In this document: one piece after another, positions 1 through 64,000 of the stretch
Layout: each line of letters starts with the position of its first letter
How positions within the stretch are numbered: position 1 is the first letter of the stretch
Assembly (NCBI GenBank): GCA_026390585.1
Contig: JAPLFP010000360.1
Coordinates: forward strand, 1,483 to 65,482
Reading direction: 5' to 3'
Source: Ignavibacteriales bacterium
Lineage (GTDB): Bacteria > Bacteroidota > Ignavibacteria > UBA10030
DNA length: 64,000 nucleotides
Notes under the pieces: generated by a model
Told to the model about the DNA's origin: nothing
Databases searched by the model: none
Seen by the model: only the letters and a program-made list of their open reading frames with translations
Made by a program: the position numbers and the translations under genes

Positions 1-307
1 AATCAACAGCATGAACTTCAAAGGCTTGAACCGCGTAATGATCGTACGCCGTCACGAAAACCACCGCAGGGAGTTGGTCCGGCCCTATCGCTTCGATGAC
101 GCCAAATCCGTCGAGCTCAGGCATTTGAATATCAAGAAACATGAGATCGGGTGACTTCGCTGTGATTGTTTCCACCGCCTCCCGTCCATTCGAGCATTCA
201 TCGATGATCTCAATATCAGGATCGGCTTTCAAAAGTTCCCGGATCTTGTTTCTCGCTGGCTGTTCGTCATCAACGATGATGGCTCTTATGTGTTTCGTTC
301 CGGACAT
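1..307 (-). CDS. LytTR-family response regulator, N-terminal receiver domain (runs off window start)
   Basis: Manual translation from ATG 307: MSGTKHIRAIIVDDEQPARNKIRELL...PDLMFLDIQMPELDGF...VVFVTAYDHYAVQAFEVHAVD; DD, phosphoacceptor D and FVTAYD..A..AF signature of LytTR regulators. Not in ORF track. Confidence 0.85.
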   Translation of the reverse strand, partial: MSGTKHIRAIIVDDEQPARNKIRELLKADPDIEIIDECSNGREAVETITAKSPDLMFLDIQMPELDGFGVIEAIGPDQLPAVVFVTAYDHYAVQAFEVHAVD

Positions 308-596
308 ATGCGAACTCTTTCTGTAGTGGTGGTTTGGGTGTCCACTCTCTCGCTATACAGAGAATTCCTTGATTTCTTCCGAGCGCTCGTGCATGATGGG
401 CAACAACGATCTCTATGTGAGACGTCTTTTTCGACGAAAAAGTTGCACTCCGCTGCCCCGGGCAAGAAGGAGGCGCTTCTCGCCGCTGCTTTTTCATTCT
501 AGAGGGCGCGGGAATTCGGCGGTATGCGTTGCTTTCTGTCATTATCTTCTTATCTTTCCGGCGCGATCGATATCCCACAATTTGGACCTTTGCAGT

Positions 597-1538
597 ATGA
601 AAACCCTGAAACCACCACGCCTCCGTAGAGGCGATCTCATCGGGATTGTATCGCCGGCGAGCACGCCTGCTACTCAAGAGAAAGTTGATAAAGGTGTTCG
701 CTATCTCGAGGGTCTTGGATATCGCGTAAAAGTCGGACGTCATGTGATGGCACAGTACGGCTATCTCGCTGGCACCGATGAAGAGCGCGCGGCAGACCTG
801 AACGACATGTTGCGCGATCCGGCGGTGAAAGCCGTTTTCGCCCTCCGCGGCGGTTATGGAACTCCCCGGATACTTGATTTACTCGACTACGGGGCTGCGC
901 GCCGCGACCCGAAGATTCTTGTTGGATACAGCGACATCACCGGTTTGCAGCTTGCATTTCTCCGAAAGACCGGGTTGGTGACGTTTTCCGGACCAATGGT
1001 CGCTGTGGAGATGTGGGAGAGCATTGATCCGTTTACTGAAGAGAATTTTTGGCGCGTTGTTACTTCGGCTTCCCGTCTTGGAAACCTCCAGAATCCCGCC
1101 GATGAGCCGCTGGTTGCGCACAACAAGGGAAAAGCGTCGGGAATTCTTGTTGGGGGAAATTTCTCCCTGCTTGCCTCGCTCATGGGTACTCCCTACCTGC
1201 CCGACCTCCGCAAAGCAATCCTCGTTCTCGAAGATGTCGACGAGGCGCCTCATCGCGTCGACCGGATGTTCGCCCAACTCCGGCATGCTGGTGTTCTCAA
1301 GAGCATTGCCGGCTTGGTCCTCGGCAAGTTCACCGATTGTGTTCCCAGTGATCCTTCAAAACCACACCTGACGATTGAACAGGTTCTCCAGGAAGCGGTG
1401 AGCGCAGTTGGCTGCCCCGTTCTGACGAACCTCCAATACGGCCACATCGCGAAGAAGCTCACGATTCCATTTGGCGTGCGGGCAACCCTCGACACGCGAA
1501 CCGGGTCTTTAAGAGTGTCCGAAGGGGCTGTCCGCTGA
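597..1538 (+). CDS. ldcA: LD-carboxypeptidase (peptidase S66, LdcA/MccF family)
   Basis: LRRGDLIGIVSPAS, RGGYG, GYSDIT (Ser), LEDVDE (Glu), YGH (His); start trimmed to ATG 597. Confidence 0.85.
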   Translation: MKTLKPPRLRRGDLIGIVSPASTPATQEKVDKGVRYLEGLGYRVKVGRHVMAQYGYLAGTDEERAADLNDMLRDPAVKAVFALRGGYGTPRILDLLDYGAARRDPKILVGYSDITGLQLAFLRKTGLVTFSGPMVAVEMWESIDPFTEENFWRVVTSASRLGNLQNPADEPLVAHNKGKASGILVGGNFSLLASLMGTPYLPDLRKAILVLEDVDEAPHRVDRMFAQLRHAGVLKSIAGLVLGKFTDCVPSDPSKPHLTIEQVLQEAVSAVGCPVLTNLQYGHIAKKLTIPFGVRATLDTRTGSLRVSEGAVR

Positions 1539-1578
1539 CCGACGAGCTCTCTCCGAGCGTCATCAGCGTTGTACTTCA

Positions 1579-1607
1579 TTGACTATCCTTCAACTTATCG
1601 TTACATT
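1579..1607 (+). promoter_or_regulatory. putative sigma70 promoter for purN-purH
   Basis: TTGACT-17 nt-TACATT upstream of purN. Confidence 0.5.
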
Positions 1608-1645
1608 TTCTTCATCTTTGAACATCGCGGCGTCATTCTCGCTTG

Positions 1646-2260
1646 ATGAACATTGGTGTTTTTGCTTCCGGACGGGGGTCGAACTTCCAGGCTATTCTCA
1701 GCGCAATCGAACGGGGGATTCTCCCTGCGCGTGTAACGGTGCTGTTGAGCAACAAGATCGATGCCGGCGCTTTCGAAATCGCCAACGCATATTCCCTCCC
1801 CACTGTTCATCTGAGTCAGAAACAGTTCGCAGACGAGGCTTTGTACGCCGCGGCAATGCTTGAAGTCTTGAGGAGTCACAACGTAGAGCTTATTGCGCTC
1901 GCTGGTTATCTCAAGAAGATTCCAACGATCGTTGTCCGGGAATTCCGGGACCGCATCCTGAACATCCATCCCGCACTGCTTCCATCATTTGGCGGTCAGG
2001 GCATGTATGGGCACCATGTTCACGAAGCGGTTCTTGCATCTGGTGTCAAGCTGAGCGGCGCGACGGTACATCTTGTGGACGAAGAATACGATCGCGGTCC
2101 TATTGTTCTTCAGAGGACCGTTGCTGTCGACGAACTCGACACCCCCGAAACGCTGGCGGCAAAGGTACTGAAGGTTGAGCACGAGATATATCCCCTCGCC
2201 CTGAAGGCTTTTGCTGAAAACAGGGCAACGATACATGGAAGGTCTGTGTGGATACACTAA
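1646..2260 (+). CDS. purN: phosphoribosylglycinamide formyltransferase
   Basis: ASGRGSN, LAGYL, NIHPALLPSFGG, GATVHLVDEEYDRGPI. Confidence 0.97.
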   Translation: MNIGVFASGRGSNFQAILSAIERGILPARVTVLLSNKIDAGAFEIANAYSLPTVHLSQKQFADEALYAAAMLEVLRSHNVELIALAGYLKKIPTIVVREFRDRILNIHPALLPSFGGQGMYGHHVHEAVLASGVKLSGATVHLVDEEYDRGPIVLQRTVAVDELDTPETLAAKVLKVEHEIYPLALKAFAENRATIHGRSVWIH

Positions 2261-3858
2261 CGCAATTGAAAACACCGGTGGCAAGTCATACTGCAACCCC
2301 TGAAGCCAAGGAGGAGGTTCTGCTACACGTTCGACGTGCGCTCATCAGTGTGTCTGACAAGCGTGGAGTCGTTGAGCTGGCAAAAACTCTCCAACAGTTC
2401 GGTGTCGAAATCATTTCGACAGGCGGGACACAGCAAGTTCTCAAAGAGGCTGGCGTTGTTGTCAAATCTGTCTCTGAGGTTACCGGATTTCCGGAAATTC
2501 TGGACGGCCGCGTGAAAACGCTTCATCCTGCAATACATGCCGGCATCCTCGCGGCCACCGACAACCCGCTTCACCTGAAACAGCTTCACGAGCATCACAT
2601 CGAGCCAATCGATCTTGTGGTTGCCAATCTGTATCCCTTTGAGCAAACGATCACGCATGAGAACGTGACCCTCGAACAGGCCATTGAACAAATCGACGTC
2701 GGTGGTCCGACGATGGTCCGGGCGGCAGCGAAGAATCACCGCCACACGGTCGTGGTCGTCAATCCCGATCGTTATCAGTCTCTGACGGAGGAATTAATCA
2801 AGAACAATGGGGCGGTGTCGTTTCAGACCCGGTTCGAGCTCGCGCGCGAAGCGTTTCAACACACGGCAACATACGACACCATGATTGCGTCGTACTTTAG
2901 CGGCCTCCAGTCGGACACTGCGTTACCTGATGTTGTCACCCTTTCAATGAAAAAGTCGGATGCACTCCGCTATGGCGAAAATCCCCATCAGTCGGCGTCG
3001 CTCTATGGAAAGTTCAATACCTATTTCAAGAAGCTTCACGGAAAAGAGCTGTCTTACAACAATATTCTCGACATCAACGCCGCCGCTCTTCTGTGCGCAG
3101 AGTTTGAAAAACCCACTGCGGTGATTGTGAAGCACAATAACCCCTGTGGTGTTGGTTCCGGCGAGACCTTGCAGGAAGCTTACAAGAAAGCGTTTGCAAC
3201 GGACACGAAGTCGGCATTCGGCGGCATTGTTTGCGTGAATCGATCTCTTGACGCCGCTACTGCCGCAGCCATCAACGAAATATTCACCGAGGTGATTGTA
3301 GCTCCCAGCTATGCTGATGGTGTGCTTGACCTTCTGATGAAGAAGCGCGATCGGCGCCTTATTCAGCAGGTGATCGACATCCGGTCTGTCAAAGCTTTTG
3401 ATGTTCGGGGCGTTATTGGCGGGCTTCTGCTTCAGGAACAGGACCAACATCGGATCACGCGTGAAGGCTTGCGCGTTGTGACCAGGCGAAAGCCGGCCGA
3501 AGAGGAGTTGGAGGCGTTGATTTTCGCGTGGCGTGTGGCAAAGCATGTCAAATCGAACGCTATTGTCTATGCACGAAAAGACCGGACGCTGGGCATTGGA
3601 GCGGGTCAAATGTCACGCGTTGACTCAGCCAAGATCGCCGTCATGAAAGCGGCCGAGGCTGGACTTGATCTCGCGGGATGCGCTGTTGCATCAGACGCCT
3701 TCTTTCCATTTGCCGATGGTCTTCTTGAGGCTGTCAAGGGGGGCGCAACATCCGTGATCCAACCAGGCGGTTCTGTCCGTGATGAAGAAGTTGTCAAAGC
3801 AGCCGATGAACACAATGTTGCAATGGTTTTCACGGGTATCAGACATTTCCGACACTAA
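2248..3858 (+). CDS. purH: bifunctional AICAR transformylase/IMP cyclohydrolase
   Basis: RALISVSDK, STGGT, GRVKTLHP, LRYGENPHQ, KHNNPCG, SDAFFPF, RHFRH. Confidence 0.97.
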   Translation: MDTLTQLKTPVASHTATPEAKEEVLLHVRRALISVSDKRGVVELAKTLQQFGVEIISTGGTQQVLKEAGVVVKSVSEVTGFPEILDGRVKTLHPAIHAGILAATDNPLHLKQLHEHHIEPIDLVVANLYPFEQTITHENVTLEQAIEQIDVGGPTMVRAAAKNHRHTVVVVNPDRYQSLTEELIKNNGAVSFQTRFELAREAFQHTATYDTMIASYFSGLQSDTALPDVVTLSMKKSDALRYGENPHQSASLYGKFNTYFKKLHGKELSYNNILDINAAALLCAEFEKPTAVIVKHNNPCGVGSGETLQEAYKKAFATDTKSAFGGIVCVNRSLDAATAAAINEIFTEVIVAPSYADGVLDLLMKKRDRRLIQQVIDIRSVKAFDVRGVIGGLLLQEQDQHRITREGLRVVTRRKPAEEELEALIFAWRVAKHVKSNAIVYARKDRTLGIGAGQMSRVDSAKIAVMKAAEAGLDLAGCAVASDAFFPFADGLLEAVKGGATSVIQPGGSVRDEEVVKAADEHNVAMVFTGIRHFRH

Positions 3859-3889
3859 CGATCTCACACAATAAGAGTACAACCTGGCA

Positions 3890-4915
3890 ATGAGCCTTTT
3901 TTCTCTTTTTTCTGCAGACATCGCTGTCGATCTCGGCACAGCGAACACGGTGATTTGGATGAAGGGCAAGGGAATTGTCCTCAATGAACCATCGATTGTT
4001 GCGTTCGACCGCAACACGAAGAAGATTATTGCGATCGGACACGAAGCCCGCGAGATGCTCGGTCGAACACACCGCGACATTCGCACCATACGGCCAATGA
4101 AGGATGGCGTGATCGCCGATTTTGAAATCGCCGAAGGAATGTTGCGCGAGTTTATCCGGAAGACGAGTCTCGGGTGGGTCCCGAGCCGGCGCATTGTTGT
4201 CTCGGTGCCTTCCGGTATCACCGAGGTCGAAAAGCGTGCCGTGCGCGATGCTGCCGAACACGCCGGAGCCAAAGAGGTGCACCTCCTTGCCGAACCTATG
4301 GCCTCAGCCATCGGCATCGGCCTCGACGTGGACGCGCCTGTAGGCAACATGGTTGTCGACATCGGCGGAGGAACGACCGAGATCGCCGTGATCGCCCTTT
4401 CGGGGATCGTTACGGAAGAGTCGATTCGCGTTGCCGGTGACGAAAAGAACAATGCCATCATTCAGTTCTTCAAACGAAACCACAATATCCTCATTGGAGA
4501 GCGGACAGCGGAAGCGATCAAGTGTGAAGTTGGATCGGCGATGCCGCTGCGCGAAGAAATCACCATTCAGGTGAAGGGCCGGGATCTTGTCAATGGAGTA
4601 CCGAAAACGACCGAGGTAAGCTCTGTCGAGATCCGCGAGGCTCTCAATGAACCAATTGCACAAATCGTCGAAGCGGTCAAGGTCACCCTTGAGCGCACTC
4701 CGCCGGAACTTTCGGCCGACATTCTTGACCGCGGCATCATGCTCACGGGTGGTGGTGCGTTGCTGAAGGGGCTCGACGAACGAATCAGACTTGAAACGAA
4801 TCTTCCGGTGCACGTTGCAGAAGATCCATTGACTGCTGTTGTGCGGGGAACAGGGCGTGTCTTGGAAGATCTCAGGCATTTTTCAAAGGTGCTGATTAAG
4901 AGTAAACGGTACTAA
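3890..4915 (+). CDS. mreB: rod shape-determining protein MreB
   Basis: DLGTANT, EPSIVA, RPMKDGVIADF, DIGGGTTE, LTGGGALL. Confidence 0.98.
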   Translation: MSLFSLFSADIAVDLGTANTVIWMKGKGIVLNEPSIVAFDRNTKKIIAIGHEAREMLGRTHRDIRTIRPMKDGVIADFEIAEGMLREFIRKTSLGWVPSRRIVVSVPSGITEVEKRAVRDAAEHAGAKEVHLLAEPMASAIGIGLDVDAPVGNMVVDIGGGTTEIAVIALSGIVTEESIRVAGDEKNNAIIQFFKRNHNILIGERTAEAIKCEVGSAMPLREEITIQVKGRDLVNGVPKTTEVSSVEIREALNEPIAQIVEAVKVTLERTPPELSADILDRGIMLTGGGALLKGLDERIRLETNLPVHVAEDPLTAVVRGTGRVLEDLRHFSKVLIKSKRY

Positions 4916-5005
4916 GTGTAGCGCAGTAGGTTCGCTGACAGGGGCATGCGAACCAAACCCCGCCAACGATGACTTTCCTCTCCGACAGAACATACATTCA
5001 CCGGC

Positions 5006-5845
5006 ATGTTCAAACGTATCTATAATTTTGTGTTGCTCTTCAAGGAGTATGCGGTCTTCTCCATTCTCCTTGTGCTGTCGCTTGTCCTGATGGCCCTTAA
5101 CGACAATACGCAGATCCGGCATATTCGTGGAGTAGCAACCGTCGTGTTTGGTGTTGTGCAGGATCAGCTGGCTTTTGTTCCCCGGTACTTCTCTTTGCGA
5201 AAGGAGAATGATATCCTTCGCCGTATGAATGTGGATCTCGCCGATGAAGCAAGTCAACTCCGTGAAGCCAAACTTGAAAATGATCGCCTGCGGCGGCTCC
5301 TTGGATTCAAGGATGTTTCTCACTACCCCCTCCTCGCGGCAAAGGTTGTTGGGAAAAACCTGACGCTTCTCCGGAATACAATTACACTCAATATCGGGAA
5401 ATTGGATGGGGTGTTGCCTCATATGCCTGTTGTCGGTGATGGCGGGCTCGTTGGGGTCGTTGCCAATGTCAACGATCACTATGCCATAGTGCGAATTCTG
5501 TATAACACCGATTTCCGGGCAAGCACAAAAAGCCAACGCGCACGCGTGGACGGTATCCTTGCCTGGGACGGCGAAGACTTGATCCTGACCAATGTTGCCA
5601 AGAATCTTGATATTGTTGCCGGTGATACGCTGATCACCACCGATTACAGCAGTACCTACCCACCGAATATCCGCATCGGCACTGTCAGCGAGGTTGCCGA
5701 GCAACAGGGATCGTTGTTCAAGCGCGTTCTCGTTACTCCTGGGGTGGATTTCGTGAAGCTCGAAGAGGTCTTTGTCATTTCATACATTCCCGACTCCGAA
5801 CGATCGGAATTAGAGCAGTCTCTGCAGCAGAAGTTGAGACGCTGA
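5006..5845 (+). CDS. mreC: rod shape-determining protein MreC
   Basis: N-terminal TM, coiled coil ending ENDRLRRLL, GLVG, GD.LIT...YPPNIRIG; directly follows mreB. Confidence 0.93.
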   Translation: MFKRIYNFVLLFKEYAVFSILLVLSLVLMALNDNTQIRHIRGVATVVFGVVQDQLAFVPRYFSLRKENDILRRMNVDLADEASQLREAKLENDRLRRLLGFKDVSHYPLLAAKVVGKNLTLLRNTITLNIGKLDGVLPHMPVVGDGGLVGVVANVNDHYAIVRILYNTDFRASTKSQRARVDGILAWDGEDLILTNVAKNLDIVAGDTLITTDYSSTYPPNIRIGTVSEVAEQQGSLFKRVLVTPGVDFVKLEEVFVISYIPDSERSELEQSLQQKLRR

Positions 5846-5892
5846 TCTTCCCAACCAGACGTCACTCATCATCGAAAGGTATTTAAGGATCT

Positions 5893-8352
5893 ATGAAAAT
5901 CCTGAAATTTGGTGGCTCATCCGTCGCTGACCCTGAGTGCATTCGCAGTGTTGCGGCAATCGTGCTGGCTGCAGCCAAGCGGGACCGTATTGTCGTCGTA
6001 GTATCAGCTTTCCAGGGAGTGACGAATCAGCTGCTCCAGTGCGCTCGCCTTGCGGAGAAGGGGCGTGCCGAATATCAAAAACTCTTCGCACAGATTGCAC
6101 AGAAGCATCGCGATGCTATCAATACGCTGATCAAGAAGCACAATCGCCGCCAAACACTTGCGATCCTCGATGAACAGTTGAAAGAACTTGAAGATGTTCT
6201 TCATGGAATGTCACTCCTTCGCGATTGCCCGCCACGCGCGCTGGATCTCACTGCAAGCTTTGGAGAGCGCCTTTCCGCCATGATCATCGCCGCTTATTTG
6301 CAGCAGTTGCATCAGACGGAGCCTGTTGATGCACGCCAGCTTATCGTCACCGACGATCAGTTTACCCACGCTTCTGTTTTGTTTGATCAGACAAATCGCA
6401 AGATTCGCTCTTACTTCAATCGCCTGCAACAAAAGAGCCGCCATCGCGTCATTCCTGTGGTGACCGGGTTCATCGGATCGACAGAAGACGGACGAACGAC
6501 GACGATAGGTCGAAACGGATCGGATTACACTGCCGCAATTGTCGGGGCTGCTCTCAAAGCCTCTGTGATCGAAATCTGGACAGACGTTGATGGCATCCTC
6601 AGCGCCGATCCACGTGTTGTTCCGTCTGCCTTCGTTCTCCCCCAGATGTCATACGAAGAGGCAATGGAGCTTTCCTATTTCGGCGCGAAAGTCCTTCATC
6701 CAGCGACCATTGCTCCGGCCGTGGCAAAAAAGATCCCCATCATCATCAAGAACACATTTCATCCCGACGCACCCGGCACTGTCATCTCCGAAGGTGTCGA
6801 AAACTGGGAGGGGGTTGCCAAGGGAATAACCTCTGTGGATGAGATTGCCCTTCTGAGCTTGCGCGGTATGGGGATGGTAGGTGTTCCCGGCACGGCAGAG
6901 CGGCTCTTCCGTGCGCTCGCGTCTCACCATGTGAACGTTATCCTTATTTCCCAGGCCTCCTCTGAGCACACGATTTGTTTCGCCGTCGTCAAATCTGATC
7001 TGGCGCACGCTCGGCGAGCTGTCGCTGAGGAATTCCGCTACGAACTGCAAAGCAAATTGACGTCGCTCGACGAACGGCCAAACCAAACGATCGTGGCAAT
7101 CGTCGGGGAGGGCATGAAGGGCGCTCCGGGAGTTTCTGGAAAAGTTTTTCAGGCTCTTGGCCGAAACAATGTGAACGTTTCCGCCATCGCACAGGGAGCC
7201 TCGGAACGGAACATCTCTTTCGTCATCGATTCCACCCAGGGAAATCGTGCCCTCAACGTTATCCATGAAGCCTTTTTCGAAAAACGAAAGCGTCTCGCTG
7301 TTATCGTTATTGGGGTCGGGAACATTGGCTCTGCCCTGCTCCGACAGCTTCATCAACAGCATTCATTTCTCCTCTCGCAGGGATTTGACGTTCGCGTGTG
7401 CGGCGTTGCTAACAGTAAGCATTACATCCTCGATGCCGCCGGACTCGACCTTTCCCAATGGCAGGATGAGCTCAGTCGCTCACATTTCAAGATGCATCCG
7501 CAACACCTGGCAGAGAAGATTGCAGAACTCGAATTGACCAATGCCGTTCTCGTGGACTGCACGGCCAGTCCCGACATCGCAGAAGCATATCCTGATTTTG
7601 TCAACGCAAACCTCCACATCGTCACTCCAAACAAGAAGGCAAACGTGTTGCCGTGGAAGCAATACGCTGCCCTGATGGAACTGATGAAGAAACGGCAGAA
7701 GTACTTCTTGTATGAGGCAAATGTCGGTGCGGGACTTCCTGTGATTTCGACGCTTGGCGATCTCATTGCAAGTGGCGATCATATTGTCAAAGTGGAGGGT
7801 GTTTTCTCGGGAACGTTAAGTTATATCTTCAACCATTTCGACGGGAAAAAGCCTTTCAGCGAAGTGCTGCGAGAGGCCCACGAGCTCGGATTTACAGAAC
7901 CCGATCCTCGCGATGATCTTTCGGGCGACGATGTGGCGCGCAAACTCCTCATCGTTGCACGCCATCTTGGTTTGAAGCTCGACATGAAAGATATCCGGTT
8001 TGAGAACCTTGTTCCTCCTTCGTTGCGTGCAGAAGCGTTTTCACAGAATCTTTTCTTCCGGTTCGCCAAGGTGGATGCACGGATGCAGCAGAAACTTGAC
8101 GCCGCGCGTTCTCGGGGAGCCGTGCTTCGCTACGTCGGAATTCTCGAAGGCCATACCGCCGTTGCGGGCTTGAGAGAAATGCCTCTCAGTCATCCATTCG
8201 CTGGAACCAAGGGGAGTGATAACATTATCGCGATCACATCGCACCGCTATTCCCGTACACCTCTCGTGGTGCAAGGACCGGGGGCGGGAGCAGACGTTAC
8301 CGCCATGGGAGTGTTTTCTGACATTCTCAAACTTTTGCACTATTTACCCTAA
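5893..8352 (+). CDS. thrA: bifunctional aspartate kinase/homoserine dehydrogenase I
   Basis: KFGGSS, GRNGSDY, ELSYFGAKVLHP, two ACT domains, GVGNIG, EANVGAGLP, TEPDPRDDLSG, GPGAG. Confidence 0.97.
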   Translation: MKILKFGGSSVADPECIRSVAAIVLAAAKRDRIVVVVSAFQGVTNQLLQCARLAEKGRAEYQKLFAQIAQKHRDAINTLIKKHNRRQTLAILDEQLKELEDVLHGMSLLRDCPPRALDLTASFGERLSAMIIAAYLQQLHQTEPVDARQLIVTDDQFTHASVLFDQTNRKIRSYFNRLQQKSRHRVIPVVTGFIGSTEDGRTTTIGRNGSDYTAAIVGAALKASVIEIWTDVDGILSADPRVVPSAFVLPQMSYEEAMELSYFGAKVLHPATIAPAVAKKIPIIIKNTFHPDAPGTVISEGVENWEGVAKGITSVDEIALLSLRGMGMVGVPGTAERLFRALASHHVNVILISQASSEHTICFAVVKSDLAHARRAVAEEFRYELQSKLTSLDERPNQTIVAIVGEGMKGAPGVSGKVFQALGRNNVNVSAIAQGASERNISFVIDSTQGNRALNVIHEAFFEKRKRLAVIVIGVGNIGSALLRQLHQQHSFLLSQGFDVRVCGVANSKHYILDAAGLDLSQWQDELSRSHFKMHPQHLAEKIAELELTNAVLVDCTASPDIAEAYPDFVNANLHIVTPNKKANVLPWKQYAALMELMKKRQKYFLYEANVGAGLPVISTLGDLIASGDHIVKVEGVFSGTLSYIFNHFDGKKPFSEVLREAHELGFTEPDPRDDLSGDDVARKLLIVARHLGLKLDMKDIRFENLVPPSLRAEAFSQNLFFRFAKVDARMQQKLDAARSRGAVLRYVGILEGHTAVAGLREMPLSHPFAGTKGSDNIIAITSHRYSRTPLVVQGPGAGADVTAMGVFSDILKLLHYLP

Positions 8353-8392
8353 CGGTCATGCTCCGCGTTCATCGAGAACTTCTCGAAAACCT

Positions 8393-9340
8393 ATGAAACC
8401 AAGATCAGTCAAGACATATGCGCCGGCAACAATTTCTAACCTCGGACCCGGGTTTGACACTCTTGGTGTCGCCATCAACAGCCCCGGCGATACCGTCGTT
8501 GCGCGTAGGCGATCGGAGCCTGGTCTCGGATTTTCCGTCGCAACCAAAAACGCCGGTGTACCGCTTGACGCCAAGAAGAATGTTGCCAGCTTCGTCGCTT
8601 CTCTCCTCTTGAATGAAAAACACCCGTCGTTCGGCATCGAGATGATTCTCCATAAGTCGATGCCTGTTGGGTCGGGACTCGGAAGCTCAGCTGCCAGCAG
8701 TGTCGCAGCCGCTGTGGCGGTCAACGCTCTCCTTGTCAAACCCCTCAGCAAGGCAGACTTGTTACCATTTATCCTGGAAGGAGAGCGCCTCGCATGTGGC
8801 TCTGCGCACGCAGACAACGCAGCCCCCTCTTTGCTTGGTGGGGGGTGTCTCATCCGAAGCTACGATCCGCTTGATGTCGTCCCATTTCCCGTCAATCCTT
8901 CGTTGGTCTGGATTGTCGTTCATCCAAACACCGAAGTGCTCACAAAGAAAGCTCGCACTATTCTTCCAGATCAGATACCGTTACGCTCTGCAATTCGTCA
9001 ATGGGGAAATGTTGCGGGTCTTATCATGGGTCTGGGTGCAGGCGATCGGGACCTCATCAAGCGTTGCGTCGAGGATGTTGTAGCAGAGCCGCTCCGCGCC
9101 CAACTCATCCCCGGATTCTACGATGTCAAGAAAGCGGCGCTTGCCGCAGGGGCGCTTGGTTGCTCGATCTCCGGATCGGGTCCATCCATTTTCGCGATCG
9201 CGTCCTCCATGCAGAAGGCTCGTATCATCGGTACGCAGATGGCGAAAACATTCCGGCTTGTAGCCAATATTGAAAGCAACGTCTACATTTCACGCACGAA
9301 TGGGATCGGCGCTCGAATTGCCTGGAGAAAAGGCGCATGA
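8393..9340 (+). CDS. thrB: homoserine kinase (GHMP family)
   Basis: APATISNLGPGFD, PVGSGLGSSAAS, HADN, ISGSGPS; start trimmed to ATG 8393. Confidence 0.96.
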   Translation: MKPRSVKTYAPATISNLGPGFDTLGVAINSPGDTVVARRRSEPGLGFSVATKNAGVPLDAKKNVASFVASLLLNEKHPSFGIEMILHKSMPVGSGLGSSAASSVAAAVAVNALLVKPLSKADLLPFILEGERLACGSAHADNAAPSLLGGGCLIRSYDPLDVVPFPVNPSLVWIVVHPNTEVLTKKARTILPDQIPLRSAIRQWGNVAGLIMGLGAGDRDLIKRCVEDVVAEPLRAQLIPGFYDVKKAALAAGALGCSISGSGPSIFAIASSMQKARIIGTQMAKTFRLVANIESNVYISRTNGIGARIAWRKGA

Positions 9341-10653
9341 AGTTTCGGTCGATTCTCAACGATCATTCTCTTGTGAGTTTTCGCGAAGCACTATTTCGTG
9401 GCATTGCTCCTGATGGAAGCCTGTACGTTCCCGAGGCGATCCCGACGTTGCCCGCGGGAGTTAAAACCTCTGACGCAACACAGAGTCTTCCCCGCGTCGC
9501 CGCTCAGGTGTTGAGTGCGTACATTGAAGAAATCTCTTCCGAACAAATCCAGAAGATGGCTGATCGGGCGTTCAGTTTTCCCATTCCCCTTGTCAAGTTG
9601 GAGGATGACCTCTATCTGCTGGAGCTGTTCCATGGCCCGACCCTTGCTTTTAAAGATGTCGGCGCGCGATTCATGGCTGCCGCCCTCTCGTATTTCCTCG
9701 AACAAGAACAGCAGGAACTTACGATTGCCGTCGCAACTTCCGGGGACACTGGAAGTGCTGTTGCTCAAGGATTCGTGAACGTTCCGCACATTTCGGTTTT
9801 CGTCCTCTACCCTTCCGGTAAGATCAGTACGCTCCAGGAACAGCAGATTACAACGGTTGGTGGAAATATCCACGCCATCGAAGTAGAGGGTACATTTGAC
9901 GATTGCCAACACCTCGTGAAAACGGCGCTGGCGGACCAGGAGCTTGTCCGTGCCTGCAACCTCACGACAGCAAATTCCATCAACCTTGGCAGGCTCATTC
10001 CGCAGATTACTTATTATGTCTGGGGCTTGATGGAACTGCAACGACAAACTGGGCGATCTCCAAACCAAGAGATTGCTGCCGATGTCTGTGTTCCGAGTGG
10101 AAACTTTGGAAATCTCACTGCTGCGGCGTATGCCAAGCGCATGGGGGTTCCGATTGCCCGACTGTTTTCAGCCTCGAATGCAAACGTGGTTGTCCCCGAA
10201 TTTTTCCGCACGGGATCCTTCAGACCGCGGCCTTCGGTGCAGACTTTTTCCAATGCAATGGACGTTGGCAATCCAAGCAATTTCGCGCGCTTGCAGGCTC
10301 TCTACGAAGGCAATCTCGATGCAATGAAAAGCGACATTGCATCGACGAGCGTTTTGGATGAAGAGACCCTTGTCGAAATGCAGCGCACGTACGAGCGCTC
10401 CGGATATATTCTGGATCCCCACACGGCCGTCGGTGTCGCGGCGACACGAAAGCTCAAGCCGTCACACTCTTCTTCCAGACCAACCATCGTTGTGGGAACC
10501 GCACACCCGGCGAAGTTTCCCGAGGTCGTTGAAAAGGCGCTGCACATAACGACACCTCTTCCGAAACAATTGCAGGAGGCGTTACAGCGAACGAAGCAGA
10601 GCACAAGAATTCCGGCAGACTACCAGCGGGTAAAACGACTTCTGCTGGCGTGA
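9337..10653 (+). CDS. thrC: threonine synthase
   Basis: ELFHGPTLAFKD (PLP Lys), ATSGDTG, NSINLGR, PSGNFGN, TAHPAKF; 4-nt overlap with thrB. Confidence 0.97.
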   Translation: MKFRSILNDHSLVSFREALFRGIAPDGSLYVPEAIPTLPAGVKTSDATQSLPRVAAQVLSAYIEEISSEQIQKMADRAFSFPIPLVKLEDDLYLLELFHGPTLAFKDVGARFMAAALSYFLEQEQQELTIAVATSGDTGSAVAQGFVNVPHISVFVLYPSGKISTLQEQQITTVGGNIHAIEVEGTFDDCQHLVKTALADQELVRACNLTTANSINLGRLIPQITYYVWGLMELQRQTGRSPNQEIAADVCVPSGNFGNLTAAAYAKRMGVPIARLFSASNANVVVPEFFRTGSFRPRPSVQTFSNAMDVGNPSNFARLQALYEGNLDAMKSDIASTSVLDEETLVEMQRTYERSGYILDPHTAVGVAATRKLKPSHSSSRPTIVVGTAHPAKFPEVVEKALHITTPLPKQLQEALQRTKQSTRIPADYQRVKRLLLA

Positions 10654-10669
10654 CGCTCGCGCTGGCGCG

Positions 10670-10698
10670 TTGCAATTCGGGCGATTTCTCAATACGTT
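10670..10698 (+). promoter_or_regulatory. putative internal sigma70 promoter for mreD-mrdA-rodA
   Basis: TTGCAA-17 nt-TACGTT in the thrC-mreD gap. Confidence 0.4.
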
Positions 10699-10725
10699 TT
10701 GCGCACAGGCTTACAAAGGCTTTCC

Positions 10726-11223
10726 ATGGAACATTATGTTCGATCCACCCTTGCCATCCTCGTTCTGCTTCTCCTGCAGACGACCTTCATCCCGTTTCTC
10801 TCCGTGGGCGGATTTCTGCCAGACGTGTTGTTGATTTGGGTTGTGTACATTGCTGTGACGCGCGGCCAACTGGAGGCGACCATTACCGGGTTTGCTGTAG
10901 GACTTCTGCAGGATGCCGTCACAATTCAATTCTTCGGATTGAGCACACTGACCAAGACACTCGCAGGATTTGTCGCGGGCTACTTCTTCAACGAAAACCT
11001 TACGGAACAGACCCTCGGATCATACCGGTTTCTTTTGATTACTCTTCTTTCGTCGTTCGTTCATAATGTTCTTTACTATGGCATCTTCCTGCAGGGCATC
11101 CAGGATGCGTTGTTCACATCGATGATCGAGTTTAGTGTTGCCGTCAGTCTCTATACTGCGCTGGTGAGTGTTTTTCCAATGTTTACCTTTGTCCGAAAAT
11201 ATCGATTCTCTCAATCATTATGA
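10726..11223 (+). CDS. mreD: rod shape-determining protein MreD
   Basis: Hydrophobic ~165 aa, PDVLLI, GFAVGLLQD, FGLS; overlaps mrdA start. Confidence 0.9.
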   Translation: MEHYVRSTLAILVLLLLQTTFIPFLSVGGFLPDVLLIWVVYIAVTRGQLEATITGFAVGLLQDAVTIQFFGLSTLTKTLAGFVAGYFFNENLTEQTLGSYRFLLITLLSSFVHNVLYYGIFLQGIQDALFTSMIEFSVAVSLYTALVSVFPMFTFVRKYRFSQSL

Positions 11224-13052
11224 TTCACGACGAACCCTTTGGATCGCCCGAGCGGCGAAGGACGCTGACAATCGTCGTCCTTTTGATGTTCGCCTTTCTC
11301 ATCCTCCGGCTGTACCAACTTCAACTCCTGTTTCACGTTGAACTGGACAAGAAGTCGGAGGAGAACAGTGTGCGCGTACTGACAAAGGACCCTGTCCGCG
11401 GATATATGTACGACCGGTACGGCAAGCTTTTTGTTGACGTTGGTCCATCGTACTCCGTCACGCTCATACCGGCAGAATTTGAAAAGCAGAACATCGGTCT
11501 CCTCTCCTCCATTCTGCAAATGGAACCTAAGGCCCTCGAGGATCGAATTGCGCGGGCCCGCGTCTACTCTCCGTTTCTCCCTGCCCGCATCAAGCGGGAT
11601 GTGGATATGAAGACTCTTGCAGCCATCGAAGAAGACCTTCCTGTACTCACCGGGGTGAGCTATCAGGTGGAGTCTAAGCGAATCTATCCCACCCTCGCGC
11701 GAGCTTCACACCTGCTTGGATATCGACGCGAAATCTCAGACGCTCAGTTAGGAACGGCGGGTGACTATTATCGCCCCGGAGATCTTGTCGGTGTTGCGGG
11801 TCTTGAGGCCCGCTATGAATCAAGCTTGCGGGGTCAGCGGGGATTCGAATATGTCTCCGTCAATTCAAAGGGGCAGATCATCGGGAGCTTTGAAGATGGG
11901 GGGCGTGATAAGGTTGCAAAGGAGGGTTTTGATCTGCTCTTGAGCATCGATGGCGGCCTCCAGGCCTTCGCGGAATCACTGATGACGAATTACAGCGGTG
12001 CCTTGGTCGCCATGGATCCTAGCGACGGCGGTATCCTTGCCTTTGTCAGCAAGCCTGACTATGATCCAACCATCATGAGTGGTGTTACGCCTGCGGATCT
12101 TTGGTCGGAACTTCAATCGAATCCCGAAAAGCCGCTGTTCAATCGTGCGAGCCTCACGCGGTATCCTCCCGGATCTACGTTCAAGATGGTGCTTGCCGCA
12201 GCAGCGTTACAGGAAGGAATCATCGACGAGAATTATCGGATTAACTGCCGTGGCGGATTCCGTTTTGGAAATAGGACCTTTACAGACCTTCACGTTCACG
12301 GCTCGGTGAACGTTGTTGAGGCTATTCAGAGATCATGCAACGTGTTCTTCTATCAACTGATGTTGAAAGTTGGATTCGACAAGTGGAACGAATACGGTCG
12401 ACGATTCGGTTTTGGACTTGCAACCAACACAGATACAGGCGAAGAGACGACGGGCTTATTGCCTTCAACGGAGTACTATGATACTCGTTATGGCAAAGGC
12501 AAATGGACCCAGGGATTTCTCATAAGCCTTGCGATTGGCCAGGGAGAAGTTGGGGTTTCACCCCTCCAAATGGCCCGATATGCGTCGGCACTCGGGAATG
12601 GGGGAATTGTGTATCGCCCACATGCAGTCGAATTCATCCGGAACAAAGAAAACCACAAAGTTGAACCAGTCCGCCATGACTCTACGCTTGTTGGTCTCTC
12701 CCCTCACGTCATGGATCTCATTCGCGAGGGGATGCAACGCGTCGTTCAGGCTCCCGGTGGCACGGGCGGAATGGCAAGGATTCGGGGGGTCATCTCCGCC
12801 GGAAAGACCGGCACCGCACAAAATTCACACGGAAAAGATCATGCGTGGTACATCGGATTCTCGCCGTTCGAGAACCCGAAGATTGCGACCGCAGTGTTGC
12901 TGGAGAATTCAGGATTTGGAGGAGCGAAAGCGGCACCCATCGCGGGACTTGTCATGGAGCGGTATCTCTACGGACAATTGATACGTAACGTGCCAAAACC
13001 AGCGCCGGCCCGCAAGAGTCCTCCGAAGTCAATGACCCAGGCTGTGCGGTGA
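11220..13052 (+). CDS. mrdA: penicillin-binding protein 2
   Basis: RG.MYDRYG, YPPGSTFK (SxxK), SCN, KTGTAQ. Confidence 0.96.
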   Translation: MIHDEPFGSPERRRTLTIVVLLMFAFLILRLYQLQLLFHVELDKKSEENSVRVLTKDPVRGYMYDRYGKLFVDVGPSYSVTLIPAEFEKQNIGLLSSILQMEPKALEDRIARARVYSPFLPARIKRDVDMKTLAAIEEDLPVLTGVSYQVESKRIYPTLARASHLLGYRREISDAQLGTAGDYYRPGDLVGVAGLEARYESSLRGQRGFEYVSVNSKGQIIGSFEDGGRDKVAKEGFDLLLSIDGGLQAFAESLMTNYSGALVAMDPSDGGILAFVSKPDYDPTIMSGVTPADLWSELQSNPEKPLFNRASLTRYPPGSTFKMVLAAAALQEGIIDENYRINCRGGFRFGNRTFTDLHVHGSVNVVEAIQRSCNVFFYQLMLKVGFDKWNEYGRRFGFGLATNTDTGEETTGLLPSTEYYDTRYGKGKWTQGFLISLAIGQGEVGVSPLQMARYASALGNGGIVYRPHAVEFIRNKENHKVEPVRHDSTLVGLSPHVMDLIREGMQRVVQAPGGTGGMARIRGVISAGKTGTAQNSHGKDHAWYIGFSPFENPKIATAVLLENSGFGGAKAAPIAGLVMERYLYGQLIRNVPKPAPARKSPPKSMTQAVR

Positions 13053-13093
13053 TCTGGCAGCCGGCGAGCAAACGATTTCATCAACGATAATTT

Positions 13094-14314
13094 ATGCTTG
13101 AGTATCTCAAAGAATATTTTGACTACAGGGCATTGCTGATTTGTCTCGGACTCGTTGCGGTCGGCTTGCTCTCTGTCTACAGTGCAACGTACGACGTCGG
13201 TGCTGCGGCTGCTTTTGATAAGCAACTCGTGTGGGCCGGCATCGGGTTCGCAGCACTTGTGGTGGCAGCAATCTTTCCTCTGAAAACCCTCCAAAGGATT
13301 TCGTTGCCTCTCTACATTGGCACGCTGGGTGTTTTGCTTGTGATTCTTGTGATTGGTCATACGGTGGCGGGCTCGAAAAGCTGGCTCGGTGTCGCCAAAG
13401 GATTTGGCGGTCAACCGTCCGAGTTCGCCAAGGTTACAACCGTGCTGGCCCTTGCCGCCTTTCTCGCCCGAACCGCCATTTCACTTTCAAACCCCCGACA
13501 CCTCATTCTCGCAGGCGGCATTGTTGCTCTCCCCATGATGCTCATTCTTGCCGAGCCAGACCTGGGCACCTCTGTTGTTTTCTTTCTGATGCTCTTGCCA
13601 GTACTCTACTGGGCTGGTGCCTCCAATTTTGTGCTTGCAGCGATTCTTGCGCCAATCATCGCGGCGGCGGGGGCACTCTTTGGAACCCTCGTGCTTCTCG
13701 TCTCCCTGATGATCAGCGGTGCATTGCTGTATGCCGCACGCCAAAATCGATTTGCAGTTGCAGTCGCCTTTGCTCTGACGCTCGCCGTCGGATTATCCGT
13801 GCAGGCGGTGTACGAACGGCTCCCTGCATACCAGCAGAAGCGCATCTCGACATTTTTGAATCCAGGCTCCGAGCAAAAAGGGGCGGGCTATAATGTCTAT
13901 CAGTCAAAGGTTGCCATTGGCTCGGGTGGCTTTTTCGGAAAAGGGTATTTGCAGGGAACGCAGACACAGCTAAATTTTATTCCGGAGCAGTGGACGGACT
14001 TTATCTTTTGCGTTCCTGGGGAGGAGTTTGGTTTCGTGGGTGCATCAATTGTCATTGGGCTATTTACGGGCCTGTTGCTTCACGGGGTCAAGGTTGGCGG
14101 GATGTCGAAGAACAAATTTGCAAGCGCTGCATCTATTGGGATCACTGGCGTCTTTGGCGTTCATGTACTCATCAATGTCGGCATGTCCATGGGCCTGCTT
14201 CCAGTTATTGGCATTCCCCTGCCATTCCTCAGTTATGGCGGGTCTGCCCTCGTTGCGAATATGGCAATGGTTGGTCTGCTGATGAACTTCTATTCCAATA
14301 GAAAAGAACACTAG
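13094..14314 (+). CDS. rodA: SEDS glycosyltransferase RodA
   Basis: QPSEFAK, EPDLGT, AIGSGGFFGKG, PEQWTDFIF, PLPFLSYGGS. Confidence 0.96.
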   Translation: MLEYLKEYFDYRALLICLGLVAVGLLSVYSATYDVGAAAAFDKQLVWAGIGFAALVVAAIFPLKTLQRISLPLYIGTLGVLLVILVIGHTVAGSKSWLGVAKGFGGQPSEFAKVTTVLALAAFLARTAISLSNPRHLILAGGIVALPMMLILAEPDLGTSVVFFLMLLPVLYWAGASNFVLAAILAPIIAAAGALFGTLVLLVSLMISGALLYAARQNRFAVAVAFALTLAVGLSVQAVYERLPAYQQKRISTFLNPGSEQKGAGYNVYQSKVAIGSGGFFGKGYLQGTQTQLNFIPEQWTDFIFCVPGEEFGFVGASIVIGLFTGLLLHGVKVGGMSKNKFASAASIGITGVFGVHVLINVGMSMGLLPVIGIPLPFLSYGGSALVANMAMVGLLMNFYSNRKEH

Positions 14315-14365
14315 GTGTTTCTTGGCGCGTTTGGGCGACCTGGTTATTTTGCCAAGATCCTTTCG

Positions 14366-14394
14366 TTGAAACTCACCCCTCTTTTTAGTATCCT
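14366..14394 (+). promoter_or_regulatory. putative sigma70 promoter
   Basis: TTGAAA-17 nt-TATCCT upstream of the TauE/SafE gene. Confidence 0.45.
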
Positions 14395-14426
14395 GATTTC
14401 ACTTCACAACGAGTTAGAACAAGGGT

Positions 14427-15239
14427 ATGACAGCGGGTTCATTTTTTCTTCTTATCGGGGGCGGCATCGTCACGGGTACCTTTGGGGCCATGCTAGGACT
14501 CGGCGGCGGCGTGTTTCTCACCCCTTTTCTTGTTCTTGTATTTCACCTGCCCATGCACCAGGCTATAGCCACCAGTATTCTCGCCGTCATCGCCACATCA
14601 AGCGCGGGCGCTGCGATGAATGTAGAGCGCCAGATTGTTAATCTCCGCCTTGGAATGACACTCGAGGTTGCGACCGTCATTGGCGCAATCTTTGGCGGCC
14701 TGACCGCAAATGTTCTGAGTGGGGAAGTCCTCACAAGGGTTTTTTCGCTTCTTCTCCTCTGCGTTTCATTCATGATGATATGGAGAACACGACATTTCCG
14801 GGGAATCTCCACTCCAATGGGGGCTGGAGTTTTTCCTGCGAGCTTCAAGGATGAGGCCACCGGTGAGGTGGTTTCCTATTCTGTTGCACGTGTACCTTGG
14901 GTGATGGGTGTTTCGCTCATCGCGGGGAACATTTCCGGTCTCCTTGGTGTCGGCGGGGGTATCTTCAAGGTTCCGGCGATGAACATGATATCGGGAATAC
15001 CGCTCAAGGCGGCTACTGCAACAAGTAACTTTATGATCGGCGTCACTGCGGCGGCAAGCGCTTTCATCTACTTTGCACACGGACATCTGAACCCACTCGT
15101 TGCGTCGCCTGCCGCGCTCGGCGTACTCATGGGGTCTTTTGTTGGTGTGCGTATTAACCGCCGGATCAAAGGCGTCTCTCTGAGCTGGATTTTCGCTGTG
15201 GTGTTGTGTCTCATTTCTCTCAAGATGTTTTGGCGATAA
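14427..15239 (+). CDS. TauE/SafE (TSUP) family membrane transporter
   Basis: Two repeats GLGGGVFLTP / GVGGGIFKVP, KAATATSNFMIGVT. Confidence 0.88.
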   Translation: MTAGSFFLLIGGGIVTGTFGAMLGLGGGVFLTPFLVLVFHLPMHQAIATSILAVIATSSAGAAMNVERQIVNLRLGMTLEVATVIGAIFGGLTANVLSGEVLTRVFSLLLLCVSFMMIWRTRHFRGISTPMGAGVFPASFKDEATGEVVSYSVARVPWVMGVSLIAGNISGLLGVGGGIFKVPAMNMISGIPLKAATATSNFMIGVTAAASAFIYFAHGHLNPLVASPAALGVLMGSFVGVRINRRIKGVSLSWIFAVVLCLISLKMFWR

Positions 15240-15266
15240 GGCTTTCACAAAAACCTGTGATGCATT

Positions 15267-15629
15267 TTGGAATCTACGGCACCCCGTCATATTGTTGAGC
15301 GTTGGATCGGTTGGACGCTAAGGGTTGGGGTCTGGGGAAGCGCGGCTCTCATGGTGCTTGGCCTCGCACTTGCGTGGTTTTCTTCCGGTACGCTTCGTCT
15401 TCCCAACGAAAATCCCCGTCCGATCGCTGTTCTTCACAGCCTTTTGTCCGGATCGTTGGATCCTGTTATGGTGATGTTTGCGGGCCTCCTGTTTCTTATG
15501 TTAACCCCGTTTCTTCGTGTGCTCACAGCTGCGGTGGGTTTCGCAGTTGAAAAGGACCGGACATTCGTTGTTGTTGCTCTCATTGTTTTCGCCATGTTGC
15601 TTGCAGAGCTCGTGTTGTCGCTCCAATGA
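15267..15629 (+). CDS. DUF1634-like membrane protein
   Basis: IGWTLRVGV, GLLFLMLTPFLRV, EKDRTFVVV; usual partner of TSUP genes. Confidence 0.75.
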   Translation: MESTAPRHIVERWIGWTLRVGVWGSAALMVLGLALAWFSSGTLRLPNENPRPIAVLHSLLSGSLDPVMVMFAGLLFLMLTPFLRVLTAAVGFAVEKDRTFVVVALIVFAMLLAELVLSLQ

Positions 15630-15701
15630 ACAATGTTCGCTACTATCATTGCATTCACAACCGAGTGCTGTCTTCCAGTACGGCACTGAAAGATTCCCCC
15701 G

Positions 15702-16523
15702 ATGAAATTCCTTGAGAAACTCCAGAAGGTTCAGCGCAAAAATCGATCATTGCTCTGCGTCGGACTCGACACGGATCCCGCAAAACTACCGAGCCACCTT
15801 AGGACATCAAAAGGTGCCGTTGTACAATTCAATCGATCCATCATTGAGGCCACGAGCGATCTGGTGTGCGCTTACAAACTCAACCTTGCATTCTACGAAT
15901 CACTCGGCGAGCGGGGCTGGCGGATTCTCAAGGAAACTCTCTCGGCAATTCCACAACATGTCATAACGATTGGCGATGGGAAGCGAGGAGACATCGGTAA
16001 TACGGCCGAGCAATATGCACGCGCACTCTATGATGACCTCGGATTCGATGCGGCTACGGTGAGTCCTTACATGGGATATGATTCCGTTGAGCCCTTTATC
16101 CGACTCGACAGCAAATGCGCGTTTGTGCTGGCACTGACGTCAAACGAAGGCTCCAACGACTTTCAGCGACTCAACATCGGAGGACGCCCATTGTACGAAC
16201 GAATCGTGCAGGCTGCTGTGAAGTGGAATACCAAGAAGAACCTCGGCCTCGTCATTGGAGCAACCCATCCCAAGGAACTGCAACCCATCCGCAAACTCGC
16301 GCCGACTCTACCAATCCTGATTCCGGGTATCGGAAAACAGGGGGGTGATCTTGAGTCTGCTGTTCGTTTCGGTACCGACAAGAACGGAAGACTCGCGATC
16401 ATCAATGCCAGCCGCAGTGTTCTTTATGCGTCAACTGGCAAAGACTTCGCTGCAGCGGCGCGCAATGAAGCTCTGCAACTCCGCGATCAGATTCAAAAAT
16501 ACCGCGATAAATTCTTCTCATAA
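15702..16523 (+). CDS. pyrF: orotidine-5'-phosphate decarboxylase
   Basis: LCVGLD, YKLNLAFYE, DGKRGDIGNT, LIPGIGKQGG, NASRS. Confidence 0.96.
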   Translation: MKFLEKLQKVQRKNRSLLCVGLDTDPAKLPSHLRTSKGAVVQFNRSIIEATSDLVCAYKLNLAFYESLGERGWRILKETLSAIPQHVITIGDGKRGDIGNTAEQYARALYDDLGFDAATVSPYMGYDSVEPFIRLDSKCAFVLALTSNEGSNDFQRLNIGGRPLYERIVQAAVKWNTKKNLGLVIGATHPKELQPIRKLAPTLPILIPGIGKQGGDLESAVRFGTDKNGRLAIINASRSVLYASTGKDFAAAARNEALQLRDQIQKYRDKFFS

Positions 16524-16576
16524 TCCCTGTAGCTGTCTTCGCTCTGCCACATCTTATTCTCTTTGGATATTAATCC

Positions 16577-18121
16577 GTGGTCTCGCGCACACTCAACATA
16601 CACGAGCGCTTTCTCCGTCATATTTGGAACAGACAATACCTCCGTCGTGAAGAGCTGCAAACCATGGATGGACGCCACCTGCGTGTTCTTCATGCTGGAC
16701 ATTTGAATTCGGATGGTGGACCCGACGTACGTGACGCCGTCCTTCAAATAGACCGCATCACGTACCACGGCGACGTGGAAATCCATAGGACCCTTATTGA
16801 CTGGATACATCATCAGCACTACGAAGACCCGCGGTACAACAAGGTGGTGTTGCACGTCGTTCTCGAGCGCCCTCCTGGCGTCGGGACCACATTGGTTCCC
16901 AGCGGTCGCCACATACCCGTTCTCGTGCTTGAGCTCTTTCTTTCCGAGTCCATCCATACTCTTTGGCAAAAGGCTATTCTTGATGAGCGGCTGCATTCCA
17001 AGAGCGCAATACCATGTGCTGACAGAAATATCGCTGTGCCCAGAAATCTTCTTATCGATTGGATACAACACCTCTCTACAGAGCGGCTAGAACTGAAGCT
17101 GCGGCGATTCGATGAGCGATTGAGAGAGCTCGCCCAACTTCGGCTTTACACCGTTCGCGAGCATTATCCCCACAATGCACTCTGGCATATCGAGGGTAAC
17201 CCGGACGATCTTCCGCCACCGCACCGCGAGCTTTCACAGCGTGATCTTGCACAACGAGAACACTGGGACCAACTTCTGTATGAAGGATTGATGGAGGGGC
17301 TTGGCTACAGCAAGAATCGTGAGCCCTTTGTGCGTCTTTGCCGAAGCGTCACTCTTCGAGAGTTCCGGGCTCAGCATATCGAAGAGAATGAATTGGCGAT
17401 TCAAGCCCTTTTACTGGGTGCGGCGGGGCTTCTTCCACGAATAAGAGACGTGCACCACAGAGAGTCTCGTGCGTTCGTCCAATTGTTGGTTGGTGAATGG
17501 AAAACTCGAAAGAGGGTGTATTATTCGGCGATTCTCCATCCTGCCGACTGGCAATTCTTTCCAACCCGGCCATGCAATTTTCCAACACTCAGAATCGCCG
17601 CAGCAAGCGTATTCGTGAAGAAAATTCTCTGCGAAGACCTCTTCAGAAATTTGATCGGGACACTCAAGACTATTGAAGGGGGAACCGAAGCCTTCGGGTC
17701 TATCCGCGAACACCTCGCTGTAGCACCGCTCCCCTTTTGGAGGAACCATTATCAATTCGATCATCCCACGGCAAAGCCAACACAGGCTTTGGGACCCGAG
17801 CGGATTGGCGATCTCATCACGAATACTGTGATTCCCCTGGCTCTTCTCTATGCGAGAATATTCAAAGATCGCCTCGTTCGGGAGCGTGCTCTTCAGCTCT
17901 TTGCCTCCGCACCCCCAAGCGCGGAAAACTCCATAACGAAGTTGATGGATAAACATCTCCTTCGGGGTGCCGTTAGCTTACGATCTGTTATGAACCAGCA
18001 GGGGGTAATTCAGCTTTACAAGTATTATTGTCTCGAAGGGCGATGCGCTGAATGCGCGGTTGGCGGTGTTGTCCGTACAGACAGCTCTCGCGGGGGGAGC
18101 GAAAGCTCGAATAGTACTTGA
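16577..18121 (+). CDS. DUF2851 family protein
   Basis: E.FL.HIW, G..N...GPD, GDVEIH..DW..HQH..DP.YNKVVLHVV, RPCNFPTLRIA, C-terminal YC..GRC.EC.VG. Confidence 0.85.
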   Translation: MVSRTLNIHERFLRHIWNRQYLRREELQTMDGRHLRVLHAGHLNSDGGPDVRDAVLQIDRITYHGDVEIHRTLIDWIHHQHYEDPRYNKVVLHVVLERPPGVGTTLVPSGRHIPVLVLELFLSESIHTLWQKAILDERLHSKSAIPCADRNIAVPRNLLIDWIQHLSTERLELKLRRFDERLRELAQLRLYTVREHYPHNALWHIEGNPDDLPPPHRELSQRDLAQREHWDQLLYEGLMEGLGYSKNREPFVRLCRSVTLREFRAQHIEENELAIQALLLGAAGLLPRIRDVHHRESRAFVQLLVGEWKTRKRVYYSAILHPADWQFFPTRPCNFPTLRIAAASVFVKKILCEDLFRNLIGTLKTIEGGTEAFGSIREHLAVAPLPFWRNHYQFDHPTAKPTQALGPERIGDLITNTVIPLALLYARIFKDRLVRERALQLFASAPPSAENSITKLMDKHLLRGAVSLRSVMNQQGVIQLYKYYCLEGRCAECAVGGVVRTDSSRGGSESSNST

Positions 18122-18140
18122 TTCCTTCGACTCTGCAATC

Positions 18141-19361
18141 TCATGTCTTCTGTTGTTTCTTCTTTGCTGCAGGAAACAGTACGTTGTTCAGGATGAGCCG
18201 GTAGCCTGGGGAGTTCTTGTGAAGCGACAGATCGGTTGGTGGATCGCCGACTGCGTGCTGGTAATCTTCAGGATCGTGTCCTCCGTACCAAGTAAATGTG
18301 CCCCGGCCGTAGTTACCGTGAAGGTAACGAACTTCCTCTGTTCCTTCCCGCTGTGCAAGAATGGTAATCGTCCGCTTGATCAGGCTCTTGCGAAACGCCG
18401 TCGTCTGCCCCATAAACCCTTTCACGATTGAAACGTGGTTCTGCGAGAGCATGCTCGGCACGGGATCGTATTTCGCAGAGAACTCAAACAGCGTGAAGTA
18501 GTCTGTGTTTGGATCGCGAATGGGGGGCGGATCGCTGGGGGGGATGTCAATGTCCGAGTCCGGGTCGGGGGGGTCGCCATCAAACATGACGTCACAAATG
18601 TCAACATTTTCAGCAGCGAGCGCGATATCATAGCTGTCGGTGGCGGAACACATGGCAAACATGAAACCGCCGTTGCCAACAAATTCCTTGATGCCGCGCG
18701 TGACCGCCTTTTTCTCTTCTGAGACCTTCTTGAATCCCAGGCGCTTTGCCTCTTTTTCATAGAGGATCTGTTGGTCGATATACCATTGTGCGTACCGATA
18801 ATTCGCGTAGAATTTTCCGTACTGTCCCGTGAAGTCTTCGTGGTGGAGGTGAAGCCAATCGTAGTCAGCAAGTTTCCCGGAAAGAACCTCTTCATCCCAC
18901 ACTTTTGTGTAGGGAATCTCTGCGTATTCAAGGGCGATGGTAACAGCATCATCCCATGGTTTAAATGTCGGCGGAACATAGACCGCTATCTTGGGCACCT
19001 TCTCGAGACGCACAACGTCCATGTTGTTATCTTCCCGCTGAACCTCTGCATAGATCGATGACGCGTCGGACGCAGATGCCGGTTCGAAAAGCACGCCCCG
19101 AATCCTGCACTCCCGTGCCGCAACATCGCTGAAGTCCAACATAAATGACCCTCCGCGGTAGTTGAGGAGCCAGTCGACTGTACCGTTGTGCTGCAGGATC
19201 CAAAAGGCAACGCCGTACGCCTTGAGATGGTCGGTTTGCCTGATGTCCATCGGTATCAGCAGTTTTGCCTGACCGAAAGCGGAGCCCTGAGCTGCAATGA
19301 CAACAATCGCTATGAAGGCTGCCTGAACGTAGTGTTTCAGTCCTATCGCCGTCCTGATCAT
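18141..19361 (-). CDS. conserved FCB secreted protein (often labelled 'asparagine synthetase B'; glutamine amidotransferase-like, function unknown)
   Basis: Signal peptide, LIPMD..Q.DHLKAYG, YDWLHLHHEDFTGQYGKF, GGFMFAMCSATD, GGHDPEDYQH, NSPGYRLILNNVLFPAAKKK. Confidence 0.75.
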   Translation of the reverse strand: MIRTAIGLKHYVQAAFIAIVVIAAQGSAFGQAKLLIPMDIRQTDHLKAYGVAFWILQHNGTVDWLLNYRGGSFMLDFSDVAARECRIRGVLFEPASASDASSIYAEVQREDNNMDVVRLEKVPKIAVYVPPTFKPWDDAVTIALEYAEIPYTKVWDEEVLSGKLADYDWLHLHHEDFTGQYGKFYANYRYAQWYIDQQILYEKEAKRLGFKKVSEEKKAVTRGIKEFVGNGGFMFAMCSATDSYDIALAAENVDICDVMFDGDPPDPDSDIDIPPSDPPPIRDPNTDYFTLFEFSAKYDPVPSMLSQNHVSIVKGFMGQTTAFRKSLIKRTITILAQREGTEEVRYLHGNYGRGTFTWYGGHDPEDYQHAVGDPPTDLSLHKNSPGYRLILNNVLFPAAKKKQQKT

Positions 19362-19376
19362 TGAACGTGTGTCTTT

Positions 19377-21299
19377 CTAGATTGAATCTCCACGCAAAAT
19401 CCGTATTCTCTTCCGCGCCTCTTCAACAAAGAGCGAAGTCGGGTAGTGTGCAAGAACGGCTTCGTAGGCCTCGATGGCCTTTTTCTTATCTTTGAGTCTT
19501 CCTTCGTATACTTCTCCAATCCTCATCTGTGCGCGATCCCGCAGGATGCTTGTTGGCAAATCGTTGATGATTCGGCTGAAGACCATGAGCGCTGAATCCG
19601 GTTTGTTGAGCAGAAGGTGAAGATCTCCCGTTCTCATCATCGCGTTGTCGAGGAGCGGTGTTACCGCAAATCGCTTCGTTACAGATTCAAACAGCGCGAG
19701 CGCCTCTGAGTACTTTCGTTGTCGAACGAGGAGGTCGGCGCGAGCAAATTCGGCTAACGCCTCCTGTCCAGCTTCTTTGTTCCCCTGAATAAAATAGAGA
19801 AGTTGCAGAGCGTCATTGGCCAGATCGTTGGCAAGGTTGTGGCTTATCCGCTGAAGAGAACTGACGGCGGTATCAAATCTGGCTTCGAAGTAGTTCAACT
19901 CGGCAATTCGATACAGAACTCGATCGCGATATTGTTCCGGCGCCATCGTGAGTAGCTGCCCGTACTCGCGATGCGCCCGGATGAGATCGTTGTGGGCGGT
20001 TTGAATCTCGCCGAGGCTCATCGTTGCCTCAACCGCCAGAATTCCGTTGTATGGCAACCTTCGTACCGTATCAAATGCCGCTGCTGCACCGTCGAGATCG
20101 AAGAAGCGGTTGAACCGAATCATCCCTATGCGGAAGAAGGCTTGCATGGCAATGTCTGTGTTCGGATAGTCCCGGGTGAGCCGATCATAGAGCGCCATCG
20201 CCCCCTGAAATGTCGGCTGGAATTCAGACACCCTGGTGTTTTCAGTGCTCCCCGGGCTCGATGCCGGCGTTCTGCCCGAGAGTTGGGCAAGCGTGTCATT
20301 CTCAGCGCTAAGCTCTTCAAGGGCCCTCGCGTATCCAAGACGCGCGAGCGGAAGAATGTCTTGTCGCTCATTTTTGTCCATAACCTCTCGAAATGCTTTT
20401 GCAGCCACCGCGTACGCACGTTCTTGTGCGGCCCGTTCACCAAACTGGAAGATTTCGTGACCGTTTGCCTTCGTCAAATGGTCAATACGTCGGTACTGCT
20501 CAAGGGCTGCATCAAATTCCTTCCCATCCATATAGAGCCAGGCGAGAAGGGAGAGGACCGGAATCTGTTCGGGTGTCTGTTGCACTTCCTTCTGAACAAC
20601 CGCCAGTGCAGCCCGCCGCGCCTCTTCATGCCCAGTGTAGGACGACAGCCGTGCCTCCACGTATGTGACCTGCTGAGGATTTGATCGCACGAGCTTCACG
20701 TACTCGCTTGCTGCCAACTCATACTGATGAAGGGCGCCGTAGAGCGATGCAAGTTCTTCGAGGAAGACCAGCTGGTTTTTCGTGGCCTCCCGGCCTTCAA
20801 GATATATTTGAATCGCCCGTTCGTATTCCCTGTGATCGATGAGTTGAGCCGCAACCAGCCGATACAGATTCGCGTTCTGCCGATCTTTGCTGAAGATAAC
20901 GTGCCAGACAGAATCTGCTGTTTGTGTCTTTCCCGCCAGCTCATAGAGCCCGCCAAGCCAGGAGAGCAGATTTTCATCCAGCGGTTTTGCGCGAAGTTGC
21001 TGCCGAACCAAATCCATTGCCTTGTCGTACTCTTTGAGCTCGGTATACGATCGGCGTAATCCGTCCAGAATAATGAAGCTGTCCGCGTTGCTCTCCAGCA
21101 GCGACTCGTAGATCGTCGCTGCTTTTTCCCACTCCCCCGCCTGCTCAAAGCTTTGTGCCAGCCGGAGCTTCGTTGAAAGGTCAACCTGCTGCGAGAACAC
21201 GGGAACTCCGAATGACCACACACAGAATAGCGCGCACAACACCCGTCGCGCCGCGTGCACACTTTCTATGTTGAGAATTTTTCGTTGCGTCTTCGTCAT
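19377..21299 (-). CDS. secreted tetratricopeptide-repeat protein
   Basis: Signal-like N-terminus, many TPR-type helical repeats, ANDAL motif, C-terminal YPTSLFVEEARKRIRILRGD. Confidence 0.85.
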   Translation of the reverse strand: MTKTQRKILNIESVHAARRVLCALFCVWSFGVPVFSQQVDLSTKLRLAQSFEQAGEWEKAATIYESLLESNADSFIILDGLRRSYTELKEYDKAMDLVRQQLRAKPLDENLLSWLGGLYELAGKTQTADSVWHVIFSKDRQNANLYRLVAAQLIDHREYERAIQIYLEGREATKNQLVFLEELASLYGALHQYELAASEYVKLVRSNPQQVTYVEARLSSYTGHEEARRAALAVVQKEVQQTPEQIPVLSLLAWLYMDGKEFDAALEQYRRIDHLTKANGHEIFQFGERAAQERAYAVAAKAFREVMDKNERQDILPLARLGYARALEELSAENDTLAQLSGRTPASSPGSTENTRVSEFQPTFQGAMALYDRLTRDYPNTDIAMQAFFRIGMIRFNRFFDLDGAAAAFDTVRRLPYNGILAVEATMSLGEIQTAHNDLIRAHREYGQLLTMAPEQYRDRVLYRIAELNYFEARFDTAVSSLQRISHNLANDLANDALQLLYFIQGNKEAGQEALAEFARADLLVRQRKYSEALALFESVTKRFAVTPLLDNAMMRTGDLHLLLNKPDSALMVFSRIINDLPTSILRDRAQMRIGEVYEGRLKDKKKAIEAYEAVLAHYPTSLFVEEARKRIRILRGDSI

Positions 21300-21417
21300 G
21301 GAGCTTTCAACAACATATCAAAAAACCCCTGCTTAATCAAACCGGGAACATCCTGTCACCGTTTAACACTCAGAGCACACTGCAGTGTTCCGCGTTGTCG
21401 CGCATACATCCGCTTGG

Positions 21418-21446
21418 TTGCTTTGCCACATGAATTTGCGTAACTT
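21418..21446 (+). promoter_or_regulatory. putative sigma70 promoter for dxr-rseP
   Basis: TTGCTT-17 nt-TAACTT shortly before dxr ATG. Confidence 0.4.
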
Positions 21447-21457
21447 TTTGTGTTGCC

Positions 21458-22609
21458 ATGCTTAAACGCAAAAACATCGCGATCCTTGGATCAACCGGCT
21501 CGATCGGACAAAACAGCCTGGAGGTCATCAGGAATTTTCCTGATCATTTCGCTGCCACGTACCTGACGGCAAATACCAATATTGATCTGCTCGAGCAACA
21601 GATTCGGCTTTTTCATCCCCGCGGTGTTGTTGTGTTGGACGCGGGTTGTGCTGCCACTCTTCGGGGCCGCGTTGACAGTTCTGTTGAAGTCTTATGCGGG
21701 GAGGATGGATTGGTGCAAGCTGTGACGCGCGACGAGGTTGACATCGTCATAAGTTCACTCGTCGGGTTTGCGGGTCTAAAACCCACCATCGCGGCAATTC
21801 AACACCACAAACGCATCGCCCTGGCGAACAAAGAGACCCTTGTTGTCGCCGGGGGGTTGATTACATCGCTCGTGAAGGAATACGGCGTCGACCTTCTCCC
21901 TGTTGACAGTGAGCACAGCGCTATACTCCAATGTCTTGCTGGAGAAGATCGCTCTTTGGTGACACGGCTCATTCTCACGGCCTCGGGGGGACCGTTTCTC
22001 AACACCCCCTCCGAATTGTTTCCTACGCTTACCGTCGAGAACGCGCTGAGCCATCCCAACTGGAAGATGGGGAACAAGATCACCATCGACTCCGCAACCT
22101 TGATGAACAAAGGGCTTGAGGTTATCGAAGCGCACTGGCTGTTTGCCCTGCCAGCGGAAAGGATTCACGTTGTCATACATCCCCAGTCCATTATTCATTC
22201 CATGGTTGAGTTTGTCGACGGATCCATCAAAGCTCAACTCGGCCTGCCGGACATGAAGCTACCCATTCAATATGCCCTTTCGTACCCTGAGCGTTGGCCA
22301 ATGAACGGGGCAAGAGTTGATTTCCCTGCCCTGCGGTCAATGACATTCTTCGAGCCCGATCGGGCGAAGTTTCGCTGCCTTGATCTTGCCTACGATGCTC
22401 TCTCTCTCGGCGGAACCGCTCCCACCATTCTGAACGCCGCAAATGAAATGGCCGTCAGCGCTTTTTTGCAGCACCGCATATCATTTGAAAAAATACCGGT
22501 TGCTATTGAGCGCGCTCTTTCGCTGCACAAGACTCGCCCAAACCCGGATTTGCAGGATATCATTGAAGCTGATCGTCAGGTTCGGGCATTTGTGGGAACT
22601 CTTTTATAG
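21458..22609 (+). CDS. dxr: 1-deoxy-D-xylulose 5-phosphate reductoisomerase
   Basis: LGSTGSIG, LANKE, PVDSEHSA, TASGGPF, HPNWKMG.KITIDSATLMNKGLE. Confidence 0.98.
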   Translation: MLKRKNIAILGSTGSIGQNSLEVIRNFPDHFAATYLTANTNIDLLEQQIRLFHPRGVVVLDAGCAATLRGRVDSSVEVLCGEDGLVQAVTRDEVDIVISSLVGFAGLKPTIAAIQHHKRIALANKETLVVAGGLITSLVKEYGVDLLPVDSEHSAILQCLAGEDRSLVTRLILTASGGPFLNTPSELFPTLTVENALSHPNWKMGNKITIDSATLMNKGLEVIEAHWLFALPAERIHVVIHPQSIIHSMVEFVDGSIKAQLGLPDMKLPIQYALSYPERWPMNGARVDFPALRSMTFFEPDRAKFRCLDLAYDALSLGGTAPTILNAANEMAVSAFLQHRISFEKIPVAIERALSLHKTRPNPDLQDIIEADRQVRAFVGTLL

Positions 22610-22678
22610 GAAATTCCGTATTACTTTGGGGGATCGCCCTCCGGAACGCTTTCGTTTTCGCCGTCACGTGAGATCTCA

Positions 22679-23992
22679 ATGGATTTTCTGCCAACAACAT
22701 TCTACTTCCTTCTTACAATAGGCGTTCTCGTGCTTGTGCATGAGCTGGGACATTTTCTTGCCGCCAAGCTTTTTGGCATGCGTGTGGACCGCTTCAGCAT
22801 TGGTTTTCCACCCCGCGCCTTTGGGAAAAAAATTGGAGATACAGATTACTGTGTCTCGTGGATTCCCCTCGGCGGATATGTAAAAATCGCCGGAATGGTC
22901 GACGAAAGTTTCGACACGGATTTCATCAATGAGGACCCTAAACCTTGGGAGTTTCGCTCGAAACCAATCTGGCAGCGACTGATTGTCATCTGCGCCGGCG
23001 TTGCCATGAACATTTTCCTCGCAGTTGTTATCTTTTGGGGAATCATCTACTACCAAGGTAAGACTGTACGACCGGTAACCGAAGTGGGGTACGTGGAGGC
23101 TGAGAGTCCTGCAGCAAAAGCGGGCTTTCAACTAGGAGATATCATCAGCAGTGTGAATGGCAGAGCGGTGGCTCATTGGGAAGATGTTGAAAACTTTGTC
23201 TACACAGACGCTCTGGCGGGAAGTCTGACGCTGAACATCAGGCGCGGCAACGAGCCGATGACGATCACGATGACGCAACCCCTCGTCTCCGCAATTCTCG
23301 AAGACCGTTTTGGTTTATCTCCCCCGGGAATGGCCCCGTACATCGCAAGCGTCGAGCCCGGAAAGCCCGCTGAAAAAGCCGGCCTTAAACCCGGCGACGT
23401 AATCGTCAGCGTGAATGGAGAAACCGTTTCTTACCAGTCCTTGCAGGAAAGGGTCAAACAAAGTTCGGCAAAAGAGGTCACCATTCGGTGGAAACGGAAT
23501 GAGACCATCCAGGAGGCACGGATTACACCTACCGCTGATGGAAAGATCGGCGTGAGTTTTTCTCGGGTGTACACCGGACCGGTTGAACAGATTCACTACT
23601 CTTTGCTTGCCTCGTTGCCCGAGGGGATCTCTGACGCCTGGAATATGAGCTGGATGAATCTCAAAAGCATTTACCAGATCCTTGTTGGACGAGTATCATT
23701 CTCCAAGTCCGTCGCGGGCCCCATTATGATTGCTAAGATGGCAACTCGTTCAGCAGAAGTGGGTATCATAAGCTTTTTGGGTTTCATGGCGTTGCTCAGT
23801 ATGAACCTCGCGATTCTCAACCTTTTTCCGTTTCCTGCACTCGACGGCGGTCACGCCGTGTTTCTGGTCTACGAAGGAATTTTCCGCCGTGAGATACCGG
23901 CGAAGGTGAAAATTGCCATCCAGCAGGTCGGATTCGTCCTGTTGCTTGTGTTTATGGCCTTCGTTCTGTATAATGACATCATTCGATTCTAG
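22679..23992 (+). CDS. rseP: RIP metalloprotease RseP
   Basis: HELGH, PLGGYVK, two PDZ domains, NLFPFPALDGGH. Confidence 0.96.
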   Translation: MDFLPTTFYFLLTIGVLVLVHELGHFLAAKLFGMRVDRFSIGFPPRAFGKKIGDTDYCVSWIPLGGYVKIAGMVDESFDTDFINEDPKPWEFRSKPIWQRLIVICAGVAMNIFLAVVIFWGIIYYQGKTVRPVTEVGYVEAESPAAKAGFQLGDIISSVNGRAVAHWEDVENFVYTDALAGSLTLNIRRGNEPMTITMTQPLVSAILEDRFGLSPPGMAPYIASVEPGKPAEKAGLKPGDVIVSVNGETVSYQSLQERVKQSSAKEVTIRWKRNETIQEARITPTADGKIGVSFSRVYTGPVEQIHYSLLASLPEGISDAWNMSWMNLKSIYQILVGRVSFSKSVAGPIMIAKMATRSAEVGIISFLGFMALLSMNLAILNLFPFPALDGGHAVFLVYEGIFRREIPAKVKIAIQQVGFVLLLVFMAFVLYNDIIRF

Positions 23993-24002
23993 TCTCTCCG
24001 CG

Positions 24003-24018
24003 TGTGACTTTTGTCACC
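24003..24018. promoter_or_regulatory. CRP/FNR-family-like binding site
   Basis: TGTGA-CTTTTG-TCACC, one mismatch to TGTGA-N6-TCACA, in the rseP-24083 gap. Confidence 0.45.
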
Positions 24019-24082
24019 CCTACTCAAGACGTTGTGGCTTAGTTTTTCAGTAAACTATCTTATTCAACAAGGAGGGATCTTT

Positions 24083-25270
24083 ATGAAAAAAGTTCTGTTG
24101 GCCGATGGGGCGGGTTTCTTCCGTTTCTGCACGGTGCTTGCCGCGTTGGGAACGTGGTTATTCCTCGCTCCCTCCTCCTTCGCCCAAACAAATACCTATA
24201 CGCTACAGTTCATGGGTCTCCCGACGGGGAGTATTGAATTGACTCAATACATCGGCCTCGATGGAAAACTCAAGCCCGATGTTGGGGGGCAAACTCTCCG
24301 CATAACGGTTACACCACCGTTAGCTCAGCCAAAATCGGTAGTGCTGACTGTTGTTGTTGCTGGATCGGGCTCATCGACAACGCAGTGCAACGCAGAGATT
24401 GCCAGGGCGACCACAAGAGCATTTCAAATCCCCGCCAATGTCGCGACGATGGATCTCGGCTCTGCTTCCTTCACTGGATCCTCCGCTATTGGTGTGCAGT
24501 CCTCATATACAAACCAACCTTGCATCGACGCCCTTAAAGACAAGATGACGAGCGGTGTTTTCTCGATCCCCGCAGGGATATACACCATCAGCGCAACTCT
24601 AATCGACGCCTCAACCCTCAGAGCGCTGAACGTGGGCGATCCAAACCAGCCGGCGGTAATTCAGATCTCAGGCGCCTCAACGAACGAAGCGATACTCAAT
24701 CTTACATCTCCGCAGAACGGTGATCAGGTTCCGTCAACCGGAAGCGTGGTCTTCAGTTTTGACAATTCCATGCCTGGTCGTCTGCTAGCATTCGAGCATT
24801 CGTCCCTTACACAATCTCAGGAAGACGCGACGCGCGACCTCAATTCGCCGTTGAAGATGCTCGATGTTTCGGTGACTTCCATCGGCAGCAACCAGGTGCA
24901 AGCTGCCTATCCGGGCGTTGCTCTCCGCGGCTGGACAGCTGGAAAGAAATACTCCTGGTTGTTTCTTGGATCGGTTCAGGGCTCCACTGATGTGCGGCGC
25001 AGTGCGGTGTGGTCATTCACGGTGGTCTCGAACGATCCGATCCTTGCCCAACTCGCTGCGGCTCTTATGAGTTCTCCAGATCCTATCGGCTCAACGTACA
25101 ACAACCTGGTCAATTCTGGGTACACGCTCGCGCCCCCAGGCTCCAACCCAATGTATCTGCAAGAGGGTGATAATGGGACGCCTCGAGCGATCGACGTTTC
25201 ACAAGTGCTGACGTGGCTTGCTGATCTTGCGCGCCGCAACGTCCAAGTCAAAGCCGTCGTCACCCAATAA
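24083..25270 (+). CDS. secreted beta-rich hypothetical protein (Ig/FN3-like; YP...GKKYSW motif reminiscent of DUF928)
   Basis: GGAGGG SD, signal peptide ending SFA-Q, LTSPQNGDQV, YPGVALRGWTAGKKYSW..SAVWSF. Confidence 0.7.
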   Translation: MKKVLLADGAGFFRFCTVLAALGTWLFLAPSSFAQTNTYTLQFMGLPTGSIELTQYIGLDGKLKPDVGGQTLRITVTPPLAQPKSVVLTVVVAGSGSSTTQCNAEIARATTRAFQIPANVATMDLGSASFTGSSAIGVQSSYTNQPCIDALKDKMTSGVFSIPAGIYTISATLIDASTLRALNVGDPNQPAVIQISGASTNEAILNLTSPQNGDQVPSTGSVVFSFDNSMPGRLLAFEHSSLTQSQEDATRDLNSPLKMLDVSVTSIGSNQVQAAYPGVALRGWTAGKKYSWLFLGSVQGSTDVRRSAVWSFTVVSNDPILAQLAAALMSSPDPIGSTYNNLVNSGYTLAPPGSNPMYLQEGDNGTPRAIDVSQVLTWLADLARRNVQVKAVVTQ

Positions 25271-25293
25271 CATCCTGGATGGAGGAATTTCCG

Positions 25294-26370
25294 ATGAATC
25301 GTTCATTTGTTCTTGTGATTATCGTCATCGTCGCCGCTCTTCTCGCGGCACCGGCGTGGAATTTCCAGGACAAGAAGCCGATCGCAGCGTACATCATCAA
25401 GGTGGTGAAAGATGTTGAGCGGCGGTCGGGCCCGACGTCGGGCTGGAGCAAGGCGATGCTTCTCTCTGAGTTAAAAGCCGGCTATGAGGTCCGGACACAG
25501 GACAAATCGTTTGCAATGATCAAGTTCGCAGACGAGTCAAAGGTTTCCGTGCGCGAAAAATCTATCATCACAATTTCGGGAGAGGTTTCCGGTGGCAAGA
25601 TCCTGAATCGTGACGTCTTCATTGAACGGGGGCGCGCTGTTTTCAACATCAAGAAGCAAGAGACAGAGCAGTTCCGCTTCACGTCGCCGATTTCCGTGGC
25701 CTCAATCCGCGGCACGGAAGGTGGAACGGGATTCGATCCTGGCACAACAACTTCAGACCTCACGCTCATCACGGGTGTTGCTGAGTTTACGAGCACGCGA
25801 ACCGAATGTAAGCTCGTGGTGCACGCCGGCGAGACAGGCCTCATCGACAGCACGGGCTGCAGGGCCGATACGGCCTCACTGAGGGCGCTGCAGAACAACA
25901 ATCCAAACTCCGGTGTGAATCAGGGCACCGCAGTAGATACTGTCGCCGGGTACCGGACCACAACAACGACAAGATTCTCTCTGAATACTTCTCTCAGCGG
26001 CACTTTGCAATCCGGTCAGGGGGCGGCGCTCAGGCTCTCTCTGGCGAACCCACCGGTCGATATCACCCAGGCAACCATGCGTTACCGAAACCAGGGTGAG
26101 ACGTCGTTCAAGACGCTGACGTTGACAATGAGTGGTGTCAATCTCTCCGGCACAATACCCGGCACCGACATCAAGGCGGGTACGACAAAGATATTTGAGT
26201 ACTACTTCTCGATGGCGGGCTCGGACGGGAAGACCTACTCGTTCCCGGAAACAACGCCCGAAGCAAACCCATACACGTTGCCGATAAAACCGAGGGTGGT
26301 GTATCTCAAAATCCCGATAACAACCCCCAACGGAGAGTTGCGTTTTCTGCAGATCTCGTACGAAGAATAA
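25294..26370 (+). CDS. exported FecR-domain protein with C-terminal Ig-like domain
   Basis: GGAGGA SD, hydrophobic N-terminus, G.EVRT..KS.A.IKF.DESKV, SPISVASIRGT, ITGVAEF. Confidence 0.82.
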   Translation: MNRSFVLVIIVIVAALLAAPAWNFQDKKPIAAYIIKVVKDVERRSGPTSGWSKAMLLSELKAGYEVRTQDKSFAMIKFADESKVSVREKSIITISGEVSGGKILNRDVFIERGRAVFNIKKQETEQFRFTSPISVASIRGTEGGTGFDPGTTTSDLTLITGVAEFTSTRTECKLVVHAGETGLIDSTGCRADTASLRALQNNNPNSGVNQGTAVDTVAGYRTTTTTRFSLNTSLSGTLQSGQGAALRLSLANPPVDITQATMRYRNQGETSFKTLTLTMSGVNLSGTIPGTDIKAGTTKIFEYYFSMAGSDGKTYSFPETTPEANPYTLPIKPRVVYLKIPITTPNGELRFLQISYEE

Positions 26371-26397
26371 TCCCAAGGAGGTCGCATTGCCGGTTTA

Positions 26398-26426
26398 TTG
26401 CTTCTCGTAGTTGGTTTTAATACATT
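26398..26426 (+). promoter_or_regulatory. putative internal sigma70 promoter
   Basis: TTGCTT-17 nt-TACATT between the FecR-domain and barrel genes. Confidence 0.4.
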
Positions 26427-26460
26427 GACGGCAGGTCGGGAGACCTGCCGTCTGCTTTTC
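26427..26460 (+). terminator. strong hairpin, weak terminator or mRNA stabiliser
   Basis: GACGGCAGGTC-GGGA-GACCTGCCGTC (11-bp stem, GNRA loop) followed by TGCTTTTC. Confidence 0.55.
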
Positions 26461-26517
26461 AATCAATCTGTCTGTTCGCCTTTCCTTGTCACCTTCTACT
26501 ATCACAGGAGACCCCTC

Positions 26518-28989
26518 ATGAATCGCTCTCTTGTTTCTCTTGTAGCCGTTGTTTGTATGATCTGTGCGGCTTCCCTCACGGCTCAAGCTCAAGTGAGTTC
26601 TGTCGTCCTGCGCGTGAATGCGCCTGTCGTGAGTCAAAACCAACCCTTGCCAATCAGCGTTGAGTTCACTCCCAGCGGCAATGTCGAGCGCGTCTTCCTC
26701 AGATATCGCGGGTTCGGGGAAAGTGAGTACCGGCAGCAAGAAATGCTCATGGCTGGCAATTCTGCAACAGCCACCCTCGCGGCTCAATACGTTATGCCCC
26801 CATACATTGAGTATTACATTCTGGTGGCGTTGTCAAGCGGCCGCTCCGAGACGTTTCCCATCGAAAATGCTGAGTCAACTCCCCTCAAGGCCACAGTGAA
26901 ACCCGTTGATCCAAAATCCCTCGAAGTGCGCGTCCTCAGTCCTGAGCAAGGCGAGACCGTAGCGAACGAAGATCTTGTTATTGCCGTTTCACTCTTCTAC
27001 GCCACAGACAACGTGAACAAGAAGGGGACGAAACTCTTCCTCAATGGAGTTGATGTCACGGCACAGGCAATATTCTCCGACGATGTTATCCTGTATTCAC
27101 CCGCAACCTTCCCTCGCCCTTTGAGTCTTGGCGTTCAGTTTCTCCGCGTCGAGCTCTACGACAACAGCGGCGGGTTGTACCACACCATCGAATCAAACTT
27201 CAGCCTCTCAACAGCTGCTGCGATCGCTGCTGAAGAGTCAAGGATGCGTTTTGGGTTGAATGGTTCGGCAGAATTCCGAAACGAAGATGTTGGCGTTACA
27301 AAGAACACGTTTGTCCGCGGACAGTTACAGGCGGCCGGCACATTCAAATCCCTGAACTTTGGCTCGAATATCTTCATCACCAACGAGGAAAAATCCGACC
27401 GCCAGCCACAGGATCGCTTCATGGCGTACGGGGATCTCGATGTCCTCAAGGTTCAACTGGGTGATGCATTCCCGAAATTCCCGACGAACATCGTCAGCGG
27501 TAAGAGAGTGCGGGGTGTTTCAGCAAACCTTCTGCTGAAGTTCTTCAACGTCGACTTTGCCTACGGCGAAACGATGCGTAGTATTGATGGATTTGTCGTC
27601 GATACATTAAAATATGCCGACACCACTGCGGCCAAATCCCGACCTGCAAACACCGTCCAGCAACCCGGATATCCGCTGCGATACTTGACCTTCCAGTCTG
27701 GCACGTTCTCCCGCAGCTTCATGGCTATCAGGCCGAGCTTTGGGTCGGGAGAAAACTTTCAGTTCGGTCTTACATATATGAATTCCAAAGACAAGGTCGA
27801 GTCAATCAAATATGGCCTTACACCCCAGGAAAACCTCGTTGCCGGAACCGATCTGCTTATAGCGTTTGACGACCAGCGATTCCGCATCGACGGCCAGGCT
27901 TCGCTAAGCCTGACAAACCGCGACATCAGCACGGGGAACTTCACCGATGCAGACTACGCTCTCCTCGCCGGAACGAACGACCCAACCCTGACTCCATCTC
28001 AAAAGGCCGATCGACAGAAAACTTCTGATGACCTTAAGAAAATAGCCGACTTCGGCGGAAAATTCATCACGGTCAATGAAAACCTGTTCCCGCTCAACCC
28101 CGTTGGCAAGGGCCTTCCCGGTGTTGCCTATGATGGCACCCTCTCACTCAATTATTTCAACAACTACATCCGGGCGCAGTACTACCAACGCGGCGCGGCG
28201 TATCTTTCTTTTGGCAACGAGTTTCTCCAGGCAGATATCCAGGGGCTGGCGCTTTCAGACCGCATACGGCTGTTCCAGAACAGGGTTTTGCTGAGCCTTT
28301 CCTACGAAAAGCGAAAAGACAACACTGCCGAAACCAAGGTGGCCACCACGACCTACGGCAATATGAACGGATCGTTGACGATATTCCCCGCAGCCAACCT
28401 GCCGTCATTCACACTCGGTTATGGCGTCCTTTCGCGTTCAAGCGATGCGAGCTTGACCGATTCGCTTCAGAAGCTGTACGCTGCTGACGATCAGACAAGT
28501 CGGATTTCCCTTCAAATCAATTATGATTTTACACTCGGCGCGCGCCACAACCTTTCTCTGGGTGCAAACCTGTCCGACAAGAAGGACAATCTCCCCGTCA
28601 ACCTCAACCGGGGCGAGCAAAAGAACAACAGCTATTTCGGATCACTCACGACCTTTTTCCGGATTCCGCTGCAGACAACGATTTCATTCAACACCAACAT
28701 GACACAGAGTTCTGCCTTGATCTCTTCACCTCTTGCAGGGATTCCCTTGCAGGACTTCAAGCTCACCTCTTTTTCGCTCAACGCCCAGTACCGCTTGCTT
28801 GAGGACAAACTGCGTCTCGCCTCAACGGTGAGCAATTCGTCTGGCGATCTTAAGCGGACGCTTGTGCAGGTTGGCGCCGATTACTCCATCACGAACAATC
28901 ACGCGCTGGCGTTTGAGTATGATTACATCAACAACACTGGCTACAAAAACGACAGCATCATGAGCCTGATCTATCGGTTCAACTTCTAA
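26518..28989 (+). CDS. outer-membrane beta-barrel protein with N-terminal Ig-like domains
   Basis: AGGAG SD, signal peptide AQA-Q, alternating amphipathic strands in the C-terminal two-thirds, terminal YRFNF beta-signal. Confidence 0.75.
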   Translation: MNRSLVSLVAVVCMICAASLTAQAQVSSVVLRVNAPVVSQNQPLPISVEFTPSGNVERVFLRYRGFGESEYRQQEMLMAGNSATATLAAQYVMPPYIEYYILVALSSGRSETFPIENAESTPLKATVKPVDPKSLEVRVLSPEQGETVANEDLVIAVSLFYATDNVNKKGTKLFLNGVDVTAQAIFSDDVILYSPATFPRPLSLGVQFLRVELYDNSGGLYHTIESNFSLSTAAAIAAEESRMRFGLNGSAEFRNEDVGVTKNTFVRGQLQAAGTFKSLNFGSNIFITNEEKSDRQPQDRFMAYGDLDVLKVQLGDAFPKFPTNIVSGKRVRGVSANLLLKFFNVDFAYGETMRSIDGFVVDTLKYADTTAAKSRPANTVQQPGYPLRYLTFQSGTFSRSFMAIRPSFGSGENFQFGLTYMNSKDKVESIKYGLTPQENLVAGTDLLIAFDDQRFRIDGQASLSLTNRDISTGNFTDADYALLAGTNDPTLTPSQKADRQKTSDDLKKIADFGGKFITVNENLFPLNPVGKGLPGVAYDGTLSLNYFNNYIRAQYYQRGAAYLSFGNEFLQADIQGLALSDRIRLFQNRVLLSLSYEKRKDNTAETKVATTTYGNMNGSLTIFPAANLPSFTLGYGVLSRSSDASLTDSLQKLYAADDQTSRISLQINYDFTLGARHNLSLGANLSDKKDNLPVNLNRGEQKNNSYFGSLTTFFRIPLQTTISFNTNMTQSSALISSPLAGIPLQDFKLTSFSLNAQYRLLEDKLRLASTVSNSSGDLKRTLVQVGADYSITNNHALAFEYDYINNTGYKNDSIMSLIYRFNF

Positions 28990-29012
28990 GTCTGACATCT
29001 GAAAGGCGTTCA

Positions 29013-31217
29013 ATGGCCTCCTCCACGTTTAAGAAGAAGGCCCTGACATGGCTTGTCAGGGTTGGAATCGGGCTGGGGATTGGAATTCTTGTTGCGCTCA
29101 TCCGACTGTGGGATCCGGGCTTTATCCAAAGCGTCGATCACCTCTCAACCGATTACCGATATCAACAGCGGCATGATCGTTTGAAGGCAAGCGGCGAGCT
29201 CTGGGATGCGAAGAAGCTTGCTAATGTCGTGATCATTGGCATAGGAGAGGACGACATGAAGTCCCTCCCCGAATCGTTCCCCTTTCCCCGCTCCTACTAC
29301 GCACACATTATTGAAAACCTTGAACGTTCCGGAGTAAGGGCGATCGGACTCGATGTCACTTTTGAGTCGAAGCGCGATAGCGCATCAGATGCCGCGTTTG
29401 ACGCCGTGCTGAAGAAATACAACAATATCGTTCTCGCGGCGAAATACGAAGAGTCGACGGGGGGCGGAAAATATCGCTTGAGTACGCTCGAGCGGTCCTA
29501 CAGCAACATTTTCTATCAACCGGGCAGGCGTGTTGGCATCGTCAGCATTGCCGGCAAGGATCGCGATGATGTCGCGCGACGGTACCTCCCCATGATCTAT
29601 GTTGGCAATTTCCTTACCCCAACGTTTGGTTTCGCTCTTCTGAATTCCATTTTTGGCCTTAGCGATACCGCTGTCGTAGAGCTGCGCGATAGGAACTTTG
29701 TTCTCGCAGATCGGTTAATCCCACGTTACGATGGGCGCTCGTTCTTGCTTAACTACTATGGCCCTAGCAATACGTTCCGCTACATTAAATTCACTGAGGT
29801 CATAGACGATTCTACATTCAAAACAAAAGAAGAACTCGAGTACGACACAAACATCGACCAGTTTGACAGCGATCCAGAACTCCAGGTTTCATTAAAGGAC
29901 AAGATTGTTCTGATCGGCTCAACAATGCCGGAAGAGCGAGACTTTCACTCGACCCCATTGCTCAACATCGACGGGATGACGTCTATGAATGGAGTGGAAA
30001 TTCACGCCACCGCCATTCAGAACATCCTCGATCAGTCCTACATCCAGAGGGCAGAGCCCACGCTGGAATTTGCCCTGATTATTATCCTCGCACTCGTAGT
30101 GACACTCATTCTCATGCCTCTCCGGACTATCAAGATCCGATACGTGGTAGTACTTGAGCTTGCCTCGGTGTTCGTCGTTGCGCTTTTCATTTTCGGCGTC
30201 TTCGAAATTGCGGTCCGCTCGTTCACAAACAACAGCACCTTGATCAACATTGTCTATCCCTCGCTTGCGGTAGTACTTGCCTACGTTGGCGCGGCTGTAT
30301 ACCAGTACCTTGCCGAACGACAACAGAAGGCCCTTATCAAAAACGTCTTCAGCAAGTACATCAGTTCGGCGGTCGTCAACGAGTTGGTGGCAAACCCTGA
30401 AAAGGCAAAGCTCGGCGGCGACCGACGCGAACTCACCGTATTCTTTTCCGATATCGCAGGGTTCACAACGATCTCCGAGCAATTCCATACGAGGCCCGAA
30501 GGGCTAGTTGAATTGCTGAATGAGTATCTCGATGAAATGACCGGCATCGTTCTTAAACACGAGGGGACGCTCGATAAATACGAAGGTGACGCAATCATGG
30601 CGTTTTGGGGAGCACCGATCACCCAGAAGGATCACGCTCTCCGCACCTGTCTTGCCTCACTCGAAATGCAGAAGAGACTCGCAGTGATGCGCCCGAAATG
30701 GAAGAAAGAGGGTCGCCCTGGCCTTGAAGTTCGCATCGGCATCAATACCGGCGTTATGATTGTGGGCAACATGGGTGGAAAAGATCGGTTCGACTACACC
30801 GTTATTGGCGACAGCGTAAACCTCGCCTCCCGGCTTGAAGGGGCCAACAAGCAGTACGGATCAAACATCATGATCAGCGACTTCACGTATCAGCATGTAA
30901 AGGGACAGGTCCTGGTGCGCGAGCTTGACCTCATCCAGGTGAAGGGCAAAACCGAGCCGGTGAAGGTGTGGGAGCTTCTCGGGGCTTCAGACACGCCGAT
31001 GTCAGACAACCAGAAGCAGTCCCTCGAAATTTATCACGAGGGCCTTCGCCTGTACCGCGAGCGAAGCTGGCAAGAAGCCATCGCCTATTTCCAACAGGCC
31101 AAACAGCTCGACCCCACTTGCCATGTAGCAGACATTTATGAGCAGCGGGCAAACCTCTACCAAATCAATCCCCCACCGGCAGGATGGAACGGCGTTTTTG
31201 TGATGACGACAAAGTAG
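29013..31217 (+). CDS. CHASE2-domain class III adenylate cyclase with C-terminal TPR
   Basis: FPFPRSYYA..AIGLDV, DKIVLIG, GVEIHA (CHASE2), 3 TM, FSDIAGFT, DKYEGDA, DYTVIGDSVNLASRLE (Lys/Thr specificity pair), VKGK. Confidence 0.93.
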   Translation: MASSTFKKKALTWLVRVGIGLGIGILVALIRLWDPGFIQSVDHLSTDYRYQQRHDRLKASGELWDAKKLANVVIIGIGEDDMKSLPESFPFPRSYYAHIIENLERSGVRAIGLDVTFESKRDSASDAAFDAVLKKYNNIVLAAKYEESTGGGKYRLSTLERSYSNIFYQPGRRVGIVSIAGKDRDDVARRYLPMIYVGNFLTPTFGFALLNSIFGLSDTAVVELRDRNFVLADRLIPRYDGRSFLLNYYGPSNTFRYIKFTEVIDDSTFKTKEELEYDTNIDQFDSDPELQVSLKDKIVLIGSTMPEERDFHSTPLLNIDGMTSMNGVEIHATAIQNILDQSYIQRAEPTLEFALIIILALVVTLILMPLRTIKIRYVVVLELASVFVVALFIFGVFEIAVRSFTNNSTLINIVYPSLAVVLAYVGAAVYQYLAERQQKALIKNVFSKYISSAVVNELVANPEKAKLGGDRRELTVFFSDIAGFTTISEQFHTRPEGLVELLNEYLDEMTGIVLKHEGTLDKYEGDAIMAFWGAPITQKDHALRTCLASLEMQKRLAVMRPKWKKEGRPGLEVRIGINTGVMIVGNMGGKDRFDYTVIGDSVNLASRLEGANKQYGSNIMISDFTYQHVKGQVLVRELDLIQVKGKTEPVKVWELLGASDTPMSDNQKQSLEIYHEGLRLYRERSWQEAIAYFQQAKQLDPTCHVADIYEQRANLYQINPPPAGWNGVFVMTTK

Positions 31218-31282
31218 AGGGGACACAGAACAACTTTCAGAGTGGAGCCGGGAATCGGATGGTTTCCGGCTTCATTGTTTCT

Positions 31283-31517
31283 ATGGACATCTCGAATGAA
31301 CCCTCACGCCGTCGGTTTGAAGAGGTCGACGAACTGCTCGCCTTCGTTTCAATCTACGATGATCATCGCCGTATGCGAGCGTTGGAGGGGGGGTGCGGCT
31401 TGGGCGCTCTCTCCATCGAGATGGCAAAGCTCGGGGCCCGAAAGGTCTACGCCATTGAACAAAAAGTCCCTTCTGGCCGAGCTGGTTGTACGTGTGAACT
31501 TTGAGAAAAGGAAATGA
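31283..31517 (+). pseudogene. remnant of SAM-dependent methyltransferase (PRMT/PrmA-like N-terminus)
   Basis: YDD.RR..A then LEGGCGLGALSIEMAKLGARKVYAIEQ (motif I), frameshift at A-run ~31461, early stop. Confidence 0.6.
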
Positions 31518-31595
31518 AGTCTCGTTTCGATTTCGGCGCACAGCGCGGGGTGCAGAATGCTCGTTCCGCTGGGCTGGTTAGGTAATATTGCGCCT

Positions 31596-32651
31596 CTATT
31601 GCGCCGACACTCTACCGTACTGATCACTTTGAAGCATAAACCGAATTGAAATGCGGTGGGTGTTCCCGAGTAATTCGTCTGCCGCGAACCGCGCAAATGA
31701 GTAGTCGACATCCAGCATACGAAGGTGGAGACCGGCCCCCACACTCATCTGCTTGACATCGTTATACCCTACCCGCAGAGCAACAGTGCTCTTGTAATCG
31801 AACTCCAATCCCGCGTGCGGATCAAAGCTCACCGGCCCTACACTTGCAATCGACGCAAAATGTCTGTTTTCGAAACGCACATCGACGTCGGCAGCGGGCG
31901 TGAGGCGCCCGCCCAGAATGTCGATCGAATAGGCGGCACCGAGCTTCAATGTTGGAGACACAAGTTCATTTCGGCCAGTGCTCCATGCAACGAGCGTAGT
32001 AGTAACGTCCTGAGCGTTGAGCCCCAAAGAGAGGTTCGCCATGGGCGAATAGACGGCACCAACATCAAACCCTATGCCCGTGGCCGATTGATCGGCGAGG
32101 GTTCGCCGAATCAGCTTGATGTTCGCACCATAGACTAACCCCGATGACGACCGCTTCGCATAGGTAAAGTACAGGGCCCAATCCGTTGAGTTGAAGTACG
32201 TGATTTTGTCATAATCCAATTGGTCCGCGTTGTCGAACACCCCGTTGCCGTTGTTGTCTACCCAGGCATTGCGCGTGTCGGGGATTCCATCAACCCCAAG
32301 CCGCAGCACGCTCAATCCCAAGCTGGCATCCGGACCGTAGGGAATCGCCACACCCGCAAAATCGTAGTTGATGAGGCTGCCGAATCGCTCTTCGTGCATG
32401 ACGATTGCTTCGGGGTAATCGATACGCGCAAGAGCTCCGGGATTCCAATATCCGGCTGTCGCGTCATTCACAAGGGCAACGTGCGCTCCACCCATCCCGA
32501 GAGCTCGCCCCCCAACGCCAATGGCCATAAATTCCCCGGCATATTTCGCAACAGTTTGTGCTGTCACCGATGAGGCCAGGAACACCAAAAATACTACCGC
32601 TTGTCGACGCGCCCACATGTCTGCCACACTTATTGTGAGTAGGAAGGACAT
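31596..32651 (-). CDS. PorV/PorQ (UPF0164)-like outer-membrane barrel
   Basis: EFMAIGVGGRALGMGGA..A..NDATAGYWNPG, GIGFDVG, LRVGY, DYSF, THRISI; true start may be 32618. Confidence 0.8.
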   Translation of the reverse strand: MSFLLTISVADMWARRQAVVFLVFLASSVTAQTVAKYAGEFMAIGVGGRALGMGGAHVALVNDATAGYWNPGALARIDYPEAIVMHEERFGSLINYDFAGVAIPYGPDASLGLSVLRLGVDGIPDTRNAWVDNNGNGVFDNADQLDYDKITYFNSTDWALYFTYAKRSSSGLVYGANIKLIRRTLADQSATGIGFDVGAVYSPMANLSLGLNAQDVTTTLVAWSTGRNELVSPTLKLGAAYSIDILGGRLTPAADVDVRFENRHFASIASVGPVSFDPHAGLEFDYKSTVALRVGYNDVKQMSVGAGLHLRMLDVDYSFARFAADELLGNTHRISIRFMLQSDQYGRVSAQ

Positions 32652-32698
32652 AAACGAAAAACCGAATCCACCCTAACGCAATGAATTCGGCCTGCATG

Positions 32699-32755
32699 CA
32701 TTGTTAGAGTGACTCACCGTGCTAATGTTTCATAGTGGTACAGGCTCTAACAATG
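32699..32755. repeat. 11-bp perfect inverted repeat
   Basis: CATTGTTAGAG (32699-32709) and CTCTAACAATG (32745-32755). Confidence 0.7.
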
Positions 32756-32949
32756 ATCTATAGTCTCTTGTCCTTTCTGATACCAAGATACGGGAAATTT
32801 GAAGTGATTGTCAAGCATGCGCTCGTTGCACACTTTTCAGCAGAAACTGTATTGATTTTCCGATCAAAATCTCCTATGCTCTGTCTGTTTGTGGGGTTGA
32901 CTCTGCGGGGACGGCAAACTCTTTCCCGAAATACTCTATCGCGGTACGC

Positions 32950-33264
32950 GTGGGCACCTCTTACGATCCTCACTTTTTTGTTCTTTACTCAGCACAACAT
33001 AGTCGTTGTGGACAGTTTATCGAAAGAGCCGATTTCCGTGTCGTCACGAAAGACGATCTCTTTGCCTGGTCACGCGATACTGCGTCAACTGGCGCGGTGC
33101 AACCCCTGCCGTTGCACTGCGATCGTTGCTCTGAAGATGTACCGGCGACACACCTTCGTATCATCAAAGACGTCTATCCTGTCGCGCGCACGATTGTTCC
33201 CGAGGTCGAAATCAAGCACTTTAATGCAAATGATTGGATCCTGAAAGTAAGAAAGGATTTATAG
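32950..33264 (+). CDS. small hypothetical protein, possible Zn ribbon
   Basis: HSRC and CDRC pairs; stop is followed directly by the SD of the dodecin remnant; GTG start uncertain. Confidence 0.45.
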   Translation: MGTSYDPHFFVLYSAQHSRCGQFIERADFRVVTKDDLFAWSRDTASTGAVQPLPLHCDRCSEDVPATHLRIIKDVYPVARTIVPEVEIKHFNANDWILKVRKDL

Positions 33265-33276
33265 GGAGGCGCGCTT

Positions 33277-33487
33277 ATGCCGAACAACGTTTACAAACAC
33301 ATCGAACTGACGGGAACTTCCAGCATCTCTATTGAGGATGCTGTCCAAAGCGCAATTGCACGCGCATCGAAAAACGTCCGCAACATGTGATAGGTGGAGA
33401 TTGTAGAAACCCGCGGGCACATTGGAGGGTGGAAAAGTTGTTCAGGGGCAGGTAACGATTAAGGCGGGTTTTACGCCGGAAGAATAG
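33277..33487 (+). pseudogene. dodecin (flavin-binding) pseudogene
   Basis: MPNNVYKHIELTGTSSISIEDAVQSAIARASKNVRNM-TGA-TAG-VEIVETRGHI, frameshift, EGGKVVQGQVTIKAGFTPEE; GGGAGG SD. Confidence 0.85.
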
Positions 33488-33518
33488 CAGCCTTCAGAAC
33501 GAATGCTTCCTGCGCTTG

Positions 33519-33548
33519 AAAAGCTCGGTTTGATTGCCGGGCTTTTTT
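33519..33548 (+). terminator. intrinsic terminator between convergent genes
   Basis: AAAAGCTCGGT-TTGATT-GCCGGGCTTTTTT. Confidence 0.6.
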
Positions 33549-33549
33549 G

Positions 33550-34332
33550 TCAAAGATTATATTGGTCGGGTCGACGTCCTGTAAGCAGGTCGTTATATTG
33601 ATTGATCTTTTTCTTGTCAGCATCTTTCAGGTCAATTTCCACCACTGCAACACCCTCTTCTTCCCTTCCCAAGCGTACAAGCACTTCTCCCCTCGATGAA
33701 ACGATTTCACTTGTTCCGATAAATTGGACGTCGACCTCCCCGCGGTTTTCGCGGCCTACTCTGTCGGCGGTGGCGGCAAACACTTTGTTTTCCAGGCATC
33801 GCGTTACCATTCCATCGGGGCAGTACGGCAGGACGAGATTCGATGGATGAGCAATCAACTGTGCCCCCTTGAGCGCAAGTGACCGCGCGGCCTCCGGATA
33901 CATCCAATCAAAGCAGATCATGAGGCCAACTCTTCCAAAGGGCAGCTCGAACACCGGAAAACCAAGGTTCCCCGGTTTGAAAAAGAGATTTTCCCGGTCG
34001 AACAGGTGGACCTTCCGATAGACTCCGAGAAGCCCCGATGGCCCAACGAGTGCTGCAGAATTGTATATCCGGTCGGCTCGTTCAGCGAACCCATAAGCAA
34101 CGTAGCAGGAGTTTCGTTGAGCAAACCCCGTCATCGCGCGGAAGGTGGCTCCGTCAGACTTTTCGGCTAAACGATCAACTTCGTCCGGCGTCGCAAAGTT
34201 ATACCCCGTGTTGAAGAGCTCGGGCAGAACATACAGATCTGCCGGTACTTCACGCATCTGCTCTGTCGCAGTGTGAATGTTGACTTCGTTCTTGCCGAAT
34301 GATGGTTTCGTTTGGATAATTGCCAGTCGCAT
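33550..34332 (-). CDS. carbon-nitrogen hydrolase (nitrilase superfamily)
   Basis: LPELF (Glu), YRKVHLF (Lys), ICFDW (Cys). Confidence 0.92.
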   Translation of the reverse strand: MRLAIIQTKPSFGKNEVNIHTATEQMREVPADLYVLPELFNTGYNFATPDEVDRLAEKSDGATFRAMTGFAQRNSCYVAYGFAERADRIYNSAALVGPSGLLGVYRKVHLFDRENLFFKPGNLGFPVFELPFGRVGLMICFDWMYPEAARSLALKGAQLIAHPSNLVLPYCPDGMVTRCLENKVFAATADRVGRENRGEVDVQFIGTSEIVSSRGEVLVRLGREEEGVAVVEIDLKDADKKKINQYNDLLTGRRPDQYNL

Positions 34333-34374
34333 TGCTGTTTCTCTTTCTTCCGATGCCCACCTTACCGTTGAGCT

Positions 34375-35169
34375 TCACCGGCTTCCTGGTTTGCCATATC
34401 GCCGTTCGATCGTTCCTTGGATCGCTTCTCCAATTTTCTTCTGAACGGCGGGATTCATGAGAAGATTGTAGCTTTCTTTGTTGTCGCCAATCTCGAGGAG
34501 CACGCGCACTGGACAGTGGTTCACGGTTTCGTCGAGGCTATAGAAGCTGAGTTTTCCGGTATTCTTGCACCGATAATCGTTCCGGTTCGGCGAGCTGTCC
34601 CCCAGCACTCCCCCGTTCTCCAGTCCGCTTGCCCTACAGACCTCTTCCACAAGTTCCCTGGCCAAGTCTCTGTTGACGCCCTCTTGTTCGTCGCCTTCAT
34701 GCACATATCCCCAGCATGCATTTCGTTTTGTTGCCCCGTTGTTGTGTATCGCAACAAATATTTTGGGCTTCAGATTATTTGACTCTCTGATTTCGTAGGT
34801 ATAACCGGAGATTCGCCCAACCGAGTCTGTCGCCGAGGAATGGTCAATCTTGGTGTTGCTTCCCTCCCGGGCATGATGGAGGCCCTCAACGTTGTAGCTC
34901 CACACCTTATGAACCCTTGCAACGCTCGTCGACGCAGCCATCGCCGCTTCAACGATTGCATTACATACCAGCGCTTCGTTGAAGTTAACGCCGGTGTCAT
35001 TTTGATGCGAGGGTTGGTAGACAATAACCAGCTCTTCTTGCGCGTTTCCACTGCCGAGTTGTCTACTCGCGCCGCAAGCCGAAAAGAGCAGGGGCGCAAG
35101 AAGAAGCAAAAACCACGCGGCAATCGCCGAGAGACCCTTCGTGCCGAACCTGCATGTCCTGCATTTCAT
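34375..35169 (-). CDS. lipoprotein, divergent N-acetylmuramoyl-L-alanine amidase (Amidase_3-like)
   Basis: Lipobox FSACG; QPSH, NEA, FVAIHNN, VLLEIG match the H-E-H-E Zn/catalytic pattern. Confidence 0.65.
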   Translation of the reverse strand: MKCRTCRFGTKGLSAIAAWFLLLLAPLLFSACGASRQLGSGNAQEELVIVYQPSHQNDTGVNFNEALVCNAIVEAAMAASTSVARVHKVWSYNVEGLHHAREGSNTKIDHSSATDSVGRISGYTYEIRESNNLKPKIFVAIHNNGATKRNACWGYVHEGDEQEGVNRDLARELVEEVCRASGLENGGVLGDSSPNRNDYRCKNTGKLSFYSLDETVNHCPVRVLLEIGDNKESYNLLMNPAVQKKIGEAIQGTIERRYGKPGSR

Positions 35170-35197
35170 TCATTGTTCCTTTTGTGGGTTGCGCTGT

Positions 35198-35866
35198 TCA
35201 AAGTCTAATGCGAATGGTGGTGCCGCCACCGGCGGCATATACCGTTCCCAACGCCAACAGGACTAGCGTGCACCATAGCATCGTTGCGATCGCCGCTGCC
35301 CTCGCCTTGCTCATTCCTGTAACAACATGAATCCCGAGTGACAACACAACAATATACCAAACGAGAAAGACACTTGTACTGTGAAGAATTACTGACAAAT
35401 AGAGATTCGGATCGTCGACGCAAAGAAGCAAAATATCAAGGCCTACCGGGAAGCGTCCGCGCAGCGGAGTGGGGTGATCGCCGAGGATGGGCGTCCGAAG
35501 AAGCAGAAAGTTTACCCCCTCGCCGAGAAGAAAAATTGCACCACAGTGAATATTCAACGAGTACAGTGTTTTGAAACTGGTCGAGCGGGCATCTTGGTCA
35601 CCCACAATCAAGTTCAACAGATAGATAATTGCGGTCGTTCCCCATGAAACAATTCCAACTATCAAAGGTGAAGTCAAAGCGGGACCCAAGAGACTTGTCC
35701 ATTTGAGGCCCTGCGAGAGGTCGCTCCAACAGCCGCCGAGCCAAACGAGGAGGAAGAACCCGACAATGATTAGCAAAACGGCCGTACGCCAGACTGGCTT
35801 CACGCGAATATCTCCGAAAGCCTCGCTTGGCACGGCGAAAACATTTATGAATGCATTCATCGACAC
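35198..35866 (-). CDS. Yip1-like membrane protein
   Basis: FINVFAVPSEAFGDIRVKPVW start, ~5 TM, FLVWY..LSLGI..VTGMSKARAA; GGAGGAG SD. Confidence 0.7.
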   Translation of the reverse strand: MSMNAFINVFAVPSEAFGDIRVKPVWRTAVLLIIVGFFLLVWLGGCWSDLSQGLKWTSLLGPALTSPLIVGIVSWGTTAIIYLLNLIVGDQDARSTSFKTLYSLNIHCGAIFLLGEGVNFLLLRTPILGDHPTPLRGRFPVGLDILLLCVDDPNLYLSVILHSTSVFLVWYIVVLSLGIHVVTGMSKARAAAIATMLWCTLVLLALGTVYAAGGGTTIRIRL

Positions 35867-35909
35867 TCCTCCGCGTCAAACTTATGCCAAACGCTAGGAT
35901 CCCGGGTTT

Positions 35910-36428
35910 TCACTTCTGCGCTAGACTTAGTGGCGTGAGAATCAAGCTGAGAGCAACAATAGAACTCCCGCGCATCGCGGTCATTACACCAACTGTTTCC
36001 TTGCCTGTTTTCCAGAGCGCCATTTCAAATTTTAGCGTGAAGATGATCGCGTTTTTCTCTTTTGTGGTGATAACGGGCGGCTTTCCAGTGATCAGGGCGA
36101 AGTGATTGAGAAGCGTATCTCGCATAGCGCTAGTTGCTTGTTCGAATCCTATGTTAATCATCCGCGGCTGTTTCGACTTAGGATCAACTTGGATCATAGT
36201 CTTTGCCGAAGCACCAAAGAAGCTCGAATTGTACACCATCGTGCTGTCTGTGCTGCTCGTCTCTCTCCACTTGTTGTTGCAGAGACTCTGAATTTCACTT
36301 GTCCTCATCTCCCATCGAATTTCGTTGAGCACTGGAAAGTTTGGGTCTCCCCCAAGCATCTGTGCTACGACTATTATTGGAAACAACGTTGTCGATACTA
36401 AACCACACAGACCCAACAGTCTAATCAT
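35910..36428 (-). CDS. secreted hypothetical protein
   Basis: AAGGAG SD, signal peptide ending VVA-Q, IRWEM...EI and TGKP motifs. Confidence 0.65.
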   Translation of the reverse strand: MIRLLGLCGLVSTTLFPIIVVAQMLGGDPNFPVLNEIRWEMRTSEIQSLCNNKWRETSSTDSTMVYNSSFFGASAKTMIQVDPKSKQPRMINIGFEQATSAMRDTLLNHFALITGKPPVITTKEKNAIIFTLKFEMALWKTGKETVGVMTAMRGSSIVALSLILTPLSLAQK

Positions 36429-36457
36429 GATGTGTTTTTTCTCCTTTCGTTACAGGT

Positions 36458-36486
36458 GGGGCCATGGCGAACTTCACCACGGCCCC
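36458..36486 (-). terminator. strong hairpin after precursor gene (no U-tract)
   Basis: Minus strand GGGGCCGTGGTGAA-G-TTCGCCATGGCCCC pairs fully with G-U wobbles only on this strand. Confidence 0.6.
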
Positions 36487-36508
36487 TGTTTTGTTCCGTC
36501 GCCGACAG

Positions 36509-36820
36509 CTAAAACGGCAACAACCTCTGAATTGCGCTCCAATTCACCTCGGCGCACAATCTAAAGAGCCAGAGGTTAACACAACAGCTTTGGTAAATAT
36601 CACCACTTGCATCCAGCACTGTGGTGCACTGGAAGAGGCCGCTGCCATGAGCGGCCTTCATTTCGAGGTCGTCAAGGACTCTCGCAACTGCTTGATATTG
36701 ATTGGTGGCTCCGATTGTTGTTATCTGGCCGTGTGCTTGTTTATCGCTTAAGGTCGGCAGCGTTTGGGGCCGCAGAGAAATGCCAACCACAATCAATGTC
36801 GCAACGATGAATGTTTTCAT
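36509..36820 (-). CDS. putative peptide precursor: signal-like N-terminus, double-glycine-type site, 4-Cys core
   Basis: AAGGAG SD then MKTFIVATLIVVGISL...VLDDLEMKAAHGS|GLFQCTTVLDASGDIYQSCCVNLWLFRLCAEVNWSAIQRLLPF. Confidence 0.7.
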   Translation of the reverse strand: MKTFIVATLIVVGISLRPQTLPTLSDKQAHGQITTIGATNQYQAVARVLDDLEMKAAHGSGLFQCTTVLDASGDIYQSCCVNLWLFRLCAEVNWSAIQRLLPF

Positions 36821-36984
36821 GGCTATCTCCTTCAAGACTATTCTTGCACTTAGTTATCTATTTGCCCGCTGCGGCCCGCCTGCCAACAATGAGTGTGGCT
36901 CCGCACCCGGGGGCCGGCCAGGCGCTTTACCCTCGCTCACAATCAACAGACCAGCGAGCAATTTTGTACTTTCTATCGAAGATT

Positions 36985-37542
36985 TCATTCGCACGGAGAT
37001 CGGTTTTCTCCGAACACGAGTGTTTCTCCCGTCCAAATTTTGCCGAGGGCACGGCGATGGATTTTCATCCGTCCAATCGCCGGGTCGCGCACGACAAAGA
37101 ATCCAGCGCTGTCCACACTATCGGCCACCACAAAGTGCCGGTTCTCCACAAAGAGGATCACGGGAAACCGGCTTCTGCAAAGAGCGTCCAGGTCTAGCCT
37201 CCAGCCCTCCGCCCGTAATCCACTTTGTTCTGCAAGCCCTTTGAGTGATTGCATGCTCCATCCACCATAAGAAGTATCACTGCGTTTTTCCAATTCACCG
37301 AGCTGCACTTTCTTCCCGTGAGCATCGAGAATCATTTTCAGCGCCGCCGGACCACAGGTGTTGCTCTTGTCCTGCATGATCACCCCCTCTATTCCCAAAT
37401 ACGATCCACCCCGCTCGTGAGCGGCGATCTCGTAACCGCTTCTCGGGTCAGAGAATCTTACCGCTACGGCAAGGGCAAACCCCGCCACTAAAAACACCAC
37501 AACACAAATGGTGATAACTGTTTTAATTTGTACGAGGAACAT
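36985..37542 (-). CDS. standalone C39 cysteine peptidase with N-terminal membrane anchor/signal
   Basis: MQDKSNTCGPAALKMIL (Gln/Cys), HFVV (His), RDPAIG (Asp), WTG; no ABC domains. Confidence 0.9.
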   Translation of the reverse strand: MFLVQIKTVITICVVVFLVAGFALAVAVRFSDPRSGYEIAAHERGGSYLGIEGVIMQDKSNTCGPAALKMILDAHGKKVQLGELEKRSDTSYGGWSMQSLKGLAEQSGLRAEGWRLDLDALCRSRFPVILFVENRHFVVADSVDSAGFFVVRDPAIGRMKIHRRALGKIWTGETLVFGENRSPCE

Positions 37543-37548
37543 GTATAG

Positions 37549-38157
37549 CTACTTTCGGATCTTTTCAGTGTTTTCTGCTGCTGTCAACGGACCTTTGGCC
37601 ACCAGTGCAGACAACCGACGGAAGAGCTCCGTCCTCGGCTGTTCGCCTACTCCGACCCATTCTATTCTCTGATTCTCGTTCACCAGGAAAATGGCCGGCA
37701 CCTCCGAAACGCCGAACAGTTTCCCCACAATCCCCTTTTCATCGACGTGGACTTTTGTCCTGACGTCATGCGTTCGGACAAATGATTCGGCTTTTTGCTT
37801 ATCATTAAGTGCAATGGCAACGAAACCAACATCCGATCCGAAACGTCTCTCCGCCTCGTTGAAAATTGGGATTTCGTTCTGACAGTGCGGACAGTCAACG
37901 CTGAAGAAAAGAATCGCGGCCCGCTTTTCACTGATGCCTGCGAGTAACGCACCTCCCGGGTCAACACCATTCAACCCCGCAGTAGGAATTGAATCGCCTG
38001 CACGAAGCATCCGCAAATTTGTCGATCGCTGCAGCACAACAAGAAAGAACGCGGGAACGGCGAGGAGCGCCACCAAACCCACGGTCGCAAGGGTCTTCCG
38101 AATGAGGGATTCTCGATATGATTGATCTGTCGGTGCCGCCGGAGAAGAAGCATCCAT
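37549..38157 (-). CDS. membrane-anchored TlpA/redoxin-like thiol-disulfide oxidoreductase
   Basis: TM helix, FFSVDCPHCQNE, FGVSEVPAIFLV (cis-Pro). Confidence 0.85.
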   Translation of the reverse strand: MDASSPAAPTDQSYRESLIRKTLATVGLVALLAVPAFFLVVLQRSTNLRMLRAGDSIPTAGLNGVDPGGALLAGISEKRAAILFFSVDCPHCQNEIPIFNEAERRFGSDVGFVAIALNDKQKAESFVRTHDVRTKVHVDEKGIVGKLFGVSEVPAIFLVNENQRIEWVGVGEQPRTELFRRLSALVAKGPLTAAENTEKIRK

Positions 38158-38228
38158 CGTCTGCCTCGCAATGCGGGTGACGCGTGGTAAGAACGCTCTG
38201 AGGGTAAGTGGTGCGGGGTGCTCGCCGC

Positions 38229-38292
38229 AATCTACAGAATTCCAAACCTCATGTCAAGTATTTTTGCGGAAGAGATCGGGGTTTTTGCGGAA
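38229..38292 (-). promoter_or_regulatory. sigma70 promoter with upstream 11-bp direct repeats (21-bp period)
   Basis: Minus strand TTCCGCAAAAA-N10-TTCCGCAAAAA-3 nt-TTGACA-17 nt-TAGATT. Confidence 0.65.
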
Positions 38293-38363
38293 AATCTCTT
38301 GGCCGGAAAAGGCCAACGCGAAATTAGACAAACCCGATGTTTCTTGGAAACGCGGAAAATGAT

Positions 38364-40181
38364 TTATTCGATGGGTTCAGCGCCGAGTTCGCGGCGAAGC
38401 GCAAGGATCACCGGGTGTTCAGACCCAGAACCACCTCCCGGTGTGTGTGTCTGGTGTGTTGGCGGTAGTGTTGAAATTTCTAGTCTGACTGTCGCTGCCG
38501 GTGTAGCGGCATTATGCTCTGACGGCACGTGCAACACTGGTTCTATACGAAGCTTCAGGCCTGTCACCCTGTAGAAGGAATCGACAAGAAAGTCCTTGTG
38601 ACGTTTCAACGACGAGAAGTGGTAATCGTCCGGGCATGCAATACGAAGTACTCCATCGGTTACATCAAGGATGTTGCTCTCTCCTAGAATTGTCCCGATG
38701 CCAATTTTTGTCTTCCGCACGTCGCTCACCCATTGTTGCCACTGCTCGTACGCTTCCTCCACGGTAACCCTTTTCATCGGCTCAACCATCCTCGGCGGTT
38801 CGGTTGCCTGCATGGGGGTGGCCGGACTGCTGGGCAATGGTACGGACGTTATCGTTGTGCTTTGGGCCGAGAATGGCTGTTGGGGTTCCTCGAGTGGGGC
38901 CGAGGTTGTTACGCTTGCGGATACGTTTCGCAGTCTTCCAGCGTTGACTTGACCAACAACCTTTAGTTCTGTGGAAGGTTGACTTGCTGGCGCCACCCGG
39001 AGCCCTGGTCCGCGACTGTCATTGTTGATGCCGCTACTGTTAAGTTTTTTTTTCAGTTCATCAATCTGACCCAATAGGGTGTCGATCTGCACGGAACGCT
39101 CAAGCTTGATCATTTGCAGTAATCCTGCTTCCAGCTTAAACCTGGGTTGCGGTGACCAGCGAATCGACTGCTCCAAATCATTTACCAGCTTAATCAGGCG
39201 TAGAATATCGTTTTGACGAAACTGCTTTGCTTCTTCCTGATACCGTTTTCGGTATGGTTCAGAAGCTTCCACAAGTTCCGTCGATTCGGTTGTCAGGACA
39301 ACAAGCACATTTCTCAGGTGTTCTGACAATCCACCGAGAAATTCGCGGAGGTCGTACCCGCTCTTGACAACCTCGTCTACGAGTTCCAGTCCACCCTTTA
39401 CGTCTTGCGTTTTGATGAGGTCTGTAACGCGGAAGTACAGTTCTTGATCGACCGCGTTGAGCACTTTCAGGACGTCTGCCGCCGTGATTTCACTGCCACA
39501 AAAAGCCCGAATTTGATCAAAAATGCTCTGCGCATCGCGGAGCGCCCCATCGGCTTTCTTGGCAACAATCATCAATGCCTCTTCATCGATTTTCACCTTC
39601 TCCTCTTTCGCGATCGCACGAAGGTTGCCTGTGATTTCCTCGATGGATATTCTCCGGAAATCAAACCGCTGACATCGGGAGAGGATGGTCATCGGAATCT
39701 TATGCACTTCGGTTGTCGCAAAGATGAAGATGACATGCTCGGGCGGCTCTTCGAGCGTTTTGAGAAGTGCGTTAAATGCCTCTTTCGTGAGCATGTGCAC
39801 TTCATCGATAATGTACACCTTGTATTTTCCGCGGGTGGGTGTGTAGCGAACCGACTCTCGAAGGTTGCGAATTTCTTCAACCCCGCGGTTGGATGCTCCG
39901 TCTATTTCGATGACATCGAGACTTCGACCGGCGGTGATCTCTTTGCAAATTTCGCACTCGTTATCCGGGTTGGTATCCTTCGGCGACGAACAGTTGATAG
40001 CCTTTGCGAGGATGCGTGCGGTTGTAGTCTTGCCTGTGCCACGAGCACCACTAAAAAGGTACGCGTGCGCCAACCGCTTCGATGTGATCGCATTGCGCAG
40101 GGTATTCGTGACGTGCGACTGGCCGACGACATCTTCAAACACCAGCGGACGCCATTTACGGGCTGTAACCTGGTAGGACAT
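38364..40181 (-). CDS. dnaX: DNA polymerase III subunit gamma/tau
   Basis: [42 protein letters not shown]; start trimmed to MSYQ. Confidence 0.97.
39040..39053 (-). other. A9 slippage/frameshift site in dnaX with adjacent alternative-frame stop
   Basis: CTG AAA AAA AAA CTT AAC; one extra A (or a -1 shift) gives AAA ACT TAA. Confidence 0.6.
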
Positions 40182-40246
40182 GCTGACTCGAAAGTAAGAA
40201 GTAAACTGCAAAAATCAAACTGGTGCCCTGCGGGGGCGCCCATTAC

Positions 40247-42652
40247 TTATAAGGAGCGTTTCGTTTTCTTCTCGAACACAATGGCTGCAGCTTCTTCGAT
40301 GGTCTCTACCGGAATGATCTTCAGCCCTTCCTTTACCTTCTCCTGGATTTCGCTAAGATCTTTCATGTTCTCCTTCGGTATGATCACCGTTTTGATTCCA
40401 CTGCGTTGCGCGGCGAGGAGTTTTTCATTTAATCCACCGATGGGCAATACGTTGCCCCGAAGCGTAATCTCGCCCGTCATCGCAATGTCATTGCGCGCCG
40501 GTCGGTTGCTTGCAGCCGAGATCATGGCCATCGCCATCGTCACACCCGCAGAGGGTCCGTCCTTTGGAATGGCCCCCTCCGGGAGGTGAATGTGAATTTC
40601 TTTCCCTTTAGTGAACTCTGGGTTTATGCCAAACCGTTTCGCATTCGAACGGATGTAGCTTAATGCCGCCTGCGCCGATTCTTTCATGACCTCGCCAAGC
40701 TGACCCGTGAGCGTAAGCTTTTGAGTCCCCGTCATAATTGTGACGTCCACGTTCAGGATGTCTCCGCCGACACTTGTCCACGCCAACCCCGTCACCGAGC
40801 CAACCCGACGCTCTCGCTCAGCTTCTTTCTTCCGGAACTTCGGCACGCCAAGATACTGCTCGATTTTCTCCGGCGTGATCGTCATGCCGCCCGGGATTTT
40901 CTTCTTTTTCGGCGCACCGTTTTTTCTCCGCGCAAGCACAATTTCTTTTGCAGCTTTCCGGCAAACCGATGCTACTTCCCGCTCAAGGTTCCGGACACCA
41001 GCCTCCCTGGTGTATTCGTTGATGATCTTGTCTATAGCAGCGTCAGTGAACCGCACCTCTTTCTCGGGGAGACCGTGTGCCTTCAGCTGTTTTGGTATGA
41101 TGTGCCTCTTTCCTATTTCCCGTTTGTCGTAATCCAGATAGCCCGGTAACTCAATAATTTCCATGCGGTCCTGAAGCGGCAGGGGAATTGCATACTGCAC
41201 GTTTGCCGTCGTAATGAACATCACTTTGGAAAGGTCGTAATCGACATCAAGGTAGTGATCCGTGAAGGTGTTGTTCTGCTCGGAGTCAAGAACTTCAAGC
41301 AGCGCGGCGGATGGATCTCCACGGAAATCCATGCTCATCTTATCAACCTCATCCATGAGGAGGACGGGGTTAACGACACCGGCTCGTTTCATCGACTGAA
41401 TGATCTTGCCCGGCATGGAACCGATATACGTCCGCCGATGACCGCGAATCTCAGCCTCATCTCGGACACCGCCGAGCGAAATGCGAACGAACTTGCGACC
41501 AAGCGCCCGGGCAATCGACTTCGCTAGCGAGGTTTTCCCAACGCCTGGAGGACCCACAAAACAAAGGATCTGGCCCTTCATTTCTTTGACAAGGTTGAGA
41601 ACCGCGATATGCTCGAGGATTCGGTCTTTCGGCTTTTCGAGCCCGAAGTGGTCATCGTTCAAAATCTTCTGCACATGCTCAATATCAAGGTTGTCTTTCG
41701 TTCTTTTTGCCCACGGAACAGCGATGAGCCAATCAAGGTAGTTACGCGTAACGGTGAACTCCGGAGACATCGGCGGCGTCTTTCTGAGTTTGTTGAACTC
41801 CTCCATCGCCTTGTCTTCAGCCTCTTTCGGCATCTTCGCCTTCTGAATCTGCTCCTTGAGTTTGATCAACTCCGGCGACGCGTCGTCTTCGCCGAGTTCG
41901 TCTTGCAGGATCCGTATTTGCTCCTGAATGAAGAACTTCCGTTGAGACTTCTGGATGTTGTCTTGAACTTTTGTGTCGATCTCGCGTTCAATCTTAAGGA
42001 TGTCGATCTCTGTTGTCAGAATTTTCGACAGTTCATACAGCTGTTCCCGGAGGTGTTGCGTCTGAAGGATGCGCTGTTTCACATCCACGCTCTGGACCAG
42101 GTTCGCGGCAATATAATAGAGTTTCCGGGCGGGCTCTTTGATCCCGTCGAACGCCATCAACACTTCCGGTGGCACATTTCGGCTGAGTTTGACATATTCC
42201 TGAAAAAGAGTCGCTGCGTGCCTCACCAGGGCGTCAACGTCGTGTCCTGCCGGCGCCTCCGATTTATTGATAATGAGCTCCGCTTCGATAAATGCTGCGT
42301 TTGGCACATACTTCTTCACGGTCGCCTGGACAACCCCATCCACCAGAATCTTCATTAATCCGTTGGGGAGTTTCAGCATCTGAATGATCTTTGCAACGGT
42401 CCCCTGTTGGTAGATGTCGTCCACGGTTGGTTCGTCGATCGCGGCGCTCTTTTGCGCAACGAGAAAGATATTCTTTCCCCGTTCAAGGGCTTCATTCGCT
42501 GCCTTCAACGAGCTTTCCCGGCCAACCAGCACCGGAAAGATCATGTAGGGGAAAACCACAACATCTCTCAGCGGAAGTACCGGGAGGGTTGTTGGAATGT
42601 TGTCGATAGTCTCTATTGTCGTGTCGCTGAATTTTACCGGTGTCTCGCTCAT
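40247..42652 (-). CDS. lon: ATP-dependent protease La
   Basis: [43 protein letters not shown]. Confidence 0.98.
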
Positions 42653-42850
42653 AATCGTGTCTTTTGCTTCACTCTCGTCCCTAAAACAAAAAGAGTCCCG
42701 GGTGTCGGGACACTATCGTGTAGGGAAAATATACCCACAAATGGCAGGAGAAGCAAGGTGGTATCCATAGGCGTTTTTGCATTCCCCCGCCCAGGGTTCA
42801 AGTGTTGATTCGTCCTTCAATTTTCGTTATCGTGCACCGGACAAGCCACA

Positions 42851-43555
42851 ATGTCTCCAAAAGAAGATTCCTCCCCGTCCATTTCGTTTGCAAGCGACCA
42901 TTCGTTGCTTGTGGTTTTCGGCAACGGGGTTTCCCGCGACATTCATCACAATGTTCAAAGACTCTTCAAGCTTCTGCAGTCTAGACCCCCTGCTGGATTG
43001 CGTAACATCCACCCTGCGTACAATTCGGTTCTCGTTTCGTTCGATCCGCTTGTTGTACCGCCGAAAGAATTCGAATTGCATGTTACCTCTCTCCTTGATC
43101 TGCTCAATTCGGTCCTCCTTACCTCTCCGCGCTTGGTTCAGATCCCGGTATGCTATGACAGATCGCTTGCGCCCGATCTTGAATTTGTAGCAAGCCACAC
43201 CGGGCTAGCCGTCGACGATGTTATTCAGCTCCACGCTTCGGTGGAATATCTTGTCTACTTCATTGGATTCACGCCGGGATTTCCGTATCTCGGCGAACTT
43301 CCGGACCGGCTTGCGACCCCGCGACTTGCAGCACCACGTTTGTGCGTGCCCGAGGGAAGCGTCGCGATCGGCGGAAGGCAGACCGGCATTTATTCTCTCC
43401 CGTCACCCGGCGGATGGCGGGTTATAGGACGGACACCTTTGAAGCTGTTCCGACCTCGGGAAAGTTTCCCGACGCTTCTGGAAATTGGTGATCAGGTTAG
43501 ATTCAGACCCGTTTCGCTCCAAGAGTTCAATGACATGATGAAGAAAGCAAAATAG
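42851..43555 (+). CDS. pxpB: 5-oxoprolinase subunit PxpB
   Basis: PAYNSVLV, IPVCYD, IGFTPGFPYLG, GSVAIGG.QTGIY, SPGGW.VIGRTP. Confidence 0.92.
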   Translation: MSPKEDSSPSISFASDHSLLVVFGNGVSRDIHHNVQRLFKLLQSRPPAGLRNIHPAYNSVLVSFDPLVVPPKEFELHVTSLLDLLNSVLLTSPRLVQIPVCYDRSLAPDLEFVASHTGLAVDDVIQLHASVEYLVYFIGFTPGFPYLGELPDRLATPRLAAPRLCVPEGSVAIGGRQTGIYSLPSPGGWRVIGRTPLKLFRPRESFPTLLEIGDQVRFRPVSLQEFNDMMKKAK

Positions 43556-43558
43556 TCA

Positions 43559-44521
43559 GTGGAAAACCCATCACACCATATGGGGTCGCTGAACGTGCTT
43601 TCTCCTGGATTTTTGACAACCGTCCAGGATCTGGGCCGCGATCATTATGCCCATCTGGGTCTTTCCCCATCCGGCGCTGCCGATGCCGTGTCCCTGCGCC
43701 TTGGCAATCTCCTCGTTGGTAACCCACCCAATGCCGCGGCTCTTGAAATGACTCTTGTCGGGGCGACCATTGTATTCAACTCAGATTGCGCAATTGCCTT
43801 GGTGGGTTCGGACTTCGGGGCCACGCTCGACGGTTGCGCTGTTCCTCGTTGGCAGACAGTGTTTGTACAATCGAGACAAACTCTCCGCTGCGGATCTGCC
43901 GCTTCCGGTGCGCGGTGCTATCTTTGTGTTGGGGGTGGCATCCTGGCTGAGATAATTATGTCGAGTTCATCCACGCATCTCCAGATAGCCCTCGGTGGAA
44001 ACCGGGGCGGGCCACTCAGATCGGGTGACACCTTCGAATTCAGCGGCAGTGGTCCTCATCGGGCTCTCACTGTGAAACCGTCGGTGCTTGAAGATCTCTT
44101 CACGGCGGGTCCTCTCCGCGTCACAGGGGGGCCACAAGTACATTTGTTCAGCGCCATGGAGCAATCTCTCTTTTCGTCCTCAATATATATAGTAGAAGAG
44201 GAATCAAACAGAATGGGGTTGCGGCTTTCCGGACCCCCACTCATTGAAACTATTCGCGAGGAGATGCTAACCGAGGGTATTTCTGTTGGCGCGATCCAGG
44301 TTCCGCCCAGCGGCAAACCAATCATCCTCTTTGTGGAACACCCAACGACAGGAGGCTACCCAAAGATCGCAAATGTCATTTCTGCTGACATGCATCGTGT
44401 TGGTCAGCTGCAGCCCAGAAACGACGTACGTTTCGAATTCGTTACGGTTAATGCGGCCATCTCCCTGCTCCATGAACGAGAAACCATCCTCAAGTCAGAG
44501 AACTGCTTGCAGCCGATATAG
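43559..44521 (+). CDS. pxpC: 5-oxoprolinase subunit PxpC
   Basis: TTVQDLGR, LLVGN, GARCYL, SNRMGLRL, GAIQVPPSG.PI, TGGYPKIA. Confidence 0.92.
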   Translation: MENPSHHMGSLNVLSPGFLTTVQDLGRDHYAHLGLSPSGAADAVSLRLGNLLVGNPPNAAALEMTLVGATIVFNSDCAIALVGSDFGATLDGCAVPRWQTVFVQSRQTLRCGSAASGARCYLCVGGGILAEIIMSSSSTHLQIALGGNRGGPLRSGDTFEFSGSGPHRALTVKPSVLEDLFTAGPLRVTGGPQVHLFSAMEQSLFSSSIYIVEEESNRMGLRLSGPPLIETIREEMLTEGISVGAIQVPPSGKPIILFVEHPTTGGYPKIANVISADMHRVGQLQPRNDVRFEFVTVNAAISLLHERETILKSENCLQPI

Positions 44522-44529
44522 GGAGTATT

Positions 44530-45759
44530 GTGTACTCAGAACTCAGAACGATATCGCGGGAACAATGGAAAACGCTCATCGCTGCACAGCTTGGGTGGAC
44601 GCTTGACGCAATGGATGTTATGTTCTATGCTTTTGCTCTTGGCGCAATTCAAAATGAATTTTCGCTCTCTTCGTCGCAAGCGGGTCTTTTGGCGTCTGTG
44701 ACCCTTGTCGCATCTGCGCTTGGCGGCATTGGCTTTGGCGTTCTTGCTGATCATATGGGGCGCGCACGTTCTTTGATGTTCTCCATTTTGCTCTACTCGC
44801 TCTTCACATCTCTCACAGCAACCGCCGGATCTTTGTGGGAATTGGTTCTTTGGCGCGCGCTGGTTGGTCTGGGGATGGGTGGAGAATGGTCGGCCGGTTC
44901 GGTGCTGGTCTCCGAAACATGGCCATCAAAGCATCGTGCGAAGGCCATCGGATTCATGCAGGCTGGCTGGGCTGTTGGCTATATCTTGGCCGCCGTGCTC
45001 GCCGGCTTGATTCTGCCCCAATTCGGGTGGCGCGTTCTTTTCCTTCTTGGCATCCTGCCGGCGTTCTTCACACTGTGGATTCGCCGGAACATTCAAGAAC
45101 CAGAGATCTGGAAGTCAAGACTCAACAACCCCCCGACTGCGCATGTGAAGATCTCTTTTGAGATACTTCGTCCTCCGCTTCTCAGTAAGACCCTGCTCGG
45201 TTCTTTGATCGCGATGGTTGTCCTGTTTGCGTACTGGGGTTTGTTCAGCTGGATGCCTTCGTTTCTCGCCCGCGCTGTCGATCAGGGGGGTGCAGGACTT
45301 GGAATTGTGAGGAGCTCTGCATGGATTATTCCCATGCAGGTGGGTGCGTTTTTCGGTTATGTGTCCTTTGGCTTTTTCGCAGATCGTTTCGGCCGACGAC
45401 CGGTGTTTGCTTTGTTCCTTGCTTGCGCGGCAATCCTTGTGCCCGTGTATGGTCAATTAGTACGACACGAGGTCTTGCTTCTTGTGCTTGGTCCGTTGAT
45501 TGGATTCTTCGGGCATGGGTACTTCAGCGTCTTTGGCGTGCTCCTGTCTGAACTCTTCCCCACTCATATTCGTGGAACGGCGCAGGGATTGGTGTATAAT
45601 GTTGGCCGAGCATTCAGCGCCCTTGCTCCATATACTGTCGGGGCGCTCGCTGATGTCTATGGCATCGGTAGCGCACTGGCAATCACCTCTGCGTTTTTCC
45701 TGGCGGGTGCATTGATGATTTTCCTTCTTCCGGAAACGCTTGGTAAGGGGCTTCAATAA
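44530..45759 (+). CDS. MFS transporter (SHS/organic-acid type)
   Basis: GWTLDAMD, ADHMGR, GLGMGGEW, ADRFGRR, ELFPTHIRG, LPET. Confidence 0.92.
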   Translation: MYSELRTISREQWKTLIAAQLGWTLDAMDVMFYAFALGAIQNEFSLSSSQAGLLASVTLVASALGGIGFGVLADHMGRARSLMFSILLYSLFTSLTATAGSLWELVLWRALVGLGMGGEWSAGSVLVSETWPSKHRAKAIGFMQAGWAVGYILAAVLAGLILPQFGWRVLFLLGILPAFFTLWIRRNIQEPEIWKSRLNNPPTAHVKISFEILRPPLLSKTLLGSLIAMVVLFAYWGLFSWMPSFLARAVDQGGAGLGIVRSSAWIIPMQVGAFFGYVSFGFFADRFGRRPVFALFLACAAILVPVYGQLVRHEVLLLVLGPLIGFFGHGYFSVFGVLLSELFPTHIRGTAQGLVYNVGRAFSALAPYTVGALADVYGIGSALAITSAFFLAGALMIFLLPETLGKGLQ

Positions 45760-45781
45760 CAACATTACATCTGAGCCACTC

Positions 45782-46549
45782 ATGTCACCTGAAAGCAATT
45801 GTATTGACATCAACGCAGATGTTGGGGAGCGAACGGAGGCCCTTCTTGACGGCTCGGAGGAGCGACTCCTTCGGGTTGTCACGTCGGCCAATATCGCTTG
45901 CGGGGGCCACGCCGGGAATTCTGACTCAATGCGCTCGGTGGTAAGGTTGTGTCAATCTCTCGGGGTTTCTATCGGTGCCCACCCTGGTTATCCCGACAGA
46001 CAAGGGTTTGGACGCTCAAGGCTCAATATGCCGTTGTCAGAGATCGAGGTTTCACTGGTAGAACAGATAAGCTCCCTCCTTGAAATCGCGTCTCTCTGCG
46101 GGGCAAACGTCCATCACGTGAAACCACATGGGGCCCTTTATAACGCGGCTGCAAGCGATAATGATCTCGCGGCTACAATCGCGCGAGCCACTGCTATCGT
46201 CGATCGCAACCTGATGCTGGTGGGACTCGCTGGTTCGCTGATGCTTGACGTATGGCGGGATTTCGGGTTTTCGGTTATTGCGGAGGCGTTTGCTGATCGA
46301 CGCTACGAAGCCGATGGAACTCTACGCTCCAGGGGTCTTCCGGGTGCATTGATTGTCGATCCGCTTGAAGCTGCGGCGCAGGTATTGCTTATGGTAAAAG
46401 AGCGGGCCGTTGAGAGCTTTAACGGAAGCACTGTTCAACTCAGCGCACAAACAATTTGTATCCACGGTGACACGTCAAATGCCGCGCTTATCGCAGGTGC
46501 TGTTCGGCGGGCATTGGAGCGGTCTGGTGTTGTTTTAAGATCTTTCTAA
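45782..46549 (+). CDS. pxpA: 5-oxoprolinase subunit PxpA (LamB/YcsF)
   Basis: DINADVGE, SANIACGGHAG, GAHPGYPD, VKPHGALYN, EAFADRRY, ICIHGD. Confidence 0.93.
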   Translation: MSPESNCIDINADVGERTEALLDGSEERLLRVVTSANIACGGHAGNSDSMRSVVRLCQSLGVSIGAHPGYPDRQGFGRSRLNMPLSEIEVSLVEQISSLLEIASLCGANVHHVKPHGALYNAAASDNDLAATIARATAIVDRNLMLVGLAGSLMLDVWRDFGFSVIAEAFADRRYEADGTLRSRGLPGALIVDPLEAAAQVLLMVKERAVESFNGSTVQLSAQTICIHGDTSNAALIAGAVRRALERSGVVLRSF

Positions 46550-47265
46550 CCCATCGCTTCGTTCAAGAAACGAACAAGCGGCGTTGCTGCTTCGAACACT
46601 TCCGCTACATCGGTAATAAATTTCTCTCTGAAGCTTCTGGCCTCGCCCCATTCAACCCAGACAAAGAATTGTTTATGCTTGAGCCATTCGGCCATCGGGT
46701 GGTCTGGTTCGTACCCTTGCGGCACCCGCTGTAGCTTCTCTCCCTGGAGACGTTTGAAGGTCGTCTTGAATTGCTTCTGTTCAAGAACCGAAAGGAAGCG
46801 GTCGGGCTGACCAGCAATAGCTTTACGGATTTTCTTGAGCTGGTCGCCGTCGGGCATATAGACGCCACCACCGAGGAAAACCTCCCCTGGTTCGATGTGC
46901 AGATAGAATCCGGAGCCTTCAACGCCCTTCGGTTTCCCACGCAAAACAAAATGTGCTGCAACGTGGGTCTTGTAGGGCGTTTTGTCTTTGCTGAAGCGAA
47001 CATCGCGATAGATGCGAAAGAGCGATTTCTTCGGATGGATGTCGAATTCCGGCGCAAACACCTCAAGATGAGGCTGAAGCGCGGCAATAAGAGATTGCAT
47101 CGGAAGTTTGACGAGCGTCTCGTACTCTTCTTTGTGCCTCTCGAACCACAAGCGGTTGTTGTTCCGCTTCAGGCGTTTCATGAAATCAATTCCGTCGCGC
47201 GGAAACCCACCAAAGGGCGGGAAGAATTCCAGGTCAGAAAGAGGTATCTCTTTTCCTTTTGCCAT
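46546..47265 (-). CDS. DUF2461 family protein
   Basis: LKRNNNR.WF, FRIYRDVRFSKDKTPYK, FYLHIEPG. Confidence 0.9.
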   Translation of the reverse strand: MAKGKEIPLSDLEFFPPFGGFPRDGIDFMKRLKRNNNRLWFERHKEEYETLVKLPMQSLIAALQPHLEVFAPEFDIHPKKSLFRIYRDVRFSKDKTPYKTHVAAHFVLRGKPKGVEGSGFYLHIEPGEVFLGGGVYMPDGDQLKKIRKAIAGQPDRFLSVLEQKQFKTTFKRLQGEKLQRVPQGYEPDHPMAEWLKHKQFFVWVEWGEARSFREKFITDVAEVFEAATPLVRFLNEAMG

Positions 47266-47282
47266 TTCACCGTCCCTATCCC

Positions 47283-48242
47283 TTACCCTATTTTGTATTC
47301 CTTGTTGTCGATAGCCGCCCGGACAAAACCGTCGGCCCGCTGGAGACGCCGTTGCGCTTCGTTGCGATCTACGCCGGCTTTGATCATCACGAGAGCTGTT
47401 TTGACGTGACCCTCCGCTCTGTCAAGGTGGTCGGCCGCATCTTCGTATCCAACACCCGTAATCGTCATGACGATCCTCTTCGATCGTTCCCGCAGCTTCT
47501 GATTTGTCATCTGCAGGTCGATCATCATGTTCTCGTACACTTTTCCAAGGCGCACCATGGCAGCTGTTGTGATCATGTTCAGCACAAGCTTCTGGGCTGT
47601 GCCCGATTTCATCCGTGTTGAACCCATAATCACTTCCGGCCCGACCTCAGGGCAGATTGCCACATCAACAACCTGGGAAACCTCCGTAAATTCCGGCGAA
47701 TAGAAGCGACTGCGGGGATTCGTTGTGACATAGAGGGTCTTGGCGCCAAGTTGCTTGGCGCGCTTCACGGCTCCGATCACATACGGGGTCCTTAGGCTGG
47801 CCGCTATTCCACAAACAACGTCTTTTTCGTTCACGCCTCTCTCGTCGACATCCCGAGCTCCATTTTCCTGCTTGTCTTCAGCTCCCTCCTGGGATTTGAA
47901 CATTGCCTTCTCCCCGCCGGCAATCATCCCTTGGACCATTTCCGGAGGTGTCCCGTAGGTCGGTGGACATTCGGCGGCATCAAGCACTCCCAATCGTCCG
48001 CTGGTCCCAGCCCCGGCATAGAGGAGCCGCCCGCCACTCTTGAGTGAGTGAACGACAATTTCTACTGCCTTACCGATAAATTCAAGCTCTCCCTCCACAG
48101 CAATTGCCACCTTCTTGTCTTCGGTGTTGATGACGCGCAGTATCTCGCTTATCGACCGTGCGTCGATATCCATGCTTGCCGGATTTCGCTGCTCGGTGCT
48201 TAATCTTGTCAGCTGCTCAAAGAGCTTTTTCTGATCGCTCAC
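47283..48242 (-). CDS. murQ: N-acetylmuramic acid 6-phosphate etherase
   Basis: TEQRNP, GAGTSGRLGVLDAAECPPTYG, GAED, GPEV.MGSTRMKSGTAQK. Confidence 0.96.
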   Translation of the reverse strand: MSDQKKLFEQLTRLSTEQRNPASMDIDARSISEILRVINTEDKKVAIAVEGELEFIGKAVEIVVHSLKSGGRLLYAGAGTSGRLGVLDAAECPPTYGTPPEMVQGMIAGGEKAMFKSQEGAEDKQENGARDVDERGVNEKDVVCGIAASLRTPYVIGAVKRAKQLGAKTLYVTTNPRSRFYSPEFTEVSQVVDVAICPEVGPEVIMGSTRMKSGTAQKLVLNMITTAAMVRLGKVYENMMIDLQMTNQKLRERSKRIVMTITGVGYEDAADHLDRAEGHVKTALVMIKAGVDRNEAQRRLQRADGFVRAAIDNKEYKIG

Positions 48243-48245
48243 GGG

Positions 48246-48992
48246 TTATTCTGCTTTCTGCCTGATGCTCCTGGCGAATTCAACAATAACAACTTTTTTG
48301 TCTCTGTCGTCAAGCTGCGTGGAGCCGTTTAGCGTAAGTTCAATCGTCGAGATTGGACCGACGTTGGGGTGTTTTCGAAGCTCTTTAATTTCATCGTCGA
48401 GGTTTCCCCCTTTGAAAGCAATGAGCGTCGGTCCATGTACTCGTTTTTTCGCTGACCCCGGCGCATCAGCTTTTCTCGTGTCCACCCCCCGCGCACTTCT
48501 CTTCAGGAGGGGGTATGACCAGAGAGCGAGGTCTTTTAGTGCTGCAACACCCCGCGCGACCACAATATCGTGCTGTCCAGCGTGCTCCCGCTGTTTCCCA
48601 AGATCTTCTGCTCTTCCCCAGACAGCATCAATTCCTGCAAGTCCTAACGAGCCAAGCAAATCCCTCACAACGTCTATTTTTTTCCGTGTAGAATCAAGAA
48701 GCGTAAACAGAAGATCGGGGCGAGCAATTTTAAGCACAACTCCGGGGAGCCCTCCCCCCGTACCAAGATCCAGAATCTTCACCCCTTCGTCAAATTCCAC
48801 TTTAAACATCAAGCTGATGCAGTGAAGGATGTGTCTTGTCCAGAAGTTTTCTTCGTCACGCCTTGAGACCAAATTGATTTTTTTGTTCCACTCGAGAAGC
48901 CGAACGGCATACACGTCAAGCTGTCGGAGCTGTTCATCACTCAACCGTAGGCCGTTCTGCGCGCATGTTGTCCAAACCAAAAGAGAATCCAT
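48246..48992 (-). CDS. rsmG: 16S rRNA m7G527 methyltransferase
   Basis: WNKKINL, DLGTGGGLPG, RAE, ARGV, FKG; start trimmed to ATG 48992. Confidence 0.93.
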   Translation of the reverse strand: MDSLLVWTTCAQNGLRLSDEQLRQLDVYAVRLLEWNKKINLVSRRDEENFWTRHILHCISLMFKVEFDEGVKILDLGTGGGLPGVVLKIARPDLLFTLLDSTRKKIDVVRDLLGSLGLAGIDAVWGRAEDLGKQREHAGQHDIVVARGVAALKDLALWSYPLLKRSARGVDTRKADAPGSAKKRVHGPTLIAFKGGNLDDEIKELRKHPNVGPISTIELTLNGSTQLDDRDKKVVIVEFARSIRQKAE

Positions 48993-49032
48993 GAAACCCC
49001 TAACCCGTTGTGTTATAATGAGTTGCGGTTCT

Positions 49033-49048
49033 TGTTCCACGTGAAAAG
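49033..49048. promoter_or_regulatory. parS-like site
   Basis: TGTTCCACGTGAAAAG vs TGTTNCACGTGAAACA; intergenic and origin-proximal. Confidence 0.65.
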
Positions 49049-49049
49049 A

Positions 49050-50966
49050 CTAGCCGCGCAAAAAGACCATCAGCACAGATGCGTCTGATGGTGTTACGCC
49101 GCTGATTCGCGATGCCTGCCCTATCGATTCCGGCTTGATCTTGCTAAGCCGTTCTCTTCCTTCGGTCGAGAGCGATTTGATTCTACCATAGTCGAAGTTG
49201 ATCGGGATTTTTTGATCTTCGAACGCATCGAACTTTTGGATTTGCTCCACCTGTCGCTGAATGTACCCTTCATACTTCAATTCAATTTCAATTTGCTCAA
49301 GGATTTCGTTTTTGAGTCGTTCCTCGGACAGACTCAAAATCTCTTTGATTGCCGGTGTGCTCGCAAGAGAATCAAGGCCCACAAGATCTGCAAGTCGGAC
49401 GTTCGGCCTCTTCAAGAGCTTTGCCAGTCGTTCTTTTTCCTCGATGCGCCCTTCAGAGATCTTTTCAAGATAGGGATTGAACTTGTCGGGTGACACTGTG
49501 TGTTGTGCTGCCATGGCAATTCCTGCCGATATCAGTGCCTCCTTTTTCCGGAGGCGATCCACCATGAATTCACTCACCAAACCGAGATTGTACCCCTTCA
49601 TCATCAGTCGGCGATCCGCGTTGTCCTGTCGAAGCACAAGCCTGTGTTCTGCCCTCGAGGTGAACATCCGGTATGGCTCTTCCGTGCTCTTGTTCACAAG
49701 GTCGTCGATGAGAACTCCAATGTATGCCTCGGAGCGCTTCAAGATGAAGGGCTCTTTTTGCTGGACAGCCAGTGCCGCGTTAATGCCGGCCATCAAACCC
49801 TGCGCCGCCGCTTCTTCGTATCCTGAAGTGCCGTTTATTTGACCGGCAAAGAACAGGCGGTCAATCAGTTTCGTCTCGAGCGTCAACTTCACCTGGTATG
49901 GTGGGAAGAAATCATACTCCACCGCGTACCCCGGCCTCAGCATCTTCACCTTTTCGAGGCCGGCGATCGACCGAAGACCCTCTTCTTGAATGTCCTCCGG
50001 CAAGCTCGTCGAAAACCCGTTCACATAGACAACGTTCGTGTTGTATCCTTCGGGCTCTAGAAATATCTGATGGCGTTCCTTGTCTTCAAACCGGACCACC
50101 TTGTCTTCGATCGATGGACAATACCTCGGTCCCACCCCTTTGATGACTCCGGTGAACAGTGGCGATCGGTCAAATCCTTTCCTGAGGATATTGTGGGTGT
50201 TTGGGTTCGTGTAGGTCAGATACATCGGAACGAGCCGATTCGTTATTGCCTGCGTTGAATGCGAGAACGGATGTGGAGGATTGTCGCTGTGCTGTTCCTC
50301 CAGCCTCGAAAGAGCTATGGTAGAGAGGTCTACCCTTGGGGGTGTTCCTGTCTTGAGGCGCCCACTCGCGAATCCGAGTTTCTCAAGGTTCTCGGTCAGC
50401 CCTTTCGCTGGTGGTTCTCCATATCTCCCTCCCTCTCGATTGCTCAGTCCCGTGTGCATGAGTCCCCGGAGAAACGTTCCTGCGCTCAAAACAACTGTTC
50501 GACAGTTGATTTTGTCGCCTCGATTTGTAACAACTCCGAGGATTCTCGGCCTCTGGATACTGCCAACTTCCTCGATTTCAATTCCAACAACCGAGCCCTC
50601 ATAGATTGTCAGGCCGGCTTGTACCAGGACTCTCTGACCAGCTTCTTTGGAATACCATTCCCTATCGTTTTGACAGCGGGGGGACCAAACCGCTGGACCC
50701 TTCGACCGGTTCAAGAGTCTGAACTGTATTCCTGTGGTGTCTGCAATCTTGCCCATTTCTCCTCCAAGGGCATCTATTTCACGGACCAAGTGACCTTTTG
50801 CGGTTCCACCTATCGCCGGATTGCATGACATTCTACCGATAGCATCTCGACTCATGGTCACAAGCAGGACCCTACACCCCATCCTCGCCGCGGCAAGGCT
50901 AGCCTCAATGCCAGCGTGGCCACCCCCAACAACTACGACGTCAATATTCTTGTCAATTTCGGCCAT
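49050..50966 (-). CDS. mnmG: tRNA modification enzyme MnmG (GidA)
   Basis: GGGHAG, MSCNPAIGG, RLKTGTPPR, GPRYCPSIEDK, GQINGTSGYEEAAAQG. Confidence 0.98.
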   Translation of the reverse strand: MAEIDKNIDVVVVGGGHAGIEASLAAARMGCRVLLVTMSRDAIGRMSCNPAIGGTAKGHLVREIDALGGEMGKIADTTGIQFRLLNRSKGPAVWSPRCQNDREWYSKEAGQRVLVQAGLTIYEGSVVGIEIEEVGSIQRPRILGVVTNRGDKINCRTVVLSAGTFLRGLMHTGLSNREGGRYGEPPAKGLTENLEKLGFASGRLKTGTPPRVDLSTIALSRLEEQHSDNPPHPFSHSTQAITNRLVPMYLTYTNPNTHNILRKGFDRSPLFTGVIKGVGPRYCPSIEDKVVRFEDKERHQIFLEPEGYNTNVVYVNGFSTSLPEDIQEEGLRSIAGLEKVKMLRPGYAVEYDFFPPYQVKLTLETKLIDRLFFAGQINGTSGYEEAAAQGLMAGINAALAVQQKEPFILKRSEAYIGVLIDDLVNKSTEEPYRMFTSRAEHRLVLRQDNADRRLMMKGYNLGLVSEFMVDRLRKKEALISAGIAMAAQHTVSPDKFNPYLEKISEGRIEEKERLAKLLKRPNVRLADLVGLDSLASTPAIKEILSLSEERLKNEILEQIEIELKYEGYIQRQVEQIQKFDAFEDQKIPINFDYGRIKSLSTEGRERLSKIKPESIGQASRISGVTPSDASVLMVFLRG

Positions 50967-50977
50967 TCTTGCTTCTG

Positions 50978-50993
50978 TGTTTCACGTGAAACG
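50978..50993. promoter_or_regulatory. parS site
   Basis: TGTTTCACGTGAAACG, one mismatch to consensus; in the mnmE-mnmG gap. Confidence 0.8.
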
Positions 50994-50997
50994 CTGT

Positions 50998-52410
50998 TTA
51001 CTTTCCTATACAAAAACGCGAGAATATCGAATTAAGAATGTCGTCAGTGCTTGTGGCGCCTACAATTTCGCCCAAGGCATCGAGCCCCGCCCTCAGGTCA
51101 ACGGCCACGAATTCCCCACTCTTGCCGCACTCAAGAGTTTCCAGAGCCAACCCCAGGCTGTCTGCCGTTCTCTTCAAAGCGGAAAAATGACGAGCATTTG
51201 TAATTGTTATACCCCCCTCCGAGGTCGACGGCATATCGCGAAGCGCTTTTCGCACCAACAGTTCCTTTAGCGACTCCAACCCTTGATGTGTCCGTGCGGA
51301 GATCTCGACAACATCGTGTCTTCTGGTAATGTGTTCAACATCCAAGACTGGGTTCCTCTCTGGTTCCATTATGTCAATCTTGTTTAGCACAAAGACACAG
51401 CTAGCCCCCCTCTGCTCAACGGCGTTCGTAAGCCTGCTGATCGCCGCTACCTCTTCAGCCCCAACGGCACGTGTGCCGTCCAGCATCAACACCAGGATAT
51501 CGCAATTCGACAATCTCTCTTCTGCCCTGCGGACCCCCTCCCGCTCAACCAGATCCTCAGTTTCCCGGATCCCAGCCGTATCAATTAGATCGAACAAAAG
51601 TCCGCCGAGACTGATTGACTCCTCTATGATGTCTCTTGTTGTCCCGGGAATCTCCGTCACGATCGCTCTGTCCTCCTGCAGAAGTGCATTCAGAAGGCTT
51701 GACTTTCCGACGTTCGGGGCCCCGGCAAGTGCAACTTTTACTCCATCGCGGTATATTTTTCCAACCGAGTAGGTCGTCAAAAGGTCGTTGATTTGAGAAA
51801 CTGTAGACTTCAGTTGCCCTGCGACCCTTTCTTTCTCGGTGAACCTATACCCCTCCTCCGCGAAGTCCAGCTCGAGCTCCAGAAGACTAATGCTCTCAAC
51901 GAGCCGTTCCCGCACTAGTGAAATTCGATCAGACAAGACGCCATTAAGTTGTGCTAGCGACGATTGATGAGCCCGCTCTGATCGAGCGTGTATTAGATCC
52001 GCTACCGCTTCCGCCTGAGCCAGATCAATTCTTCCATTCAGAAAAGCTCGCTTTGTAAATTCTCCAGCCTGTGCAGCCCTGGCGCCCAATCGAAGCGTTG
52101 CCTCGAGAATTCTCTTGGTCAAGTATCGACCACCATGACAACTGAGCTCAACTGTGTCTTCACCGGTATAGGAGTTCGGTCTTCTAAACACCAGAGCAAC
52201 GACATTATCTATGGTCTTTCCTTGTTCGTCTACAAATCTGCCATAGTGCGCCGTGTGTGATGACATTTTGTCAATAGTGGTCGCCCCGCGGAAGCCCCCA
52301 GCGGCTATGCTCATTGCGCCGTCTCCACTAATTCGAACAACGGAAATCCCACCCTCGCCTTCGGGGGTGGCAATTGCGGCAATAGTATCGCTTTCGTAGG
52401 CCAGTGACAC
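50998..52410 (-). CDS. mnmE: tRNA modification GTPase MnmE
   Basis: [42 protein letters not shown]; start trimmed to GTG 52410. Confidence 0.97.
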
Positions 52411-52488
52411 GTTCTGTTTTGCTGGTGGTTTAAGAAGGAGTTGAATGTACAAATTCGCGGAGCTATTTACAACCGTCAGGATACAGAC

Positions 52489-52521
52489 AAAAAACCCCGC
52501 CTTCTTCTCAGCGGGGTTTTT
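52489..52521 (-). terminator. intrinsic terminator after yidC
   Basis: AAAAAACCCCGC-N10-GCGGGGTTTTT. Confidence 0.8.
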
Positions 52522-52540
52522 CGTCACCTCTCAGTTGAAG

Positions 52541-54349
52541 CTACCTCTTAAGCCTCGGCAATTCTTTAGCGAGTTTTCCAAAAATGCCTCCGCTCTTTTT
52601 CTTTTTCGGCTCAACTTTTCGCAACGGCTCATCTTCGCTTTGTCGGTTAATCATTATTTGCTGACCGATCGAGAGAACGTTGAAGACGAAATAGTACAAG
52701 TTGAGTCCCGACGGAAAACTGTTGAACAACAGTGTCATCATCACGGGCATCATCCAGACCATAGCCTTCTGCCTTGGATCTTTCACGCTCATCTTCTGCT
52801 GGATGAACATCGTCACACCCATCAACAAGGCCAGTCCGCTAACATCCTGAATGGCAAAGAACGGGATTTCAAACGGAAGGGTAAAAATCCGATCCGGGAT
52901 CGACAAATCTGTGATCCACCACACGAAGTTGCCTTGGCGCAGCTCAATTGTTGCTCGCAAGACGTTGTACAGCGCAATCATCACGGGAAACTGTAGCAGC
53001 AATGGCAAACAACCACCAGCTGGGTTCACGCCGTATTCCTTGTACAGGTTCATCACCTGTTGGTTCATCTTCTGTGGATCGTCTTTGTACTTCTCCTTAA
53101 TCTCGTTCATCAGCGGCTGCAGCGCCTGCATCTTCTTCATCGAGCGCATGCTGCTCCGAGATAGTGGGTGCAGCACAACTTTGATAATGAGGGAGAATAG
53201 AATAATCACTACGCCCCAGTTCGGAGCGATATAGTGCAGGGCGTTCAACAGGGGCAGCATGACATACTCTGAGATCGGTCGGATCAACCACGTCCAACCC
53301 AGGCCAACAATTCTGTCGAGTCCAACTCCATATGATTTCAGCAAGCTAATGTCTGCCGGTCCAAAGAAAATTCTGAACGAGGCCCCTTCTTCCTGCCCCC
53401 CTTTAAATGGCATCTTTACTGCAATGCTATATGCTTCCAGTGCGCCCTTGTCCGGCGCGGTTGCCCGCGACCCTTCGAGGTAACCGCCATCGCTCGTGCC
53501 CTCTTTTGGAACAATTGCAAACGCGAAGTATTTCGTGCGCGCTGCAACCCAATCAACAACTCCCGACATATTCTTCTGCGGTTTACTCTCTGTTGATGAC
53601 GCGTCAACTTCCGTTAGTTCTTTTCCGGCATATGCGTAGGCGGCGGCAAAGCTTGATTCGTCAATGCTGTTCTGTTCAGCGTACCGCAGTCCGCTTTCCC
53701 AAACCAGTTGATACTCATAATTCGCTATGACATCGCCCATCCTCGAAAAACCAATATCGGCATTGAATCCATACTCGCCGTTCTTGAACCTTAGCGTTTT
53801 TGTAATCCGGCCGCCGTTTGACGTCGGAAGAACAAGCTTTACCTCGGCTTCTTCATTGCCTGTGATAACCCGCTGCAGCGAGCCGCTTTCACCGCGCTCA
53901 AAATACAGGTCGTGTGTATTAACCAGTCTGCCGTCTGCAGTCGCAAACAGCAGGCTTAAATCCCCGTTCTTCTTGTAGTCTACCAGTTGGACCGGTTTCC
54001 CATCCCACGTTTTGTATTTCTTCAACTCCCACCGCTTTACCACGCCGCCCTTCGTTGAGATCTCAGCGATGAAGAGGTCGGACTCAATTGTGATTATCTG
54101 CTCCTGGCCTTTGTCTCGTCCAGAAAAGAACTTTCCGAGTGGATCAACAGGCTTCTCTGTTGGCGCCTGGCTAGCGGCCGGTTGCACAACTGCCGCAGCG
54201 GCTCGACGCGCGGAGTCTTGCTGTGCTAATTGTGTGGCCACGGTTTTCTGCTGTTCTGCTTGCTGGCCTTGCTTCGGCGAGCTCATCCACATCCACACCA
54301 CAAGCAGGATGAAAATCAAAATGTAACCGAGTATCGATTGACGGTCCAT
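52541..54349 (-). CDS. yidC: membrane protein insertase YidC
   Basis: N-terminal TM, periplasmic domain, NWGVVII, YKDDPQK, NPAGGCLPLLLQ, WITDLS.PD, GLNLYY. Confidence 0.97.
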   Translation of the reverse strand: MDRQSILGYILIFILLVVWMWMSSPKQGQQAEQQKTVATQLAQQDSARRAAAAVVQPAASQAPTEKPVDPLGKFFSGRDKGQEQIITIESDLFIAEISTKGGVVKRWELKKYKTWDGKPVQLVDYKKNGDLSLLFATADGRLVNTHDLYFERGESGSLQRVITGNEEAEVKLVLPTSNGGRITKTLRFKNGEYGFNADIGFSRMGDVIANYEYQLVWESGLRYAEQNSIDESSFAAAYAYAGKELTEVDASSTESKPQKNMSGVVDWVAARTKYFAFAIVPKEGTSDGGYLEGSRATAPDKGALEAYSIAVKMPFKGGQEEGASFRIFFGPADISLLKSYGVGLDRIVGLGWTWLIRPISEYVMLPLLNALHYIAPNWGVVIILFSLIIKVVLHPLSRSSMRSMKKMQALQPLMNEIKEKYKDDPQKMNQQVMNLYKEYGVNPAGGCLPLLLQFPVMIALYNVLRATIELRQGNFVWWITDLSIPDRIFTLPFEIPFFAIQDVSGLALLMGVTMFIQQKMSVKDPRQKAMVWMMPVMMTLLFNSFPSGLNLYYFVFNVLSIGQQIMINRQSEDEPLRKVEPKKKKSGGIFGKLAKELPRLKR

Positions 54350-54373
54350 GGTTTTTTCCTACATCAAGATTGT

Positions 54374-54589
54374 TTACGGCACCGGGTCGAAGCCGGCGTG
54401 CTTATGAAATGGATGACATCTTCCAAGGCGCCTCAGTGAGAGCCACGCGCCTCGCCACACGCCGTGTTTGTCGATGGCTTCGGCTGCATATTCGGAGCAC
54501 GATGGATAAAAGCGACAATTGTTGAAGGGGAGAATGGGAGAGACAAGAATCTGATACAGTTGTATGAGAAGAACGAGTGGGTGTCTCAT
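54374..54589 (-). CDS. yidD: membrane protein insertion efficiency factor YidD
   Basis: [28 protein letters not shown]. Confidence 0.93.
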
Positions 54590-54993
54590 GGTTTTCCAGC
54601 AAGCTGAAGGTGCAAGTCCTTGAGCAGTGCGACGATGGATTGTTCTATTGGTGAGCGGGCGGTCGCATTGTGCACCGACCGGGAGTGTGCGGTACAAAGA
54701 AAGACTACCATCACAGCTTCGTTCGTCTGTAACGGCTCTGCGCCGATGAGCGCCTTGTTCTTCCGATAAGACTCTTTCATCCACCGTCGCGCGCGGTTGC
54801 GATCGGCTGCATTTCGGACGCTCCTGCTAACAGAGAAGCCCACCCGCAACGCGGTTTTCTGGTGAGCATCACGCACGACGAAACAGCGAACGCTGCCACG
54901 TTGAAACGTTTGCCCCTCAGCGATGACGCGAGAAAAAATCCTGTAACCCCGAAGGATTTCTGATTTCTTGAGGGATAACCGCGACGGATTCAC
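54586..54993 (-). CDS. rnpA: ribonuclease P protein component
   Basis: [25 protein letters not shown]; position between rpmH and yidD. Confidence 0.9.
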
Positions 54994-55008
54994 CGTGGGC
55001 TCTCCTGT

Positions 55009-55155
55009 CTATTTCTCGTCGCTCACCGTAAGGCGGCGGCGCCCTTTTGCTCTTCGCCGGGACAAAACCTTGCGCCCGTTTTTCGTCGCCATGCGCGCTC
55101 GAAATCCATGAGCGTTTATTCGTTTCTTGCGATGCGGTTGATAGGTCCTTTTCAC
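55009..55155 (-). CDS. rpmH: 50S ribosomal protein L34
   Basis: Manual translation from GTG: [48 protein letters not shown]. Confidence 0.97.
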
Positions 55156-55662
55156 TTCGGTACTCCAGCGTTTTGATGTATTCTATTCCAAAGCTATGTA
55201 TAATAAGCATTCTGTACCCAAAATACAACCCACCCAAACACGATCGGCTCGCTTGAGTTGGCTTCCATGTCAGGCCGTGGATCCTTGATTATTGTGGTAT
55301 TTGTTGTTTTGTAATTTTTTTCCTTGCGCAACAGCTTCTTGCGCAGTATACTCAATTGGCCTGTGGATAACCATTCCGCTGTTTACAATCTGTGGACAAG
55401 TTTTTAGCTCTAAGCACAGCATTGTTTTGGCTAGTATTCAGGCTTCTCTTAATATCAACACGGATGTTGAAAAGTATGTTCTTAACAATGGAATTGGTCG
55501 TGTTTTCAACGGGTTGTCCCCCTCAAATAATGTTGACAAGTCTAAGAGTCCCCTAACACTAGTATCGGTGATTTCTCAGGGCGGTTGACTGTGTTGTTAA
55601 CTTGTTGTTAATAAGAGCCAAAATTATTTGCTAATGTTTGTCAATCTTGGCAAGGTTGTTCT
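55156..55662. other. oriC part 1 / dnaA promoter region with DnaA boxes
   Basis: AT-rich; perfect TGTGGATAA at 55362-55370, TGTGGACAA at 55391-55399, several degenerate TGTTGANAA. Confidence 0.75.
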
Positions 55663-57123
55663 ATGGATGTTTTCGAAACTCACAGCAGCCCGGTTGTCGT
55701 TGATGCTGGGGTACAGGACGTTTGGCGGCAGTGCCTCAACAAAATTCAGAAACAGGTAACAAGTCTGGGTTACAAAACCTGGTTCCAGCCTATCGTTCCC
55801 ATAAAACTGGTCGAAAAAGACATTACGGTCCAAGTGCCCAGCCAGTTCTTTTATGATTGGGTCGATCAACATTACAACGCGTTGATACGCGAGACGATTT
55901 CCTCGGTGTTGGGAGAGGGGGCAAAACTCTATTACTCGATTGCGTCTGAGGATGTCGAGCCAGTGTTGCAGATTGAGCAGGAGGCTCTAGGTCAACCGGC
56001 GTTGAGTCGCGAGGTTTCACCCGCCACGCCGCAGTCACAGCCCTTTTTCCCGCCCCGCACGGCTTTCCGACAGTCCGACCAGCCGATTGCCCAGAGTAAC
56101 CTGAATCCCCGTTACACCTTCGAGAATTTCATCAAGGGTGACAGTAATCAGCTTGCACGAGCTGCGGCTCTTGCTGTGGGCAACAATCCCGGGGGGACTT
56201 CATTCAACCCCTTAGTTGTCTACGGAGGTACCGGCCTTGGCAAGACCCACCTTATGCACGCCCTCGGCAACCACGCCATCGCCATGGGCAAAGCAAAGCG
56301 TGTTGTCTACGTTTCCAGCGAAAAATTCACCATCGAGTTTGTCGAGTCAATTCAATCCGACCGGGTCAACGAGTTCTCCACTTTCTATCGAAGTGTTGAT
56401 CTTTTGATTGTTGATGATATTCAATTCTTTTCCGGAAAAGAAAAAACCCAGGACAACTTCTTCCACACATTCAACACGCTCTACCAGCTCGGTAAGCAGA
56501 TAGTTCTTTCCTCTGACGTTCCTCCCAAGGAACTCAAGGGGTTGGATGACCGGTTAATCTCCCGGTTTCAGTCTGGTCTCACTGCCGACATTCAACCGCC
56601 AGATCTGGAAACCCGAATAGCGATTCTTCGTAAGAAGAGCGAGGACAATAGGTTTGAACTTCCCCAGGATGTAGTTGACTTTATTGCTATAAACGTCACG
56701 AGTAACATTCGTGAACTTGAGGGATGCTTGATCAGTCTGATCGCCCGAGTGTCCCTCGACAACCGGGAAATCACCGTGGAACTCGCTCGCGATGTTCTCC
56801 GGATGGTCGTAAATGAGTCAAAATCCCCCATAAATATTGATCAAATTCAGCACATCGTGTGCGAGTTCTTTGACATACCCGAGGATCTCCTGCGCGCCAA
56901 GACTAGAAAACAAGAGGTCGTTAACGCGCGTCAGATTGCCATGTACCTTTCCAAGGAACTTACCAATTCCTCTCTCAAAACAATAGGTCTGCATTTTGGG
57001 GGAAGAGACCACAGTACGGTTATTCACTCCTGTCAGACAATCCACGACAGAATCACGAGTGATTCTGCCTTTAAACAAAACGTGGATCAACTTCGTAGGC
57101 GCATAGCGGTCGGCGGTCGCTGA
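55663..57123 (+). CDS. dnaA: chromosomal replication initiator DnaA
   Basis: YTFENF, NPL..YGGTGLGKTHL, DDIQF, RELEG, RQIAMYL, GGRDHSTV. Confidence 0.99.
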   Translation: MDVFETHSSPVVVDAGVQDVWRQCLNKIQKQVTSLGYKTWFQPIVPIKLVEKDITVQVPSQFFYDWVDQHYNALIRETISSVLGEGAKLYYSIASEDVEPVLQIEQEALGQPALSREVSPATPQSQPFFPPRTAFRQSDQPIAQSNLNPRYTFENFIKGDSNQLARAAALAVGNNPGGTSFNPLVVYGGTGLGKTHLMHALGNHAIAMGKAKRVVYVSSEKFTIEFVESIQSDRVNEFSTFYRSVDLLIVDDIQFFSGKEKTQDNFFHTFNTLYQLGKQIVLSSDVPPKELKGLDDRLISRFQSGLTADIQPPDLETRIAILRKKSEDNRFELPQDVVDFIAINVTSNIRELEGCLISLIARVSLDNREITVELARDVLRMVVNESKSPINIDQIQHIVCEFFDIPEDLLRAKTRKQEVVNARQIAMYLSKELTNSSLKTIGLHFGGRDHSTVIHSCQTIHDRITSDSAFKQNVDQLRRRIAVGGR

Positions 57124-57570
57124 GATTCTGTATACCTTTTTCAGATATCCGCTTGCCTATTTTTCTCCGCAAGTAGATGTATCCGCAAAAATCGGTTGTT
57201 GATAACCCGTCGACTATTGTGTGGATTGGTGTTTCTCCGTTGTTGATTCTTCGACTCATTTTGAATTATGGTGATGCGGACGTCTGACTTTGTTCACAAA
57301 CATTACTATCCTCAACAGCTTACCCACATATATCTATATACAGATTGCGCCAAAGATCATATCTGTGACAGACCCATATTATCATCTCGACATTTTTATC
57401 AACAGTTTCCACACCCTAACTAGTACAACTCTTCTTATTTAAAAAGATACTTAGTATATAGGGTTGGTTTTTCCCTTCTCTCTTCAAAAAAGGTTGTAAA
57501 TGGCCTATTTTTTTACTATTTTCATTCATCAAAGCCCTTTTGTCCATCTCGACAGAATAAGGAGAATGGA
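57124..57570. other. oriC part 2 (dnaA-dnaN): DnaA boxes, trio-like tract and AT-rich unwinding region
   Basis: TGTTGATAA 57197, TTACCCACA 57320, tandem TTATCAACA-GTTTCCACA 57396-57413 followed by CCCTAACTAGTACAACT and AT-rich DNA. Confidence 0.8.
57494..57522 (+). promoter_or_regulatory. putative sigma70 promoter for dnaN
   Basis: TTGTAA-17 nt-TATTTT; AAGGAG SD before dnaN. Confidence 0.4.
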
Positions 57571-58686
57571 ATGAAATTCACGGTTTCGAGCAACGAGTTA
57601 CAAAAAGCCTTGGCGAAGGTCAGCGGTGTTGTTCCCTCGAAGTCAACTCTCCCCATCCTCGAAAATATTCTTTTCAAACTTTCAAAGAACACCCTCCAAC
57701 TCGCAGCGACGGATCTTGAAGTATCAATGGCTGCATCACTCGATGTGAAGGGGAGTGATGATGGATCAATTGCGGTGCCGGCTAAACGTCTGATGGAGAC
57801 AATACGAGCACTGCCGGATATTCAACTTCTCTTCAATGCTGACGTTGCATCCAACAAGGTTCGGATGATTACGGACATGGGTGAATATGTGTTGATGGGA
57901 GAGTCGAGTGAAGAGTTTCCGACAATACCACAAGTAAAGGGCGAAGAAAAAATCACATTAAGTGGTGAGATGCTGAAAAATTTAATTCATCGCACACTAT
58001 TTGCAGTGAGCAGCGATGAACTCAGGCCAGCCATGACCGGCGTACTTCTCCAGATGAAGGACGGTGATCTGCGAGCCGTTGCGACCGATGGCCACCGGCT
58101 GGTACGTATTCAGTATACAGGATTAAAACAACCAAAACTGCAGTGGAACATTATCGTACCCGCCAAGGCACTGAATCTAGTTTCGCGCTCAGTGGAGAAC
58201 GAAATGAACACAATGTCTGTCGACGGTACGCACGTACAATTCACTTTTGGGACGACAACGCTGACGTCGCGCGTAATTGAAGAAAGCTATCCAAACTACG
58301 AATCTGTTATCCCGTTGGATAATGATAAGAAACTGGCCGTCGGAAGAGACCTTCTCCTTGCTGCGGTTCGCCGCGTAGCTCTTTACTCAAGTTCCACAAC
58401 ACATCAGGTCCGATGCTCATTGCGCAAGAACGAGCTGAGGGTCATGGCGGAAGACATTGATTTCGGTGGTGAAGCAAAGGAGAAAGTTCCCTGTGATTAT
58501 AGCGGCGAGGAGTTGGAAATAGGCTTCAACTCAACCTATTTGATAGATATCCTCTCGCATCTCGACGGCGAGGAGGCTGAATTTAAACTCGGGACCTCTG
58601 TCCGCGCTGCGATTATTACACCAGCGCATCAGCGAGCAAGTGAAGACGTCCTCATGCTTGTCATGCCCATGCGGTTGAACACATAG
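57571..58686 (+). CDS. dnaN: DNA polymerase III beta clamp
   Basis: LPILEN, ATDLE, RPAMTG, VATDGHRL, YPNY, IGFN, LVMPMR. Confidence 0.98.
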   Translation: MKFTVSSNELQKALAKVSGVVPSKSTLPILENILFKLSKNTLQLAATDLEVSMAASLDVKGSDDGSIAVPAKRLMETIRALPDIQLLFNADVASNKVRMITDMGEYVLMGESSEEFPTIPQVKGEEKITLSGEMLKNLIHRTLFAVSSDELRPAMTGVLLQMKDGDLRAVATDGHRLVRIQYTGLKQPKLQWNIIVPAKALNLVSRSVENEMNTMSVDGTHVQFTFGTTTLTSRVIEESYPNYESVIPLDNDKKLAVGRDLLLAAVRRVALYSSSTTHQVRCSLRKNELRVMAEDIDFGGEAKEKVPCDYSGEELEIGFNSTYLIDILSHLDGEEAEFKLGTSVRAAIITPAHQRASEDVLMLVMPMRLNT

Positions 58687-58777
58687 GCGTACGTGACCGT
58701 GCGACAGATTTTATGAAGGTAGCCCCATCTCGCAGAACGGGAGCGGGGCTATCGCATTGTAAGCGCCATCAGGGAAC

Positions 58778-59929
58778 GTGAAGATCCGCGAAATCCACGT
58801 ACACAAATTCCGCAATCACGCACAAACCGATGCCATTTTTGGCGAGCGTGTCAACGCGTTGCTGGGTCAAAACGGCGAGGGCAAAACAAATTTGCTCGAA
58901 GCCATCTCATACCTATGCCTGACAAAGAGTTTCTTTGGCAGCACAGATGGTATTGTAATGCAAATTGGCGAAGAACGGTTTGAGGTTTCCGGAGAACTTG
59001 AAGGGGACACGGGAATTCGGTACCACGTTGCTGTGGCCTATGAACACGCAGACAATGAAAAAGAGTTTTTCATCAACAGGACGCGCGTAGAGAAGTTTTC
59101 TGATGTTGTGGGACAGTTTCCGGTGGTTGTGCTTTCGCCTGAGTCGGGAGCTATTACAACTGGCGGGCCGGCAGACCGTCGCCGATTTTTGGATTTTGTG
59201 ATCTCACAAGCCAGCAAGGTGTATCTAGAAGATCTCCTGGAGTACAGGCGCGTACTGAGGCAACGCAACAAGGTGCTTTTCGACAGCAAGGCGTCACGAA
59301 CGGACGCATCTGACCTATTGGAACCGTGGAACGAGGAACTCGTCGATCGGGGGGTGCGGATCGTGCATCGGCGGAACCTGTTTCTTGAAGAACTTCAGCC
59401 GATGGTTGCAGAGTCCTATGGGTCGATTGCGGGGAGAGTTGAAAACCCAATGATGAGGTATGAATCGTCGGTGGGTAGCGAAGAACTGGCGTCGGAGGAA
59501 GCAATCAGACAGGCATTTCTCAAGGAGCTGAAACGGAAAGCGGGTGAGGAGAAGAGATTTGGTATAACATTGGTCGGTCCACACCGCGACGAACTGTTGC
59601 TTGAAATTAACAACCTGGGCGTTCGTTCTCACGCATCGCAGGGGCAACACAAGACATTTCTCATCGCATTGAAGGTTGCGGAGTTTCTCTACCTGCAGAG
59701 TAAGCGTAACGAAAGACCGATTTTACTGCTTGATGATATTTTTACAGAACTTGATGAGCAACGAGCAGAAAAGCTGCTCGTCCTGACGGGGTCGGTCGGG
59801 CAGTCGTTTATTACAACAACCAGCGGAAGCGTCTTTCCGCCGGACTTCAATTGGGCAAGCGAAAACAAGCGGTTTGTTGTGCACGGAGGAACAGTAGAAT
59901 ATGAAGGCGCGCGGGTCCTCACGCACTAA
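58778..59929 (+). CDS. recF: DNA replication/repair protein RecF
   Basis: FRNH, GQNGEGKTNLLEAI, RRRFLD, GPHRD, SQGQ, LLDD. Confidence 0.97.
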   Translation: MKIREIHVHKFRNHAQTDAIFGERVNALLGQNGEGKTNLLEAISYLCLTKSFFGSTDGIVMQIGEERFEVSGELEGDTGIRYHVAVAYEHADNEKEFFINRTRVEKFSDVVGQFPVVVLSPESGAITTGGPADRRRFLDFVISQASKVYLEDLLEYRRVLRQRNKVLFDSKASRTDASDLLEPWNEELVDRGVRIVHRRNLFLEELQPMVAESYGSIAGRVENPMMRYESSVGSEELASEEAIRQAFLKELKRKAGEEKRFGITLVGPHRDELLLEINNLGVRSHASQGQHKTFLIALKVAEFLYLQSKRNERPILLLDDIFTELDEQRAEKLLVLTGSVGQSFITTTSGSVFPPDFNWASENKRFVVHGGTVEYEGARVLTH

Positions 59930-60200
59930 GTCTGTGGGCGACGCGATTGAGGAGCTTGTCGCGCAGCTAGGCATTAAGAAAAAACTCCACGAACAGGACG
60001 CGTTCGTGGTTTGGGATCAGGCGGTTGGGGAGCGCATAGCAAAGGTTGCGACACCGACGCGCATGCTGCGGGGAACACTTATTGTGAGCGTGAAGTCTGG
60101 TGCATGGCGGAACGAACTGAGCATGAGGAAGCAAGAGATCATTCGTCGGATCAACGAACTCGTGGGCGACGAAATCTTGAAAGACATCAAATTTCAATAG
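59901..60200 (+). CDS. dciA: DUF721/DciA family protein
   Basis: W..AVG..IA, G.L.V.V.S.AW..EL...K..II.RIN, I.F; recF-gyrB position. Confidence 0.8.
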   Translation: MKARGSSRTKSVGDAIEELVAQLGIKKKLHEQDAFVVWDQAVGERIAKVATPTRMLRGTLIVSVKSGAWRNELSMRKQEIIRRINELVGDEILKDIKFQ

Positions 60201-62297
<2,097 letters not shown>

Positions 62298-62342
62298 CAG
62301 GAACGAAACGCGGGTCGTAGAACAGTTCAAACAGGAAGACGA

Positions 62343-64000
62343 ATGGCGAATTCGAACGAGAAAATCGTACCGGTAGATATCGAAGAAGAAATGAAAGGCT
62401 CGTACATCGATTATTCGATGTCAGTCATTGTTGCCCGCGCGCTGCCCGATGTGCGTGATGGCTTGAAGCCGGTTCACCGCCGCGTGTTGTATGGAATGCA
62501 GGACCTTGGCCTGGCGAGCAACAGGGCGTACAAAAAAAGTGCACGCATTGTTGGAGAGGTTCTCGGTAAGTACCATCCGCACGGCGATTCAGCTGTGTAT
62601 GATAGCATGGTGCGCATGGTGCAGGATTTCTCTTTGAGGTATCCGCTTGTCGACGGACAGGGTAATTTTGGCTCGGTTGACGGCGACTCGCCGGCAGCGA
62701 TGAGGTATACGGAGGCGCGGCTCTCGAAAATTGCAGAAGAGATGCTGAGGGATCTTGAAAAGAACACAGCGGATTTTACACCGAACTTCGATGATACACT
62801 GAAAGAACCGTCGGTTCTCCCGGCATTGTTTCCAAATCTCCTCTGCAACGGGGCGAGCGGCATCGCTGTTGGCATGGCAACAAACATTCCGCCCCACAAC
62901 CTGAATGAAGTTATTGACGCGTGTATCGGCCATATCAAAGACGCGGAGATCACCAATGCGCAGCTGATGAAGCACGTTCTTGCCCCCGACTTTCCAACCG
63001 GCGGCATCATCTATGGATACCGCGATGCAAACGCAGAGGTTGTGTTGAACAATCTCTACAAGCACACGCAGATGCAGACCACGTTCGGCATCATTATGTT
63101 GTCGCTAGTGGAAGGTCGTCCGCGCATCCTGACCCTCAAGGAAATGATCCAGAAATTTGTCGAACATAGGAATGAGGTTGTTGTTCGCCGCTCGAAATTT
63201 GAATTGGACGAGGCTGAAAAGAGAGCCCATATCCTCGAGGGGTACATCATCGCCCTCGACAACATCGACGCCGTCATCAGGCTTATCAAACAATCCAAGG
63301 ATGTCGATGCGGCGAGACTGGGGTTGATGAAGAAGTTCAAACTCTCCGAGATCCAGGCGAAAGCAATCCTTGATATGCGGTTGCAGAAGCTCACGGGCTT
63401 GGAGCGAAAGAAGGTTGAGGCGGAATACCGGGAAACGATCAAACTGATCGAGCGATTGAAGGCGATTTTGAAGAGCAAGCAATTGCAGATGAAGATCATC
63501 GAAGAAGAGCTGCTTGAACTGAAGAAGAAATACGGTGATGAGCGACGGACGGAAATTGTATATAAGGCGGAAGAGTTCAGCATCGAAGATATGATTGCCG
63601 AGGAAGAGGTGGTGATCACCATCAGCCACCAGGGCTTCATCAAGAGGTTCCCGGTGTCGGGGTACCGGCGACAGTCTCGGGGCGGAAAGGGCGTCACGGG
63701 TGCCGCGACGAAAGAGGACGATTTCCTCGAACACATGTTTGTGGCGAGCACTCACAACTACATTCTCTTCTTTACCAATGCGGGTCGTTGCTACTGGCTC
63801 AAGGTGTTCGAGATTCCGGAAGCCGGCAGGATGGCGAAAGGAAAACCGATCAACTCACTGATCGGCAAAGCTGATGGCGAAACCATCAACGCATTCATCA
63901 CCGCGAAAGAGTTCGACGACCAGCACTATGTCTTCATGGTGACAGAGCTCGGCCTCGTGAAGAAGGTACTCCTGTCCGAATTTAGCAACCCCCGGAAGAG
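62343..64000 (+). CDS. gyrA: DNA gyrase subunit A (runs off window end; apparent internal in-frame deletion at 63020/63021)
   Basis: Manual translation: [57 protein letters not shown] GyrA box; not in ORF track. Confidence 0.95.

Follow-up and report, generated by a model that had tools for sequence, protein, structure and literature searches.

Four adjacent genes in a 64,000-nt stretch of DNA from an Ignavibacteriales bacterium (the window) encode a secreted protein, a FecR-domain protein, a putative outer-membrane barrel and a CHASE2 adenylate cyclase, and raise the question whether an event at the cell surface could be converted into cAMP through a FecR protein with no ECF sigma factor involved. 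The analysis below points to one operon-like unit acting as a module that spans the envelope and provides the input for cAMP synthesis, a reading to which we give a probability of roughly 0.6.

Gene content and organization of the unit

As the original prediction had stated, the four genes g1, g2, g3 and g4 were found in one orientation at nt 24083-31217, all ORFs being present as given (these and all other coordinates refer to the plus strand of the window). g1 (nt 24083-25270; ORF and AF2 model) encoded a secreted protein of 395 aa with a signal-like N-terminus and Ig/FN3-like domains; g2 (nt 25279-26370; ORF, Pfam and hydropathy), an exported FecR-domain protein of 363 aa; g3 (nt 26518-28989; ORF and AF2 model), a predicted outer-membrane barrel of 823 aa; and g4 (nt 29013-31217; Pfam and hydropathy), a protein of 734 aa possessing CHASE2, three transmembrane (TM) segments, a class III adenylate cyclase domain and TPR.

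Within the 147-nt g2-g3 gap, the scan for terminator-like structures and RNA folding located a hairpin (nt 26427-26452) with an 11-bp G+C-rich stem followed by a T-rich run; its stem core, CGGCAGG...CCTGCCG, was unchanged in all 8 relatives aligned, whose loops were variable, and the hairpin is possibly a partial terminator or an RNA-stability element. A terminator-like stem-loop recognized by consensus scan only (nt 31241-31276), 24 nt past the g4 stop codon, likely marks the end of the transcription unit.

Conservation of the unit

The neighbourhood search proposed with the original prediction was centred on the barrel and comprised 79 loci with a barrel homologue, counts being restricted to loci with room on the side concerned. 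FecR was encoded immediately upstream of the barrel in 67 of 68 such loci, the CHASE2 cyclase immediately downstream in 74 of 74, and both flanked it in 63 of 64; across the full 79, a g1-family gene immediately preceded that for FecR in 67. All four genes were colinear on a single strand in 84 of 107 loci, with median intergenic gaps of 14.5, 62.5 and 15.5 nt, which are lower bounds because ORF starts were set at the first start codon; the tightest linkage was that between g1 and g2 (gap ≤50 nt in 81/84 loci). Gene order was retained down to 33-37% barrel identity and across altered flanks. Where 9 kb of flank was available upstream, 14 loci kept FecR, barrel and cyclase and lacked both Dxr and RseP; the unit thus outlasts the loss of flanking synteny. 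In a phylum-wide sample, 104 of 301 genomes possessed the barrel family, and the full unit was present in identical order in 20 of the 28 regions fetched, with eight families represented. Such an arrangement is far beyond chance, and the four genes form a real, conserved module; the lack of co-conservation that had been named as telling against the prediction is, given these counts, the opposite of what was found.

The barrel alone, with neither FecR nor CHASE2, was present in 8 of the 28 regions, namely those of all three f27 and all five f39 genomes sampled, where it lies in a HIT, small-TPR and barrel context; in the five of these eight genomes that were mapped, CHASE2 and FecR matches were never on the contig stretch of the barrel. 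These barrels suggest that the family may also serve some function independently. In 5 of 5 genomes checked from these two families, g1 and FecR were encoded next to each other and a g4-like cyclase at a separate place. Tallies of g1 and barrel were equal in family after family (f1, 14/14; f8, 6/7; f7, 6/7; f23, 5/5; f27, 3/3; f24, 0/63), and in f32 they were 44/49 for g1 versus 42/49 for the barrel. That all four families are kept even when unlinked was counted in favour of one module. At one locus, L066, barrel and cyclase were present with no g1 or FecR upstream.

FecR-domain protein and sigma factor

Pfam placed a FecR domain (PF04773; E 7.5e-8, 33.2 bits versus a cut-off of 24) at aa 70-165 of g2 (nt 25486-25773). 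The sole hydrophobic segment, aa 9-27, has only about 8 residues ahead of it and there is no cytoplasmic anti-sigma segment, as had been foreseen; likewise, each of the 76 FecR-domain ORFs identified across the loci had no more than a short signal-like N-terminus. No C-terminal FecR domain, STN-type domain or TPR was detected in g2 by Pfam. The motif IRGT starts at aa 143, and the Arg-Gly-Thr said to be retained in this domain occupies aa 144-146 (nt 25708-25716); among 26 g2 orthologues, G145 never varies and T146 is conserved to 90% or more. FecR/FoxR-type proteins self-cleave at a conserved Gly-Thr, and g2 may be cleaved there as well.

The region at aa ~236-345 (nt 25984-26313), delimited by tblastn, hhalign and alignment, was an Ig-like insert homologous to the first Ig-like domain of g3 (tblastn E 4e-4 to 5e-4; by hhalign, probability 99.1 and E 1.9e-18). 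It was missing from short g2 orthologues of ~230 aa and present in several copies in L017. The sharing of this domain by g2 and g3 was counted for reading the genes as one module.

A FecR domain with the conserved Gly-Thr, together with the site-2 protease gene rseP immediately upstream of the unit in the window, could be taken as a sign of classical FecA/FecR/FecI-type cell-surface signalling with the sigma factor encoded elsewhere. This is hardly credible here, since neither g2 nor any of the 76 FecR-domain ORFs has an anti-sigma segment, the FecR C-terminal and STN-type domains were not detected in g2, the barrel gave no Plug or TonB-receptor match (see below) and the linkage to rseP is lost in the 14 loci that keep the unit. 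In agreement with the predicted absence of an ECF sigma factor nearby, no sigma-70 r2/r4 family, and no Plug, TonB_dep_Rec or STN match, was observed among the scanned ORFs of the window (9, then 38 of at least 110 aa, with the ORF at nt 32735-33244 and the 3'-truncated ORF at nt 62343-64000 outside the scan).

Secreted Ig-like protein and outer-membrane barrel

Hydropathy revealed a single N-terminal hydrophobic segment in g1, which matched no Pfam or NCBIfam family and founds a family with no Pfam model. Its AF2 model (mean pLDDT 80.3) contained two beta-sandwich, Ig-like domains and a small C-terminal alpha/beta part, structural matches being generic Ig/FN3 folds only, in line with the secreted, beta-rich protein originally described. 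DUF928 proteins, encoded beside CHASE2 genes in cyanobacteria, offered a lead that gained no support, as the PF06051 model matched 0 of 23 g1-family members at E ≤ 1 and nothing in the whole genome at E ≤ 10. Domain 2 of g1 was also seen to recur in open frames of 1000-6400 aa, surface-protein-like in appearance.

The g3 protein had a signal-like N-terminus and the C-terminal end YRFNF, hence a terminal Phe. In its AF2 model, which was of middling confidence (mean pLDDT 72.7, pTM 0.48), a pair of Ig-like domains at the N-terminus (aa ~27-132 and aa ~136-235; nt 26596-27222) was followed by a beta-barrel of large size, ~26-28 strands by DSSP (aa ~244-823; nt 27247-28986), with a helical insert at aa ~477-516. 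No Pfam family exceeded its cut-off in g3 or in 14 barrel-family members, no TPR was detected in g3 by Pfam, and the 14 members gave no Plug or TonB_dep_Rec match at E ≤ 0.1, consistent with the barrel lacking an obvious TonB plug that had been described. Foldseek searches with the model returned generic large barrels only (MtrB, ushers, LptD and TonB receptors) at TM-scores of 0.2-0.45, the top match being MtrB (6r2q_B; 0.37/0.45) and those to TonB receptors being weak (≤0.3); identity to the large-barrel structures was 9-12%. When g3 was tested for being a known transporter or secretion component, which would have spoken against the original prediction, it was found to belong to no such family. 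The barrel family counted 1478 cluster representatives at E ≤ 1e-3 and is not exclusive to the four-gene unit.

It might be supposed that g1, g2 and g3 constitute an outer-membrane apparatus with a task of its own, such as export or surface display of g1 or passage of a macromolecule, and that the cyclase reports its state or load as a kind of envelope surveillance instead of transmitting a signal from outside. The barrel is indeed very large, and its best structural matches, though weak, are barrels of sheath or translocon type (MtrB, ushers, LptD), but these matches reach TM-scores of only 0.2-0.45 and no secretion or usher family was detected in any of g1-g4. Such an apparatus would also suit the separate barrel context without cyclase in f27 and f39, the presence of g1 domain 2 in frames resembling surface proteins, and the g1-g2 pair, which is the tightest in the unit and stays adjacent even with the other genes dispersed; the conserved unit, however, contained no chaperone, ATPase or cytochrome gene, and the precedent NsrA is, in the available part of its description, a receptor and not a transporter. 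On balance, this explanation is unlikely.

CHASE2 adenylate cyclase and proposed mechanism

By Pfam, g4 possessed CHASE2 at aa 25-363 (nt 29085-30101; E 4.3e-47), a catalytic domain at aa 473-650 (nt 30429-30962; Guanylate_cyc, E 2.3e-25) and a C-terminal TPR at aa 674-702 (nt 31032-31118), for which the TPR_2 match (E 1.8e-4) was below cut-off. With hydrophobic segments at ~14-32, 350-368, 378-396 and 411-429, the parts were arranged in the order TM1, CHASE2 (predicted to be periplasmic), three TM segments, catalytic domain and TPR. Residues D480, K522, D526, T596, N603 and R607 were invariant in 26 g4 orthologues, K522 and T596 being the Lys/Thr pair pointed out originally; the roles of these residues, including that of K522/T596 as the class IIIb ATP pair, are presumably those familiar from class III cyclases. 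The nearest solved chain was the catalytic domain of P. aeruginosa CyaB (3r5g; E 2.7e-45), with the catalytic motifs aligned. Possessing the full set of catalytic residues, g4 is predicted to be a class IIIb adenylate cyclase of the inner membrane. No phosphodiesterase gene was found in the conserved unit.

In the proposed mechanism, the barrel, possibly with g1, would register something happening at the cell surface or outer membrane, and this would be passed via the FecR-domain protein g2 to the periplasmic CHASE2 domain of g4 as the receiver, the Ig-like domains of g3 probably being located in the periplasm. This input would switch cAMP production by g4, and cAMP would act on regulators that bind cNMP and whose genes lie elsewhere in the genome. 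All physical contacts, the direction of the relay and the nature of the signal are given here as we infer them. In favour of an envelope input were counted the FecR-barrel/CHASE2-cyclase precedent in rhizobia and, in the source genome, the single FecR-domain match, which is g2 beside g4, together with 7 cNMP-binding-domain matches. Counted against it were the lone barrels of f27 and f39, locus L066, the CHASE2 proteins lacking partners, the unrelated barrel of NsrA and the middling g3 model.

The CHASE2 proteins just mentioned are two others of the source genome that have none of the g1, FecR or barrel partners, which indicates that CHASE2 does not generally require them. They would fit, as would the dispersal of the unit in two families, a linkage due to mere co-regulation or a common physiological theme, with CHASE2 having its own small ligand and the three exported proteins never contacting the cyclase. 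We regard this as improbable because gene order is held at 33-37% barrel identity and with changed flanks, because the four families are kept together when unlinked, and because FecR partners recur beside CHASE2 in Burkholderia (PMC5192318), Campylobacterota (PMC9239204) and rhizobia, the rhizobial partner being genetically required for signal perception (PMC7529298), as far as the available parts of these sources go.

Comparison with known systems

The envelope-input module shares with FecA-FecR-FecI a Pfam FecR domain with Gly-Thr and the logic of an outer-membrane protein acting through a periplasmic FecR domain on an inner-membrane transducer, but differs in having no anti-sigma domain, ECF sigma factor, TonB-dependent receptor with plug and signalling domain, or FecR C-terminal domain. 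Its barrel is similar in size to MtrB, the ushers of chaperone-usher systems and LptD, but has no family-level sequence match to them, with TM-scores of 0.37/0.45 or lower.

On plasmids of Sinorhizobium, Rhizobium and Methylocystis, a protein of ~1200 aa with FecR, TPR and a C-terminal part of ~650 aa without family assignment directly precedes a cyclase; these FecR-TPR-barrel proteins are single chains of 1202-1227 aa, and Pfam recognized CHASE2 in the cyclase of S. mexicanum alone and not in that of S. meliloti. Judging from its size, its position next to the cyclase and the barrel limits in print, the 1202-aa protein of pSymB is very probably NsrA; nsrA is said to adjoin cyaK, reportedly from work of Garnerone in 2018. 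According to the available parts of the sources, NsrA is an outer-membrane receptor with its barrel portion at aa 600-1200 (PMC7529298), and it is required together with CyaK in S. meliloti for signal perception, the signal being an external protein (PMC7529298, PMC13001267). The precedent, originally regarded as loosely analogous, is therefore closer, since the pSymB protein starts with FecR and ends in a barrel. As in NsrA-CyaK (and CyaD1/D2; control of secondary root infection), FecR, barrel and CHASE2 class III cyclase occur side by side, the output is cAMP and not an ECF sigma factor, and the FecR domains are homologous (hhalign probability 97, E 1.2e-10 for the NsrA-like domain versus the g2 family, IRGT motifs aligned). 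In contrast, FecR and barrel are encoded by separate genes here and fused with TPR in rhizobia, the TPR here is at the cyclase C-terminus, g1 is an extra gene, and the barrel with its two N-terminal Ig-like domains is of an unrelated family (hhalign probability 0.06 for 4 NsrA-like proteins versus 14 barrel homologues, the NsrA-side profile of 4 sequences being weak). The two systems are parallel in architecture, without every part being of common descent.

In the available text of PMC9239204, a Campylobacterota cluster comprises a CHASE2 adenylate cyclase, a cAMP phosphodiesterase, a FecR-domain protein of the outer membrane and a protein with TPR, for which one pathway was proposed; by that description, CHASE2 cyclase, FecR-domain envelope protein and TPR element are common to both, whereas the present unit lacks a phosphodiesterase, has FecR split from the barrel and adds an Ig-like protein. 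The Burkholderia "BiofilmReg" operon and the PA4035-like pair of P. aeruginosa encode, in the part of PMC5192318 available, a LysM-FecR periplasmic protein and a CHASE2 histidine kinase. There, too, the immediate neighbour of a CHASE2 sensor is an exported FecR-domain protein devoid of an anti-sigma part, but a histidine kinase and response regulator form the output, LysM is found on the partner, and the description includes no barrel or Ig protein.

An exported FecR protein and a barrel beside a CHASE2 protein form a recurring theme, split in the Bacteroidota/Ignavibacteria-type lineage, fused in rhizobia and reported for Campylobacterota, which points to a general sigma-free route by which second-messenger enzymes are informed of the surface. 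As a sensor domain, CHASE2 is common in bacteria, and to our knowledge its ligand has never been identified; its signals are called unknown in the portion of text available from a published account (PMC5192318). One tentative, rather doubtful joint reading is that FecR-domain proteins are general periplasmic input adaptors of CHASE2, which would mainly receive a barrel-tethered or threaded partner protein and not a small molecule; that Alphaproteobacteria, Campylobacterota and the Ignavibacteria-type lineage have in common an ancient architecture independent of sigma factors, of which the present unit is the modular version with four proteins; and that the unusually wide barrel and the common Ig-like domain let a protein segment cross or plug the outer membrane. 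If so, that segment could be g1, or else the C-terminal tail of g2, which is conserved. As the split module consists of separable parts, its contacts lend themselves to being tested singly.

Two sizeable families with no annotation, the g3 barrel and the g1 family, are thereby assigned a context. The novelty originally claimed holds for the conserved unit itself and not for the kind of system, which has FecR/CHASE2-cyclase precedents in rhizobia and Campylobacterota; the module looks like a split variant of the rhizobial-type system, differing from it also by an additional Ig protein and a barrel of unrelated family.

Gene organization of the unit and its flanking regions

The original prediction had placed four co-oriented genes at nt 24083–31217 of the window, and four + strand ORFs were confirmed there: g1 (nt 24083–25270), encoding an Ig-like protein; g2 (nt 25279–26370), a FecR-domain protein; g3 (nt 26518–28989), an outer-membrane barrel; and g4 (nt 29013–31217), a CHASE2 cyclase. 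They were separated by 8 nt (g1-g2), 147 nt (g2-g3), and 23 nt (g3-g4). In the g2-g3 gap, a G+C-rich hairpin was located on the + strand (nt 26427–26452); it had a perfect 11-bp stem followed by a T-rich tail, with a stem core invariant in all 8 aligned relatives and a variable loop. The hairpin might act as a partial terminator, fixing the proportion of g1/g2 relative to g3/g4.

Directly 5′ of the unit were dxr and rseP, the latter encoding a site-2 protease (nt 21458–23992, + strand). The − strand gene at nt 31596–32651 encoded a PorV/PorQ-family outer-membrane protein (NCBIfam PorV2, E 2.7e-67, under the equivalog cut-off), and a PorV2-like gene was detected by tblastn 3′ of the cyclase gene in many of the closer loci. 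The window belonged to the core chromosome, and dnaA, dnaN, recF, and gyrB were nearby; these genes, together with yidC and yidD, lay in nt 54000–64000. The GC skew switched sign at about 54–58 kb, and the window probably takes in the replication origin region.

Conservation and distribution

A barrel profile built from 14 homologues retrieved 79 loci, from MAGs labelled as Ignavibacteria- or Bacteroidota-type. By tblastn, a FecR gene was directly 5′ of the barrel gene in 67 of the 68 loci with room for it, the single exception being locus L066; a cyclase gene was directly 3′ in all 74 loci with room, and both neighbours were present in 63/64. With an iterated g1 profile (22, then 59, then 70 ORFs), the g1 family was found in 67 of the 79 loci, always immediately 5′ of the FecR gene. 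All four genes were colinear on one strand in 84 of the 107 loci examined, with median gaps of 14.5, 62.5, and 15.5 nt, values that are lower bounds. The four-gene unit, for which a neighbourhood check had been proposed, is therefore co-conserved. Loci bearing the labels Ignavibacterium and Melioribacter are among those that carry it. The dxr-rseP pair also preceded the unit in closer relatives, and 14 more distant loci, in which the upstream flank spanned 9 kb, had lost it and kept the FecR, barrel, and cyclase genes; thus, the linkage is more than inherited synteny. That it amounts to mere co-regulation of the four genes is quite improbable.

The barrel family was present in 104 of 301 evenly sampled genomes of the phylum. 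Of 28 regions fetched from this sample, 20 possessed the full unit in the same gene order (8 families), and eight had the barrel gene alone, these being from all three sampled genomes of family f27 and all five of family f39. The lone barrels (loci L089, L090, L093, L097, L098, and L109-L111; at about 7.5–11.3 kb of each locus) were preceded by a HIT gene and a gene for a TPR protein of ~110 aa, and neither FecR nor CHASE2 genes lay close by; these barrels formed one clade (SH-aLRT 100) beside a unit-linked clade in a midpoint-rooted tree made only with a quick IQ-TREE run. CHASE2 and FecR matches were mapped in five of the eight lone-barrel genomes; in each of the five, the g1-FecR pair was adjacent at another place and a g4-like CHASE2 cyclase gene stood by itself. 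Since these genomes keep the pair and the cyclase, and since the per-family tallies of g1 parallel those of the barrel, the four families are retained as a set even where their genes are not linked. Within the unit, g1 and FecR are the most tightly linked, and the barrel, having a second conserved context, is not exclusive to the unit.

FecR-domain protein g2

The g2 product possessed a FecR domain above the Pfam cut-off and a single N-terminal hydrophobic segment, with too little sequence ahead of it for an anti-sigma part. The loci yielded 76 FecR-domain ORFs, each of which likewise had only a short signal-like N-terminus, as expected from the earlier view of an exported FecR protein lacking a cytoplasmic anti-sigma segment. 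In the source genome, the only FecR-domain match was that within the unit. No sigma-70 r2/r4 match was found among the scanned ORFs of the window, which agrees with the claim that no ECF sigma factor is nearby. A classical Fec-type system is thus very unlikely, because anti-sigma segment, sigma factor, and plug are all missing.

The RGT motif was retained, as noted before, VASIRGT being the best-conserved stretch of the g2 family, with G145 invariant and T146 conserved at 90% or more; a C-terminal tail ending in IEYxE was also conserved in the family. The g2 protein of the window carries an Ig-like insert (aa ~236–345), which is missing from short orthologues of ~230 aa; its homologue in the barrel protein is the first of the two Ig-like domains there (hhalign probability 99.1, E 1.9e-18). 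Six loci encoded long orthologues of 562–659 aa, namely L017 (6829–8808), L034, L044, L045, L048, and L052; in L017, the only one of the six aligned, the extra length consisted of several more copies of the insert. Among solved structures, the g2 family had no significant relative (best E 0.22 and 0.47).

Secreted protein g1

No Pfam or other family was matched by g1. Its model (pLDDT 80.3) comprised a pair of Ig/FN3-like sandwiches followed by a small domain at the C-terminus, and a structure search gave generic Ig/FN3 folds only (Z ≤ 9.7). By hhalign, the g1 domains were unrelated to the Ig-like domains of the barrel protein or g2. In the protein atlas, the nearest clusters had no Pfam family; their taxon label, Balneolota, was based on few members and is a lead only. 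The earlier suggestion of a DUF928 relationship found no support, as none of 23 g1 members matched this family at E ≤ 1 and the whole genome gave no match at E ≤ 10. The middle of the g1 profile (positions ~135–310) also had matches in other families of this phylum, within open frames of 1000–6400 aa, for example G052:C60:116760-117380 and G066:C46:90826-91638 (genome, contig, and positions). Therefore, by these profile matches, this part appears to be a repeat-type domain of giant proteins, probably surface ones.

Outer-membrane barrel g3

The g3 protein matched no family above its cut-off. In the AF2 model (pLDDT 72.7, pTM 0.48), two N-terminal Ig-like sandwiches, unrelated to each other by hhalign, were followed by a barrel of ~26–28 strands, as counted from the DSSP list of this model, with a helical insert at aa 477–516. 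Foldseek returned generic large barrels only; MtrB ranked highest (TM 0.37/0.45), followed by ushers, LptD, and TonB receptors. That g1, g2, and g3 form an outer-membrane apparatus whose state is monitored by the cyclase is an unlikely reading.

Cyclase g4 and possible function of the unit

Pfam assigned to the g4 protein a CHASE2 domain (E 4.3e-47) as well as a class III cyclase domain (E 2.3e-25), plus one TPR below the threshold. Hydrophobic segments lay at about aa 14–32, 350–368, 378–396, and 411–429. Its nearest solved relative was the catalytic domain of P. aeruginosa CyaB (3r5g, E 2.7e-45). D480, K522, D526, T596, N603, and R607 were invariant across 26 orthologues; from what is established for class III cyclases, we take these to be the residues for metal, for substrate (the Lys/Thr pair, class IIIb), and for the transition state, and the Lys/Thr pair noted before is thereby borne out as K522 and T596. 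Mean pairwise identity was highest in the catalytic domain (62%), followed by CHASE2 (40%) and the FecR domain (38%), and lowest in g1 (24%). The remaining two CHASE2 genes of the source genome had no g1, FecR, or barrel partners. Complex prediction for the g2 FecR domain (aa 31–200) with the g4 CHASE2 domain (aa 34–350), run on 26-row alignments without controls, scored 0.00 and 0.00 and gave no verdict for or against a contact.

The unit is most likely an envelope-spanning input module for cAMP, and the signal could be received by the products of seven cNMP-binding-domain genes present elsewhere in the source genome. Of the original interpretation, the module and its conservation proved real, whereas the mechanism, a relay from barrel to FecR to CHASE2 to cAMP, is unproven; contacts between the proteins, the direction of the relay, the signal, and Gly-Thr cleavage are what we infer. 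With its separable parts, the unit lends itself to tests of how input reaches CHASE2 sensors.

Comparison with NsrA-CyaK and other known systems

A search of the full-text literature gave no paper combining CHASE2, or FecR and adenylate cyclase, with Ignavibacteri*. When plasmids were searched with g4, Sinorhizobium megaplasmids were retrieved in which a protein of 1202–1208 aa was encoded directly 5′ of the cyclase gene. This protein, annotated as FecR domain-containing protein in one record and as TonB-dependent receptor in another, possessed by Pfam a FecR domain (aa 66–160, E about 1e-15), TPRs, and an unassigned C-terminus of ~650 aa ending in Phe; an equivalent FecR-TPR protein/cyclase pair was found on Rhizobium and Methylocystis plasmids. 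The Sinorhizobium protein is very probably NsrA, the gene of which reportedly adjoins cyaK.

Divergently upstream of the rhizobial pair was a − strand gene for a small membrane protein, which matched Pfam PycTM (Pycsar effector, E 1.1e-10) in plasmid locus L116 (2477–3022) and was annotated as Pycsar system effector family protein in L119 (4349–4888) and as DUF5706 in L117 (5325–5870), so that a gene resembling a cyclic-nucleotide-activated effector adjoins the cyclase locus.

In Burkholderia, a LysM-FecR protein adjoins a CHASE2 histidine kinase (PMC5192318). As described in PMC13001267, PMC7529298, and PMC10463352, CHASE2 cyclases of S. meliloti need the outer-membrane barrel NsrA to perceive a plant uL2 signal, and the barrel portion of NsrA is assigned to aa 600–1200 in PMC7529298. 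The FecR domain of the NsrA-like protein matched the g2 family (probability 97, E 1.2e-10) with IRGT aligned, whereas its barrel gave no match to g3. The unit is most likely a variant of the NsrA-CyaK design, differing from it in being split into four proteins, in a different and wider barrel, and in the added Ig-like protein.
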